From: Bispira polyomma
Taxonomy: Eukaryota
Direction of reading: 5' to 3'
Length of the DNA stretch: 64,000 bases
NCBI GenBank assembly: GCA_965649765.1
Contig: OZ287750.1
Span: 101,060,001 to 101,124,000, forward strand
Every line of letters starts with the position of its first letter. Within the stretch, counting starts at the first letter, position 1. Position numbers and translations under genes: made by a program. The notes beneath the pieces are model-generated. The model was not told the DNA's origin and did not search any database. It worked only from the letters and a program-made list of their open reading frames with translations. Below are positions 1 to 64,000 of this stretch, in pieces.

Positions 1-234
1 AGTACTAAAAATGAATAAAACAGTATTCCAGTTGATATTTTAAAGCATTTTTAGAAACTTCTTAAAGAATAAAGATAGCTCTTGCCCATTCTTTATTTTT
101 AAGGCATTTTCCAAGAATTTCTTTCTTTTAATAAAGAATAATTCTTTTTATGAATAGGGTTTTCTAAGAAGTAGGAAAATTCTAAGCAAAATAAGAAAAA
201 TTCTTTAAAATAAAGCAAAGAATGAATAAAGAAT

Positions 235-809
235 CTTTGTGAATGGAGCCCCAGACTGCGAGAACTACAGCAAGCAAACAAGTCAGGTACGTTCTGCTCT
301 CAACAGGGAGGTCAGGACACAATTTGGGTGAAACTCCAGGTCCCCTTGCCTCAAAACTTTTTTGGGGCGGTAATAACAAGGCCTGAATGTCATATGATTC
401 ATTATCCATGGCCCAGTGAGTGGCTGGGTTTAGTTCCATCATCAGAGAAAAGACAAACATGGAAATTAAAAATCAAATGCTCGAATATTTGACCGATTTA
501 ATGGAGGACTCTCAAGATTTCTCTGGGGTGGCTGCAAAAGGAAGCCATGGAGTGTTGTCATGTAAAATGGAAGAGGGGTAAGAAAAGCTCATGCTCAGAA
601 AATCTTGGGGCAAACCTCGGTCTCAGGGTAACCCAAGAGAAATAGTAAGAACTCCATCCCATGTAAATTTTAACAGAAGGGTTCCTGTGCCCAGAAAGAG
701 GGCCATGAGACCAAGGGGAAATTATATGCTCGCATATGTGCTAACTGCCATCTAACGCTCTTACCCACACAATACTCCAGAAAGAACAACTGTACAAAAA
801 AACGAATAG
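235..809 (+). pseudogene. gag of element A (5' part missing)
   Basis: Homologous by eye to gag 43814..44707; ends AAA AAC GAA TAG at 798-809. Confidence 0.8.
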
Positions 810-3105
810 GTCACTCCTGTACTGCAGTGCCAACATTTTCACATTTAAAAAATAATGTTCAAAATGTAAACACCAGTAATGTAAATGTACTAAACAGTTG
901 TGTAAAAATGTGGATGTCAATGTTTATACTAAAACTAGATGTTGTGTACATGTAAATGGTGTCAGTGGAAATTGGTAAAACGTATGCAAACATATATTGT
1001 AAAAACACAAGTAGTTTGATCAAAAAGAAAAGGCACCCTGTACCTCCAGTTGTCATCCATCAAAATTCAATGTTAAAAAGCGCCAGTAAGGTAGCCATTG
1101 TGGAAATGTACATAAATTGTGTGGTCAAAAAGTATTTAGGCCGCGTTTATACATTTGTGAAAAAGAAGTACATAATGTGATTTCAGCATAGAATCAATAA
1201 ATTGGGAGGGATATTGTTACCCACACACAAATCCAAGGTGTGAACACCTCAACAACGCTCACAACAGGTTTGCACCTCTTCTGTGCATTATTAAAAGGGA
1301 GATGGTAAGCTGACACCAAAAATGACACACTATCAAGGAAAAAAACCTTAAGGTTAGCCCACACTGTCACGGCCACAAACAACCAAAAGGTTGGTAAGCC
1401 ACAAACAAGGGTATATAGTGTGGTGCCTAACCCAGACAAATATGATTTAGCGCTCCATGCAAGGCACAAAAGTAAAGAACTTTGGCTTCATTCCTCTGGG
1501 TGATTTCACCATCCATGTGTTTGATATAAAAAACAGCACTTTTGGTATTTAAAACATTTTAAAAAAAATCAAAAATTCTAAACTTCCAAATTTTTGGGGG
1601 AACATTTTTGGGGGAACCGCAGCTAAGAGCTGCCAAATGGGATTTCCATTTGCCAGGTTATTGGCACAAACAACAATTGTTCCTAACCTTTTAAATAAAG
1701 TAGAAACTCACAAATCAGCAATTGACTACCCAGACGATTTTAAGGCATATTTGGATGAAGAGTTAAAATTTTGGGTCATGTTGGGCCCCTATGCAGCTTC
1801 CCCATGTAAGGACTTGCACGTCTTGCTTTTCATGACCCGGAAAAAGTCAGGGCAGCCCATCGAAGGGTGATAAATGACCTTCGTTTCCGCTAAGGAAATT
1901 CAGTTAATGCTGCTGTAGTGAAAAACCAGTATCTGTACACCTCTTTCGTCTTGACCTTACCCACAGTAGGCACAATTACTCAAGAAATACGTCAACTAGG
2001 ACAGAGGTCACTATTATAAAAGACAGACATCAGCAGGGCTCTCCGTCATGTAAAAATTGACCCCATCGACTATAAGCTTTTGGGACTGAAATTAGATAAG
2101 TACTTTGTTGATACATGTCTCCCCTTCGGTTATCTACATGGAAGTACCATTTTACAGTGTGTGAGTGACGCAGTGCGTTTTATCATGCAATGTCACGGCT
2201 GTGATATATTGATAATATTATTGGCAATAGCTTAAACTCCAAAATTCAGAATTTGTTTGACTTACTGCATTCCATCCTACATGAGCTCGGCTTTGATATT
2301 AGCAAAAAAAAAAAGATTGTATGTCCCAGCATGTGGTCTGTCTTGGTGTACTTATAGGCACTGAGAATTGCACAGTTTCAGTCCCTCATGCAAAATTGTA
2401 GGAAATCATTGCCCTATGTAAAGTATGACAAGGTAAGCGTACTTGCAAAAACGGGACCTACAGTCAATCCTAGGTAAACTACTATATATGTGTGTAAGTG
2501 TCTATAGCAACATCCTTAATAGAATGTTAGAAGTACTAAGGTCAGCCTATAGTGCACATATTATTAACTTAGGAATTGACTTCTACAAGACCTCAATTTG
2601 TTTTGCCAATTTTTACCAACTTTTAACAGCAAAGCCTTCTTTGACGGCTTGCATAGAACTTGATGCCTGCCTAGAAGGCCTAGGGGCCGTTGTAATGGTG
2701 AGGTGTACAAAACAAAAAACAAATTCTGAAGGGATATAGCAGTTATCATATAACCCACCTCGAAATGTTGGACATATTAGTCGCTGGTAGGCTCTGGAAG
2801 CACCAATAGAGTGGTAGGTGTTTGCTAATACACTGCGATAACGAAGCGGTAGTTACAATACCTAACTCGGGTAGAAACCAAGACCATACCTTGGCCGCTA
2901 TGTCCAGGAATATATTCATGGAGACGGCAATGAAAATCACCAGCTTCAGCACTAGCCATATACAAGCTAAAACAATGTGGTAGCAGACCTCTTATTCAGA
3001 TGGTACATGTACCCAGATAGTCATAGTAGGTTAGCTCACCACATACTTCAACCCAAGTGGTTGCAGGTGGGTGACAGTGCCCTAAGTATAAGTTAGTCTA
3101 TTTAA
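797..3105 (+). pseudogene. pol (linker + RT + RNase H) of element A
   Basis: Fragments 1637..1870 and 2443..2739 plus intervening motifs; ends TCT ATT TAA at 3103-3105. Confidence 0.85.
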
Positions 3106-3111
3106 TTGCAG

Positions 3112-4158
3112 GTCTTTCTCTTTAGCTTACACAATTGGCACCAATGGCTGTCTCCAGGGCTCACCAAGCTTTCAGATCATCCACTCAAAAAGCATACACA
3201 TACATGTTTTTTCTTGCTTTCACCTGCTTTACAAAGGTTACAATACAAAATAATACTCCCTTAGTCATACACTCTTTTCTGGAACTTTTAGTCACAAGTA
3301 ATGTATCAAATTCCTCTCTTGTTACCTGTCAGTAAAAAGGTCAAAATGGTATTGTATGGCCTAGATGCATCCTGCTTTGCGGATCAGCACATTAAATATT
3401 ACCAAAAAGCAATAGTGCTAAACAAACCATTTAGAGCAAAACTTAAAAGTGTAATTGACATAACATTTCTCGCTCAAAAAAAAAAACACCGGTGATTCCA
3501 TCTATATGGGCCAGGTATTCAAGGCAGTATACCTGGTGTCATTTTATTCCTTCCTCAGAATATCTAACCTTCTCCCATATAGTGTAGCCTTGTACTCTCC
3601 CCTCCAACAACTAGCCAGGGGTGACATCTTGTTTGCATCTCCTGGCACCCACATTATTGTAAACTAGTCTCAGACCCTTCACTTAAGAGACACCATAAGA
3701 ATCATTAAGCTACCCCACCTGTGTGACCCTTTCCTCTGCCCTGTCAGGGCCATTAAAAATTTGTTGGTCATCACACCTAGTGCAAACAATTCTACTCTGT
3801 TCTAATTTAAGTGCAGTGCCAAATGGATGCCATTGATGGATACCAGAATTCCTAGGGGCCGTTGTAATGGTGAGGTGTACAAAAAAAATGGATGCCATTG
3901 ATGGATTTTAAGGTGAGAAGAAACCTTCAAGACATACTGTCCCATATACATTGCCAAAGTACCAACATAACCTTCCACACCTTCCAACGTTCGGATGCAA
4001 CCTATGCATTCAATCAAAACATCTCCATTCTGGATATACAAGCTCATGGCATCTGGACATATGACTATGTGTGGAGGTATATCAACCAAGATCACAATAG
4101 TTCCCACCAGGTGGCTCTGGACTTTAAATCGTCCCTCACCACAACTACTACTCACTAG
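3112..4158 (+). pseudogene. tyrosine recombinase of element A
   Basis: ORF fragments 3135..3335, 3301..3495 and 3892..4158 carry YR catalytic-region motifs. Confidence 0.9.
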
Positions 4159-5099
4159 TTAGTGTTTGGGGTAACCTTTCTCTTACTCATACAAACATAA
4201 TATATCATGTATTTTATACTAAAGTTTTACATGTATACATTTAGGGCCACCTTACATTTATATAACATTTTTTATATTATTTTACCGAAATATTGTACAC
4301 TTAAATATACATTTTACATCTACTTTAAGTAAACTTAACAATATTTTATGAAAGTTCACTTCAGAATCAATTTATCAACCGAAAAGTCCAAACAACATAG
4401 CAAGGTCATGGGAATTTAGGGGAAAATCCTGCTGGCAAACCAACCACAATGCTAGATTACTAGTCAACTGCCACAAATGTAAAAACATCACCTCCTTGGT
4501 AAAGGTTATAGAAGGTTGTTAACTTACCATATATGCCGCAGAACCTCGCCAATATGAACACAACAACGAGTCCTCTCATCCTCACAGATATTCTAGGAGT
4601 TACTTCTCTCAGCTTATCTTTGTCTGTCTCTGTTCACATGTGTAAAGGGCGTTTTATAGATCTATGGACAATATGTGGTGGGCGTTATTGTGGGAATAGT
4701 CAATTAAAACAGATAATTCATTTTAAAACACAGGTGTGCATCTCTTGTTATTTTCAACAACAAAAAACCTCATAGTAAATGGACAGCATTAAAATAACTT
4801 TAAAAGCATTTAATTAAATCTTACAATAAGCCAATATATTTCAAAAACCCACACATACGTAATACAACTGCAATCAGATATGAACTGTCTCTTGTCTAAA
4901 AGCTGCTGTATGGACATGTAATCAAAGGGAATAACATAACCAATTGTTGCATTTACACTTAACTCTCTGATCCTATGAGGTAAAAAGTTACTGCACAATG
5001 TATGTATCATGTGTAATGTTATTTTAAAAATATTATATACAAAATAATTTTCACATTTTCTAATTAAGCAAAGGTTCTCTATGTTATACAAACTTGATA

Positions 5100-5560
5100 T
5101 CTAGGACTAGTAATGAATTTTGGGTATATGTTCTTGATGCTTGGACAGAAGTTGTAGAAAATGTTAAACCTAAAACAACTGAAATGGTTTCAGTATAAAA
5201 ATAATTCATAGGATCCTTGGAACTACAAAATTAAGATTAAGAATGCAATTAGAGTATGGTGATAAATCGAGATTGTGCTATATTTTTTAGGAATATCTTG
5301 TGCATCTGTTCTATAACTGTGAAGTTATCCAGTCCTTCTTAAAAACAGTTACTGGTTGGGTTTAATGTAAAATAAATTTCACATTGTCAAAAGATCCATT
5401 AGGATATCAAAATAATGATCAAAACTTTATTCCTATCAATGTGATCCTCATTCTGACAAAACAGTATCTATTTTAATGTGCTTAGCCAAAATGTCTTCCT
5501 AGTGTAACAGATTTTAATTTACGCTAACACAAACAACTTTTATGTCATATTTATTCAAAA
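5100..5560 (+). mobile_element. Degenerate L1/Tx1-like LINE ORF2 C-terminal fragment
   Basis: Manual translation gives NEFWVYVLDAW...HLFYNCEVIQ...DQNFIPINVILILTKQYLF, similar to the LINE at 20447-21779. Confidence 0.6.
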
Positions 5561-7604
5561 TAAACTGAGAATAGTCATGTTTTTGTGTAGTCATTTGTAT
5601 TTTAAGTTATAATAGAATTTGGACAACTTTAGGTACCGATTAATCGCTCGATTACAATCCACCCATAATTGATTATCATGTTATTAACTGACTCCCAGCT
5701 CTAATATTTATAATATATATATCGGTTATACGGTACCACAAAATTCACTGTTCTGTATTTTTTCATTGCTTCTATGTACCACCATCTGAGTGTTGTAAAT
5801 AGGACAACCGTTACCACTAGGGGTTAATTATAGGACAACTGTTACCACTAGGGGTTAATTACAATATTGAATTCATTCAGTTTTCTTCCTAATGCAGTTC
5901 ACAATTTTTATTGAGGGTTGTGTCCTTGTTTTTGCACTATTCAATAATGTAAAGGCTTATGTTCTTGTTTTATACAGCACAACACAATGGTTGGTGCCTA
6001 CCACCAACAGATTTACACCCCTAGAGGACAATGGTTCCTATAATGGCAGCTTGGCCAGCGACATTATTGATACCAATACCTATAGTACTGACACAAACCC
6101 AGTAAAGCAGGGTATAGAACATCAATCTAGTATCTCTAGTACTTACAGTGGTCACAAACAGGCAAATGCGGATAAATATGATCTAGAATTGCAAGTAAAA
6201 CCTAAGACTAGGGATCTTATTAAGCAGGCACAGGATGTACCTCAATTCCAGCAGTGGGACGCCCAAAGCACGGATAAGTATGGTTTTATTCCTTTAGGTG
6301 AACTCCAGCTTCCCAAAACAGACAAACAAAATTAAGTTGGATGCTACATTGTTGAAATTACATAGCGTCATTAAAGATCAAAACTGCCCTAATTTTATGG
6401 GCCCTCAAATACAAATTGACTCGGAAATAAAACCAGACATTTGGCAAAAATATCTGACTGATTACTGAGTTAAACAATTACCCCTGGTAGTACGTTATGG
6501 ATTTCCGCTTGATTTTCAACAAAATAGTAAACTTTACCGTGAGGAACAAAACCACAAATCTGCGACTGATTATCCAGATGACGTTAAAGCTAAGTTAATT
6601 GAGGAAATGAATTCGGGGCTATGTTAGGTCCCTTTGAGGATATTCCAATTAAAAATTTGCATATCTCCCCCTTTATGACCAGGGAAAAACCTGGGGGGGC
6701 ACACAGAAGAGTTATTATTGGCAAATCTGTCAACTCAGCTGTGGCTAAGGATAAATCTTTCGATACCTTGTTTGTCCTCACTCTTCGAACTATTGATACT
6801 ATTTCCAGTAAAATTTCCAGTGACATGTCTTGGTGTATTAGTCAATACTGAAGATTTAACAGTCTCTCTGCTAGATGATAAACTAACAGACATTACAGCC
6901 CTTGTTCGGGACTGGCAAAACAAAAACACTTGCACCAAACGAGAACTTCAATCCCTCTTGGGCAAGTTGTTATATATTTCAAAATGTGTACGGGTTTTAA
7001 ATTGCATGCTCGATGTTCTTAGGTCTGTAGGTGTAAGTCAAAAGGTTCACCTGACCCATGAGTTTTACCAGGATGTAAACTGGTTTAAAAAGTTTTTACC
7101 AAAATTTAATGAAAAGACCTTTTTTAAGCATGACCCAACCACTGATTGCATACAACTAGACGCCTGCCTCAAAGGGATGGGGGGCGATGTAACAATGAAG
7201 TATATGAATATCCGATTCCCCTGGGCTACCTTGATCTTACCATAGTCCATCTCGAAATGCTGAATATCCTCGTGGCTATTAGGTTATGGAAGTCAACCTG
7301 GGCAGGAAAACGGTTAATACTCCAATGTGACAACACTGCTGTGGTCACAATTCTCAATTCTGGTAAAACCAAAGATTTAACTCTGGCAACAATTACCCGG
7401 AACATTTTTATGGAGGTGGCCTCTGTTGATATCAGTCTTAAAACCATCCATTTATTAGGGAGACTTAAGACAGTGGCCGACTTGCTTTCCAGGTGGCATC
7501 TCACCACAGATAATGACAAAAAGTTATTAGAATTAGTAAATAATCCCAGGTGGGCTAAAGTCAAGGCCACTATGTTAGACATAGACTGGTCTATCAAATT
7601 ACAG

Positions 7605-8586
7605 ATATACCCTCCCAGTTAAGAATGATTACTACACAGGCCTCATACAGAACTCACCAAGCTTTCAGACCAGCCACCGAGAGGGCATATACAAATATGT
7701 TTGGGCTCTTCTTGGCCTTTTGCAGTTTTGCTCAAGTCAGACCACAGCATATTACACCCTTAATCATTTTGGCATTCTTCTAGTAGTAAACCACGTGTCC
7801 TCTCCTTCAATAGCTAATTACCTTTCTGCAATTAAAGCCAAAATGGCCCTGTATGGCCTTGATGTCACTGCCTTTGCAAACCCCCGTATTAAATATTACC
7901 AAAAAGCTCTAGTACTTAACAGCCCTTTCAGGGCTAAGATTAAGGCAATACTAGATATACCCCTTCTTCAACAAATAACTCAGGTTTGTGACAGTATGTA
8001 TATGGGCCTGGTGATTAAAGCAGTGTATCTCATAGCTTTTTTCTCCTTCTAAGAATATCAAATTGGGTCCCTCATGCTGTTGCTCAGTTCTCTTCTTTAG
8101 TCCACTTGGCCAGGGGGGACGTGCTCTTTGCCCCCCCTCCCCCCCCCCCCTGGTCTGCACATCATTATCAAATGGTCCAAAACCCTTCAGTCTAAAAAAA
8201 TAGTTAAGGTTCTAAAGACTCCAACCCTGAGTGGTTCCCCTTTGTGTCCAGTGGCAGCCACTAGGGTCTTATTACCAATCACCCCGGGACACAAAAACTC
8301 TCCTTTGTTTCAATATAAAAAAGATCAAAAATGATATCCCATGATAGATACTCAAGTTAGAAAGAACCTCACCTTAATACTTACCCGACTGGGTATTCAG
8401 TAATCTTCAATTTCCTTCCACACCTTCCGTCGTTTGGGTGCCACATTGGCCTTAAACAACAATGTGCCAATTCAAGACATCCAAAGTCATGGTACCTGGA
8501 CGTCGGATTGTGTGTGACAGTATATAGTGCAGGACCACAATGCTTCTGAATGTAGCCCTTACCTTTACATACTTTTACACTATTAA
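7605..8586 (+). pseudogene. tyrosine recombinase of element B
   Basis: HQAFRPATERAY start, FFSFLRISN, KWSKT, LCPV, HTFRR, HGTWTSDCV. Confidence 0.9.
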
Positions 8587-8617
8587 TATATACTTAAATG
8601 TTAAAGATAAATATTTT

Positions 8618-8928
8618 GGGCCACCTTACCACCTTATTTCATGTTAATCATTTATATATACATTTAATAAATCTCCTTTGGCAACCTTAAATCAAACCTA
8701 AGGTTACCTTATAATTCCAAATTTCAACTTATCTTTCCTAACCCTAACTTCTAAGTTAGGGCTCCCCTTAATCTCATATTCTAAAACTCAAGCTTAGGTA
8801 ACCCTAACTTCAGGTTAGGGCTACCTTAAACTCAAATATCTCCTCACCTTAACCTGAAAATTCTCAGGCTAAGGTCACCTTAACTTTCTTGAACTTAAAC
8901 TCCTGGTTTAAGTTTAAGGTGGCCCTAA
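8618..8928 (+). repeat. 3' array of about 10 TWAG-N5-CYTA palindromic motifs/hairpins, closed by an 11-bp inverted repeat
   Basis: GGGCCACCTTA (8618-8628) is the exact reverse complement of TAAGGTGGCCC (8915-8925); internal TAAGGTTACCTTA, TTAGGTAACCCTAA, TAAGGTCACCTTAA, CCCTAACTT-CT-AAGTTAGGG. Confidence 0.8.
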
Positions 8929-9768
8929 TCTCAGTATGTAAATAACTATTAGATATAACATAGATAACTATATGTGTATGTACATGGACCACAGATATAT
9001 TTACACTTGCAGATGGGTGGAGAGCCTAACTCCCAGTCATAGTAATCTTGTGTTATTCTATATGTACAAACATGTCATAGTAGAAAGTCCAATCAGGTAG
9101 AATTTTTAAAGTCTACCTGTAGAAACTCCAATTGAACTTTCTACCAGTAGAAAGTGCAATTCTGTTTGTTATAAGAAAAAAAATCGAATTGTATTTTACA
9201 TTACTGGCTCAATACTCTTTTTGATGATAATAATATAATAATATAACTTTGTCAAAGTGTCTTATATGTTACTGACAAATATGTCAGTAATCATAATAAA
9301 AATACTGGGAAACTGAAGCCAAAGAAGAATATATTTTGACTTTAAGCCTAAGCTCGAGACTGACTATACATCTGACCGTGTATGTACCAAGTATATTCTG
9401 ATTTCCTCTACCAGTTAACAACCCATCACCAAACTGCACAAGACTTGTTGAAAGTGTTTTAAACCAAAACTAAACTCAACCAACCATTGTATTTACACAT
9501 TACAGAAATGGATGGCCAGAGCAACTAACTTGCCCTCCTACCGTGCTGTGGCGAGTTTTAGCCATCTTGGGACGCCCTGTCATCATATATCCACTTTATT
9601 AATCACTGGTGATACAGGCCAGGGAATGGCTTGACTGGGCTATACAAATTTTGTAGTCATTGCTCGCAAAGCATGGCTAGTCAGTCGTGAAGTTGTAATA
9701 CCTTACGGTATTATATACTGTTTACCCAGATACACCAATCCTAGACCAGAACCTCTTTTACTTCACTA

Positions 9769-9895
9769 CCAATCAAATCCCTTAGCTTTAAGTCAATTTC
9801 CCGCCTTTTCTCACATTTGGTCATTATTAAGTTGCAAGTTAATGTAGCAACACCTTGAAATTACATTGGAATCGGCAAATAGAGCCGCCATATTG
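9769..9895 (+). promoter_or_regulatory. Candidate internal Pol II promoter of element C (CCAAT, E2F-like TTTCCCGCC, YY1-like GCCGCCAT)
   Basis: Motifs at 9769, 9797 and 9884; the same order recurs upstream of element E gag (18937, 18979, 19034). Confidence 0.4.
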
Positions 9896-10031
9896 GAAAT
9901 AACTGTTTGCGTGAAGGGAAACAAGCTTCTTTTATATTTATTAAACATTATTTTACCTTTTCGTTTAGTGATTTTAGTGAGTTTTAACTTTTCTCATCTT
10001 ATAGTGTGCCTTTTGTGTTGGATATCTTATT

Positions 10032-11491
10032 ATGGGCCGGGCGAAGAAGAAGACTGTGGCTTTGTGTTCACGCTGTAATTTTTCACATTCTCGACCAGTG
10101 GGTACTAGGTGTCGGCTGGCCATTCAAGACGCCACGTCGGACGCAGAAGCCAGCAGAGTTTTTTCTACTGAAGTCCATGGTGCAGACGTTGAAACCAGCA
10201 CGCTCAACTCCGTTGCTGACTCGAGTCACATTTCTGAAGATCACGTGAGTTTTGGTCAGTTCTACAAAGACGTTTTCACAGAGCAGCAGTCTATGATGAA
10301 AACACTAGTGTCCACGGTAGCTAAGTTACAGGAAGACGTATCCGACTTAAAGACGTCTCGTTCATCTTCCCCCCAGGTCTCGTCAACACCTCAGACGATT
10401 AGGCCTCAGAGGGCAGCTCCACCTAAGCTTCCAGCACCTTTTACACAAAACATGGCCTCTTCTTTACCATTTACTCAGAGCTTCCCTCAGCTTCAGAACC
10501 CGCCAGTGAACTACACAGGAGTCAACGATCTTCGTTCTCACGTTTCTCATGACACTTACCTGACACGTCACAACACTCAGTTCCCAGACACACGACCAGT
10601 TCATTTGCCACCTCAACGGGAGGGCTACACACAGGACCACGCTCAGAGGTCCCTACAGGATGCAATTCTGCCTACTCCAGATGTATTAAAGCAGTCCGCT
10701 ATGATACAGAACGAGGTTTCACAACGATTAGCCCGTTACGAGGCGTGGGCCACTGACAAATCGCTTCAAGGTAAGCTCAGTACTAAACGCAAATCTGGTC
10801 GCTACAATGTATCTGAAGTGTGTGTCACCGACCCAATGAAACGTTGGCCTAATGAAGCATGTTTTTCTGTGTGAGTAAGAAACGAGTTTCTTATGATGAG
10901 CTTACTGTGTCACAATTTGCTGCAGGTCAGTTGCAGAACAGCTTAGAAGTGAGAAGCCCTACTATTTCTTGCGCCATGTTAATCCAGTTAGCAGATACTT
11001 TAAAAGATGCTTCTAATATCTCCTGGCAGATAGCCAGAGGTTCGTATGCATGTAACATGCACGATGTGGAAGAGGGGCGCCTCAGCTGGGTAGACGAAAC
11101 TAGGTGGACAATGAACCGACTGTCCTATTCCCAGGCCTTAATTTCGAACGGCGCATCTTCAAATTCAACTTCCTCGAATTCCTCCTCGGCCACCGGAAAG
11201 CATGAGATGCCATGCAGGCACTACCAGAAGAATACGTGTCAGCATCAGAAAGACCATGAGGGCAACAACGCCATTTTTAAACACATCTGTGTCAATTGCT
11301 TTCGTTTGCATAAGAAGCACAATGCACATCCAGAATCCAAGTGTTTTAAACTTCACCGACCCCCCCCCCAGTGCCCGCAAATGTACCCCAATAGGGGTGC
11401 GGACTGTCGACAGTCACCACAGCCATTTGTTATGTACAGTATGTTAAACCGGATGTCGAGACTGCAGAGCAGGAGCATTCTGAGAGCATGA
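10032..11491 (+). pseudogene. gag of element C (frameshift near 10870)
   Basis: N-terminal CSRCNFSHSRPVGTRC, a coiled-coil-like segment, WP..C motif, and C-terminal CRHYQKNTC..H..HICVNC..H....C zinc-finger cluster. Confidence 0.88.
10768..10776 (+). other. Predicted splice donor in gag (AAG|GTAAGC, phase 1)
   Basis: Exon ends at 10770, the first nt of gag codon 247; equivalent sites at 286/287, 40709/40710, 44147/44148 and 60363/60364. Confidence 0.7.
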
Positions 11492-13929
11492 ACTTAAGAC
11501 ATGAGTATAATAAGCAAAATTTTGAGTTAGTTAATCAAAGGAACATTTTTATGTACAGTATGAGCTTTAGGGATGGACAGTTCTTAAATGATTGTTCTTG
11601 TGATGTATTCACGACAGATGGACAAAATAACGTCTCGTGTAGTAGCAACTCCGCCTTATGTTCTGTTGGTCACAAGTTATGTCCACCAAAAGTTCATGGC
11701 AGTAGTAATTTTATTGCAACCTCGTTTCTGGTTGATTTGTATAGTACTCACAGTTATGATGTCCTTAAAGGCCCAGTGTATTATATTGTTTGTAATGCTG
11801 ACTCCAGTGTGTCAGGTGCATACACTTGGGTTTTCTTTCAAGGTCAATGGTCTCTTCAGAGACATGACCTCTCTTTACAAGAAATGTGGCCCATCAGTTT
11901 GGTTTGCACAGGTTCTGTACCTGTTTTACTTAGAAACATTGCTTCATATACCAAGGTTCGACCTTTACCAAAACATAAGAAGGTCACCCATACCCGTACA
12001 AACATCAGTTCTTCTGATTATTATATTGCCATCATTGACAACATTTGTAGTCAAACCACTCAAACAACATACGACAAGCATATAAACGCACGTGTGGATG
12101 ACAAGTTCCTTTCGCGGAACCATACAATAACTGAGGACACACATATAGTAACCAACATTCCACAGGACGTTGTATTACAGAACAGTGACATACAGCACTC
12201 CCCCATAATGGAAGAAATTGTGAATGAGGACATTTTACTTACTGACCAAAGAACTTATGGCTTCATCCCTCACGGGAGAAACCATTTTAACTTCATAGGA
12301 CCAGACAGACAACAGGTAGACTTGACTTCTTATGATAAGTTAATTGAAGTAGCTGATATCATAAAGACCACTAAGGTATCAAACTACAGACAAGCGCGTT
12401 TTCCCATCAAAAGTGATCTCAATGTTCTCAATTGGAAGAAATACCTACTCGATTATCCGGATCAAATCGTTCTACAGTATGTAGAATTCGGGTTTCCTAT
12501 ATCTCTGTATGAGAGGGACAGATTGAAGGTCATAAATGTCAAAAACCATTTTTCCGCTATGGCATTTCCACAAGCCATTGACAAGTATTTCCTTACAGAA
12601 GTAGCTAAGGGCACCATAGTCGGTCCTATTTCAGGAAAACTTCACCCGGATATACATTGCTCACCTTTATTAACGGTACCTAAAGATATTGATCAGCGTC
12701 GTTTAGTTCTAAACCTTTCTCACCCCCTTGGACAATCTGTAAATGATTGTACAATTAAAAATAAATATGATAACGTCGCTTTTAACTTAAGGTTACCTAC
12801 CATTGATCAAATCACTACCCGTATTATTGAGTTAGGAACTAAGGCCACCTTAGCAAAAGTGGACATCGCTCACGCGTTTAGAAATTTAAGAATTGATCCT
12901 TTGGATTGTTTAAAGTTAGGTTACCTTTGGAAAAATAATTACTTCATTGATCTCAGTCTAACTTTTGGACTCACTCATGGCACGGCGGCCTTTATGATTA
13001 TTTCTGATTGTATTACTTACAGTATGAGACAGAAAGGATATATAGTCTACAACTATATCGACGATTTTATACTCATTGAGACTGAAGATAAGGCTGCCTT
13101 AGCTTACACTACTTTGCAACAAATCCTAGCAGACCTAAGTCTCCCTATTAACACCAAGAAATTAGTTCCCCCCAGTAAGCGTGTAACCTTCATGGGCATC
13201 ACTATTGACATAGACCTCCAAACACTCAGTATTGAACAAACTAAATTAAACTCTATATTTGACACATGTTTGGAATTTAAATACTTGCATAAAGTACGTA
13301 AACAGAAGTACCAGTCACTACTGGGAAAGTTGTTGTACATACAGCGTTGTGTGAAGAATTCTCGGATATTCATGAACAGAATGTTAACGTTATTACGGCA
13401 GTCTACTAGTAGTAAAACAGTATTTTTGACAAGTGACTTTCATAAGGATTTACAATGGTTTTTAACTTTTCTCAGACAATTCAATGGTACAACTAAGTAC
13501 ACATACCTGGATAGTTCACATGACGTGTCATTACAAGTCGACGCTTGTTTATCCAGAATCGGTGGCATATCTGGTTTAGAAGTGTTCAAAGCTCCTCTAC
13601 CATGCTTCCTTAAACAAACACTTTCCATTGTCCATTTCGAAATGGTCAGTATTCTCATAGCTTTCAAATTATGGGGTCACAAATGGAGTAATAAAAAGAT
13701 CAAGATACAATCAGATAACATGGCTGTGGTGTCTGTCGTACAGTCATCTAGAACCAGGGATCTGTGCCTTAAGGAATATTGACTTGGCAAAGACAATATA
13801 ATAGCAGACGCTCTATCTAGGTGGTTTGAATTAGACCATTTTGACAACATAATAAGACAGGAACTCTTACACAACTTCATCATGCATGACATACCCATTG
13901 AATTTTTTACCTTAGATACTTATGTGTAA
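11488..13929 (+). CDS. pol: N-terminal extension + reverse transcriptase + RNase H (small deletion/frameshift near 13775)
   Basis: KVDIAHAFR, LTFG, YIDD, YQSLLGKL, VDAC, SDNMAVV; C-terminal LGKDNIIADALSR continues in another frame to TAA 13927-13929. Confidence 0.92.
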
Positions 13930-13937
13930 TTTCAGAT
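13927..13937 (+). other. Predicted splice acceptor at the pol/YR junction (TAA TTTCAG|AT, phase 1)
   Basis: AG at 13934-13935; the same stop+TTNYAG layout at 3103-3111 and 47337-47345, and at 7596-7604 where the stop reads AAA. Confidence 0.7.
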
Positions 13938-14916
13938 CCTTCTGACCCAGCCTCCTCACTGATCAAAGGAGCTTTGAGACGGCTGAGACAAAGTCACAGA
14001 CCTAGGACACAAAGACAATATGACAGCCAGTTTAGACTTTTCTTGAGCTTCACAGTTTACTTTGATTTAAAGGAAACCTTCTGCTTTAACAGCGTTATAG
14101 CTTTTTTGGAATTTATGACACAAACAGGTGTCTCGTACAAAGTATTGAGTAATTACTTATCTTCCATTAGGCACAACACAAAAATTCTGAACATTCAGCA
14201 AACTGGTCTTTATGACCCTAGATTGCCATTATATTTGAGTTCATTACAACTCACTTCCAAATACACACCTCGGGTCAAAGGGGTTTTCGATTTGCACCAA
14301 TTACAACAGATTTCACAAGCTTGTAACCAGTTTCAATTTCCTGATTTATTCAGAACAGCTTTTTTGTTTGCTTATTTTGGTTTTTTACGCATTTCTAACC
14401 TGACCACCACATCAGGTCTCTCCTTTGATCCTACCAGACACCTGACAAGGGCTGACGTGTTGTTCGCCCCCCCAGGCATTCACCTCATATTAAAATGGAG
14501 TAAGACTAACCAAACCAGGAAAAACCCAGACATCATCACAATTACCAGAACTTTCAAACCCATGGCTCTGTCCTGTAAAGGCAGCCACTTCACTATTTCA
14601 CAAACACCCTCTCCCTCCTTCTTATCCATTACTGGCAAACCCACTAAATAAAGACCAGTGCCTCTCAGACTCTAGTTTAAGGCACACTCTTAGCTCTATC
14701 TTAACACAGTTAAAAATCCCAAAAGAGGGGCATTCCTTCCATTGCTTCAGGCACTCAGGTGCCTCCTTGGCATTTAATGCTAATGTTAAACTTCAGCATA
14801 TCCAAAAACACGGATGCTGGAAATCAGATGCTGTTTGGTCTTACCTTCAATCTACCTCTCATGCTTCCACAATTATTCCAACAACGTTCACATCCCTCGT
14901 CTCTTCTACTTTCTAA
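13936..14916 (+). pseudogene. tyrosine recombinase of element C (one frameshift near 14540)
   Basis: GFLRISNL, KWSKT, LCPV, HCFRHSG, HGCWKSDAVWSY; no ATG at the domain start. Confidence 0.92.
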
Positions 14917-17029
14917 TTTGGCTTTGGCATTTTAAAATTATTTCATCAAAAATAATTTTTTGTACAGTTGTATATAGAGACGAGTAGTTAGAACAAAAAT
15001 TATCCCAAACAGCATCTGATTCCTCACTCTCAATAACTATGACCTTTAAAGGTCACACTTACCCCAGGACAACATTAGTTCAATGTCACTCACAACTTAA
15101 ACGACTGATTATACAGGGCTATAAATTATCAAATTGGTCTCTCATTGACTAGTGGTTTGGAGTTTCTCGGTTCGAAGGGGGAGAGGGGAGCAATGCATGT
15201 ATCTGTGTCAGTAGAAAACTACAACAGGTATGATATTTTAAAAATAATTTTCAAATTTTAATAACATTGAATTGAAATTTACAATTACAGTAACATCTGT
15301 TACCTTTCAAGTTCAATGGTAAAAAAAATGCTAAAATTAATTGCCAGAGAAAACCTTCCACTTGATGTAGGCTTGAATGAGTACAATCCCGAATAAACAA
15401 TTCATAGACAGATGGAAGTAAGTGGGTGTTATTCTAGCATTACACACTACAAACGAATTTTTGTTCCAAAAAAGCTAAAAGCTCCCATTATGAAACCATT
15501 GTGTATATATATTATTATTATCAGCAGCAAACTTTTTTGTGCTTATTTTCTATTATTCAGATTCTAAGGCGCTAAGTTAAATGATAATCAAAATTCAAAT
15601 ATCGTAATTGATAAAAGTTATAAATTGATAAAATTATATATGTAAAAATAATACATACATTTAATGTAGTTAATCAATTTAAAACATACTATCTTCAAAC
15701 TAGAAAGCAAAAGAAAACAAACAATAAAACCTTGGGAAAGGAAAAGCCTGATGCTTCAATGTGCATGGTTACACTATATTTCCATGTGACCGTTAAGATT
15801 ATGATGGAGCTTGTGGATGTCTAATCCGTCATCCAAGAAATACAAAATGTGTGTCCACGAATGTGATGTATGTTATTTTTGCAGCTTGTGTAAATTTATC
15901 CAAATTCTGATCAAATTTTGCCATCTCCTAATACAGCCTCAACCAAAAAAAGAACTGTATAGTAAACCATCACTATTGCAGTTAATATATACTATAATGG
16001 TGGCAATCAAGACAAGGAGAAGTGTTCATTATAGAGAGGTGTTCACTCTTCAGAGGTGTTCACAATCAGAGGTTTTAACTAAACTGGAAATACTGATCCA
16101 CGAGTAATGTCTTTAAAAAGGTTTTTGTTGTCAAAATCTCTGCACCAGTGTATTGAGAAAAATGACAAATGTTTGTATAATAATTATTCCTGTTCTTTTT
16201 TTTTTTTTTTTTGTCCCACGGAAGTATAGCCCCAAAATTATTATTACTGAAACATCTATATATATCACCCCACGATTGATCTATCATCCTCTAAGGCACT
16301 CTCTCGCCAGAGTCAGTCCCACAACATAGCATTGGTCATCGTCATGTTCACACCATTCCAAAGGATGTCATATCCCCCAATGAACCTAGCAGCATTGGTA
16401 GAAACCAAAGTGGGGACTGTCCCACTACATATAATCACTAGGTTGCAGAAGATCAGAACGTTTTCGGTCAAAGCCACCTGATCGGTTTTCTCTAACACAT
16501 GCTTTCTCTTTTCTCTTCTATGAGGCATTAGTCAAGTCGCCTGATTGGTTCTCCTCTAAAACATGTTTTCTTTTTTTCTTTTCTTTCCTCTCAGCCATTA
16601 TTCATGTAGGTACTGGACAGGCAACACAGTAAAATCACTCTCCCTGTGCCCCTGTGGTAAACATATTAAACAATTAACACAATACTACAATATTGGCCAC
16701 TGCCACTATAATTGTGTAACACCACCATTGTGCTGTCATATCAGTTAGTGTCAACTTTTTTAGGTTTGAACAATGTTATGCCATTATGTTACACAATGCT
16801 ATCATATCTGATCTGATATTGTTATGCTTTTATACTAGTTTTACCTTTAAAACGCTTTTTTGTCACAGTCGCTTAGAAGTTAAGGTTATGTGTAGGTCAA
16901 AGCCAGGGACCAAAGATAGTAAAACATATTATGAGTATTTTATTACATGGTCGTTTATATATACATCTGTACATAAATATTAAAATATATATATTTTGTA
17001 TTACTGCCAAAAAAAAGTGAAACTAAAAG

Positions 17030-17570
17030 AGGGGGATAATAGCAGCCAAAGTATATGGGGTGATGGATAAAGCATGGGAGGTCAACTCAAAGTAAAGCCA
17101 AATGACCTCGGTTCTCCAGCTGTAACTTTTGCATTGAATGCCAAAGAGGCCTTAGACCTCCATAAGCAATAAAAACTGGGCCCCGTGGTGATATGCCCAA
17201 TTTTATTTTTAAGGATCTCAAAGCATCACTTAATTTTGAGTCAGAAATGCATTTTTCTTTGCATGCTGGATGAGCAAGTAAAGGTGCCAGAGCAGTAAGG
17301 GGATATCAATTTAAGAAATTCCAAGCTGCAGTAACTGGACATAACTATTTATTTTCTGAACATGCGAGCTGAATTACATTAATTTTAGTTCTATCTTGGT
17401 TGGTTTTTCACCACTTCAACACCAAGTGACTATCATGATCAAGCAAATAACCTGTCGGCTTGGGTGAGGTAACATGTAGCATCGAATGTGCTTCCACTGG
17501 TTGGGGTTAAATTTGAGATTCTGAAAAAAAGTAGAAAAAAGCAAATAGTACTGTGGCTCTATAAAGTTCT
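17030..17570 (-). pseudogene. Element D: YR catalytic-domain remnant, similar to element C
   Basis: Manual minus-strand translation LYRATVLFAFF..FRISNLTPTSGSTFDAT...LVLKW*KTNQ...LCPVTAA...ASLAFNAKV; not in the ORF track. Confidence 0.8.
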
Positions 17571-19373
17571 TAGAAAACCAGATTTTCACATAATTTGTAA
17601 ATTTTTTGTAACTGAAGAATGTCTAGTACACAGAATTTATTGCCAGAGATTTCTGGTACATAGAATTTGTATTATCATACAGTTGTTTATTTTTTATGTT
17701 CAACAACTTACATGAGTGCCTTATTGTTGATAAGTAATTGTTGATAACTTTATTTTTAAAGTTACATTGATGAAGGTATTTCAGGAAAGCTAGCAATGTG
17801 GCCAGTGAAAATTAATCTTTCATTTTATAATGGACCACAAACGCCATAAATAAATTCAATTGTTCGATTCGATTTTAGCAATATTTCTTTGACACATACA
17901 TATTCTAACCATTTTGGCCGAATGTATTTCTGTGGTTGTTTACTTGTTTGCTGGGTCTAACACCTCACCAGAACTGAATCCATAAAGGAGCAGTTACCTG
18001 ATTGGAATAGCAGTCATGCCAGCGTTTAAGGGAAATTTTATAAAATCCTTGTCTTCCGTAAGCGAAAATAGAATAAAACTTTGGCTACTACTTTGTAGTT
18101 CTATATCTAGATTCCGCTTTGGTGAAGATCGATTTTTGGGTCTTGCAGCATTTTGAGATAAGTAAATAACTGATTTACTGAAAGCTTGTTATATTTTATC
18201 AGTATTCTTATCAATTTATTATATATAAGTTGACATTGATGATCGATGTTAAAACCTTCTGGAGAATTTTTAGTACATTTAGCACAATAAAACCGCTACC
18301 CACATCCACTTTCTTGATCTAATGATAAGTCAATCTAAGTCTACCATGGTAAAAAGTATCGCAGATCATGTTTTATTTTTGCTACTCATTCAGTGCCCCA
18401 GTAGATCAGAGGTAAAACTTAAGTCATTATAATATGTGGATTGAATAAAATTGACATGCGAAAGAATTTTGTCAGGAGATACTGACTTCCACCCTCATCA
18501 AATAGACTTGACACAAGCCGAAAGGTTGAGGCAACCAACACCAAAACACTCGATACTCATGCGCCAGTGATCAACAAATAAATCCCACTGTCTCCTCTGC
18601 ACAAATGGTTGACCAAAGCTATTTGTGATATTGAACGCCGTCAGTGTCACCTTGAGAGAGTTTGGCTTGTCATCTGGGTTTAACAGGAGGCAATATGGAA
18701 GAGTGACAAATCATTTTAGCGACCTTACGTCCACGTCCTGCAACCAATTGCATCTGATAAAGAGCCTTGATAAAACATACAAAAATAGTGTTAGTCCAGC
18801 TGCCAAATGTAGTTCTATTGATAAAATCATTGAAAAGCTGTTGCTAAGGAGGTTGGTGTGCTAGGTAAACTCAACGGGGGTAGTGAGTTCAGTGCTGACC
18901 TTAACATTATTTTTAAAACTATTCTTGTTAAAATGACCAATTTGTGATTAGATGGCAGTTGGCCTACATTGCTAGCAATTTCCGCCAAAAGGCTTAAAAC
19001 CTCATTATGAATTTAGAATTTGAAAGGGCAGAACGCCATTTTAAAAACTTTCAAACTTTTCATACACTTGTTATATTTTTACTTCATTTTATGTTTATGT
19101 GATTTTATATTTTACTGAAAACAAACTGTTACATATGTTGCAGTAAAAGGATGGTAGCTGTCTGGATACCTACTGAAGTTTGCTAGCTGTGAAGGGTTTT
19201 GTCAAAGGCTTTAACATATGTGCATTTTGCTCTTTGTTTGGGGCTATGGTTGAGGGCTGTTTTCACTTCTTTTTGAAATTTACCTGCCTTTTTATTTCTA
19301 AATTAAACTACAACCTCAACCTAAACATACACATATATGAAAGCACCTTCTGTGCTTATATATTTTACAGAGA

Positions 19374-20416
19374 ATGGCACCTCGTGCTAATTACGATTGC
19401 AGGGCTGGTTAAAACAGTCATAAAAAGCCAATTGATAACTGCACATTTATAACTCAAACGGTGAACAGTGCTACTAGTGACATTTCCAGTGCGCGATTAA
19501 CACACGCATATTGGAGGAACTTAATGGGCTAAGTGAGAGAATGTCAGACATGGAAAAAAGAATAGAAAAATCTGAAAATAGACAGTCAGTCGCTGGTAGT
19601 ATTAGTACGCCGTTAACTACTGCTACTATTTCATCAATTTCCACACTGGCTCCGCCCACGGTTCTTGTGCTTTCTACAGCCATGGCTACCTAGTCAACGT
19701 CGCTGACCACAGATGAGGACAACACGCTGGTCCCTACTTTCGCCACACTAAAGACCTCTCGGTACTTGTGACATGCTGTCGACTCTAGACTTTTGGATCT
19801 CGCAGTCCTTAATGAAAAAGGCAATTTCAAATCTCAGCCGGGTGGTAATGAAACAGTTTGGGTGAAACGCCAGGTGTCCTGGCCCCAGAATCATATTCTT
19901 GGTGGTACAAGTAAATCTCTAGTAACGTATGATAGCCTTTCTATGACTCAATGGGTTTCAGGGTTTTGTTTGTCAGAGATGAATGTAATATGGATGTGAA
20001 AAATGCTATGCTAGACTATGCGCAAGATTTGATGGAGGACTGTCATGACTTCTCTTGGCAAGCGGCTAAGGGCAGTCATGCAGTCCTCCTATGTAAGATG
20101 AAAGAGTGTAAAGTTTCATGGGATGAAACCTCAAAAATTGATAGGATACGCAGGGCTCATGCCCAAAAAATTGTAAATAATGTGCACTCAAACTATTCCG
20201 GTTCTGCTAGATGTCAAAAATACAGAAAAGGGGGTTCCCTGCAGATATTTCAAGAAAGGATCGTGTCCCCATAAGGTTGACCATAAAACCAAAGGCCAGA
20301 CATACTTAGATGTCTGTGTCACTTGTCTGTCTTTCGGAAAATCCTTTCCACATGCTTCAAAAGATTGCCACAGAACTACAAAATGTCCTGAGAATGTCGG
20401 TACAAAAAACGAATAA
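19374..20416 (+). pseudogene. gag of element E
   Basis: Fragments 19511..19693, 19793..19999, 19951..20274 and 20180..20416; ends ACA AAA AAC GAA TAA. Confidence 0.88.
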
Positions 20417-20446
20417 CAGCAGTGAACAAAACTGAATCAAAGCATT

Positions 20447-21779
20447 TTTTTTATTTATACTATTTTACACTGTCATTTACAAAATATTGGATACCCCCGA
20501 CAGTAGAGATATCCATGACAATTGTACATTTCACAAAAACTTCTTTAATGACAGATTTTTCAAATTATATATACATATGTACATTTACACAAACAAAAAT
20601 AGTAACATTGCAATACCAAACTGTGGTGGTTCAATTTGACTATATATGATACCTAGATATATTTTAATCTTAAGTATACAAAATAGCTTTAACAACCTAA
20701 AAAAAGGCCTACAAATAGGATGAACACAGAGCATACATCAGTATTTAGGTTAAGATTTTTATAGGTTCGGGAATAGGTTATTCCATCTCTCCCATACCTT
20801 TGTGAAGTCATCATAATTGAATTTGTTTTAGCCAAGTATTCTTGGTCCAAATATTTATTTTTTATTACTTCTTCAAGACAGTAAGGGACCTTCTTGTGTG
20901 CACACCAGAAGATACATTTTTTTGTTAAAACTAGTATAAAATTTAATGGCTTATAATTTTGGTCTTGTATAACATATCCAAAGATTTTAGTTGTATCACA
21001 AATGTGTAATTTAAATTTGATTTTGTTTTTATCCAAATTTTAACATTATTCCATAGCTCTTGTGTCAGCTTACACTCAGAGAAAAGATGTTTAGCAGTTT
21101 CTACATGTTCACCACAGAGACGACAGTTATTGGTGTCTTCAATCTTAATTTTAAAAAGGTTATCACGTGTTTCAAGTATATTATACAAAATTTTGTACTG
21201 GAACCATATGACAGAATTATCTCGAATTGTTTTAAAACAAATTTTATAAATTAAATGCCACATTTCGTCATTTATTACAGAGCTAATTTTCCTTTCCCAT
21301 TTTAATTCGCACTTTGTAGGCGCTTTCCTTTCAACTTGAATCATACAGTTATAATATATCTTACTGCCTCTTTTCTTGTTAAAGAGGGGTTGCACATGGA
21401 ATGGTCGATTTGGTCTGTGTAGTACAAAATGATTTCCTTTCGAATGTTCTGAAGTAAATCTTTTTAGTACAGACCTTATTCTAAAATATTCAGATCCACA
21501 TCGTAGGTGTGAGATATTTCCTCCGTACTAAGCAAATGTCCTTCTGAGCACACAATGTCTCCCATTATGTGTATCCCATGTTTGGCCCATTTTGGAAAAA
21601 ACATGATTTCTTTTGAAATACGATCATTTAACCAGATGCTAGAACGAAGTATATCAGTATTCAATTTTATTTGCTGATGTTTACAAAATTCTATCCAAAT
21701 TTCAAAAACATTTTTCCAATAGGGGTTCATTTTTAGGAGGGTTTTGCACGAGGTAAATCCTATCATAAATAACCTGTCT
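20447..21779 (-). mobile_element. 5'-truncated L1/Tx1-like LINE inserted in element E
   Basis: NPYWKNVF..W, WFQYKILYNIL, CRLCGEHVETAKHLFSEC zinc knuckle; poly(A) end at ~20447; apparent TSD AAAGCATT at 20439-20446 and 21780-21787. Confidence 0.88.
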
Positions 21780-24440
21780 AAAGCATTACAGGCCTGTACA
21801 TATACAACACTGTGATCAATATTATGGCAGTCATTCTGTATATAATGCTAATGTCAAAAATAAGTGTAGCGACAACTGGAGGGCCGACTGGGCTAGGTTT
21901 AGTAACAAAACATATGCCCAAGTTTTGACACACAACTTGAATCAGAATAAAAGGCAAAGTTCTACAAAGGAAAAAAATAGTGGCCAAAGTCCCTCTCTGA
22001 TTGTCGTCCATGTATAATAAGTCAAACGTTTGTAAATACAAATGCTATTGATGTAAACAGTTTCAGGAAATTGAATCAACATGTCAATAAAGCTGGCAGT
22101 TTCACCCCAACAATTGAAACGCCCATGCCAGACCAACAATGCCTAAACCCCAGAGCCAATTTAGAGAACAATGGAAAAAGTCGCACCTCTGTTAGAAACA
22201 AAAGCGATGTGGGCAGCTTAAGCTCTATAAAAACACAAGGGTTTCCAAGAAACATTACAATCATTTGTCAGAATAGGTTTACTCCCTTGGCATTACTCAA
22301 TGAAAGTGACATGGCTGTCAACTTAGACTGTGACTTAGGCGCTATGCATATCGCCCCAAACAATCAAATTAGCAAGTATGAATTGCAATTGCAAGTGAAA
22401 TGCAAACACAGAGAGGTTTTAGCAAAAGCAGAGAATTATTCCCTATTTAAACAATGGAATAGGCAAAACAAAGAAAAATTTGGAATTATTACCTTGGGAG
22501 AACAAAAATTACAACAAGTGGTTAACCGCTCGGCACATATAGTTGATTCAATTAAATTACACGAGTTAATAAAACAAGACAGTGCTACAAACTTCCTAGG
22601 GGCCCAAATACCAGTCCAGTCACAACTACACCTTGAAGAATGGGAAAAATTATTAGATACATATTGGGATTGCCAATTACTACACCTAATCAGATTCGGT
22701 TTACCTCTTAACTTTGGGGTTTTAGCAAAGGCAGAGAATAATCCCCTATTTAAACAATGGAATAGGCGAAACAAAGAAAAATTTACATTTATTCCCTTGG
22801 GAGAACAAAAATTGCCACAGGTGGTTAAGCCCTCGGCACATGTAGTTGATTCAATAAAATTACACGAGTTGGTAAAACAAGACAGTGCTCCAAACTTCCT
22901 AGGGGCCCAAATACCAATCCAATCACAACTACATGTCGAAGAATGGGAAAAATGATTAAATACATATTTACTACGCCAATTACTACACCTAATCAAATTC
23001 GGTTTACCTCTTGACTTCGATAGAACATGTCCTTTACAAAATAAAGGAAAAATCCCAGTTCAGCTAAATTATTTAAATTTCCCTTTATTTTATAAAGATG
23101 ATATCAAAGTGTACCTTGAGGAAGAAAAAGAGTTTGGCACAATCATATGTCCATTTAAGGAACCCCCATTATCCAACTTACATATTTCGCCTTTTATGAC
23201 CCATCCTAATCCGGAAGCTAAGCACAGAAGGGTAATAATAGACCTCAGTTGCCCACAAGGGCAAGCAGTAAACTCTGCTATAGATAGAGACCAGTACCTA
23301 GGAACTTCATTTTTGCTTACTCTTCCCACTGTGGATGACATAACCGGAAATGTAGTTAAGTGTAGAAAAGGCGCATTACTCTATAAACTATACATCAGTT
23401 GTGCCTTTAGGCACTTGAAAATTTATCCCGCAGACTACAGTTTACTAGGGCTCCAGCTTGACAATTATTATATTGACATGTGTCTGCCATTTGGCTGTCG
23501 CCATGGCAGCGCGATATTTCAAAGACTCAACAATGCCTTTCATTTTATCATGATGTCACAAGGTCATGACTTCATCAACTACATCGATGACGTCATTGGA
23601 TACAGCATGTCCTCCCCATCTTTGGACTCTTTCAACAAACTAAAAGAAATATTTGAAAAGTTAGGTTTTGCTCTTAGTCTGAAGAAAATAGTCCCTCCAA
23701 GTACTAAGGTCATTTGCCTCGGAGTTTTGATTGATACTGAAGATTTCACAATTTTAATTCCAAGTAATAAGCTTGAAAAAAATAAGATGCACATGTCAAA
23801 GTTGGGAAATTAAAAATGCTGCGTCAAAAGACAGCTCCAATCCCTATTGGGCTCATTATTGTATATTTCAAAGTGTGTCAAAACCTCACGCGCATTTCTC
23901 AATAGAATGCTACATACCCTGAGAGGTTCACAAGGCGTGCAAGAAATAAAACTGGACATGGCCTTTCACCAGGATCTAAACTGGTTTAATACGTTTGTGT
24001 CAGACTTTAATGGTATGGCCTTTTTTGACTGAAAACAAGGGACACATCAGGTACATCTGGATGCGTGGTTACAGAGTCTATACTAAAGACATTCCCCTGG
24101 GGTACAAAGACTATACCATTATTCATCTTGAGATGATAAATATCCTTGTCGCAATAAGATTATGGAAAAATCAATGGTCGAGTCAAAAATTACTTGTACA
24201 TTGTGATAACCAGGCGGTTGTTTCAATTCTTAATTCGGGAAAAACATATGATCTTACGTTGACTGCAATGGCCAGAAATATATTCATGGAGGCAGCAAAG
24301 GTTGACATAAAATTAAGAACAGTTCATATTCTGGGTAAACAAAATAAAATATAGCTAACCTGCTGTCCAGATGAACCATTACACCCAATAATGACACTAA
24401 ACTAAAAGAGTTAGTAAACAACCCCACTTCGCTTAAAGTC
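21780..24440 (+). pseudogene. pol of element E with an internal 303-bp duplication
   Basis: ORFs 22071..22955, 23109..23813, 23847..24032 and 23995..24354. Confidence 0.9.
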
Positions 24441-26469
24441 AAAGTTAAGGTTATCTCAAATTTGTTTAAACTTTAAGTCAAACTTAAACTTAAATCTAAC
24501 TAAATTTAAGTCGACGTAAAGTCACACGTAATGTGAACTTAGACTTAAACTCTTTTCTCACTAAGGTGGCTTCATTTATGTTAAAGATAAATTTTAACCA
24601 GTTACATATATGTGTAGTAATAGAAAAATATATCCCAACTGCTCGTTTGACCTTATTCCAAGGTCAAACATCTATCCCAAGGTCAGGGCACTGCACATGT
24701 TAAAAATTAACAAGAAACAACCTTTACGAGGCTGCCTACAGAAAACATCAGTAAACTGAAAATGCCTTGTTACATAAGGTTCTCAAAAAAAAATCAGACT
24801 TTGACTGTGTACAAAAGTATTTTTTACAATAGAATATGCACTGTTGAGCAGACAGAATTGAGTAATTATCCAATTAATTACTGCCAGCTATGAGGTGTAC
24901 TTAAGCATTATGCAAGGAAGTCTTTAACTTGTGAGGGCCTTATTGGGGAGCTCACGCAGCAGGAAGGGAAAGATTTTCCTTTGTGTCATTAAATTTATAG
25001 AACCCATGGCCTCTAGCCCATGATTTGTCTTCTTTTGACCCAAATTTGAATTTAACTATGGTCTGAATTCGTACTGGTTTGTATGAAAAAAGATTATACT
25101 GATATTGCATATCCATAGAAACAAAACACATGTCTAAAGGTGATTGGACCAAGCTTCCTTTTCCCTGGTTGCGCTATATCTATGCATATTTAAGATCAAA
25201 CTTCTAACTATGCGGCTTTGTTTTTCAGTGTAAGTGCTGAGGGTTTAATTAACACCACCTTTCTTATCAAATTCAGGATTCATGTAATTATTGAAATCCC
25301 TTCCTATAATGATTTTCTTGCCTATAAATTTTACAATTTTCGATTTAAGAATGCAAAAAATTGTATTTGTTCTTGTGGGTAACATTTTGTAGATTTATAT
25401 ATTTAATAAGATATATTCATGGTCGTTTTATAAAAAAATATGAAGTTACAAAAATCTGCCAGACTTATTGATTAGCTTATCAATAATATTGTGCTGGTAA
25501 GTATTGGGATTAAAGTACAAACATCCCTAGCATTACTGGCCCCATGATGGCCAACATATTCGAAAACCTTGCCGAAGTACCTTGATAGTGCGAAGTAGCA
25601 AAGATAAGTTGAACGACCTCCACAACCTTCACGATTATGTCTGATTATTTAATCAGCATAGTGGAAAAGGTGTAAAATAGTTCAAGAGCAATACAAGTAT
25701 ACCTGTGTTGATCAGGATAGTTTATTGCTTTTGAACTACACTACGCTTTCATTGAGATCTAGAAAGAATGCATTGCAAACATTTACCAGAGTGCTTGAGT
25801 CAAAACAAATTATCTATGATGCATGGGCTAATAAAAGGCGACAAATGAAGACTATAACGTCAAATACCTGACAAGGATGGTCGTCTTACTACCTCCACTA
25901 CAAGGCTACTGAGAAATTCCAACGAGGATGATGCAGACGAATATTGGTGATGGAGGGGTATAGATCTGATTTGGATCGCCTTTGAGCTTCCTCACTATAT
26001 ATACAAGCTGTTTTTTTTTTATTAAATTAGGATATTTAGGAGTCAACATCATATACATCAGAAAGGGCAGTAGAGTGTCAGAGGTGAAGAGGTTAAGAAC
26101 TAGGAATTCATACATCAAACTTCTATTACAGAAGTTTGATGTATGCATTCAGGGTTGCCCACAACACCATAACATGAATTGTTAGATATTGCTGTAATGC
26201 CACATACATAGTTAATGGTTAAGGATCAATACAAGTCTACCTGCATTGATCAGGATCAATGTGAGGCCAATGGTCTGATACATTCTTGTTTACATAGTAA
26301 TTTGTAAGTTATTGTCACATTTCAGAGTATTATTGTGATTAATAATCTCTAAGTAACAATCACTTGCTAACAGCTATGTACATATTGCAGATCTCATAAC
26401 AATGAGCACACTCTCTCCCATTAATTGATTCACAAGGAAACCTGCTAACAAAATAACACTCGTCTTCTC

Positions 26470-26705
26470 GTCGACTTGTCTTTTACCTCAGCTTTGTCTC
26501 TAAACTCATTGAAAAAGCTGTCGTAAAACAAATTCATGACCACACTGACAAACAGAAATGAGCTAGCTCCCACCAGTCTGCTTATAAAAAGTTTCACTCC
26601 ACGGAAAGTGACATCCTCTCCATCATTAATTACATTACCCTTGCCTTGGATTGTAATGAGACAGTAGCCCTCACAATTTTAGATCTCTCCGCAGCTTTTG
26701 ACAAT
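26470..26705 (+). mobile_element. L2/CR1-group LINE RT fragment
   Basis: LSFVSKLIEKAV...HQSAYKKFHSTES...LDLSAAFD by manual translation. Confidence 0.8.
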
Positions 26706-27739
26706 TTTGAGATTGTATTTTATTTTGCATTTTAACTAGTCTTTTTGATGTAAGGCTTCCTCTAAAGTGCAACAACAGAATTAATTTGCCAATAGATGAG
26801 TCCAAAAAACATAGCTAGGTCGTAAGGAATAATGTGGGTGTATACATGGAAAGAACTAAAGGGGTAAGCGAGTTTAAAGATATTGGTTTAAGTTTTCTTC
26901 CTAACCCAGTACATTACTGGTGATCTAAGCTCAACTGGCACACTTATCTTATTAGTATGGATATCAAACTTGTTTAGCACTTATTTATGATTATATCAAC
27001 TTCGCAGGCTAAATGATAATCAGATTCTTTAAACTGAAAATATAATTACAATGGTTCAAACCCACACGGATACAGAAAATAAAACTACATTGTAAAAACT
27101 ATATCCCCTTTAGGATAATGTCAACTTGCTTTCATTGTGTTTTTTTTTTTTTTTTGTAAATAACAGGTGTTTGTATCACCATTACCTGATGGAATATATT
27201 AGGCATTCAGGAAAAGTTTGAATGACACTGCTGTCAACTTAAAGTTGGTTTAAAGAAACTGTAGAAAGTTGTTTTCTGAAACGAATCACCATGAATTCAG
27301 TCTTTTCTTCAAGTTTGAGATTGTGGCAGGAAAGCCATTATCTGAACATATAAGATTGAAAAGCATTCTATAAAATGATGAATATGGGAATATTGAAAAT
27401 ATAAGCTTAAAACTAAAATATTGAAAACTTAATAAAATAAAACCTTCTATGCACACTTGGCTTAGTTCATGTTAATTTCTTAATTTAGAGATTGCCAAGG
27501 CTATATATTTGCGTATTTTGTTATAACTAGCAATAACGTACATCATAGACAATGAAAATAGGTCAGTTACACGTAAGTTTCAATACTGCTGGTGAAGGTC
27601 ATTATTAGCACTGCGCACACATGTCTGCTATGATTTCCTGGTTCAAAAACGAAGTATCACCTTTTATAAAATTATCAATATGGGATTATTCAGCAGAAGA
27701 TTTGAACTAAAATGATGAAAATTTAATCAAATATTACCT

Positions 27740-28623
27740 TAAATGCACACATGGTTTAGTTTGTTTTAATTTCTGGGTTAACTGGGTCTCCGGTACGACA
27801 GTCAGAGCCTCTTCAGGTCTGTTAACATCAAACTCTCTATTCTCCTCATCATAAGTCACCATCTTCTTCTCCATTCCCCTTTTCCTAGGTGGCATATTTA
27901 AGCAAATAATATGTGCAATATAAACGTACAATATAAAAACTTTTTAAATTCTAAATTCACAACAAAAAAAGCAAAGACCTCAACTTATAATATATAAGCC
28001 ACGCCCAAGTTATCTTTTCACTCCAAGGACTTATCCTTAGCACATGACAGGATAACTCAGAGTCAATGGCCAATAAGTTGGTAGCTTCCCGACCTATCAT
28101 TAGGGGTGGGGCATTCACTTGGAATGGTTTTCTTTCAAATTGCTCCTGATTTGGGACCGAGATGAGGACAATTTTAAAGATAGGTCGTTGCAAGCTTCCG
28201 ACTGCTCCTGACTGGTCACGATTTATCGTGTGTCACCTAATCACAGGGGTTTTTAAGCATGCTTGAAAACCTGAGCAAGTGGTCCGATTGCCCCTGATAG
28301 CTAAAGATAACTCGGTAGCAACTCGGGAGCTATCATCGGGCAAGTGGAATTTTTTTTTTTGCATTTGGATATTTAACGTCCACTCTAGTACCTTTTAGTA
28401 GGTTATATTTGGACGGGTAGTTGGAAACGCTGGAGGAAACACTGCATACAGTCGGTCAAGGTTCTGCAGAGAAACCAGCGACCCACAGTAAGGAACTACC
28501 ACCACATAGGCACCGGCGGGATTCGAACTCACGCCGCCCAGAGGTGAGAGACCAGTAATTGTGAACCATAATGCTTGCTAACCACTAGGCCACCGCGGCC
28601 CCATCAGCCAAGTGGAACAGGGG
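27740..28623 (-). mobile_element. Left-end fragment of a PIF/Harbinger-like transposon
   Basis: Minus-strand end CCCCTGTTCCACTT.. and MPPRKRG..MVTYDEE..NRP match 49966-50640 on +. Confidence 0.7.
28350..28602 (-). mobile_element. tRNA-derived SINE, family 1
   Basis: Head GGGGCCGCGGTGGCCTAGTGG (A box), GAGTTCGAATCCC (B box), A tail; imperfect 15-bp TSD ATCRGSCAAGTGGAA. Confidence 0.9.
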
Positions 28624-29944
28624 TGTTATATTAATTGATATGTACCATCTCGGCATGGAATAACACAAACACAGCTACTATATCCTATGTAAGGAATCAG
28701 GTTGTGTTTTTTCTTTAACCAGATTCTATCACTATAAATGTCTATTTTGATTAACAATGTGTTGCTTATGGTAGCCGCTCTGTCACCAATCAGCTGTACA
28801 TCAGTTGAAAAAGACGTCATTGGCGGCATAATACTCGGTCTACTCCTTAAACAAACAATGGCTGACCTAAAATTGAAATTAAGGCTCGCAAAATTAATTT
28901 AAAAAACTGTTCATGTTTTTAGAGATTCTTTAGGTCAACTCCTAGACATAAAATAGTTTTGTCCAAATATCTTTTTGCACCTAATAATATCATAGTTTCA
29001 ATATATCAAATAGCATGTATAATAATTGAAAAGGTTGCCTCTGTACTGATATAGATGTGTTTTTATTGATTTTTTGGTTTTAAGTAAAATTGTGATGTTT
29101 TTATAAACCCACTTTAATATACTTTGAAACTGAAAAATAATGTTAATTGTCTGTTTAATGTTTACTTTCCCAGGTGATTACCTAAGACAGGTAAAAAAAA
29201 TAATTACTGATAAAATTCTTACCAATACGATCATTAATCACCATAGTGCAACATACTTTCCTCACAGCGAATTGACTTTACAGTGTGTTACATACGTAGA
29301 TCTGTTCACTCGTGGTGTGTAGGCTTCACAGGAATCAGTCCTGCCCCCCTCTTAAAATTTCTTAAGTTACCAGCCTGGTTTTGACAGGTAAAAAGTAAAT
29401 GACATCACAAGGATTTCCACTTGTTACCAGGGGTTTAAATGTTTATCCTTAATTCTCATTGGTTCCTAATTCTGGGAATGCCTAGAAATCCAATTTACCT
29501 TCAGTTTGAATCTTGTTATTGAACAGCACAGATGTGCTAAGAGTTTTTATAAGAACTTTTATATTTTATATGTTTACAAGTGTTTTGAATGAAATTGAAC
29601 TATCTTCAAGTTTTTAGTTTGTTTTTAGTTTTTGTTTTTATAAACGTGCTCACCGATTCAATTACAAACTGAACATTTACATAACACTGGAAGTAGTGTA
29701 TTAATGACTGGAAGCTCAAGGCAAATCTCAGTGTTAAAGTCCAGCTGATCTGTCAACCTCATGCTTGGTTTGCCCGAAAGGGCAGTAAAAAGGGACGGTC
29801 TAACCTACTTCTATTAATTACCACTAAACACTAAATTTGATCCTAAATTTAAATTGGTTGGCCAAGCGTGAATTTGTCAAATCAGCACTGAGTGACTTGT
29901 GTATATCTTGTTTCAGAAAAGAAACATTGACAATAAAAATAAAA

Positions 29945-30485
29945 ATGCCACAAAGCAAATCCCTATGTAAAAAGTGCATGAACAGACATTTACCCCCCAC
30001 GGGAAAAAAAAGTGTAGACAGTTGGAACTGATAGACCAGGCTACCTTGCAGTTGGAGACGTCAGATGTCATGGACACTCCAGTTCGAGGGAGATGGGAGG
30101 CAGCATCGTCGTCGACAGAAGATATGGACAGTGTGCAGACGCAAATACTCAGTGAACTGAAGAAGGCTGGATGCAGTTGAGGAGCAAGTGGCAGATGTGA
30201 GGGTAAAAGACACAGACACAGAACGGGACTTGCAAAAGTTAAGTACTGGTTCTCACAAACGTCGTTAATCTAAAAGTAGTTCAAAAAGTAAGAAGGTGTG
30301 TGCTAGTGATACTACCTCTGATGAGTCAATAGTACCCACTATGTCCGTGTTAAGGTCCTCTCAAGAAATACAAAGAGAAGTAGACAACAGGGGAATTACA
30401 GCACGAAGGGGTCTGTCATGCAGCTAATTATTTTGCTTCCAAGATCAAATCAAAAAGGGGGGGGGGGGAAATGTGGATGTGAACA
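29945..30485 (+). pseudogene. Element F: isolated gag 5' fragment
   Basis: MPQSKSLCKKCMNRHLPPTGKKC, QILSELK, VPTMSVLRSSQEIQREVD, KIKSKRGG. Confidence 0.75.
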
Positions 30486-31139
30486 TAATTTATTTTACCT
30501 TTTTGGCTTCATTTCTCATCAGTTTTTATTTGTTATATATTACAATATTAGTATTCGTGTTTGATGTCAATATGGTGGATATGCTTAGTCTCTGAGACAA
30601 TTGGTGGAGCTACATATTTACAGCTACAACTAGAGAGGGTATCTCGAAAAATGCTACACCGATGATATAACATCAAATATTTCAGATAATAGGATTTTGT
30701 ATAATGGAGTTTTCTACTATAATATATGTACCACTTCAATTAAAATGACTAAATCAAACAAGCATTATCAACAACAATCAGCAACTCGTTTCTCTGATAT
30801 TGATGGGTAAAGTAGTTGTAGTATTGGTATAATCAATCTACGTGTATACACAGAAAGGGGTGGGATTGTAAACAAACTTTGTCTGAAATTAAAATTAAAA
30901 CAAAAAAAATGAAACAGAATTTTTGTCTGACACCCACAAAGAAAATGGACCTGTTGATTATGACAGGATATTGCATGCTACCATTCTGTAAGATGCATTC
31001 TGGGATTTAAATATAGTGAGGTATCATATGCTCTCTATATTCCTTAAGGCTACAAGAATTCTACAATTGTACATTTAGAGATAATCAATATTGTTGTGGC
31101 TCTAAATATATGGGTGTCACAGTGGAACATCATAATGTT

Positions 31140-31975
31140 AATGTTTTTACTTCTAGAGCGCCACAATCGATGACCAGGCATCCTCTGTAGCGCATATCCT
31201 AATAAGTGGCATGACCAGCGGATGAATGCTAAGGCAGAAAAGCGAGCTGATACAGATGTTTTTTGAGCTTTTTCTGAAGCCTGTGATGTTTGTCTCAGTC
31301 CGAAGACTAGTAAGGAGGCGATTCCACTTAGCAGGTGCTGCAACTAATAATGATTTTGAACCAGCTGATTTTTTGGGTAGGAAACTGGAGGTGGAGAGAT
31401 GATTACCTCTGGTGAGATTGCTAAGAGACAACATAGATGATAAGTATGGATGTTAATGTTTATGGACTGTCTTAAAAATGAGTGCAATTACCTTAAATTT
31501 AATACGGAGCTTTAATAGGCAGCCAGTGTTATTGTTTAAGCCAGGAAGTAGTGTGAGTGCGATGACCAGAATGGCTTAAAATTCTGCACAGGTTATTTGG
31601 AATTTTCTGTAGCTTGTTTATTTGGCCCTGTCCAATTCCATATAGTAGTGAGTTGCAGTAATCTAGTTGACTTTATACCAGGGCATTTGCATCTAGAGTT
31701 ACATGCCGACGAATCCTACAAAAGTCATAGATGTTGCAATAGCAGCAACGACAGATATTTGAGACATGTTTTTCGAACGAGAAGTCAGAGTCAAAAGTAA
31801 CTCCTAGGTTCTTCACACCGTCAGGAGGAAAAGTGCTATTACCAAGGAGAGTAGTAGGAAAGAACTCAAATAGCTTTTCCTGCTGATGTTTGGAGCCAAT
31901 AAGTAGGAAATCAGTTTTATCAGGGTTGAGTTTTGGGAGTGACATCAGAAAAGTAACTACTATATCCAACAAATG
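31140..31975 (-). mobile_element. Degenerate L2-like LINE ORF2 fragments
   Basis: KLNPDKTDFLLIGS, VKNLGVTFDSDFSFEKHV, HWLPI. Confidence 0.85.
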
Positions 31976-32639
31976 TAATCAGAGAGATCATGTATTTCCC
32001 ATCATTGCGTATCGCATATTTTGTACCAACCTCCGCCAAGTAGAGGTGTACAAAATCTAAGAAATAAAAAACCGATAAAGAAAGATCAACTAGACTGAAA
32101 AAATATATTAAAAAAAACTTTTTTAAATGAATGATATAAAAACATATTATATTTTGAGAGCCGAATAGAGTTACTCAAACTGTACGAAGTATTAAACTAA
32201 AAAAGTCAATTACTCAATGTCACCGTGTAGACATTTAGTGTTTTGAGGAGATTGCAGAGACAGTTAAACTCATTCTCTAAGATGTAAAGCATTTATTATA
32301 GCTAATTTAAAGATACATATATATTTTGCATATATTTTATTTATTCCCTATTTTAGGTACAATAAATAATGTATTAATACTGATACAGTTATGACAACAT
32401 TTTTTCCTATGTAATGTAAAAATGTCTAGCAAAATATAATAAATTTCCACATAACCTGAAGTACATTAGCACATAACAACACTTCCAAGGAATCTGAGGA
32501 CGTTATAGCACAGACTGAGAAAATATTAACATCAGAAATAGACAAGAACCAAGCCTAACATTTAACATCATACCCGAGTACAAAACATAACACCCATGCA
32601 TTATGTTCAATAAACATACATAAGTACACTATACTAGAA

Positions 32640-33170
32640 ATTTGTATTTTTATTTATTTTTTTATAATGTTATAATGTTATAATTTTCTTGTCAAAGTCC
32701 TTTCTTACATTTCTCATTAGTACTCAAGTAGTCTTAAATATTAAACTGTATCTTAATAGCATAATTATTGATTTTTATCACAAAACTCAATATTGAATAA
32801 CCTACCAATTCACTAAGGCTGTTATTTACTTTAATTTGAGATTATTTTAATTTTACAAATACTGCTAAAGTCTGGAAAAAAGCAAGTGCATATATTTTGT
32901 TTTGCATTGCTTGATATAGCACTGACGATAGGTTGTGAACAAATTTTAAAAATTTTACTTTTATCAGCTGCAATTATACCAAATAACACTTCACCGATGG
33001 CTAGTTTCGAAAATGCTATATGGTTTAAAATAAACCAATTTTCTAATTGTGTCCAAAACAGTTTGCACAATATTTTTAGCCAAATAATAGTTGTTCCGGT
33101 GTGTCAACATTATGACAATACATAGATATGTAATTTTTTTTTTTTTTTTATTTTACATTCTAGGTAACAC
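32640..33170 (-). mobile_element. Degenerate L1/Tx1-like LINE 3' fragment
   Basis: CKLFWTQLENW...EVLFGI and an A-rich 3' end. Confidence 0.55.
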
Positions 33171-34060
33171 ATATTTGCTGTTAATATGTTTATTGTTAAA
33201 AGCTTCATATATAGTCATAAATATATAACCCCAAAGAAAAGATTTAAAAAAGGAAAGAATTAATCCAAACATTTACCACAATTGGTTCATGTATTTTACT
33301 ACTTAGTATTTACTAGTATCATGCCCTATTAGTAGCCTTACTGAGGCCTACAAGTTAACCTTTTATTATCATTGTTACCATATAATGATACATTATTACT
33401 TCATTGTTTGTATTTAGTCTGTATTTATTATGAATTAAACAACACACATTTCTACCTCATCTATTTAGTTGCTGTATTTTGGACTCATACAGAACTCTGA
33501 CTCTGTTCTTTGAAGATATTGCTATTATATCCTGAATCCTAGTTATATATTGAGATATATATATAGGTTACTGTTACTAGAATTAACAAATGGTAAATCA
33601 TATAAAATAACATTGTGGATTTCATAATATTTCAGCTTAATATTTTATATGGGTACATCATAGAAACGAATATCCCTCCCCAGTTTAACTTACATCCCTC
33701 CATCAAATAAATTATCTATGCACATCATAAAAGTAACACGACAAATAATGACAAGGAAGTGTAAACATAACAAAAGAATTTCCTCTCACTTGACCCACAG
33801 CTGTTATCTTCACAGAAATCGATTTTGGCATAAAATTGGCATAGAATGCTTGTTTAAAAAGACTTGTTTGAAACTAATGCAGGCTGGTTGATTTATCTTG
33901 ACAGGTTGATTATCTGCAGTAGCAGGACATGAACTGTAGTGATGCTAACTATATTAGACTACACATAGTACAAAGAGGAAACGTTATCGTTGCTCTACAA
34001 ATGGGTTTTGCTAAATACCGAATAATGTTCACAAGTTTCAGCACACTTTTAATTTCAGAA

Positions 34061-34882
34061 GGTGGCTGTCACACATACACAATCTTAGCTCCTGACCGTC
34101 TCAATTGGACAATCAGGAGCCAATTGAGAGAACAATCGGGAATTGTCCCCACTTATCATGGTCAATTAGGACACTCGAGGTCACTTGTGCAAAATGGCTA
34201 ACATGTTAGGAAACCTCTGCGATTTGATGATCTGCAGCCGATAGATCGGGTCAATCAGGGTCATTTGTAAGCTGCTAACAAGTTATCTTAACCTTATATC
34301 AAACTATCTTTCCGATCGGCATCTAAATCGGTAGACAAAAATTGTCATTTAGAAAAAGATTAATCAGTCTAATCCGTCCTGAATGGTCGGGAGCATTACG
34401 AGTTATCGACTACTTCTCCCGAGTTATCCTGTCAAATGTTAAGGATAGGTCTTTAGAAATGCCCCGATTGTAAAGATAACTCGAGAATGTCATAAAGATA
34501 ACTCGGGAGAAGCGGCCGATAAATCGCAAAGAAGCCCCAACTGTAAAGATAACTCGGGAGAAGCGGCCGATAAATCTCAAAGAAGCCCTGACTGTAAAGA
34601 TAACTAGGGAAGATTAACAAGAGATTGGGCGGAACAAAAGATAACTCAGGATTGAAAGCGATCACTCGGGGGGAAAAATGGGGTGGCGGGAGCGGACTGT
34701 ATCTGCCCCGAGCTATCGGGCCTTGCTCCCGATCTATCGTAACAATCGAGAACCATTACAATTATAATTATGGACGTAAAATTTCCCGCTTTTTTTCCAA
34801 ATCGGGGCAAAATACTAACAATTTCTCCCGACTGCATTATTGGGGTCTTTTTCCGATAGGTCTTGAATGTGTGACAGCGGCT
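34061..34882. mobile_element. Non-autonomous Harbinger-like element (MITE) with internal 51-bp repeats
   Basis: Inverted ends GCTGTCACACAT / ATGTGTGACAGC; many GATAACTCGGGA/ATCGGG motifs shared with 28200-28345 and 49990-50400; 51-bp unit at 34493, 34544 and 34595. Confidence 0.65.
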
Positions 34883-36569
34883 GAAGAACACTATCGTAAT
34901 TATAATGACATAATACTATTTTTTAACCTACTCTCCCCCTCTCTCTCCCTTATATGTAAAAAACATTTAGTCAGAGTTTCAAAAAATAGCTCCACTTCAG
35001 CATTTTTTTTTTTTGAAGTTTCAGTTCTTTTATTGTGACGAAATCCAGAAATTATGAGAAGGGTGGACTATTGTCCATTTTTACAACTTCAGGGATCGAA
35101 AATAAACAGAACACTTGACAAATTTATGCGACACTAATGTGACCATTTCAGCCACAGGGTACATTTCCTCCAAGTTATTATATGTGGTACTTTGTGATAC
35201 CTGAGGGTTATAATTCACCTTGACCATGGTAAACATACGAGTGCCATCTGCACTAAATTGATTTATTATACTGTCAAATCTACTTGTATTTAGTAGTGTT
35301 GATCTGAAGGTTCCATGGTTTTAGGTCAATCTGCGAAGAATCATATAAGATAGATATATCTAGTTTTTCTAACCCTTATTCCTGAAGATGTCTATATGGT
35401 TGACTGTCAAATCTCCCTATATGTTAACTTTACCACGTGGTGGTCATGGTCCCATTTAAATGAACAAGATCTTACCTGATAGTATTCCTATAGATTAGTA
35501 TTACTTTTTTGCATGTTGTTAGGATTGGCAGATATGACGCTTTGCGAATGTTCGTCAAATGAAAACAATCAAATCAGCAACACTCCATCTTAACAGCATC
35601 TCTCCCATCGTACATGTCACAAGCGCATGGGTGCCTTTACCTGATGTCCAACTAAAATCAATTACACCGTGGATCAAATACCTACACAAGAGGTAATACA
35701 TATCATGGTCTTGCTCCAGAAGGATAATATTTATAAATCACAGTAGCCTCTGGCATGAAATATGATTGTCATACTGTACACGACTACAGGTAGTAGATGT
35801 TGTTGTGGCCATTTCACTTTATTTTAACTACAACATTATAATGGCCAGACTTACTTCTCTCTTAGCAATTTTTAGACCTATTTTGGAGTTCTGTAAGCCA
35901 TTTTATAGGCCCCAAAAAATTTTGAATCCTTTTAGGGGCTCTTTCAAAGCGCTTTTGTAGTCCATGTGGAATCTTTGAGCCATTCATGAGCTGCTTGGTG
36001 AGAGACATAACTTTTTAGGTCAATTATTGAACCTGATATGTTTAAAATCCTAACAAAAAATATGAAATACTACATATATTTCCTTATAGAAAGGGAGCAT
36101 ACTGACAATGAATTAACATTAAAGTAAGCGGTTAAAAATCATTCCTACTTTCAAAAAGGCTGACGCATAAATATATAATAGAACTTACCCGTTATAAATT
36201 TGTGTCTTTATAAATTTATATAATTATATACATAGCAAACTACATGCCAAAAATTAAACTGTAACAATTGTTATAAATAAAATAATTAGATCACATTGAA
36301 GTACACAAAGATAGGGCACTCAACATTGGATTTACGGAAAGTATCTTTATAGATTGAGCTATTTACTAATTTTTGTGAGAAATAGGTTTCAATATACACT
36401 TTTACATTAACAAAAATATCATTAAACAGTTGATAAAAAATTACTTGTGAATTACTGAATGTTGCAAACTGTGCAGTGCCTCCTAAACTGTAACCTTGTA
36501 AATTACCTTGCATCAGTGAAACACATAATAAGACATTGAGTTCATTATGTTTTTGTGTAAAATATGTAA

Positions 36570-37085
36570 TTAAAGCACCTTAACTATCCAGGGGGACCTT
36601 AACTTGGTGTAAGATTTTACGGGCTAAACAACCAAGCTTAAGGTTACCGTAAATAGATTACACCTTGAGTTTAAGGTTAACTGACATTAAGATATGGTTG
36701 CCTTAGCAGCCTGAATACAAGGTAACCTTAACATTTTTTAGTTTTTAATTCAAAGATTTTCAGGTTGCCTTTTTAAGGTAACCTTACAATTTGACTATAT
36801 TCCTGCAATACATTATGCCTACTTGATGTTAGGGTGGCCTTAAATGTTAAAATATTGAATTTAAATTGATAGTGGCGTAGTTTGCTATTGAGAAATGTCA
36901 CCAAAGCCGAACTCAGGAGGTAGACAATAAAAGGTTTTGAAAAGCAAGGGCTGCTCGGTTTGAGGCTGTGGGATTTTGTGTGATGTTCCTTCACAGACAG
37001 TCTGTGGTCGACATACCGTGACTCTGAATGCTTTGTAGAGGCATGTGGTTGTTGAATGCCAACGTGATGCCCAAGTAAGGAAGTT
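36570..37085 (-). mobile_element. Element G: 3' end of a YR retrotransposon (YR C-terminus + palindrome array)
   Basis: GITLAFNNHMPLQSIQSHGMSTTDCL matches the YR C-terminus; followed on minus by GTTCGGCTTTGG and repeated AAGGTAACCTTA-type motifs (36570-36845). Confidence 0.8.
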
Positions 37086-38846
37086 GAAGCAATCTGTTGT
37101 CAGTGAGTGGCAGCCATTTAACTACCTTCCATATACTGTTCTGATATATTATACTATTTTGTATTATATAGTATGCATAAAATATCAATTGCTGCGCTAT
37201 CAATAATCTATTCTTTAAAATTAAAAAAAAATATTAATGAAGAATTTTAAATACAATTACACATATCATATACCTACAATGACATTCCATAGCATTGAAC
37301 TGAAATTTTCCGTCATTTTGTTTAAGTTCAGAGTAAGTTGTATTTTTGTGAAGGGAAATATAAGTTGAAAATTTCAAAACAGACGTTATATGACGTTAAA
37401 AAAAAAAAAAAAGAATGACGTTATATGATGGCTGCCTTTGAAGTATTTTGAAATGTGAGTGTCAATGACATTGAGGCAGTGAAAAATCGTTTCCATCATT
37501 TCAATAGATCTGTCAGGAAATGGAATTCCCCACGAAAACAAACAAAAGTTAAGCTAAGGTCTCCACCCCTGTACCCTTTTATGAAAATACGTTTTGTCAG
37601 CTTTGGCACAGGCTTTTGTATCAAATATCTTACAGGGCCATGCATGACTTACATATCCTACCGTAAATTCCGTGGGATTGGGGCATAAGGCCTAAAAAAG
37701 ATTTTCTCAACTTTTATTGAAAACATGATTTGAACCCAGACTGGCTGTGTAACCATGAGGCAGTATATTCTAGTGCTGACAATTCATTGTATATCCAGGC
37801 AAATACAGAATTGTAACTCAATATTGGGCGTATGTTACATTGTAATTTATTAACCACTGTAACATAATTATGATGTTTTCATGGTTGTATATGGGGCCTA
37901 GTCATACAATGAACCGTATCGCCCGTCGCCCGTGAAAATGCACATGAAAACTGTAGAAGTTGCATGAATTTTCAAAGGTTTTAGAGTCATTTTTATGCAA
38001 TATTTCAGAAAGTTGATCTATAGTGAGGCTAAAATCGAATATGGACCCTAATTAAACAACATAATGGTATATTAAGCTTGATTTTTAGTGCTTCATCAAT
38101 ACGAATTTGAAGTGAATTCTTGATGGTACTCTCTGTACTTGTTTGTGTAATTGGCCTTTCCCTATTTTTGGGGTATTACAGTGTTGTGTCATAATGAAAG
38201 TAAAACAAGGTTTGTGGTGTATATTCAGAATATGTGTGACTCAATAAGATAAAACACACAAAACTCGCCCAACTGGGTTCCTATTGTACTGTTTTATCTT
38301 ATATTGTCATATGTTTTTTTAAATGTACACTATCCGGGTAGTTTTACCATTTTATCTGAAAAATATCACAATTGTATATTACTTAAATATTAAAAATGAA
38401 ACTGCAAATATAAAACTTTACATATGAGATGGGATATCTTTAGAAAGAGTCATTTCAAGTAACCATCCTTTAATAAAAAAGACAGAAATGTTGAACATAT
38501 TGTCAAAGTATGAGCACATAATAATAGATATAACTAATGAGATATTTGAGGCAATAATAATTTTCTGGACAATTAATTTCATAGCGATTAAAACAAAAAA
38601 AAAAATGTTGAAATTTTATGAACTCATTTCCACTCTCCCAAATTGATATTTCTTATCCTTTTAAACAGAAATGCCTCTTCTATTTTATGAACCTTCTAAT
38701 ATCCGAACAAAATCTTGTTCTACCAAAATGTTTGGATAGTAGAGGTTTTGCTATTCTGTAGAAACTTTCTTCATTGACACTAGCAAAGATCAAAGTTTTA
38801 CAATTTCTTTTCTTGGCGATCATTGTTTTCTAGAAATTTGTGATGA

Positions 38847-39053
38847 CTTTGTTAGTTCTGTGCCGAATTGGTTGGTGCCGAGTTGACCTAAATACACTTT
38901 TGTTAGTTCTGTGCCGAATTGGTTGGTGCCGAGTTGACCTAAATACACTTTTGTTAGTTCTGTGCCGAATTGGTTGGTGCCGAGTTGACCTAAATACACT
39001 TTTGTTAGTTCTGTGCCGAATTGGTTGGTGCCGAGTTGACCTAAATGCACTTT
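38847..39053. repeat. Tandem repeat, 51 bp x 4
   Basis: Unit TTTTGTTAGTTCTGTGCCGAATTGGTTGGTGCCGAGTTGACCTAAATACAC; near-identical copies with no spacers. Confidence 0.95.
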
Positions 39054-39094
39054 CCTCTTTTCTGAGTTCAGGGTTTGGTGGGCTAACATCCTTG

Positions 39095-39527
39095 GGCAAG
39101 GTGTGTACACTTGTCTGGTGGCTCAGATACCCACTTAAAATGGCGGTGTCACTTTGATCCTATCCCCAGTGGCAGGCGCTAAATATCCTTGGGAGGACGT
39201 GGATAAATGGTCATCCTCAAGCCTTTTTCTTAAGTTAGGGGAATGACAGTAACTGATGCAGTTGACTGTTACAGTCAGGAAAGGATTAATTAGTGTTCTG
39301 AATACCAGATCAAGGTAGACATTTGCGCCAGGTATCAATATGAATACGAATATTATAAATATGTATGAATATAGTAGTGGGGTTTTCTTATCTTTTTCCA
39401 CTTTCATTTATACAACATTAGTGAAAATTTTAGCTGAAGGAAAAACTCAATAATTCACAATCTTTGAGAAGTTCAGGAAAATTAATTTTCATTATTGGTT
39501 ATTTATGTAGTATCAAAATATCAATAC
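39095..39527 (+). repeat. Dispersed repeat with a degenerate tRNA-like head (SINE-like, family 2), copy 1
   Basis: Aligns by eye with 56946-57359 throughout; degenerate A/B boxes. Confidence 0.7.
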
Positions 39528-40375
39528 AAGACCTGGGGCCATATTAAGCGGGCTTAAAAGCTTGTTTTGAGATTATTGTACAAGCTAGCATGCTATAGCT
39601 TTTTATTATGATCACGTAATTGCTGTAATTTTCAAATACTGCAGTGTCTCACACACACACACATAGATAAATATAGATCTAACATAGGCAGTATACGTCA
39701 TTGGGAAAATCCCACACAGACAAATCAATGTTTTGGAGGAAAGTTTACAGGATACTGCAGAAATGCCATGAAGGAAGAAAATCGGCAGAAATTCTTTGAA
39801 CATGAGTCAAATAACCGATTTTTTAAATAAACACAGAGATGCTTCTAACTGCACAAGTGGAGGAAGATGTTTAGTGATATCCCCCTCCTCCTACACCGCT
39901 TATCATTTACCAGTATATTTCAGGACAATGAAGTCAGCCTTTCCGAGTTGCAAAAGTAAATAATCTACATTTGGGGGCTGTTACCCAACGGGTCACTGTG
40001 CTTCAGTTCCTGGTCCACCCTAACTAAATACTATTTGTTTAAAGTCCTTTCTTGTGACATGCAAATTACCTCCTGTTTTGGGGATATTGAACCCCTGTTA
40101 CAACTACTTGCAAGCCATTGGTTCCCCCCTTCTTTCTCTCTTGCTATTACAATTGTGGTAGCCATTATAAAAAAGTCTTTGACAAGGGCACACACAAAAT
40201 TGATGCCTAAACAAAATTATTTATTTCTCTCTGTTTAAAAGCTGGATCTAGCCGCTTTTTATATGCTTGTTTACTATTGTAACTGATTTTAGTATTTACA
40301 AACTACATTTTAACTGTTTTAGTAAAAAAAACAAGCACGTATACAAGCTGTTAGACCCTTCTACAATTGTAAAAA

Positions 40376-42863
40376 ATGGGGAGAAGGAAAGTTACCAAAA
40401 CTGCTGATAGTGTTGAGCAAGTTATGGACGATAGTGCTAGCAGTACAGGGGATAAGATTACTCAGCAACAGGTGAACCTCCGTATACTAGAGGAGCTGAA
40501 GACATTGGGTGAAAGAATTGGTTCTATTGAGCAGAAAGTGGAAGACAAGCAGCCTCAGGGAGCCTGTAGGGGACAGACGTCAGCCTTTGAACACACTGAT
40601 GAAACTGTCATACCGACTGTACAAACTCTGAAGTCCTCGGCAACATTACAAGCACAGGTCGATGCCAGATTGACTGAACTGCAGAAACTCAACTCACAGG
40701 ACTTAACAGGTAGATTTAAGTCACAAAGGGGGGGGGGGGGGTTCAATCGAGGTCCTTTGTAAAAAACAAGTAAAATGGCCAAACTGCTATATATTGGGAG
40801 GGTCTCAGAGAGATAGAGTTTCGTATAACAATTTGACTGTTTTCCAATGGGTGGCTGGCTTTGTCCAAGCGGCCCAGGAGGAGTCTGATCCTGAGATCAG
40901 AAACATTATGTATGAATATTTAGGCGATCTCATGGAGGACGCTCAAGACTTCTCCTGGCCCGCCGCCAAAGCCAGCCATGCCGTTCTACTCTGTAGAATG
41001 GAGGAAGGTCGGGTAACATGGACAGAGTCCGAAAAGTTAGACAGAATTAGGAGGGCTAATGCCCAGAGGGTGGGAGTTAAGAAAAGTAGTCAAGATAGTA
41101 GTACCAAAACTAAAGATTTGCCTTGTAAATTCTACCAAAATGGCACATGTCGGAGGTTCAAGGACCATGAGCACAATGGCCAGCTTTATAGACACATCTG
41201 TGGCAGCTGTTATACTCAGAATAAGGAACATAACCACCCTAGTAAAGACTGTAGGTCGAAAAACAATTAAGGGCATTCAAAAAACGAGTAAGGCACTGCT
41301 TGGCAGTGCCTACACAGTATAAACAGTCCTTCAAAATGGCAGACACACCTGTGCGGGGGGTAACTTTTGTTAATTCAAAATTTCATACTCAAACTCCAAA
41401 ATCAGGGCAATGTAACACTGCCCTTAGTAAAAACACTGAACCCAACGTCTGGGATAAAGTTGGTACCATAAATGGCAGTACACGGTTTGGTAGTGTTAGG
41501 TATTGGCCCCAAGTAAAAAAAGTTGCAACATGTGTATCACATTGTGCACCTACGTTAAAACATAATAAAAACTTGAGAGGTGGGCAAACATGAAAAATGT
41601 ATAGCTCCATATTATGCAAAAGGTACTTCACTTGTTCACAGAACTAACGGGACCCTCTGCCCAATTAACTTTAATCAGGTGAACAGTGCCATTGTTGAAT
41701 CTAGTGAAATCACCCCAAGTATTGACGGCAAAACCCTACCAGTTTACACAAGTCTCAACAATACTGAATCACATATTAAAGGCTTTGCCAGTGACAGCTG
41801 TGATATTACGCAGCATAAACAGGTGGATAACAACACAGGTGTTGGTCATAATAGACAAAACATGGGGGATTACAAACAGAAGGTAAGCATTTCTGTCCAA
41901 AATAACAACAGAAAAACTACAAACCTTACAGATAATACTCCCCTTAAAAACATGCGTTCCTTTGAAAATACAAGTGAATCAGCCTGTACCCTTGATTTGG
42001 TCTTACCAAATGTAGAAACACAAATGGGTAAAAACATAAAAGATCAGTATGACAATTGTACAGATCTAAACACCATTTGGGATGTGAATTGGCATTCAAA
42101 ATACAGTGGAAATTTGTTTCTAAAAAATAAACAAAAACAAAGGCTGGAACAAGCCAAGGGAGTTGATGAATTTGAATTATTCAAAAGACAACAAAACTTC
42201 ATGTTTGGGTTTATACCACTGTCGAACCTTAAGCACAAACCAAGTGGTGGTGAATCATATACCCCCATATGTCATGATCCACCACTGGCTCACAAGATAG
42301 TTAAAGTGTCGGGTAAGCCCAACTTTATGGGGGCTCGACTACCTGTGGCAAGTCAGCTGCATGTCACCGAATGGCAAAAACGTTTAGTGGGCTATTGGGA
42401 TTGGCAGCTCCTTGAATTCCTCAAATATGGGTTTCCATTAGATTTTTCAACAAATATTGACTTAGTGAAAGGGCTAACCACCCCTCTGCAGTACAATATA
42501 AGGACCATGTAGAAGCATACTTGAAAGAAGAACTTAGTTTTGGTGCCATAATAGGTCCATTTGACGACTGTCCCATGCAAAACCTACATTTTTCACCCTT
42601 CCTTACTAGGACTAAACCTGACTCAGAAAAACGTCGCGTTATTATTGACCTGAGTTGGCCAGAAGGTCATTCAGTAAACGCTGGTGTTAGTAAAGATGAA
42701 TATTTAGGCACAGACTTTATACTCTCCTTTCCCTCTGTTGACGACATTGTCAGCCAGGTCAAAGCATTTGGTAGAGGTTGTCATCTATACAAGTTGGACA
42801 TTAGTCGTGCATTCAGGCATATAAAACTAGACCCTTTCGACTATAATTTGCTAGGGCTTCACC
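40376..42863 (+). pseudogene. Truncated duplicate of element H gag and 5' pol
   Basis: ORFs 40376..40762, 40794..41270, 41300..41593, 41580..42512 and 42521..42871 duplicate those at 43814-46300. Confidence 0.92.
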
Positions 42864-43813
42864 AATTTTAGCTGAAGGAAAAACTCAATAATTCACAATC
42901 TTTGAGAAGTTCAGGAAAATTAATTTTCATTATTGGTTATTTATGTAGTATCAAAATATCAATACAAGACCTGGGGCCATATTAAGCGGGCTTAAAAGCT
43001 TGTTTTGAGATTATTGTACAAGCTAGCATGCTATAGCTTTTTATTATGATCACGTAATTGCTGTAATTTTCAAATACTGCAGTGTCTCACACACACACAC
43101 ATAGATAAATATAGATCTAACATAGGCAGTATACGTCATTGGGAAAATCCCACACAGACAAATCAATGTTTTGGAGGAAAGTTTACAGGATACTGCAGAA
43201 ATGCCATGAAGGAAGAAAATCGGCAGAAATTCTTTGAACATGAGTCAAATAACCGATTTTTTAAATAAACACAGAGATGCTTCTAACTGCACAAGTGGAG
43301 GAAGATGTTTAGTGATATCCCCCTCCTCCTACACCGCTTATCATTTACCAGTATATTTCAGGACAATGAAGTCAGCCTTTCCGAGTTGCAAAAGTAAATA
43401 ATCTACATTTGGGGGCTGTTACCCAACGGGTCACTGTGCTTCAGTTCCTGGTCCACCCTAACTAAATACTATTTGTTTAAAGTCCTTTCTTGTGACATGC
43501 AAATTACCTCCTGTTTTGGGGATATTGAACCCCTGTTACAACTACTTGCAAGCCATTGGTTCCCCCCTTCTTTCTCTCTTGCTATTACAATTGTGGTAGC
43601 CATTATAAAAAAGTCTTTGACAAGGGCACACACAAAATTGATGCCTAAACAAAATTATTTATTTCTCTCTGTTTAAAAGCTGGATCTAGCCGCTTTTTAT
43701 ATGCTTGTTTACTATTGTAACTGATTTTAGTATTTACAAACTACATTTTAACTGTTTTAGTAAAAAAAACAAGCACGTATACAAGCTGTTAGACCCTTCT
43801 ACAATTGTAAAAA

Positions 43814-44707
43814 ATGGGGAGAAGGAAAGTTACCAAAACTGCTGATAGTGTTGAGCAAGTTATGGACGATAGTGCTAGCAGTACAGGGGATAAGATTACT
43901 CAGCAACAGGTGAACCTCCGTATACTAGAGGAGCTGAAGACATTGGGTGAAAGAATTGGTTCTATTGAGCAGAAAGTGGAAGACAAGCAGCCTCAGGGAG
44001 CCTGTAGGGGACAGACGTCAGCCTTTGAACACACTGATGAAACTGTCATACCGACTGTACAAACTCTGAAGTCCTCGGCAACATTACAAGCACAGGTCGA
44101 TGCCAGATTGACTGAACTGCAGAAACTCAACTCACAGGACTTAACAGGTAGATTTAAGTCACAAAGGGGGGGGGGGGGTTCAATCGAGGTCCTTTGTAAA
44201 AAACAAGTAAAATGGCCAAACTGCTATATATTGGGAGGGTCTCAGAGAGATAGAGTTTCGTATAACAATTTGACTGTTTTCCAATGGGTGGCTGGCTTTG
44301 TCCAAGCGGCCCAGGAGGAGTCTGATCCTGAGATCAGAAACATTATGTATGAATATTTAGGCGATCTCATGGAGGACGCTCAAGACTTCTCCTGGCCCGC
44401 CGCCAAAGCCAGCCATGCCGTTCTACTCTGTAGAATGGAGGAAGGTCGGGTAACATGGACAGAGTCCGAAAAGTTAGACAGAATTAGGAGGGCTAATGCC
44501 CAGAGGGTGGGAGTTAAGAAAAGTAGTCAAGATAGTAGTACCAAAACTAAAGATTTGCCTTGTAAATTCTACCAAAATGGCACATGTCGGAGGTTCAAGG
44601 ACCATGAGCACAATGGCCAGCTTTATAGACACATCTGTGGCAGCTGTTATACTCAGAATAAGGAACATAACCACCCTAGTAAAGACTGTAGGTCGAAAAA
44701 CAATTAA
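43814..44707 (+). CDS. Gag-like protein (297 aa) of element H
   Basis: Coiled-coil-like N-region, FKSQRGG, WPNCYILGG, CKFYQNGTC....DH...HICGSC...H....C. Confidence 0.9.
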   Translation: MGRRKVTKTADSVEQVMDDSASSTGDKITQQQVNLRILEELKTLGERIGSIEQKVEDKQPQGACRGQTSAFEHTDETVIPTVQTLKSSATLQAQVDARLTELQKLNSQDLTGRFKSQRGGGGSIEVLCKKQVKWPNCYILGGSQRDRVSYNNLTVFQWVAGFVQAAQEESDPEIRNIMYEYLGDLMEDAQDFSWPAAKASHAVLLCRMEEGRVTWTESEKLDRIRRANAQRVGVKKSSQDSSTKTKDLPCKFYQNGTCRRFKDHEHNGQLYRHICGSCYTQNKEHNHPSKDCRSKNN

Positions 44708-44715
44708 GGGCATTC

Positions 44716-44748
44716 AAAAAACGAGTAAGGCACTGCTTGGCAGTGCCT
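44716..44748 (+). promoter_or_regulatory. Predicted -1 ribosomal frameshift signal (A_AAA_AAC, 5-nt spacer, 9-bp hairpin)
   Basis: AAAAAAC 44716-44722 is in the gag frame; AGGCACTGC-TTG-GCAGTGCCT 44728-44748; the -1 frame enters ORF 44737..45030; homologous sites at 797-831, 20404-20416 and 41279-41311. Confidence 0.7.
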
Positions 44749-47339
44749 ACACAGTATAAACAGTCCTTCAAAATGGCAGACACACCTGTGCGGGGGGTAA
44801 CTTTTGTTAATTCAAAATTTCATACTCAAACTCCAAAATCAGGGCAATGTAACACTGCCCTTAGTAAAAACACTGAACCCAACGTCTGGGATAAAGTTGG
44901 TACCATAAATGGCAGTACACGGTTTGGTAGTGTTAGGTATTGGCCCCAAGTAAAAAAAGTTGCAACATGTGTATCACATTGTGCACCTACGTTAAAACAT
45001 AATAAAAACTTGAGAGGTGGGCAAACATGAAAAATGTATAGCTCCATATTATGCAAAAGGTACTTCACTTGTTCACAGAACTAACGGGACCCTCTGCCCA
45101 ATTAACTTTAATCAGGTGAACAGTGCCATTGTTGAATCTAGTGAAATCACCCCAAGTATTGACGGCAAAACCCTACCAGTTTACACAAGTCTCAACAATA
45201 CTGAATCACATATTAAAGGCTTTGCCAGTGACAGCTGTGATATTACGCAGCATAAACAGGTGGATAACAACACAGGTGTTGGTCATAATAGACAAAACAT
45301 GGGGGATTACAAACAGAAGGTAAGCATTTCTGTCCAAAATAACAACAGAAAAACTACAAACCTTACAGATAATACTCCCCTTAAAAACATGCGTTCCTTT
45401 GAAAATACAAGTGAATCAGCCTGTACCCTTGATTTGGTCTTACCAAATGTAGAAACACAAATGGGTAAAAACATAAAAGATCAGTATGACAATTGTACAG
45501 ATCTAAACACCATTTGGGATGTGAATTGGCATTCAAAATACAGTGGAAATTTGTTTCTAAAAAATAAACAAAAACAAAGGCTGGAACAAGCCAAGGGAGT
45601 TGATGAATTTGAATTATTCAAAAGACAACAAAACTTCATGTTTGGGTTTATACCACTGTCGAACCTTAAGCACAAACCAAGTGGTGGTGAATCATATACC
45701 CCCATATGTCATGATCCACCACTGGCTCACAAGATAGTTAAAGTGTCGGGTAAGCCCAACTTTATGGGGGCTCGACTACCTGTGGCAAGTCAGCTGCATG
45801 TCACCGAATGGCAAAAACGTTTAGTGGGCTATTGGGATTGGCAGCTCCTTGAATTCCTCAAATATGGGTTTCCATTAGATTTTTCAACAAATATTGACTT
45901 AGTGAAAGGGCTAACCACCCCTCTGCAGTACAATATAAGGACCATGTAGAAGCATACTTGAAAGAAGAACTTAGTTTTGGTGCCATAATAGGTCCATTTG
46001 ACGACTGTCCCATGCAAAACCTACATTTTTCACCCTTCCTTACTAGGACTAAACCTGACTCAGAAAAACGTCGCGTTATTATTGACCTGAGTTGGCCAGA
46101 AGGTCATTCAGTAAACGCTGGTGTTAGTAAAGATGAATATTTAGGCACAGACTTTATACTCTCCTTTCCCTCTGTTGACGACATTGTCAGCCAGGTCAAA
46201 GCATTTGGTAGAGGTTGTCATCTATACAAGTTGGACATTAGTCGTGCATTCAGGCATATAAAACTAGACCCTTTCGACTATAATTTGCTAGGGCTTCACC
46301 TAGACCAGGTGTACATTGATACTTGCTTGCCCTTTGGTTATAGGCAAGGGAGTTCATTGTTTCAGAGAATCTCTGACAGTATAAGATACATGATGTCTTC
46401 AGAGGGCTTCCCTATCATAAACTACTGTGATGATCTGATAGATTTTCGTGTCCCTAGTCAAGCAAAAATTGCATTTAACACGTTGTACAATCTCCTGGGC
46501 AAGTTAGGTTTTGATATCAGCGCAAAAAATATCATAAAACCTGATACAAAAGTCACCTGCCTAGGTATTGACATAGACACCATTCAAAGTACCACTTCCA
46601 TTCCAATAGAGAAGCTCCAAAAAATCAAAGCTTTGTGTGCAAATTGGGGTTCTCCTACTACATGTCATAAAAACAAGTTGCAGTCCCTGCTGGGATCTCT
46701 CCTCTATGTCTCAAAGTGCGTAAAGTCATCTTGATTTTTTCTGAACCGCATACTAGATGTCCTAAGGTCAGCTTCCGGCAGTAAAAGTATTTCCCTCACT
46801 GTTGAGTTCTACAAGGACCTCTCATGGTTTAGGCAATTTCTTCACAAATTTAACGGGGTAACTTTCTATGACCAGAGACCCATTGATCATGAAATGGCCT
46901 TGGATGCTTGTCTCACGGGGATGGGGGGGCCACTGGGGAAATAACATCATGTGGGAGTTTCTGGGGTGGATAGTGAGCTCGGAATTGTGCATCTTGAGAT
47001 GCTAAATATCTTGGTGGCTCTGAGATTATGGGGTAAATCATGGGGAAACAAGAAGGTACTTATCAGGTGCGATAATCAGGCGGTGGTTAGCGTTCTATCC
47101 ACAGGAAAAATAAGGGACAGTTACCTTTCGGCTTGTGCTAGAAATATAGCCATGGAACTAGCTCTAAACAACATAGAGGCCAAGTTTATTCACATGTTAG
47201 GCAAACTGAATTGCATAGCTGATCTGTTTCGCGTTGGCATGGGTCTACTGCCCAGTATGAGAAACTGTATGCTAGCATTCAACAACCAATTTGGTTACCT
47301 GTACACAGAAACCTCTTATATGTAAAATGGGATATTTAA
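44716..47339 (+). pseudogene. pol of element H
   Basis: ORFs 44737..45030, 45017..45949, 45958..46734 and 46951..47325 with RT and RNase H motifs. Confidence 0.92.
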
Positions 47340-47345
47340 TTATAG

Positions 47346-48332
47346 GTTCAGCTTTGGGTACTATGCTGGCTGCCAGAGCTGTGAACAGGCTGCCTGGGGC
47401 TTTCAGACCCGCTACTACCGGAGCCTACCAGTCTATCTTTAGAACCTTTATTGCTTTTTCTACATTTATTCAGGTAGACATCTTGTCCATACAAGTTTCA
47501 AATATACTAGCATATTTAGAGTTTTTGCCTTTTAATAAGGCCTCTCCTGCTGTTATGGCTAACAACCTCTCAGCCATCAAGTCATGTGTTAGCTTATATG
47601 GCTTACAAATTAACGCTTTCTCAGATCCTAGGATAAAACTGTTTCACAAGTCTGTCATGATTAACAGACTCCTTGTTACTAAATTCAGAGCTTTCATTGA
47701 CATTGATACTCTCTAAAAAATCATCAGTTCGTGTGACTGTACCTTTATGGGTCAAATATTCAAAGCAATTTACTTGGTTGCTTACTTTTCTAAGAATGTC
47801 CAATCTAGTTCCATCTTCTGTGAACCAATTTGATCCCTCAAGGCACCTCACCAGGCAGGACATCTTCTTCCACCCACCTGGGGCTCATATCCTCATTAAA
47901 TGGTCGAAAACCATTCAAAATAGGGACATGGTCAAATTAATAAAAATTCCATCATTATTTCCATCCCCTCTTTGTCCTGTAACGGCCCTTAAAGTGGTGC
48001 TTAGAGAGTGTCCTTCTGGTCTCAATCAACCATTGTTTTTGCTAAAGTCTAAAGCTGGTTGGACTTCAGCAACTGATGGCAAAGTTAGAGCTCACCTTAA
48101 GACAGCAATCACCTTGGCTGGCTTTCCCAATGATCTTTTTACCTTTCACGCATTTCGCCGTTCAGGTGCTACTGCTGCTTTCAACAATAACGTTGACCTT
48201 GCCCACATTCAACAGCATGGTACCTGGACGTCGGAGTGCGTGTGGCAATACATCATGCAAAATCCGGCCACTGGGCATCAAGTGGCTCTGGCTTTCTAAA
48301 AATCGCTTACTCCTACTGCCCCTACTTCCTAG
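47346..48332 (+). pseudogene. tyrosine recombinase of element H
   Basis: FLRMSNL, KWSKT, LCPV, HAFRRSG, HGTWTSECVWQY. Confidence 0.93.
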
Positions 48333-48494
48333 TTTGGCTGTTTGGGTGCTGAACTACTTCTCAATTAATTGCATATCTGCAATAACTAAGTAATTAACTC
48401 TTTTCCATAATGTACTCAGGTATCCCATTAGGACCTGAGCACTCATTTCACTAAGTTGCAGTGCAACACTCGAACTTTTAATCAAAAATTTAGT

Positions 48495-48725
48495 TGTCCT
48501 AACCTGGAGTTAAGGCTACCTCTAGAAAAATTTAATTTAAAGTCAATCTTAAATTTAGAATTTATTGTTTTCACTTTAAGTTAAAACTTTAGGTAACCTT
48601 AAATTATTTAAGGTCAGCTAAAACTTAAATTGTGGTTGCCACTTAAGTTTTTTCGTAATGATAAGTCACTTTAGGCAACCTTAAACTGTTTTTCAACTCC
48701 CACCTCAAACTCAGTTGAGGTCATA
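48495..48725 (+). repeat. 3' palindrome/hairpin array of element H
   Basis: TAAGGCTACCT, TTAGGTAACCTTAA, ACCTTAAAT-T-ATTTAAGGT, TTAGGCAACCTTAA. Confidence 0.7.
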
Positions 48726-49688
48726 GTGATGTATAATGCTCATGTAAATGATTATTTTACTATTATAGTAAAACGTTCATACAGTAGTAGTATAATCTGG
48801 ATGTGTATATATTTAATAGTAGTTTTAATCTATGTGTTTTGTAAATAAACACATATTCTGCATATATGTTATTCCCTGCGTCCTATAGGCTTACCTTCTT
48901 TGACCTGGAACTGAGCACTTTAGCCATGTTTAATTTAAAATATAGATGGGCATGTATTATATGAATTTGTCAAGTATACGGTCAGGACCAATAGAAAAAA
49001 TGTTACATTTAAAAAAGAGCCACTTTAATGTTTCTTTAAGGCACACTAATAATCATAAAGTAAAAACTATTTCATTATGGACTGAATGTTTTTGCATAGC
49101 ACAGTTATACCAAACTCAATTTTAACACCTTTCACACAATGATTTTAAAGCTAATTCTTTATGGTGACAAACTTAACTTCTCTGTTAGTTTGCTGTGAAT
49201 TTTCAATATTGTGGGGCTTTTTCAAACTGTTTTGTGTTATATTTTTACCTATAGAAGGATAATAATTGCATTTTAGAATTGAATAATATATCACCATATC
49301 CTTAATATCTTTTTTGGTCATATATTTTTTCCATTTTACACCACTAGGGTAGTTTTACTATTACATATTTGGAACTTTTTAAATTAAGATAGCGTCTCTG
49401 ACAAACTTTTTTATTGTTATTTTTGATATTATATCAAATTTTGAGGTGCTAGGTTAAATGATAATCAGAATCCAAAAATCTCACTTGATGAAACCAAAAA
49501 AAGAGGTCAAGTCAAAGGTAAACTGAGTACCAGGGAAACCGCTATACATCATTAAACGAATATATTATAATCAAACTTTTTGTGCCTCAGTTGAAAAATC
49601 CCCTTCTACAAACACACCAAGAACACAACATAACACAGTCACACAGTCAGACAAATACTTGTTCACATAGGCTGTCTGACAAGCTTGA

Positions 49689-49943
49689 GGGGCCGCGGTG
49701 GCCCACTAGTTGGCAAGCATTGCTCTTCACAATCACTGGTGTCTCACCTCTGGCCAGCTTGAGTTTGAATCCCGTCGATGCCTATGTCGGAAAGGTGGTA
49801 GTTCCTTACTGTGGGCCGCTGGTTTCAGTGCAGAACCTTGATCAACTGTATTCGGTGTTTCCTCCAGCGTTTCCAACTACCCGTCCCAATATAACCTAAA
49901 CAGGTACTAGAGTGGACGTTAAATATCCAAATTCAAATTCAAA
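49689..49943 (+). mobile_element. tRNA-derived SINE, family 1 (full length)
   Basis: Same sequence family as 28350-28602; (CAAATT)n tail; perfect 13-bp TSD CTGACAAGCTTGA at 49676-49688 and 49944-49956. Confidence 0.92.
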
Positions 49944-49965
49944 CTGACAAGCTTGAATCTTTATA

Positions 49966-50930
49966 GCCCTGTTCCACATACCCGACATTTACGATCTAAG
50001 GATCAGGAGCCACTCGGGGTATAATCGGGAGTTGCTTCCGAGTTATCTCTAGCTATCGGGGCCAATCGGGCCACTCGCTCAGGTTTTCAAACATGCTTAA
50101 AACCTCTAAGATTTTATGACACATGGCTGATAATTCAAATTGAATCAAAATGAGATGAATCGGAAGCATTCGGGAGCTTGCAACGAGTTATCGTTAGGCC
50201 CTATCGACCTATCATTACAATCGTCCCTGTCCAGGACTCAAATCGGGAGAAATTTAAACCAAAACCATTCCGCGTGATCACACCATCCCTGACAATAGAT
50301 CGGGTAGCTACTGACAAGTTGAAAGACACGGACGAGTGTAAGGATAACTCGGGGATACGAAAGACAACTCGGGAGCCTATTTAATTGGCTGACAATTCAT
50401 ATCGGAGTACCAGAAACATATAAAAGGGGGCTGTGACATTACTTTTCAGCTCGTTTAGTTTTTAGCAGCAAAGAGTACAAATCAGCAACTGGGAATTTTC
50501 ATTGAATATATAATATAAGTTTAGGTCTTTGTTTTGCATTGTACATTTTTTTATTAAATATGCCACCCAAGAAGAGGGGACGGAAGAGGGAGATGGCTAC
50601 TTATGATGAAGAGGAGCAGAGGGAGTTTGAAAATAACAGACCTGTGACTGTGACCTTTGACTGAGAGACTGTGACTGTGTTACCGGAGACTCACTTATCT
50701 CAGTTCACTGCCCTTGTAAGACACAATAGAGACCAAACAAACAGAGGGACAAGGTTCCACTTGTGATGCCGAGGTGGCGGTCCTTTCCAGGAAGCAGAGA
50801 AAGAGGGAAATGAAGAACTGCTACTGACCGACAAACAGGAGGAGGCTGCCATCTAATTCCTCAAAGACCATAAGTGGCTATACAACAAACGCCACACTGA
50901 CAGAGACAACCAGAAGAAGAATGTGGCCTG
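49966..50930 (+). mobile_element. PIF/Harbinger-like left end and degenerate Myb/MADF ORF start
   Basis: GCCCTGTTCCACATACCCGA end, subterminal ATCGGG/CTCGGG motifs, MPPKKRG... then LTDKQEEAAI*FLKDHKWLYNKRH. Confidence 0.7.
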
Positions 50931-51047
50931 GGGGGCTTGATGCTGGCCTAGTGGTTAGCAAGCATTGCGCTTCACAATCACTGGTTTCTCATCTGTGGGC
51001 GGCGTGAGTTTGAATCCCGTCAATGCCTATGTGGGAAAGGTGGTAGT
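50931..51047 (+). mobile_element. SINE family 1, 5' half
   Basis: TGGCCTAGTGGTTAGCAAGC...GAGTTTGAATCCC. Confidence 0.85.
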
Positions 51048-51124
51048 ACATATTAAGTCATCTAATCACATGAACTGAATCAGTTTGCTCAAATAATGTT
51101 TTCCTGCAGGTTTAAGATTACTTT

Positions 51125-52543
51125 CTAAAGTAACTGCTGCATCAGATGTGAACTAGTCCAACAGAATGTCACTTTCATTAAAGTCTGGAACCTGTCATTA
51201 CCACTCCAGCTGGAGCCTTCTTCACTGGTGTTGGTTGATACGGATTGTGACTCCTGCTCTGGCACAACCCGCATATTAGAGCTGGGATTTAACTCTTGAG
51301 AGAATAATGATTTACAGCATTGGACAGGACCAAATTGCTGTGGTCCTTTTGACATTATATATTGTAGAATGTGTGTTACTAGTTGAAGAACTGGTTTACC
51401 CGTGATTCTACCGGAATTCAAATTAATAAGCTTGCTGAAAACAGACTTAAGAGTTTCCATCATCCTAAGTCCATATAGAGACTCAATTGCACGGTAAGGT
51501 GTCTCAGTATGAAATGCATGTAAATAATTTTCACCACAAGGAACTGACAAAAGTTTAGCATGCACTCTCAGCCCCTGACGTATTTCCTTGCTGCTAATTG
51601 ATACATTTTCGATAATATCTTCAATTGTGTTGGTACTCCCCAAGGGCACTAGTGCATGTTCCAGAAATCCAGTAATAATTTGCCTCCTATGAACATTCTC
51701 CTCCAAGCCAGACCCACCACAAGGCTGATTCTGGTAACATTCTCTCCCCAGTTGAAAATAATGTTCAGCTCTGGTAAGTAACTTGTGGCTCCCATTTGAT
51801 TTTTGTTGTCTGGCCAATGCCAAGAAGAAATCACCCTCCCCTCACTTTATTTCTGCTGTCCAAGCACTTTCGGTCACATGACTGATGTATTGCTTGGCAA
51901 TCTTCAGGTGGTCATAGGATTTTCCAAGTTTGTTGGGCTCTTTCAAGTAACACTTGTGAAGATACAAATGTATGGTGCACAAAATATAGTTAATATCAAT
52001 GATGTTTAGTCTGTTCGGTTGGATCACTTCCTGATCAATTCTCTTCAGTTGTTTTTTCACCTGAGACAAATTCTCTGATTCTATGGTAATTGCTATTTTT
52101 ATAATGTGATAGAAAACTCCAAGATCATCACTCTTGGAAAGACTTGTAGCCATCAAAGTACGTCCCCTGTCATAATTCTGCAGCATGTAACAACAGCTGT
52201 ATGGAGACATCATTGAGAAATGCCCAGTGACAAGGATTTTAGACACTCCCCTTGTAATACTTGCCACACTTTGACATGGCGTTTCATTCTCGTCACTGAA
52301 CTCACTGCTCCCTTCACCACCTGATTCCGATTCTTCACAAGTTGGCTTTTTACAACTCCTTTTCTTTCTGAGAGGTCTGTGCCCACGATTTTCTTTGATT
52401 TCAAAGTTTGGTATTGCACTATAAAATTTATAATTTCCAAGCTGGTGGATATATTGAAGTGGGTCAGACAAAATATCAAAAGGAATCGCCTCAAAGGTGG
52501 TAGAAAATAGTTTTATTTTACTTTCTGCCTGGCTGTCTTTCAC
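51125..52543 (-). pseudogene. Uncharacterised ~470-codon reading frame with one in-frame TGA
   Basis: ORFs 51842..52543 and 51125..51823 are in the same frame, separated by a single stop; helical, TPR-like appearance; no family recognised. Confidence 0.55.
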
Positions 52544-52967
52544 AAATTTTGACAGCAGTTCCGTTTAATGTTTTCTGTGTTTCGCCCTGATCAAATTTAC
52601 TGTCACCCCATCAAAACTTAAAATTTATACGTTTTTTTGGCATGATCGAACTGGCCAGAGTAGGACAGAATTTATTGACTATTGGATCTGCCAGGGGAGG
52701 TAAAGGATCGAACGGGAGCAGTATACGATCGAACTTACTACCATTAGGTTGTGACTATTCACTCCTGACCAGTAGGATCAAACTTATGCTTGGGTATAAA
52801 AACATCCCGGCAGTAAGGGACTTATTGTATTTGGGGATTGCTGGCTGGTTAATTGTGTTGTATTTTTTGTAGCTTTGAGGATTTTTATTGTTTTTAATTA
52901 TTGTATGTACTGAGTTTAGGGAAAGTTTTAAATCTTAGGTTTTTTTTTCAACACAACATTAATAAAG

Positions 52968-54200
52968 ATGCATAGATAAAAGACAATTAAGAGGAAGATT
53001 GAACCAGAGAGGGAGAAGGAGAAAGAGACAGAGAGAGACTTTGAGGTTGGAGTTTTAACAGATGAGCTAAAGGCACAGAGAAAGAGGAAGGATCAGAGGG
53101 CAAGTCTGGCACCCAGTGACAAGAGTGACAGAGAGGGATCATCGGAGTCATCTCAGTATAGAGGTCGCATGAAGAAGGCCGTTAAGATGGCACATGTGAT
53201 CCTCACCGAGGCAGATGAGGAGGCCGTAGTGGATTTCATCAGGGATAATGAGGTGTTATACCACAAGAGGCACGAGCAGTTTAAAGACTGTTTTTTGAGA
53301 AAGAGGCTCTGGGAAGAGTTTTCAACCAGTCGCGGCCTCAAGATGACAGACGTCAAGACATGGTTCAAATCACAATGTATCCACTTTGGCAAGCTGATGG
53401 CCAAGAAGTCACGACAAGGAGCCCCAGATTTCACAGAGAGGGAGAACTGGCTCCTCAGCCCTTCTCATTCGTGGGATCCCACAGTGTATCATGTCAAGTT
53501 GTCGGCTTTTAAGCCAGGAGTCACATCCACACAGGGAGCTTTTCCATAGCATCAGGCAGAAGCCATGACTTGTCAAGGTGTTCGAATATTGGGGTAGACA
53601 GTGCCACAGAGACCAGTTTGAGGAGTGCCCAGAGAAGTTCTCCACCCCATCAGACCTCAGCACCAGGCTCATGCAGCACCTTAGCCAGATGGGGACCATG
53701 ATGTCCAGCTTTGTGGGAGAAACTCAGAAGCCACAGAAGCCCCAGTCGAACAGTACTGCTTTTTTCTAGTACCTGGCAGCAGAAGCTGAGAAGTTATACG
53801 GGGGTGACTTCTAGAACTTTTACAACGAGACATTCGCAAGATACAGCGTGAGAAAAGTTAGCCACGTGCTTTCGTGAGGACAATCCCCAGTTTTACACAG
53901 TCAAGACCGCCCGTTTTAGCTTATGTCCCGCAGCAGCTACAGCAGCATATGCCGCAGCCCCATCCTCAGCATCCTCCACAGCATTCAGTTTTTGTGTTGG
54001 ATACACCTACCTCGTCTCAGGCTGGCCAACTGCAGAAACAGCTACCTTACTACATTTTGGATGACATTACAGGGGGTTCTACAAAGGTGAAGCTTGCTAG
54101 CCCTTTACCCATTAAACAGTTCTCTAACCCCGTCCAATGCATCGACGTTGAAGAATCAGCTCACAACACCTCCTCGTTATCTACATTTTTCAAAAGTTAA
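52968..54200 (+). pseudogene. Harbinger accessory Myb/SANT-like (MADF) DNA-binding protein
   Basis: EEAVVDFIRDNEVLYHKRHEQFKD..RKRLWEEF...VKTWFKS pattern, convergent with the transposase. Confidence 0.8.
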
Positions 54201-55519
54201 CCAGGAAATACCCTGAGACTTTGGAAATGTTCAGCATATCAGTAGCCCCACCCCAATCAGGAATTGTTTTAACTGCCTGCCTGTGATCCCCAGCTTGGAC
54301 CATTTGAAACTATTACAGCTTATCACATCAACATTCAACAACTCAGCAATCAGAAGCAGCAGTATCAACAGCTTGGAACGATCATCCAGGAACAGCCCCA
54401 CATCCCACCCGCTTTAGAGTTGAAGCCACCTTCACCTCCACAGGCAACACCACCGCAGTAGCCAGTCAGCAATCTCCAGGCGGTCCTTTTCAGACCGCCA
54501 TTCGTCCAAACTTCCGGCCCTTTTCAGTGCCACCCAAATCCTCCAAGAACAATATCTAAGCCTGTTGTTAAAAATTCCAAACAAACAGATTACACTGTCC
54601 CCTCAAAAACAATTCACACATACAGACAGAAATAAAAATATCATTGGCCCAGAGTCCCAAACCCAAAATATAAGCCCAAACAAATACATTACACCGTCCC
54701 CTCAAAAATAATTGCTACACATACAGACAGAAGTTATAAAACCAAAAAGTTCAAACCAAAAAGTAAAAATTAAATGACAATAAAAGTCCCAGTAAAAACA
54801 GAAACAAAGAAAACCCCAAATGATTACTAAATTAAAGGAGAAGCCCCTATTTCCATAGCATTTTTTTTTTTTGTTTAATAATAAGAGAAAAGAAATGATT
54901 TAGAAATAATTTAGAAAAAAGAAATGAGAAACTCTTTGTAACCCCATATTTTGCAGTTGTGCAATACAAATAGTTTCTCATAGACAAAAAAAATCTGAGA
55001 TCTTCCTCTTCCAAACAAGTGGTCACACCACTTTTTGTTTGAACACAATTTTGTTCCCAAACAAGTGGTCACACAAATGACAAATTTAAAGAAAATGATC
55101 TAGTACACTGAATGGCCCATGAACTATCTGTTGCTGGGGAATCTTTAGGTTATATATTACGGGGGTCCCTGTAGGAATTTATAATGTCAGTGTAAGGCCT
55201 TGGGTTCGAATCTTTTTCAATGTGTTTCAGTGTGTGTTTGGGTCAAAAATATTTGATTTTTGGTGGGAATCTACTATGTTTCTATGGTGGGGCAAAAAGT
55301 ACTACATGTATGGGCGCTGGGTTTGAACTTTATGAAGTGTGTTTTGTGAGATATAATTGATTAAGAGGGTGAAGGGGTGGGGTGTAACAACAAGCTTTGA
55401 AAATGTTCTTAGAATATTTTGGTAGTCCTGAAAAGGACCTTTTTTGCTTGCAGCTACTGCGACATTTCAGGCTCGGGATAGCTTCTCATCAGGCTCAGGT
55501 GGTTAGGCTCAGGCTCAGG

Positions 55520-56305
55520 TCAAACTTCATATTCTCTCGTTTTGCCACTTGACTGCACCATCATTCATCAAAGTATCCCTTTGGTCTTTGGCCCCTCTTT
55601 GGATCTCTGTCGTTGGCCAATTGATTCCCCACCAGCTGCTTCTCAGGCTCAGGCGGATCATCTTGAGGATTTGGGTGCTCCAGTGCTGGGTTACCACAGT
55701 GGCTTCTTAGAATGTTGTGTAATATAACACACGTTAACGTAATGTTTGAGGCCACTAAAGGATGTTGTTGCATGGTTGACAGTAGAACCTGGAACCTGCT
55801 GACCAATATTCCGAAGGCATTCTCGAGGAACCTCCTTCCCCTGGATATTCTGTAGTCACATATCCTTTGCTCGTTAGCCAGTGGTCTCCTGGAATATGGT
55901 TTTATCAACCAGGACTTCAGGGCTAAGGCGTTGTCCCCCCAGCACAAAGTAGTTGACATCACCTCTGGATCCTTCAAACAGTGGTGCAGATCCACTAACT
56001 TTTGTTTGAGTTCTGAGTTCTGAGTAGTCAGCATTAACCAGGGCCAACAGCACAATCTAATTGAAACCTTTAGAGTTAAAAAATTCACTCCCAGCCATCG
56101 GAGGTTTATCGATGGCTACATGTTTCCCGTCAATGGAGCCCACAGTGTGAGGGATCTTGCATCGGTTTCTGTAGACTTCTTCCCGTTTCATCCAGTCTGC
56201 GGGGAAGGTTGGGCAGGCCAGATTTTCTGTCTCATATTCTTGGATGATGGCCTTACAGATCTCTGGGATAAACTTGGTGATGCTTGATTTCCCCACCCTG
56301 GGCAT
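55520..56305 (-). pseudogene. PIF/Harbinger DDE transposase (HARBI1-like), 5'-truncated
   Basis: GSIDGKHVAI..P..GSEFFNSKGF, GDNALAL..WLIKPY, YRISRGRR..ENAFGILVSRF, CVILHN. Confidence 0.93.
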
Positions 56306-56945
56306 TTGCCACCTTGGTTGCCGTGCAGGTAGATAGATACCATCTCACTTGTCTCGAAAAATCTGCTCCAGATCAGCTAAGGACCAAGATTATGGCTAGT
56401 ATTAACAAAGATTCTTATTCTTAGAATTGAGGAATAACACATGACAAGGCATGCTATGCGCTAATTTTGACCATAATTGGAGACATAGTAACACAAAGAC
56501 CAAGCCTAAGTTTTTCTATGGCTCCAAGAGTGGTAAAAATTACTGTATACCATCCACTGGAATGTGTTATTCCTATTCTAACTTATTAAAAAATTAAACT
56601 ATCACATGATCCAGCTATTTTTACTGCAAAATTACATTATGGAAGGAACTATACCCACTGGGCATTCTGTACACTACAGACAAAATTAGTTCATTTACGT
56701 TCATGGGTATATCGTTATTTTTACCAAAGCTTTCGGCCAAACAGCTATGTCATGTTAGCATTACAGTTATTCTTACAATGTTACTGAGAAATGTTTGACA
56801 AAAATTTAAAAAATGACATTCTTAAAATTGTTTTATTCGTTTGTGTTTTATTCTTCTTATATAAATAAATCCACACCTATATAACATCACACACATATGT
56901 ATTGTGGTACCGGCTGCTACTTTTATTGGTAGGATAACATATATG

Positions 56946-57359
56946 GGCAAAACGTGTACACACGTTTGCCTAGTGGCTCGGGTGACCAATTCAAATGGCC
57001 ATCCTCTGTCACTGGGTCCTATCCTCAGTGGCAAGCAAAAATCCTTGTGGAAATTGATACATGGTCATCCTTAAGCCTCTCTCTTCAGTTAAGGGAATGA
57101 CTGTAACTAAGGCATTTGAATGTTAAATGGGTTAATTAGTGCTCTGAATATGAGATGAAGGTAGATATATGCACTGAGTATCTATATATATATACGAATA
57201 TTATAAATATGTATGCATACAGTAGTGTTTTTTTCTCTCTCTGTTTGTTGAACAGTGCAAATTTTAGCTGAAAGAAAAATTTAATAATTCACAATATTTG
57301 AGAAGTTCAGTGGAATTTCTTTTCATTGATGGTTATTTATGTAGTAAAAATATCAATAC
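56946..57359 (+). repeat. Dispersed SINE-like repeat, family 2, copy 2
   Basis: Aligns with 39095-39527. Confidence 0.7.
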
Positions 57360-58559
57360 CTGAAAATTCTTAGAATATTCTTAGAATACAACTCTCAACA
57401 TTTTTTTAGTATTAGTCAATCCTATTTTTTTAAACAATATTTCAGCCAAGCAAATTTGTTGAGACAAAAATTTAAGACTCTCAAGAATCTGTAAAGAATA
57501 AAAACCCAAAAACCTCTCATAGGAGTTTACAATAATATTATTCTATGAGGTAACTAATTGTGATCTCTAGTTAATAAAATAATTACTAATTCCATGCGAT
57601 TTCGGTAGAGGAATTGGGGACGGTACAAGGAATAATTGATTCATTTTGGTATAGATCTTGGTAGAAGGGTGCAGATGCATCGCATTAGTGGATTTTTATC
57701 AATTTTGCATTATATAAATGTTTCTATTATTATTATTATTAATATTCACCAAAGTTACAATTGTTTACTACTCTTATTAATTTTAATTGCAACCCTATAT
57801 ATTCTTTTAGCTTCAACCTTAAATCCTTTGTAACCATGAAGCCGGAAATAGTAAAATCACCATATATGTGCATCACTATAGTGTATTTGTTTCTGTGTGT
57901 GGATCTCTATTGTTTCTAACAAGGCTTTTTATGTGTGTGTGTGCATTTCTGTCATGGATTTTTAGTTACAAACCCAAGAATCTGTAAAGAATAAAAACCC
58001 AAAAACCTCTCATAGCAACATTAACTTTAAATATAATCAACTGATCGAATCAAGACATGGTCCCCAGATCATGATCTTTCAAAACTTACACCAGATCATC
58101 CTTTGGGACAGCCACTTCACTGCTCAAGTTTGGATTCGACAGTTTAACTAGCTTTAGTGTTGGAAATCACATCCATTGATAGAAGAGTGTCTGGATGCTA
58201 AATATTGTTAATATCTACAATTGTTTTAATAAGTTTATCTATTCAAACTTCCTTAAATTGCATCAGAAACACTTACTAAAATCCCTAAATATGAGGTCTA
58301 GCACCTCTTCCAATACCAATGGATGAACAAATTAACGAATCACAATAGGGGTGCCGCAAAATGGTGCCGGGTTCCACCTCCAAATCCAACTCCACCTCCA
58401 GCATTTAGTATGTACCTACGTTTTATTATTCTTTTAACTGTCATTTCATAAAATGACCAGCAAAAATTGTTAAATTTTGATTATCCTTTTGCCAGTGTCT
58501 GTTGGTTGTCAGTAGGGTATTACTCAGCTACTGAAATGTTTTACATGAAATTTGGAGGG

Positions 58560-58772
58560 ACCTACAAGTTATACGCGTCTGCTTTAAAATCAATTGCCTC
58601 TTACCTCTGGGGATCGAATCCCACAGATTCCTTTATCATGTAACAAAGCTTGCCAGGTACTTTCCATATGTCGGTGGTTTAGAGTGCTTCAGCATTGGTT
58701 TCTTCCACCACTAATCTTGGCCGTTACAATATGACTAAAGCTGTTGAAAGCGATGTAAAATCAAAATAAATA
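58560..58772 (+). mobile_element. Degenerate tRNA-derived SINE (Meta-type core, by recollection)
   Basis: B box GGATCGAATCCC, GTCGGTGGTT...TCTTCCACCA...CTGTTGAAAGCGATGTAAA and an A-rich tail. Confidence 0.55.
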
Positions 58773-58829
58773 CATGAAATTTGGTGAAAAAACAGGGTGT
58801 GATTTAAAATAAATTCATTACATTTCTTA

Positions 58830-59100
58830 TCAGATCCAGGCAGAAACTCAAATTAGTTTGGTCACTTTGGTGCCTTTGACGGAGCTATGCACTCTATTGA
58901 ACCATCAGTTCATAAGTCAAAAAAGCATTTCAACAATAGTATCTCATGTGATGCTCCTATACTGTGTAATCATTTTCATCATCATCTTCGCACCGCCTCC
59001 TCACTTACCTGTTTAAAAATATGCGCCAAACCTACCTATTTGGCAATGCTTTTCCACCTTACTCCCCTACCATTTTCCACATCTCTGCAGTCATAACCCT
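58830..59100 (+). mobile_element. L2-like LINE 3' end
   Basis: SISCDAPILCN...LRTASSLTCLK...TYLFGNAF matches the L2 ORF2 C-terminal pattern. Confidence 0.6.
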
Positions 59101-60688
59101 GTACTGCATACTGTTCCTGAATAGGCCTGTGTTCTAATGAATTATATCACAATCATATCGGATAATATTTGTGATATTCATAAATCTCCCATATTTTATC
59201 AAATAAACTGAGTCAAATTAAAATAACTGATTTAAAAATAACTTATTTGGTGTAGTTTGTTTAAACAAATAGAAGGCTTCTGAAGCTTGATTTCAATTTG
59301 CCTGTTATTAAGTATTGAAGGTTTGAGATATTAACACTGATTACGAAACATGGGCTTATGTTTTATAAACTAAACAATTAAAACCAGCTTTCAAACTTTA
59401 AAATAGTTTTCTTTGAAAAATACATCTATTACTTGATTGTGTTTGGTTGTCTTGAGAATTATGGTCATTTCGCTGGACATTCTGAAGTGAATGAGTGCTT
59501 TATGGCCAGCGTCAGATGTCAGTTTCTTCTTGCTGGCAGGTGTACATGACACTCATTAGGATTTCCCACCGGAGCCAAATTTTCCCACAAAAATTGTTTA
59601 GTTGGGAGGCTGGTTTTCCTTCCAACCTCATTCAGAAGCTGGAGGTTGTAGAGGAAACAACTAAAATTACTGTGTACAATTGGAAACGTATTTTAAAAAA
59701 GACATTTACACATTTTAGAGTTACGTTTTATGTACAATTTTTTTTAGTGCCGTAACTTTACATACATGCCAGTGTAGTTACTGCCTGTATCACAAAAATG
59801 GATAGAATATAGTGAATATGGGACGTAAACAATGTTACACCAGAAGTAGTGCGCGTGATAACTGTAACAAGTGCAAGAAAAGTCACAGATTGCCAGTAGG
59901 TGACGAATGTCAACGAGCGGGTGCGGATAGTTCAGGGTCATCTATGGGTGAACAGTTGAACAAACCCAGGTCAAGGGACGTCTGCTCAGCACGAAGTAAG
60001 AAGCCAGGCGACGTACGTTACCTTTAACTTGACAGTAGCAGATGAATCCCAGGCCCAAGCTAGGGCTAGAGGGAAGTCCAGAAAAAAACTAACAAAGAAG
60101 AGGGTGCAGAATGGTGATGTGATGGCAAAGCTGGACCTGGTGCTAGAGAGGTTTGGTCAGTTGGAGGAGAGAGTTGCCAGACAGGAGGAGAAGAATGGGA
60201 CTGGCTTATCAATCGCCACATGCCCATCGGCGCACAGCTCACCAAAAAGGAAGGCACTGTCGCTGGGACAAGGATACCAACAATGGACTTCTTACGACAT
60301 GACTCAATAATACAGGACGAAGTTGACAAAAGGCTTAGGATGTATCAAGATACAATATAACAGGTATTTTTGTCAGCTAGAAACTGTTGAAATATGGTAG
60401 ATTGAGAGTAGCTGATGAAAAGGTAAAAGTAGCAGTGACATGGCCACATGAATACTGCATAATGAATGACAACATGAAAATGCCCTCATATGAGGACCTT
60501 ACATTATGTCAATGGGTTCAGGGGTTTGCTAAATGTGTCCCAGAAGAAACTGAGGTAGAAGTTAGGAAAAATATGTTACAATGTCAATATCTTTTGATGT
60601 AAGACGCAATTGATTTGTCTTGGCCCACGGCAAAAAGGGCTCATGCAGCTTACTTACTAAAATTGAGCGAGGTCTTTTGAGTTAGGAT

Positions 60689-60906
60689 TTGAATTGAGAT
60701 ATTTAACGTCCACTCTAGTACCTTTTAGTAGGTTTTATTGGGATGGGTAGTTGGAATGTTGGAGGAAACACTGTGTACACTTGATCAAGGTTCTACACTG
60801 AAACCAGTGGCCCACAGTAAGGAACTACCACCTTTCCCACATAGGCATCAACGGGATTCGAACTCACACCAGCTGATCCCAGAGGTGAGAGACCAGTGAT
60901 TGTGAA
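60689..60906 (-). mobile_element. SINE family 1 (5'-truncated) inserted in element I gag
   Basis: Matches 28362-28565; imperfect TSD TTTTGAG(T/C)TAGGA on both sides. Confidence 0.88.
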
Positions 60907-61662
60907 GCTTTTTGAGCTAGGAAGATCTAGGGAAATAGTTAGAGTACGTCAAAGGTTTACTCAAAGATCCATCGAATACTAACCCCCCACAATGCCAACA
61001 CAGGTGCTTATAATGGCCAAAGTAGAGATAGGGATTATAGCAACCAAAGCAAGGTGGCAGTATGCCCGAAATATGCAAAAGGCCTATGTAAATTTGAGGG
61101 GGACCATTACCTGGGGGGAAAAAGGATAGAACAGCGAGTTCGGTGTTAGAAATGACTTCGTTCCCAGGCGTCAGAAAAAAGTCCCTTTATAATGATTGCA
61201 AAATATCAAATCAGCAAGTGAACAACAACACGTTCATGGGAAATATATTTTGGCAGAGTGAGCACCTGGAAAATTGTACAGGTTCATGGTGTAGTAAGAG
61301 TCCCACATGGGGCAGGGAAAGGGAAACTCGCACTGGGAAAGAAGTAGAAGTATGTAATGTTTCAAAGAGTTATAGCATAGTATGTTCTGTTTCAGAAATA
61401 AGTAGAGTGGACTATAGTGTGTTCAGTGGGTCGTGAACTGGTGAGTTAGAATCCAGAAAAGGCACAAGTATTTTGGTGTTTAATAATAAATAGTACAGAG
61501 GAAGCTCAAAGGCACACAAACACAAGCACTTTCACAACAAATGTTTAGTTTTACATGTCACAGGGAGAGCAGAGTTCAACAGGTAGTTTTAGTGTCAAGG
61601 ATATAGTACAACACAATGTTACAACAATCCTAGATATAGAGGGAACACCCCAACTAGAGGGG

Positions 61663-62442
61663 TTTTTTTTATTAAATAACTTTATTTCAGTCATACATGA
61701 TGGTCCATAGAAAACAAAAAAAAAAAGAATAAGGATATATATTAATATGTACATAAATATGCACAACTATGTAAGTTGCTTAAGTATATACATCATACTA
61801 TTTTACATACATGCATGCATTCATTCCATAGAGCAATTACTTTTGAAAATTTAGACATGTAACTAAAATAATAGTTACCAATAAACTTGTTATTACAGTT
61901 CAAAATTCTGTGAAGCAAACTGGCACAGTTTATTCGAGTTATTTCTTGATAAGACCGAATTCTATGTCGGACAAACATTTCAGATGCACTGCAATAAGTT
62001 GGATACTTAAATAAAGCCCTAAAACTATTGTTGCAAGATACCACAAGCTTTTTGTAAATACTCTGTGTATATACACTCCATAAGGGACAACAATAAAAAG
62101 TGTACATATAACTTTAAAATTACGATGCAGCATAATTCCTCTGGAATAATTACTTCTTGTTTGTTTCTTTACATCTTCATCATCACATAAATTGTCTGTA
62201 ATATAGTGACCAAGGTACTTAAATTTATCAACCATTTTAATCACACTAGTTCCAAGAAGGACATGAGGAAAGGACACACTAAGTTTCCTGTCATTATTAC
62301 ATGGATATACATACAGACAGACTTGCACTCATTAAAAATAATATCATTGTTTTCACCAAATTCGTAGCAGGTATTAACAAGAGTTTGTAGGCCTTTTACA
62401 GAGGGGAAAAATAACTATATCATCAGCATATATAAGATGATT
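61663..62442 (-). mobile_element. 5'-truncated LINE (RTE-X-like) inserted in element I pol linker
   Basis: NHLIYADD RT motif, FKYLGHYI, YCCPLW...NNSFRALF..P..CSASEMFV, poly(A) with AATAAA; clade assignment tentative. Confidence 0.85.
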
Positions 62443-64000
62443 TATGATGTATCCATTAAATAAACATCCATTTGACAAGAAACAGACTCTCAAACGTCAA
62501 TGTCACTTTAAGGACAAGGACCTGGTAAGTAATTATAGTATTGTTTACAACACAGGTAACCAGTCAACGAATGTTAGCAGGGCCATTCAACATGGCCAGT
62601 TTGGTGGTGTTTTAATAGACACACAATTAAGGGGGTAGCCCTTTGTGTAATACAGGCCATTGGGGGAACAAAGAGGGGGACTGTACAATTAGAAAGAGTC
62701 AACAATGGTTGAGGGGATTCGTATCAACAAACCCAGTCAAACAAATAACCCCCTTTAATGAGGCCCCTGTCCTAGAATTGCAAGACAATTATATGGTGAC
62801 TTAGGTTAAGCAAGCACACTTATTAGCAAAAGCAACAGGCCTGCCAAATCACAAGGGGGCCAGAGTAGCCGTCCCTTCACAATTAAACATTTAAACATGA
62901 AGAACTTATTTAAAAGACTACGACCTGTCAGTAATATGTGATTATCTACAATTTAGATTCCCCTTATCACTTGACTATAGCACTTTTAAGTATAATACAA
63001 GGGTGCAAAACCACCCCTCGGCTAGCAATTTCCTGGATGACGTCACAAAGTACTTTAACACTGAGGTCAGGTACAAGGCTATAGTAGGCCCCATGGTTAT
63101 TAGCCCATTCGACAAGTTGCATATTTCACTGTAGATGTCTAGACCCAACGGTACTTGGCCTATAATAGTAGACTTATCATGGCCACATGGCAACAGTGTC
63201 AACTCTTGTATTCCGAAAAACGTCATTGATGACATAGAATTTCAGTTGAAATATCCTACCATAGATAATATTGTTGAAAAAATTGCCTTGCTGGGCCCAT
63301 AGTGTTTATTGTACAAAATTGACCTTCAGCGCGCTAACAGGAATTTGAGGACTGATCCTCATGATTATAGCATATTAGAACTCAGAACAACCAGGTGTAC
63401 ATTGACGTCAGCATGCCCTTCGGGCTTGCCTCGGGTGCATGCGCATGCCAGATGGCAACTAATTGCATAACTGTCTCATGCATGGTAGTAATTATTGGAT
63501 ATGTTCTTACTTAAACGTTTGTATTGGGATAGCGCCTCCTAGCAAGGCTAGTACAGCATTCACAACCCTCAGAAATTGAATAACCAAGTTGGGGTTGCCC
63601 ATTAACGAGGACAAGGTAGATGCCCCTACAGAAAAGTTAACATGTTCAGGTATTATTATAAACTCAAAGAGAGGCAGGTAAACAATTCTGAATAACAAGT
63701 TAGCAGAAGTCAAACAATTATGTATACAGTGGCAAGGAAAACAAAAGGGTAGAAGCATTTATCAAATGATGATCCTAATTTAGGCATATTTTGGAGTTTA
63801 AACCTCTATAACTCCCCCAGTTTTCAACATTTTTTAAATGTTAGTGGCTCAACTAATAGGTATGGCATTTATTTATGATTCCACCAAATATTATGGCCAT
63901 TATATGTATAGAAATATTTAATGTTTATTTTTCCTTCTGTGATTGGGCTAAACCCAGTGATTAAACTATGATCCTATTTGTGGCCATGTGACAGTGTGAC

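Follow-up and report, generated by a model that had tools for sequence, protein, structure and literature searches.

What kind of sequence is a tandem array of short palindromes that lies behind a tyrosine-recombinase gene, and which molecule would read it? The question is raised by positions 8618 to 8927 (+) of the window, the whole 64-kb stretch of DNA analysed here, where a sequence-only reading had described a 3′ array and had connected it with recombination or binding sites, with a folded substrate resembling integron attC, or with an RNA signal. The cluster is real but not free-standing: it forms the inner part of a terminal repeat, the ~490-bp B repeat found in a retrotransposon of the Ngaro-like tyrosine-recombinase (YR) type. 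The kind of element is known; its cis anatomy, namely the array and a hairpin at the junction of its repeats, is apparently new. Neither is described for YR retrotransposons in the portion of the literature searched, so that a prior mention is possible, and the string "palindrom" had 0 matches in the YR papers searched for that word. Judged from sequence, the array is probably a candidate protein landing pad, and the model put forward below for the junction would be a bold one.

The window comes from a genome of 1.035 Gb in 75 contigs, judged by its repeats to be probably an animal's, and is rich in decayed gag, RT, RNase H and YR elements, with at least ten YR-element remnants in its 64 kb and the plus strand predominating. 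Element B (5974..8559, +) is one of them, having kept internally deleted remnants of pol (RT/RH) and YR and lost gag and its A1 repeat, as seen by tblastn and by blastn against the full copies L031 and L032. It runs into its B1 split direct repeat, of family B (8553..8966, +), which is truncated ~75 bp before the normal end of the full ~490 bp. The array within it carries full 13-bp sites at 8699, 8794, 8816, 8870 and 8915, plus degenerate and half sites, and the 11-bp closing inverted repeat reported earlier is present, with its 5′ arm at 8618..8628 (+) and its 3′ arm at 8915..8925 (+); in most other copies the arms are 16 bp long. Neighbouring motifs do form hairpins, as had been claimed, three of them in element B (8742-8761, 8797-8825 and 8847-8874) and one in element H (48596-48614), and the stretch 8600-8945 folds with z scores of -5.66 (DNA) and -7.31 (RNA), equalled by 0/100 shuffles.

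Element H has a complete B repeat (48344..48913, +), with its array at ~48495-48725 and its end CTG at 48911-48913. Its A1 start (43410..43453, +, with a duplicate at 39972) contains the 3′ half of a junction hairpin, the partner CAG lying at 43442. Element G retains a decayed B repeat with array (36474..36930, -; end CTG at 36474), which points the same way as its minus-strand YR, as had been noted. In element E, the 3′ part of the B repeat (24440..24693, +; end CTG at 24693) is fused by a deletion to the RNase H region, and in element A only the array's opening site is kept (4241..4254, +, the site itself at 4244-4254), the remainder being lost. Element C (9651..15107, +; A1 from 9651, gag, RT/RH, YR and B repeat) belongs to an array-less clade and serves as control; its lack of an array is confirmed, its hairpin partner lies at 9682, and its short B repeat occupies 14925-15107 (+). 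The B|A junction is kept by none of the window's elements, the copy in element B stopping at 8966. The clusters reported for B, E, G and H hold as a group, with 11/20 merged TWAG-N5-CYTA sites of the window falling inside four array regions (951 bp in total), but E contains a single full site, and the exact 11-mer, said to occur often, is found just 3 times in the window. Elsewhere, the window contains a ~3.44 kb tandem duplication, near 100% identical (39426-46300), that spans flank, A1, gag and part of the pol of element H, a Harbinger-like transposon remnant with a MADF-domain ORF and a DDE_Tnp_4 ORF (52980-56115), and a LINE-type zf-RVT fragment (20943-21847).

The identity of the host element emerges from its other copies. 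A genome search with 8560-8990 returned 547 candidates, and the best 40 scored all match the whole ~400 bp, past both arms, at 80-93% identity when the self match is set aside. The claim that the intervening sequence cannot be aligned is thus borne out between families and fails within a family, where hundreds of alignable copies exist. Upstream of 30 family-B loci stand a YR (20), a YR remnant (1), the element's internal spacer (8) or almost nothing (1); element DNA therefore precedes 29/30, which upholds the proposed association with YR elements and is not what a repeat found mostly away from them would give. Self-comparison of 20 longer family-B stretches yields a B1/B2 pair in 10/20 and an A1/A2 pair in 9/20; in other families the figures are 7/20 and 6/20, and in another set both pairs occur in 6/10. 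The resulting layout, A1-gag-RT/RH-YR-B1-A2-spacer-B2 with all ORFs on one strand, recurs in elements H and C. The A repeat, ~210 bp, stands at the 5′ end and straight after the first B copy, the RNase H directly abuts the YR frame, and the A2-B2 spacer is 0.45-0.95 kb long and non-coding (for example L031:7604-8553), the longest ORF in this spacer in 6 elements having 89 codons. A YR search of the genome gave 10713 candidates, the best 150 of which were scored. A2-spacer-B2 units also stand alone (L047, L048), and the remnant at L049 forms a 2.5-kb inverted duplication whose outer ends both carry B repeats.

Ngaro-like elements are characterised, in the portions available of PMC9210276, PMC8547959 and PMC4157794, by the order A1-ORFs-B1-A2-B2, internal repeats behind the YR, gag-RT/RH-YR, the absence of a methyltransferase and solo AB remnants, and available parts of PMC6681497, PMC13465315, PMC3783388 and PMC3266345 give the same layout. 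The elements studied here share the split repeats, the internal repeats behind the YR, the gene order and the lack of a methyltransferase (12 proteins from 3 elements gave no Dam/MT Pfam match at E<=0.5). They differ in their 0.45-0.95 kb A2-B2 spacer, in the palindrome array in B and in the folded junction, none of which is described in those portions of PMC9210276, PMC8547959 and PMC4157794. Self-comparisons yield direct repeats, not the inverted terminal repeats and ICR of DIRS1-like elements, and the methyltransferase domain that marks PAT-like elements is missing. The element is thus Ngaro-like by repeat layout, gene order and absent methyltransferase, an assignment made from layout, not phylogeny; an available passage of PMC4157794 warns that structure by itself is homoplastic as a class marker. 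With DIRS1-like elements it shares a YR and insertion without target duplication, but it lacks their ITR/ICR and MT; single-stranded cDNA intermediates have been shown for DIRS-1 in the consulted part of PMC7192593.

Within B, the array fills the inner 160-330 bp between the YR stop and a poly(A)-like signal and ends 110-180 bp before the element end (~115 bp). It holds 7-20 half or full copies of the palindrome TAAG-N5-CTTA, commonly TAAGGTNACCTTA, and the copies at its two ends are often exact inverted partners of each other. Across 13 families, the tail-to-tail gap is 5 nt in 26 pairs (1.0 in shuffles), with 2 and 1 pairs at the neighbouring gaps; head-to-head gaps, the hairpin-forming ones, are diffuse (3-12 nt). 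Genome-wide there are 7312 perfect 13-mers, 187 versions with one extra central base (its control, 325) and 90 of a reversed control, counts that reflect copy number, not independent events. Motif density in 7 elements is 4.5 per kb in B1, 0.06 in A1 plus ORFs and 0 in A2 plus spacer, and half-sites number 79 against 51, one direction being about twofold commoner. At least one strict TARG-N5-CYTA palindrome is found in 15/17 B repeats on the H/B side (up to 5), far above the 0.01-0.15 of shuffled sequence; H and L177 have looser versions only. On the C side, where B measures 185-214 bp, the strict palindrome occurs in 0/7. A quick YR tree, from which the family-B row was left out as too short, splits 13 array rows from 7 array-less rows with support 98, a clustering that is partly by design since each side was sampled by similarity to a single query.

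Not every copy of the motif sits in B, since among 9 independent motif loci one is a known B, one a new B, one an RT codon stretch, one a satellite (96 bp, L156) and five are unassigned; the motif stands outside recognisable B repeats in L155, L157, L158, L160 and L167. A long run of the 13-mer lies in ~100-bp direct repeats at L160-L162 (G000:C1:2522730-2523430), with no YR nearby. Four metagenome relatives of the YR have no array in the 100-1100 bases present behind it.

For what, then, would an element keep such palindromes? An independent MITE or satellite inserted behind the YR is scarcely credible as an origin, and is refuted for families B and H. The terminal inverted pair and the motif's presence in the 96-bp satellite and in unassigned repeats would suit it, but homology passes both arms to a common element end, the array is duplicated with B1/B2, flanking duplication is absent, and all but one of the family-B loci have element DNA upstream. 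A neutral origin, in which slippage and template switching build up the array in a 3′ UTR that tolerates it, could explain a unit number that differs between near-identical families (L147 against L149-151) and the window copy's private, hairpin-perfecting change near 8900; it is very improbable given that the identical 13-mer and gap are retained across the clade in B repeats that cannot be aligned, and that the invariant columns of the family-B alignment (alignment A1) are the motif columns. A more serious though unlikely proposal is that the element's own YR uses the palindromes, read as TAA-N7-TTA with a 7-bp spacer between the arms, as accessory or decoy sites, which would load the recombinase beside the junction without being cut. 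Their arm-spacer-arm geometry with variable spacer and their position 110-450 bp from the crossover agree with it, and the array follows the YR tree (13/13 rows of one clade, 0/7 of the other), so that an element-encoded binder also fits. Set against this, the array motif is missing from the true crossover arm, where only (A)CTG is conserved, the clade that lacks the array is both young and abundant (597 candidates, the top copies being 94-100% identical), the YR has core-binding and catalytic domains only, and the tree rows were sampled by similarity to one query per clade. The crossover arm without the motif, the motif outside B and a YR model without an extra arm-binding domain argue for a binder other than the YR.

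The array may have an RNA or ssDNA role, and the corresponding reading, a structured single-stranded domain (RNA 3′ end or cDNA) with a long-range closing stem, serving RT recruitment or priming, Gag packaging or dimerisation, is a possible though rather doubtful one. In such a domain, palindromes of equal length would let any two units pair. All 12/12 arrays fold better than full shuffles (z -2.5 to -13), and 7 array-less B repeats do not (-2.3 to +1.9). The complementarity of the closing stems extends past the motif and differs from family to family (13-18 bp in B, L171, L140, L177 and L184); in most of them the mismatches are G-T and not A-C, and B and L179 are distinguished by one swap of C-G for G-C. 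The array is the last domain before AATAAA/ATTAAA, a signal placed 66-135 bp before the B end, in 19/21 B repeats with known end, and the primer of the DIRS-type RT is not known according to the part of PMC7192593 consulted. When sites are kept and only spacers are shuffled, however, the excess becomes weaker than z -2.2 in 8/12 arrays (RNA); 4/12 still fold better (z -3.3 to -4.5), and in 3/12 (L168, L185 and G) there is no excess over the sites. The covariation check suggested at the outset, run on 22 family-B repeats, found a double change at 1/49 stem pairs (2.6 in shuffles) and 89.1% paired stems (88.8 in shuffles), with two pairs mismatched in 19/22, a test weakened by most copies being dead. 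Stem mismatches show no strand bias (G-T 10, A-C 13), whole subfamilies have a broken inner hairpin with the motif kept, H and L168 lack the closing stem, and 4 loci had 0 matches in Rfam. The absent covariation, the fixed 5-nt gap, the B1-limited density, the lack of strand bias in mismatches and the folding excess largely lost once sites are kept all argue for double-stranded protein sites over a fold, whereas closing stems that exceed the motif, the four arrays that fold beyond their sites and the half-site direction bias argue against them. Double-stranded sites for a dimer, of a host protein or, at lower probability, of the YR, accordingly rank above single-strand structure.

Our tentative preference, somewhat short of an even chance, is that the array would be recognised in double-stranded form by a dimeric DNA-binding protein, most likely one supplied by the host, and that B resembles an LTR U3 enhancer. 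Of the functions first proposed, multiple binding sites thus survive as protein-binding sites, the best fit, and not as recombination sites. Each copy would bind one dimer, most likely host-encoded, and the tandem hairpins would be mostly a geometric by-product of stacked palindromes, lengthened by template switching. U3 enhancer arrays of LTRs are clusters of short motifs upstream of promoter and poly(A) signal in a terminal repeat. The B array is likewise a cluster of short motifs in a terminal repeat, but with the split layout B precedes A only inside the element and in the circle; at both places, the B1|A2 junction and the circle, it would act as a U3-like enhancer directly upstream of a promoter-like A. 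We infer the promoter-like character of A from TATA-like words in 3/7 and CCCGC words in 3/7 A repeats. The array motif has no known match among named transcription factors: the likenesses to telomere repeats and to RFX fit some families only, and an NR5A/ERR-type palindrome is not enriched (10 vs 4). If a host factor binds it, the motif, present in 7312 perfect copies across 1 Gb of genome, would count as a major dispersed regulatory motif.

Recombination leads away from the array. Elements end in CTG, without the motif, ~115 bp past it and start with T, and among aligned ends none falls at an array site, which removes the array as crossover or dif/Xer core. At the B|A junction, the last six bases of B find their complement 30-33 nt into A in 17/17 cases (15 perfect, 2 with G-T; for example L034:7341-7412, L168:2152-2223(-) and L188:5991-6062), where the partner is the best match within a 16-base window, and since it is so chosen and families are related, the 17 are not independent events. 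The loop begins and ends with T, giving a T-T mismatch, in 17/17. Stem positions -3 to -1 are invariant and -6 to -4 vary among several pair types, always paired; for the six stem types, full pairing occurs in 1/720 permutations. The crossover sits at the inner edge of this outer stem. The sense strand folds better in 15/17 junctions, by a mean of 2.0 kcal/mol, forming the outer stem in 16/17 and lying >2 SD below shuffles in 13/17. An attC site has an unpaired spacer of 5-6 nt and extrahelical bases on its inner arm; here most folds have a bubble of about 3-7 nt and bulges mostly beyond the outer stem, and family B has an alternative inner hairpin. Two metagenome relatives (YR 44-47% identical) have a sense-favoured hairpin behind the YR, at an inferred junction position (sense against antisense, -19.9 vs -14.5 and -23.0 vs -14.5). 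An attC-like hairpin can thus form at all B|A junctions examined, and its stem covaries from family to family.

Insertions into tandem repeats (L177, L178, L188, L189 and L197) are 5/5 single-point exchanges without duplication, loss or fixed shared word, the five reconstructed targets differing from the junction and from one another. The empty L177 site is seen in contigs of one study, and the joint 1383-8077 has 0 shared letters. An insertion in a dispersed repeat (L045) is 2 bp short relative to the window copies of that repeat. The first base of right flanks (n=81) is A in 43, T in 27, C in 6 and G in 5, and 21/35 left flanks have T at -2. Of the H loci scored, 4/15 are 5′-truncated and have a 12-33 bp target duplication starting at the right junction; among B rows the figure is 0/19. 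The truncated H-family copies L052, L053, L056 and L069 have a precise 3′ end, which suggests one-ended joining finished by repair.

Junctions that fold like attC and five clean, homology-free insertions suggest one-strand integration of folded DNA. We give nearly an even chance to a model in which integration proceeds via the folded sense-strand (or cruciform) B|A junction, the YR cutting one strand, with the array as a clade-specific landing pad upstream. The outer stem would end in CTG/CAG, followed by the obligatory T-T mismatch, a short bubble and the inner stem; the YR would cut one strand at CTG^T of this downstream junction; the cut strand would be joined without homology to almost any A/T-rich target; and replication or repair would complete the joining, as for integron attC. 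In tyrosine recombinases, the phosphotyrosine stays on the arm side and the spacer side is swapped. If the outer stem serves as arm and the bubble as spacer, a cut at CTG^T would fit the folded sense strand only. A duplex circle is disfavoured because without homology two crossover classes 6-8 bp apart would be expected, and one is seen. DIRS-1 cDNA accumulates single-stranded and antisense (PMC7192593, in part), which counts against a sense-strand model or requires a second-strand or cruciform step; alternatively, the hairpin at the junction could direct template switching as an RNA signal. The alignment-based YR model (pLDDT 88.7; a single-sequence fold at pLDDT 33 was set aside) predicts a Cre-like protein with core-binding and catalytic domains and no extra arm-binding domain, closest to Cre (TM 0.70); VchIntIA scores TM 0.54, and 2a3v ranks 47.

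The likeness to integron attC/IntI, and to XerC/D acting on single strands, therefore concerns the B|A junction and not the array, which shows no covariation within family B and gives no support to the attC-like substrate once envisaged for it; in attC the crossover lies inside the folded unit, and here it lies ~115 bp downstream of the array. According to the sections of PMC5027507 consulted, attC sites share with the junction an imperfect hairpin conserved in shape and not in sequence, an invariant triplet at the cut, an inner stem, a single-point crossover and, in most folds of the junction, an unpaired bubble, and their one-strand exchange is completed by replication. The junction differs in its triplet (CTG/CAG, not AAC/GTT), its inferred active strand (sense), its bulges outside the outer stem, the absence of a homology triplet in the target and a recombinase that is Cre-like, not IntI-like. 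Under the DIRS model, circle and target must carry an identical trinucleotide (PMC3266345 and PMC7192593, as far as consulted), whereas 5/5 targets here have no fixed word in common with the junction. The standing model for the order has a double-stranded circle recombining at a common trinucleotide, though DIRS-1 cDNA is single-stranded (PMC7192593, in part). A 45-nt covarying junction hairpin offers a defined oligonucleotide substrate for probing DIRS-order integration, could yield a homology-free, structure-specific recombinase and, if the model is true, would represent a structure-specific single-strand recombination site in a eukaryote.

Several smaller observations accompany these results. 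In a CRESS-like small viral contig with Rep-helicase-like and capsid-like ORFs, the palindrome flanks a nonanucleotide-like stem-loop on both sides (L203:166-210), a single case that may be chance; the palindrome beside a nonanucleotide-like word gave at least 120 matches in each of two scans of viral contigs, mostly in long contigs and without a control. The related elements L177 and L178 occupy separate points of one 189-bp satellite. A CCCGC word, which we take to be E2F-like, recurs ~100-130 bp into A in distant families (L034, L172, L177, L188 and L200). Single CAAGGTCA-type words lie near B ends in both clades, and one or two YCAAGGTCA words, presumably nuclear-receptor monomer-like, stand 14-60 bp before the element end, again in both clades (window 24658-24690; L185, L171, L190 and L193).

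Follow-up and report, generated by a model that had tools for sequence, protein, structure and literature searches.

Conserved, phase-matched putative splice sites in Ngaro-like retrotransposons predict a spliced Gag-tyrosine recombinase fusion

Ngaro-like retrotransposons in a 64,000-nucleotide stretch of the Bispira polyomma genome (contig OZ287750.1, positions 101,060,001 to 101,124,000, hereafter the window) carry a donor-like site within gag and a phase-matched acceptor-like site in front of the tyrosine recombinase (YR), and their sequences make it likely that alternative splicing removes the Gag core together with pol and produces a fusion of the Gag N-terminus with the recombinase, Gag(N)-YR. 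Three proteins would then be made from one transcript. Unspliced RNA would give Gag and, as the junction anatomy suggests, Gag-Pol by stop read-through or -1 frameshifting depending on the family, and in a fraction of the RNA the host spliceosome would join a phase-1 mid-gag donor to an acceptor, likewise in phase 1, located at the recombinase's first helix. The spliced product would consist of the N-terminal 110-260 Gag residues fused to an entire Cre-type YR; we infer the splicing itself, the donor-acceptor pairing and the translation of this product. The two sites had been read as splice sites in a sequence-only reading of the window, and this interpretation passed every sequence test by conservation, including six further elements of the same genome and elements from metagenomes.

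The features of the window are listed in Table 1. In family C, split direct repeats in the order A1-B1-A2-B2, with the internal pair 3' of YR, are present in 15 of the 20 genome copies, and the window copy and five others end at B1, the window copy being without A2-spacer-B2. The predicted exon 1 of element C comprises Gag residues 1-246 plus one base and, according to the alignment and the model of the L037 homologue, contains a zinc knuckle, a coiled coil, a linker and a helix pair, and the predicted intron spans the Gag helical core, the C-terminal Cys/His array and the whole of pol. The GTAAGC donor is kept in 19 of the 20 copies (the 20th is without the region) and the acceptor sequence has 25 exact matches in the genome. 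The window copy is disrupted in gag, pol and YR (YR by a frameshift); its pol is interrupted near 13782, and 863 open pol codons are found in 5/20 copies. As had been claimed, the predicted junction is in frame both in C, with 739 nt (246 amino acids and one nucleotide) before an intron of 3165 nt, and in H, where the gag ATG is at 43814 and 334 nt (111 amino acids and one nucleotide) precede a predicted intron of 3198 nt. The accompanying claim that the intron removes the zinc-finger half of Gag and pol was right for the C-terminal Cys/His array and for pol, but an N-terminal CxxC..H..C knuckle is retained in exon 1 in 7/9 aligned gags.

Table 1. Positions of retrotransposon features in the window, with the basis for each assignment
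Feature	Position	Strand	Basis or remark
Element C, Ngaro-like YR retrotransposon	9651..15107	+	boundaries from 20 genome copies, 93-97% identical
Split direct repeat A1, element C	9651..9862	+	recurs after B1 in 15/20 copies
Predicted exon 1, coding part, element C	10032..10770	+	open frame, 739 nt; alignment; model of L037 homologue
Predicted phase-1 splice donor AAG/GTAAGC, element C, cut after 10770	10768..10776	+	homologous donor in other families
Predicted alternative intron, element C, 3165 nt	10771..13935	+	GT...AG, matching phase
gag stop TAG, element C, in frame with pol (read-through candidate)	11392..11394	+	
pol, element C: RT, RNase H	11395..13929	+	Pfam RVT_1 and RVT_3
pol stop TAA and predicted phase-1 acceptor TTTCAG/AT, element C, cut after 13935	13927..13937	+	in 20/20 copies
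Predicted exon 2, element C: complete Cre-type tyrosine recombinase	13936..14916	+	structure model and Foldseek
Split direct repeat B1, element C	14925..15107	+	
Donor CAG/GTACGT, element A, cut after 286	284..292	+	decayed copy
pol stop and acceptor, element A, cut after 3111	3103..3113	+	
Acceptor, element B, cut after 7604	7596..7606	+	
Donor position AAG/GCAATT, element E	19818..19826	+	GC variant or decay
Donor in G, cut after 40709	40707..40715	+	G is a tandem duplicate of the 5' part of element H
Donor CAG/GTAGAT, element H, cut after 44147	44145..44153	+	
pol stop and acceptor, element H, cut after 47345	47337..47347	+	
Donor CAG/GTATTT, element I, cut after 60363	60361..60369	+	decayed gag

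A phase-1 YAG acceptor was found 45-57 nt upstream of the YR motif in 18/18 elements (57 nt in 11, 54 nt in four, 48 nt in two and 45 nt in one), where 8.4% would be expected by chance if two positions are allowed and 19.9% if five are. This count left out L032, L041 and L051, which are near-duplicates of L033, L040 and L047 and have the acceptor, L034, L044, L046, L048, L050 and window remnant D, in which the 5' end of YR is missing, interrupted or decayed, and L049, a GC-rich integrase without retroelement context. In A, B, C and H the pol-stop position (AAA in B) is followed by TTNYAG, as the sequence-only reading had it; its rule of exactly six nucleotides is correct for these four but does not apply generally, since elsewhere 6-334 nt separate the pol stop from the acceptor, with all three frames represented, and the constant feature is the distance to the YR fold. 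Over the 20 nt upstream of the acceptor, pyrimidines make up a share of 0.75-0.85 in the distant clade but a modest 0.40-0.70 in the close clade, a point against splicing. In 47/65 database YR gene calls the residues at -18/-19 are the pair that NYA-G predicts, compared with at most 11/68 at any other offset.

The YR frames share no positionally conserved ATG, again as claimed: no Met precedes the motif in 10/18 frames and in the other eight its position ranges from -8 to -79, and the first Met lies inside the YR fold in C (about 60 residues in), L037 and L039. A Gag(N)-YR splice would explain why the YR gene is usually without a start of its own. An improbable alternative is unspliced translation of YR, in which the splice-like motifs are by-products; ribosomes would either terminate at the pol stop and reinitiate at an ATG that overlaps it, or begin at an AUG or non-AUG codon on a subgenomic RNA. 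The YR Met overlaps the pol TGA as ATGA in two elements (L029 and L035), several database gene calls start with MIS[GD] or MIAG and eight frames do have an upstream Met, but the ATGA arises because TGA follows an ATA codon for a terminal Ile, the remaining frames have no such Met and its position varies, and neither the fixed YAG nor the gag donor is accounted for. Synthesis as Gag-Pol-YR by read-through or frameshifting at the end of pol would suit the start of YR 6-24 nt from the pol stop in most close-clade elements and the recoding that seems to be in use already at gag/pol. This is even less probable, given that the pol/YR frame relation differs between families, that the T-run before the pol stop varies among family C copies, and that pol and YR are separated by 334 nt with in-frame stops in L037 and by 161 nt in L043. 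The family as a whole cannot be accounted for by a conserved ATG of its own, by read-through or by frameshifting. Spliced-leader trans-splicing is a known process, and a leader joined to the acceptor to form a separate YR mRNA would account for an acceptor ahead of a downstream ORF; however, a non-coding leader would supply no start codon to elements such as C, L037 and L039, this route would not require a donor in gag or a constant phase, and we give this possibility very little weight.

The donor predicted for the Gag(N)-YR splice was examined in the same way. Phase-1 AG/GTA occurs within 25 codons upstream of KS[GQ] in all 10 gags long enough for the test, and the same 25-codon stretch contains no AG/GTA in phases 0 or 2, the background for phase-1 AG/GTA being 12/8881 codons, or 3.3% per test window. 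This test excluded A, E and I, whose motif is decayed, as well as F and L041-L043 (the latter have no KS[GQ]) and a gag remnant on the minus strand at about 35.5-36.1 kb; in A, L031 and L036 the anchor was set by eye. Across 13 elements the site reads AG/GTA in 12 and AG/GCA in one, that is, -2A, -1G, +1G and +3A in 13/13 and +2T in 12/13. The carriers represent at least seven deep branches of the tree, in lineages that are mostly 30-45% identical in Pol. A single homologous donor position had been claimed, and the site is indeed near KS[GQ] but not in one alignment column, as it lies 3-14 codons before the K; in the distant clade (L041-L043) a conserved KGT contains the candidate donor, some 30 alignment columns deeper in gag. 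The donors of A, C, H and I are AG/GTA as described. For E the sequence was confirmed, with GC at +1/+2 that may be a variant or decay, and the site at 30423 in F, which had been offered as further support, was rejected because F is a decayed remnant of gag and reads CT at +1/+2 there.

The fixed bases of the donor are synonymous positions, which bears out the earlier claim, and their conservation exceeds chance. The residue before the donor Gly varies (S, Q, T, L, K) despite the fixed bases, and the residue after it varies as well (K, T, N, R, I) with a codon that always begins with A; assuming independence, these synonymous choices in nine lineages have a joint chance of about 4e-9. Elsewhere synonymous sites are saturated: at shared fourfold residues the third position is identical in 205/713 cases (29%), and all four codons are found at control glycines, for instance the G of KSG. 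Conservation of the protein, for example of a Gly-Lys turn in Gag, or shared ancestry could in principle produce such motifs without splicing, and the donor always encodes Gly and falls within a conserved KGT in the distant clade, although in only three related elements. This explanation is highly improbable considering the synonymous nature of the conserved bases, the invariant A after a glycine whose neighbour changes, the fixed GGT and preceding A where other glycines vary in codon (on a small scale), and the non-coding position of the acceptor in L037, L039, L040, L042 and L043.

Donor and acceptor agree in phase in 10/10 elements for which this was computed. It is unlikely, although less so than the alternatives above, that both sites are real and are not partners, the YR acceptor taking another phase-1 donor (in a short leader or a host exon) and the mid-gag donor being used with a different acceptor or for regulation, for example by binding U1. 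Additional good donors do exist in individual gags, including phase-1 donors scoring 5-6 of 7 in L031, L036, L030 and L035, and U1 has a role in termination control in plant Copia elements (PMC5580714, in the portion available). The agreement of phases speaks against this, as do the facts that the mid-gag donor is the only one common to all families, that no conserved acceptor was found upstream of RT in 11/12 pol regions that could be anchored, and that inspection of 13 leaders by eye gave no obvious acceptor upstream of the gag ATG.

Both cuts of the predicted Gag(N)-YR splice fall at structural boundaries. Exon 2 modelled alone gave a full Cre-type recombinase from its first helix (pLDDT 90.5), and Foldseek aligned it with Cre at a TM of 0.71-0.73 over about 328 columns. 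It matches the whole length of Cre at about 15% identity, with the catalytic R-K-H-R-W-Y conserved, and differs in that the predicted product would bear a long Gag-derived N-terminal extension. In the Gag model (L037 homologue) the donor is at the end of helix 117-138, followed by a low-confidence linker; comparison of the Gag fold gave no clear match (best Z 5.6). Our confidence is evenly divided on whether the coiled coil and helix pair retained from Gag attach the recombinase to Gag assemblies, a role filled for the integrase of LTR elements by the Gag-Pol polyprotein. YR elements are described as being without a protease in the text available of PMC3783388, and the fusion would therefore probably stay uncleaved.

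The elements are Ngaro-like YR retrotransposons (order DIRS), assigned by structure, the RT tree containing analysis sequences only and no reference Ngaro. Ngaro elements are defined by gag, RT/RNase H and YR, A1-B1-A2-B2 repeats and no methyltransferase (PMC4157794 and PMC9210276, as excerpted). Here gag, RT/RNase H and YR follow in that order on one strand without long overlap, and split direct repeats are 3' of YR. The Pol scan gave RT and RNase H families only, plus one weak DUF, in 5/5 proteins, which end soon after RNase H, and the Pfam scan of the element C pol gave no methyltransferase match. A DIRS1-like class was rejected, as self-comparison gave direct repeats and no terminal inverted repeats, and a PAT-like class was rejected because split direct repeats are present but Pol has no methyltransferase match. 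A search for DIRS1-type elements in the Bispira polyomma genome gave no Dam match, with one candidate scored and thus a weak test. The published accounts, in the parts available, give three separate ORFs, whereas here ORF1 and ORF3 look like a pair of exons belonging to a single gene. Neither 'splic' nor 'intron' occurs as a word stem in the main text of PMC3266345, PMC9210276 or PMC3783388.

No Gag-YR protein was present among the best 120 of 187 near-length matches, nor among the 150 representatives listed, of which 15 long or N-extended candidates were inspected, nor in searches for longer proteins; all of this is a weak test, as the collections look like gene calls on genomic contigs. The single long match (P0270) is a predicted RT/RNase H-YR model without the YR N-domain and without Gag. 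Exact-match patterns detected no retroposed spliced copy of family C (0 junction matches versus 25 unspliced acceptors) or of the L033 family (0 versus 55 acceptors and 159 donors), and there were no relatives among 157 pattern matches in viral contigs. Three unlabelled runs look genomic from their coverage of non-element DNA (13-21x in X1 and X2, about 50-85x in X3), and the absence of the predicted joint from the best 15 of 124 joints listed for them is uninformative either way.

Introns have been reported in some fungal YR elements. No description of a Gag-YR splice was found in the literature covered, which does not extend to two central Goodwin/Poulter/Butler papers, supplements and Repbase notes. 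The closest analogue is the P50/P60 products of MLV SD', whose RNA joins a gag-internal donor to a pol acceptor and puts N-terminal Gag in frame with integrase sequence, P50 being packaged in virions (PMC10496198, as far as its excerpt goes). As in the predicted Ngaro-like splice, a donor in gag leads to an in-frame fusion with sequence of the integrating enzyme. P50, however, is accessory and its integrase portion is limited to the final 116 residues of a DDE enzyme, the working integrase coming from Gag-Pol, whereas the Ngaro-like fusion would include the whole recombinase and serve as its principal source. The SD' RNA is itself retroposed, unlike anything found in families C and L033. Plant Ty1/Copia EVD shGAG resembles the splice predicted here in that conserved alternative splicing of the element's own RNA sets a protein ratio (PMC5580714, same portion); that splice yields Gag alone with early termination, whereas the predicted Ngaro-like splice would skip pol and join Gag(N) to a downstream enzyme.

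YR retrotransposons are widespread, and DIRS and Ngaro elements constitute 2.1% of the zebrafish genome (PMC9341512, in part). The YR retrotransposon literature examined gives no route by which the third ORF is translated or by which YR reaches the cDNA, and a conserved Gag(N)-YR splice would answer both. If it is true, annotated YR ORFs of Ngaro-like elements are N-terminally wrong, biochemical studies of such Cre-like integrases from eukaryotes should be done with the fused protein, host control of splicing is an added lever on element activity, and the integrating enzyme of a retroelement depends on splicing. Tentatively, and with slightly more doubt than belief, we extend this to all of the Ngaro lineage and possibly to further YR retrotransposons: the 'third ORF' would be exon 2 of a Gag-recombinase gene, the enzyme would exist only as a Gag(N) fusion docked by the coiled coil and helix pair, the zinc knuckle and the basic N-terminus may serve to bind nucleic acid of the element, and splicing would determine the proportions of Gag, RT and YR in a retroelement that has no protease.

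Several other elements of the window are incomplete. No gag was found for element B, YR is missing from element E, and the YR of element H extends to about 48299 and is broken.

The window, in a genome assembly of 1.035 Gb, holds a cluster of tyrosine recombinase (YR) retrotransposons, most of them decayed. The family of the main element, C, has 20 other genome copies (93-97% identical) and encodes a Gag of 453 aa, followed by a TAG and 863 in-frame pol codons, and a YR frame of 337 codons in which codon 71 is the first Met. A reverse transcriptase (RT) and an RNase H were present in Pol and the domain scan gave no match to a methyltransferase. The order A1-ORFs-B1-A2-spacer-B2 was found in 15/20 of the other copies, and by the definitions in the part of PMC4157794 covered here element C is Ngaro-like. 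The window copy and five of the 20 others (L014, L015, L022, L023 and L027) end at B1, as recombination between both B repeats would leave them.

The sequence-only reading had proposed a splice donor in mid-gag and an acceptor at the YR start. All sites were present as quoted, with GC for GT in element E; element F reads CT and was not counted. In family C the donor was intact in 19/20 copies, the remaining copy being without that region, and the acceptor in 20/20. Because these copies are so young that they tell little about selection, distant families were sought. Eight regions around recombinase matches were taken from the same genome, and in six of them gag, pol and the start of YR were all present. 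A metagenome scan gave 15 loci, including two near-complete close relatives (L037 and L039) as well as a distant clade (L040-L047). Pol identity between elements was mostly 30-45%, with closer pairs at 80% (L031/L036), 59% (L042/L043) and 55% (H/L033), and in the tree the donor carriers were spread over at least seven deep branches.

Within a fixed window of 25 codons upstream of the Gag motif KS[GQ], exactly one AG/GTA was found in 10/10 testable gags, always in phase 1. Given a background of 12 per 8881 codons, or 3.3% per window, the probability of this by chance is about 1e-9 even with just six independent lineages. The -2 base was A in 13/13 elements, yet the encoded residue was S, Q, T, L or K; +3 was A in 13/13 and the donor glycine codon was GGT in 12/13 (35% expected), while all codons were in use at other conserved Gag glycines. 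At fourfold residues shared among the gags, third positions were identical in 205/713 (29%) of cases in an alignment that included frameshifted copies. The donor lies 3-14 codons upstream of the KS[GQ] lysine, directly after a conserved helix pair; in the L037 Gag model (mean pLDDT only 66) the helix ends at residue 138 with the donor at 137-138, followed by a low-confidence linker and a well-predicted core. A phase-1 AAA GGT ACG common to three elements of the distant clade, about 30 columns further into gag, gives weaker support as a possible donor.

A phase-1 YAG was found 45-57 nt upstream of the YR motif (A-x-R-P-x-T or an equivalent anchor) in 18/18 elements, at 54 or 57 nt in 15 of them; the null expectation was 8.4% with two positions allowed and 19.9% with five. 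The phase and synonymous conservation proposed earlier held over the larger set. Measured from the pol stop, the predicted acceptor lay at 6, 12, 16, 19, 24, 31, 44, 161 or 334 nt, with each of the three frames represented, so its position goes with YR rather than with pol. Database gene calls for YR include a translation of the acceptor region and carry its mark as well: [SAVLPIT][GDE] occurred at -18/-19 in 47/65 and at other offsets in at most 11/68, counts in which a few spurious motif matches are scored as misses. The recombinase modelled from the acceptor onward (pLDDT 90.5, first helix at residues 5-18) matches Cre end to end.

As claimed previously, no YR ATG is positionally conserved: 10/18 frames have no Met upstream of the motif and its place varies in the other eight. 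Reinitiation at an ATG overlapping the pol stop could also yield the recombinase, and such an overlap in two families leaves room for this; in family C, starting at the first Met would cost the protein its first three helices. One alternative splice, joining the coding-independent mid-gag donor to the acceptor at the very start of the ATG-less recombinase, is the simplest account of both phase-1 sites and a likely one. In 10/10 elements computed, the predicted exon 1 had a length of 1 mod 3 and the acceptor an offset of 2 mod 3, with predicted introns of 2248-3441 nt and a Gag part of 111-259 aa. The feature itself is real and well conserved; a Gag(N)-recombinase fusion made by splicing, though unproven, is likely. 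Three sequencing runs compared with the window have the look of genomic DNA. No fused Gag-YR protein was among the protein database matches listed, and exact-match patterns that found unspliced sites revealed no intron-less genomic copies in the two families C and L033. Spliced RNA would therefore either be no template for reverse transcription, for example if a packaging signal lay inside the intron, or be rare or absent.

The donor follows the coiled coil and helix pair and is not close to the ATG, which suggests a purpose in retaining the Gag part. The likeliest one would be docking of the recombinase onto Gag assemblies, a putative role with about an even chance of being right; alternatives are nucleic-acid binding or nuclear import through the basic N-terminus and Zn knuckle, the knuckle not being the essential part since it is absent from H and L030. 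No description of such a splice was found in the literature searched, which comprised parts of main texts, with supplements and two key papers outside its scope, and included PMC7192593, PMC6681497, PMC9341512, PMC4157794, PMC3266345, PMC9210276, PMC3783388, PMC12477816, PMC5633606, PMC10496198, PMC4495291, PMC6431247 and PMC5580714. In the portions covered, 'splicing' in DIRS-1 refers to a reporter intron (PMC7192593), and the nearest precedent is the MLV SD' RNA, in which N-terminal Gag is joined to a fragment of integrase (PMC10496198). From these portions, the predicted splice would vary a strategy already known, in a group where no such report was found.

No conserved separate acceptor for RT was found across the pol regions compared. 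In C and six other elements gag and pol share a frame and are separated by a single stop; in H and L033 they overlap, and the A AAA AAC and hairpin there (stem kept, loop differing) are likely a -1 frameshift signal. Thus the predicted mode, read-through or frameshift, switches between related families. Family C has a hairpin 3' of the gag stop, and no structure was common across families. The stretch preceding the first conserved RT motif varies from about 50 to 380 codons and is shortest in the distant clade.

Positions of features in the window, or in compared regions (L) where named
Feature	Position	Observation
Element C	9651-15107	
T-rich tract ending TAG, acceptor-like	9930-10004	27 nt upstream of C gag ATG; not clearly common to other families
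Candidate read-through stop (TAG/TGA)	11392-11430; L030, L035, L037, L039, L042, L043	Single stop between in-frame gag and pol
Stretch between gag end and RT	11395-12250 and homologues	Poorly conserved; no Pfam match
B1, end of C copy	15107	A2-spacer-B2 absent, also in the five other copies
A2-B2 spacer	L016:7020-7595	575 nt, without long ORF; apparent long imperfect inverted repeat
A AAA AAC, 6-nt spacer, strong hairpin	44712-44747; duplicate ~41275-41310; L033:2237-2272	
YR-element copies/remnants (A-I)	1-64000	At least nine in 64 kb
Further YR pieces, minus strand	near 17.0-17.9, 35.5-36.1, 36.9-37.1 kb	
Tandem array	38797-39102	51-nt unit
Near-exact tandem duplication	39420-42856 / 42858-46300	~3.44 kb, over 5' half of element H
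Two successive in-frame ORFs, minus strand	51125-52564	~240 codons; not related to YR elements
YR of one copy, then gag of another	L041:939-3232	Within 300 nt; tandem or nested

The duplication in element H may be recent or an assembly artefact. Next to one family C copy (L010) lies a sequence similar to the L033 family's frameshift hairpin, a hint that this copy inserted into a related element.
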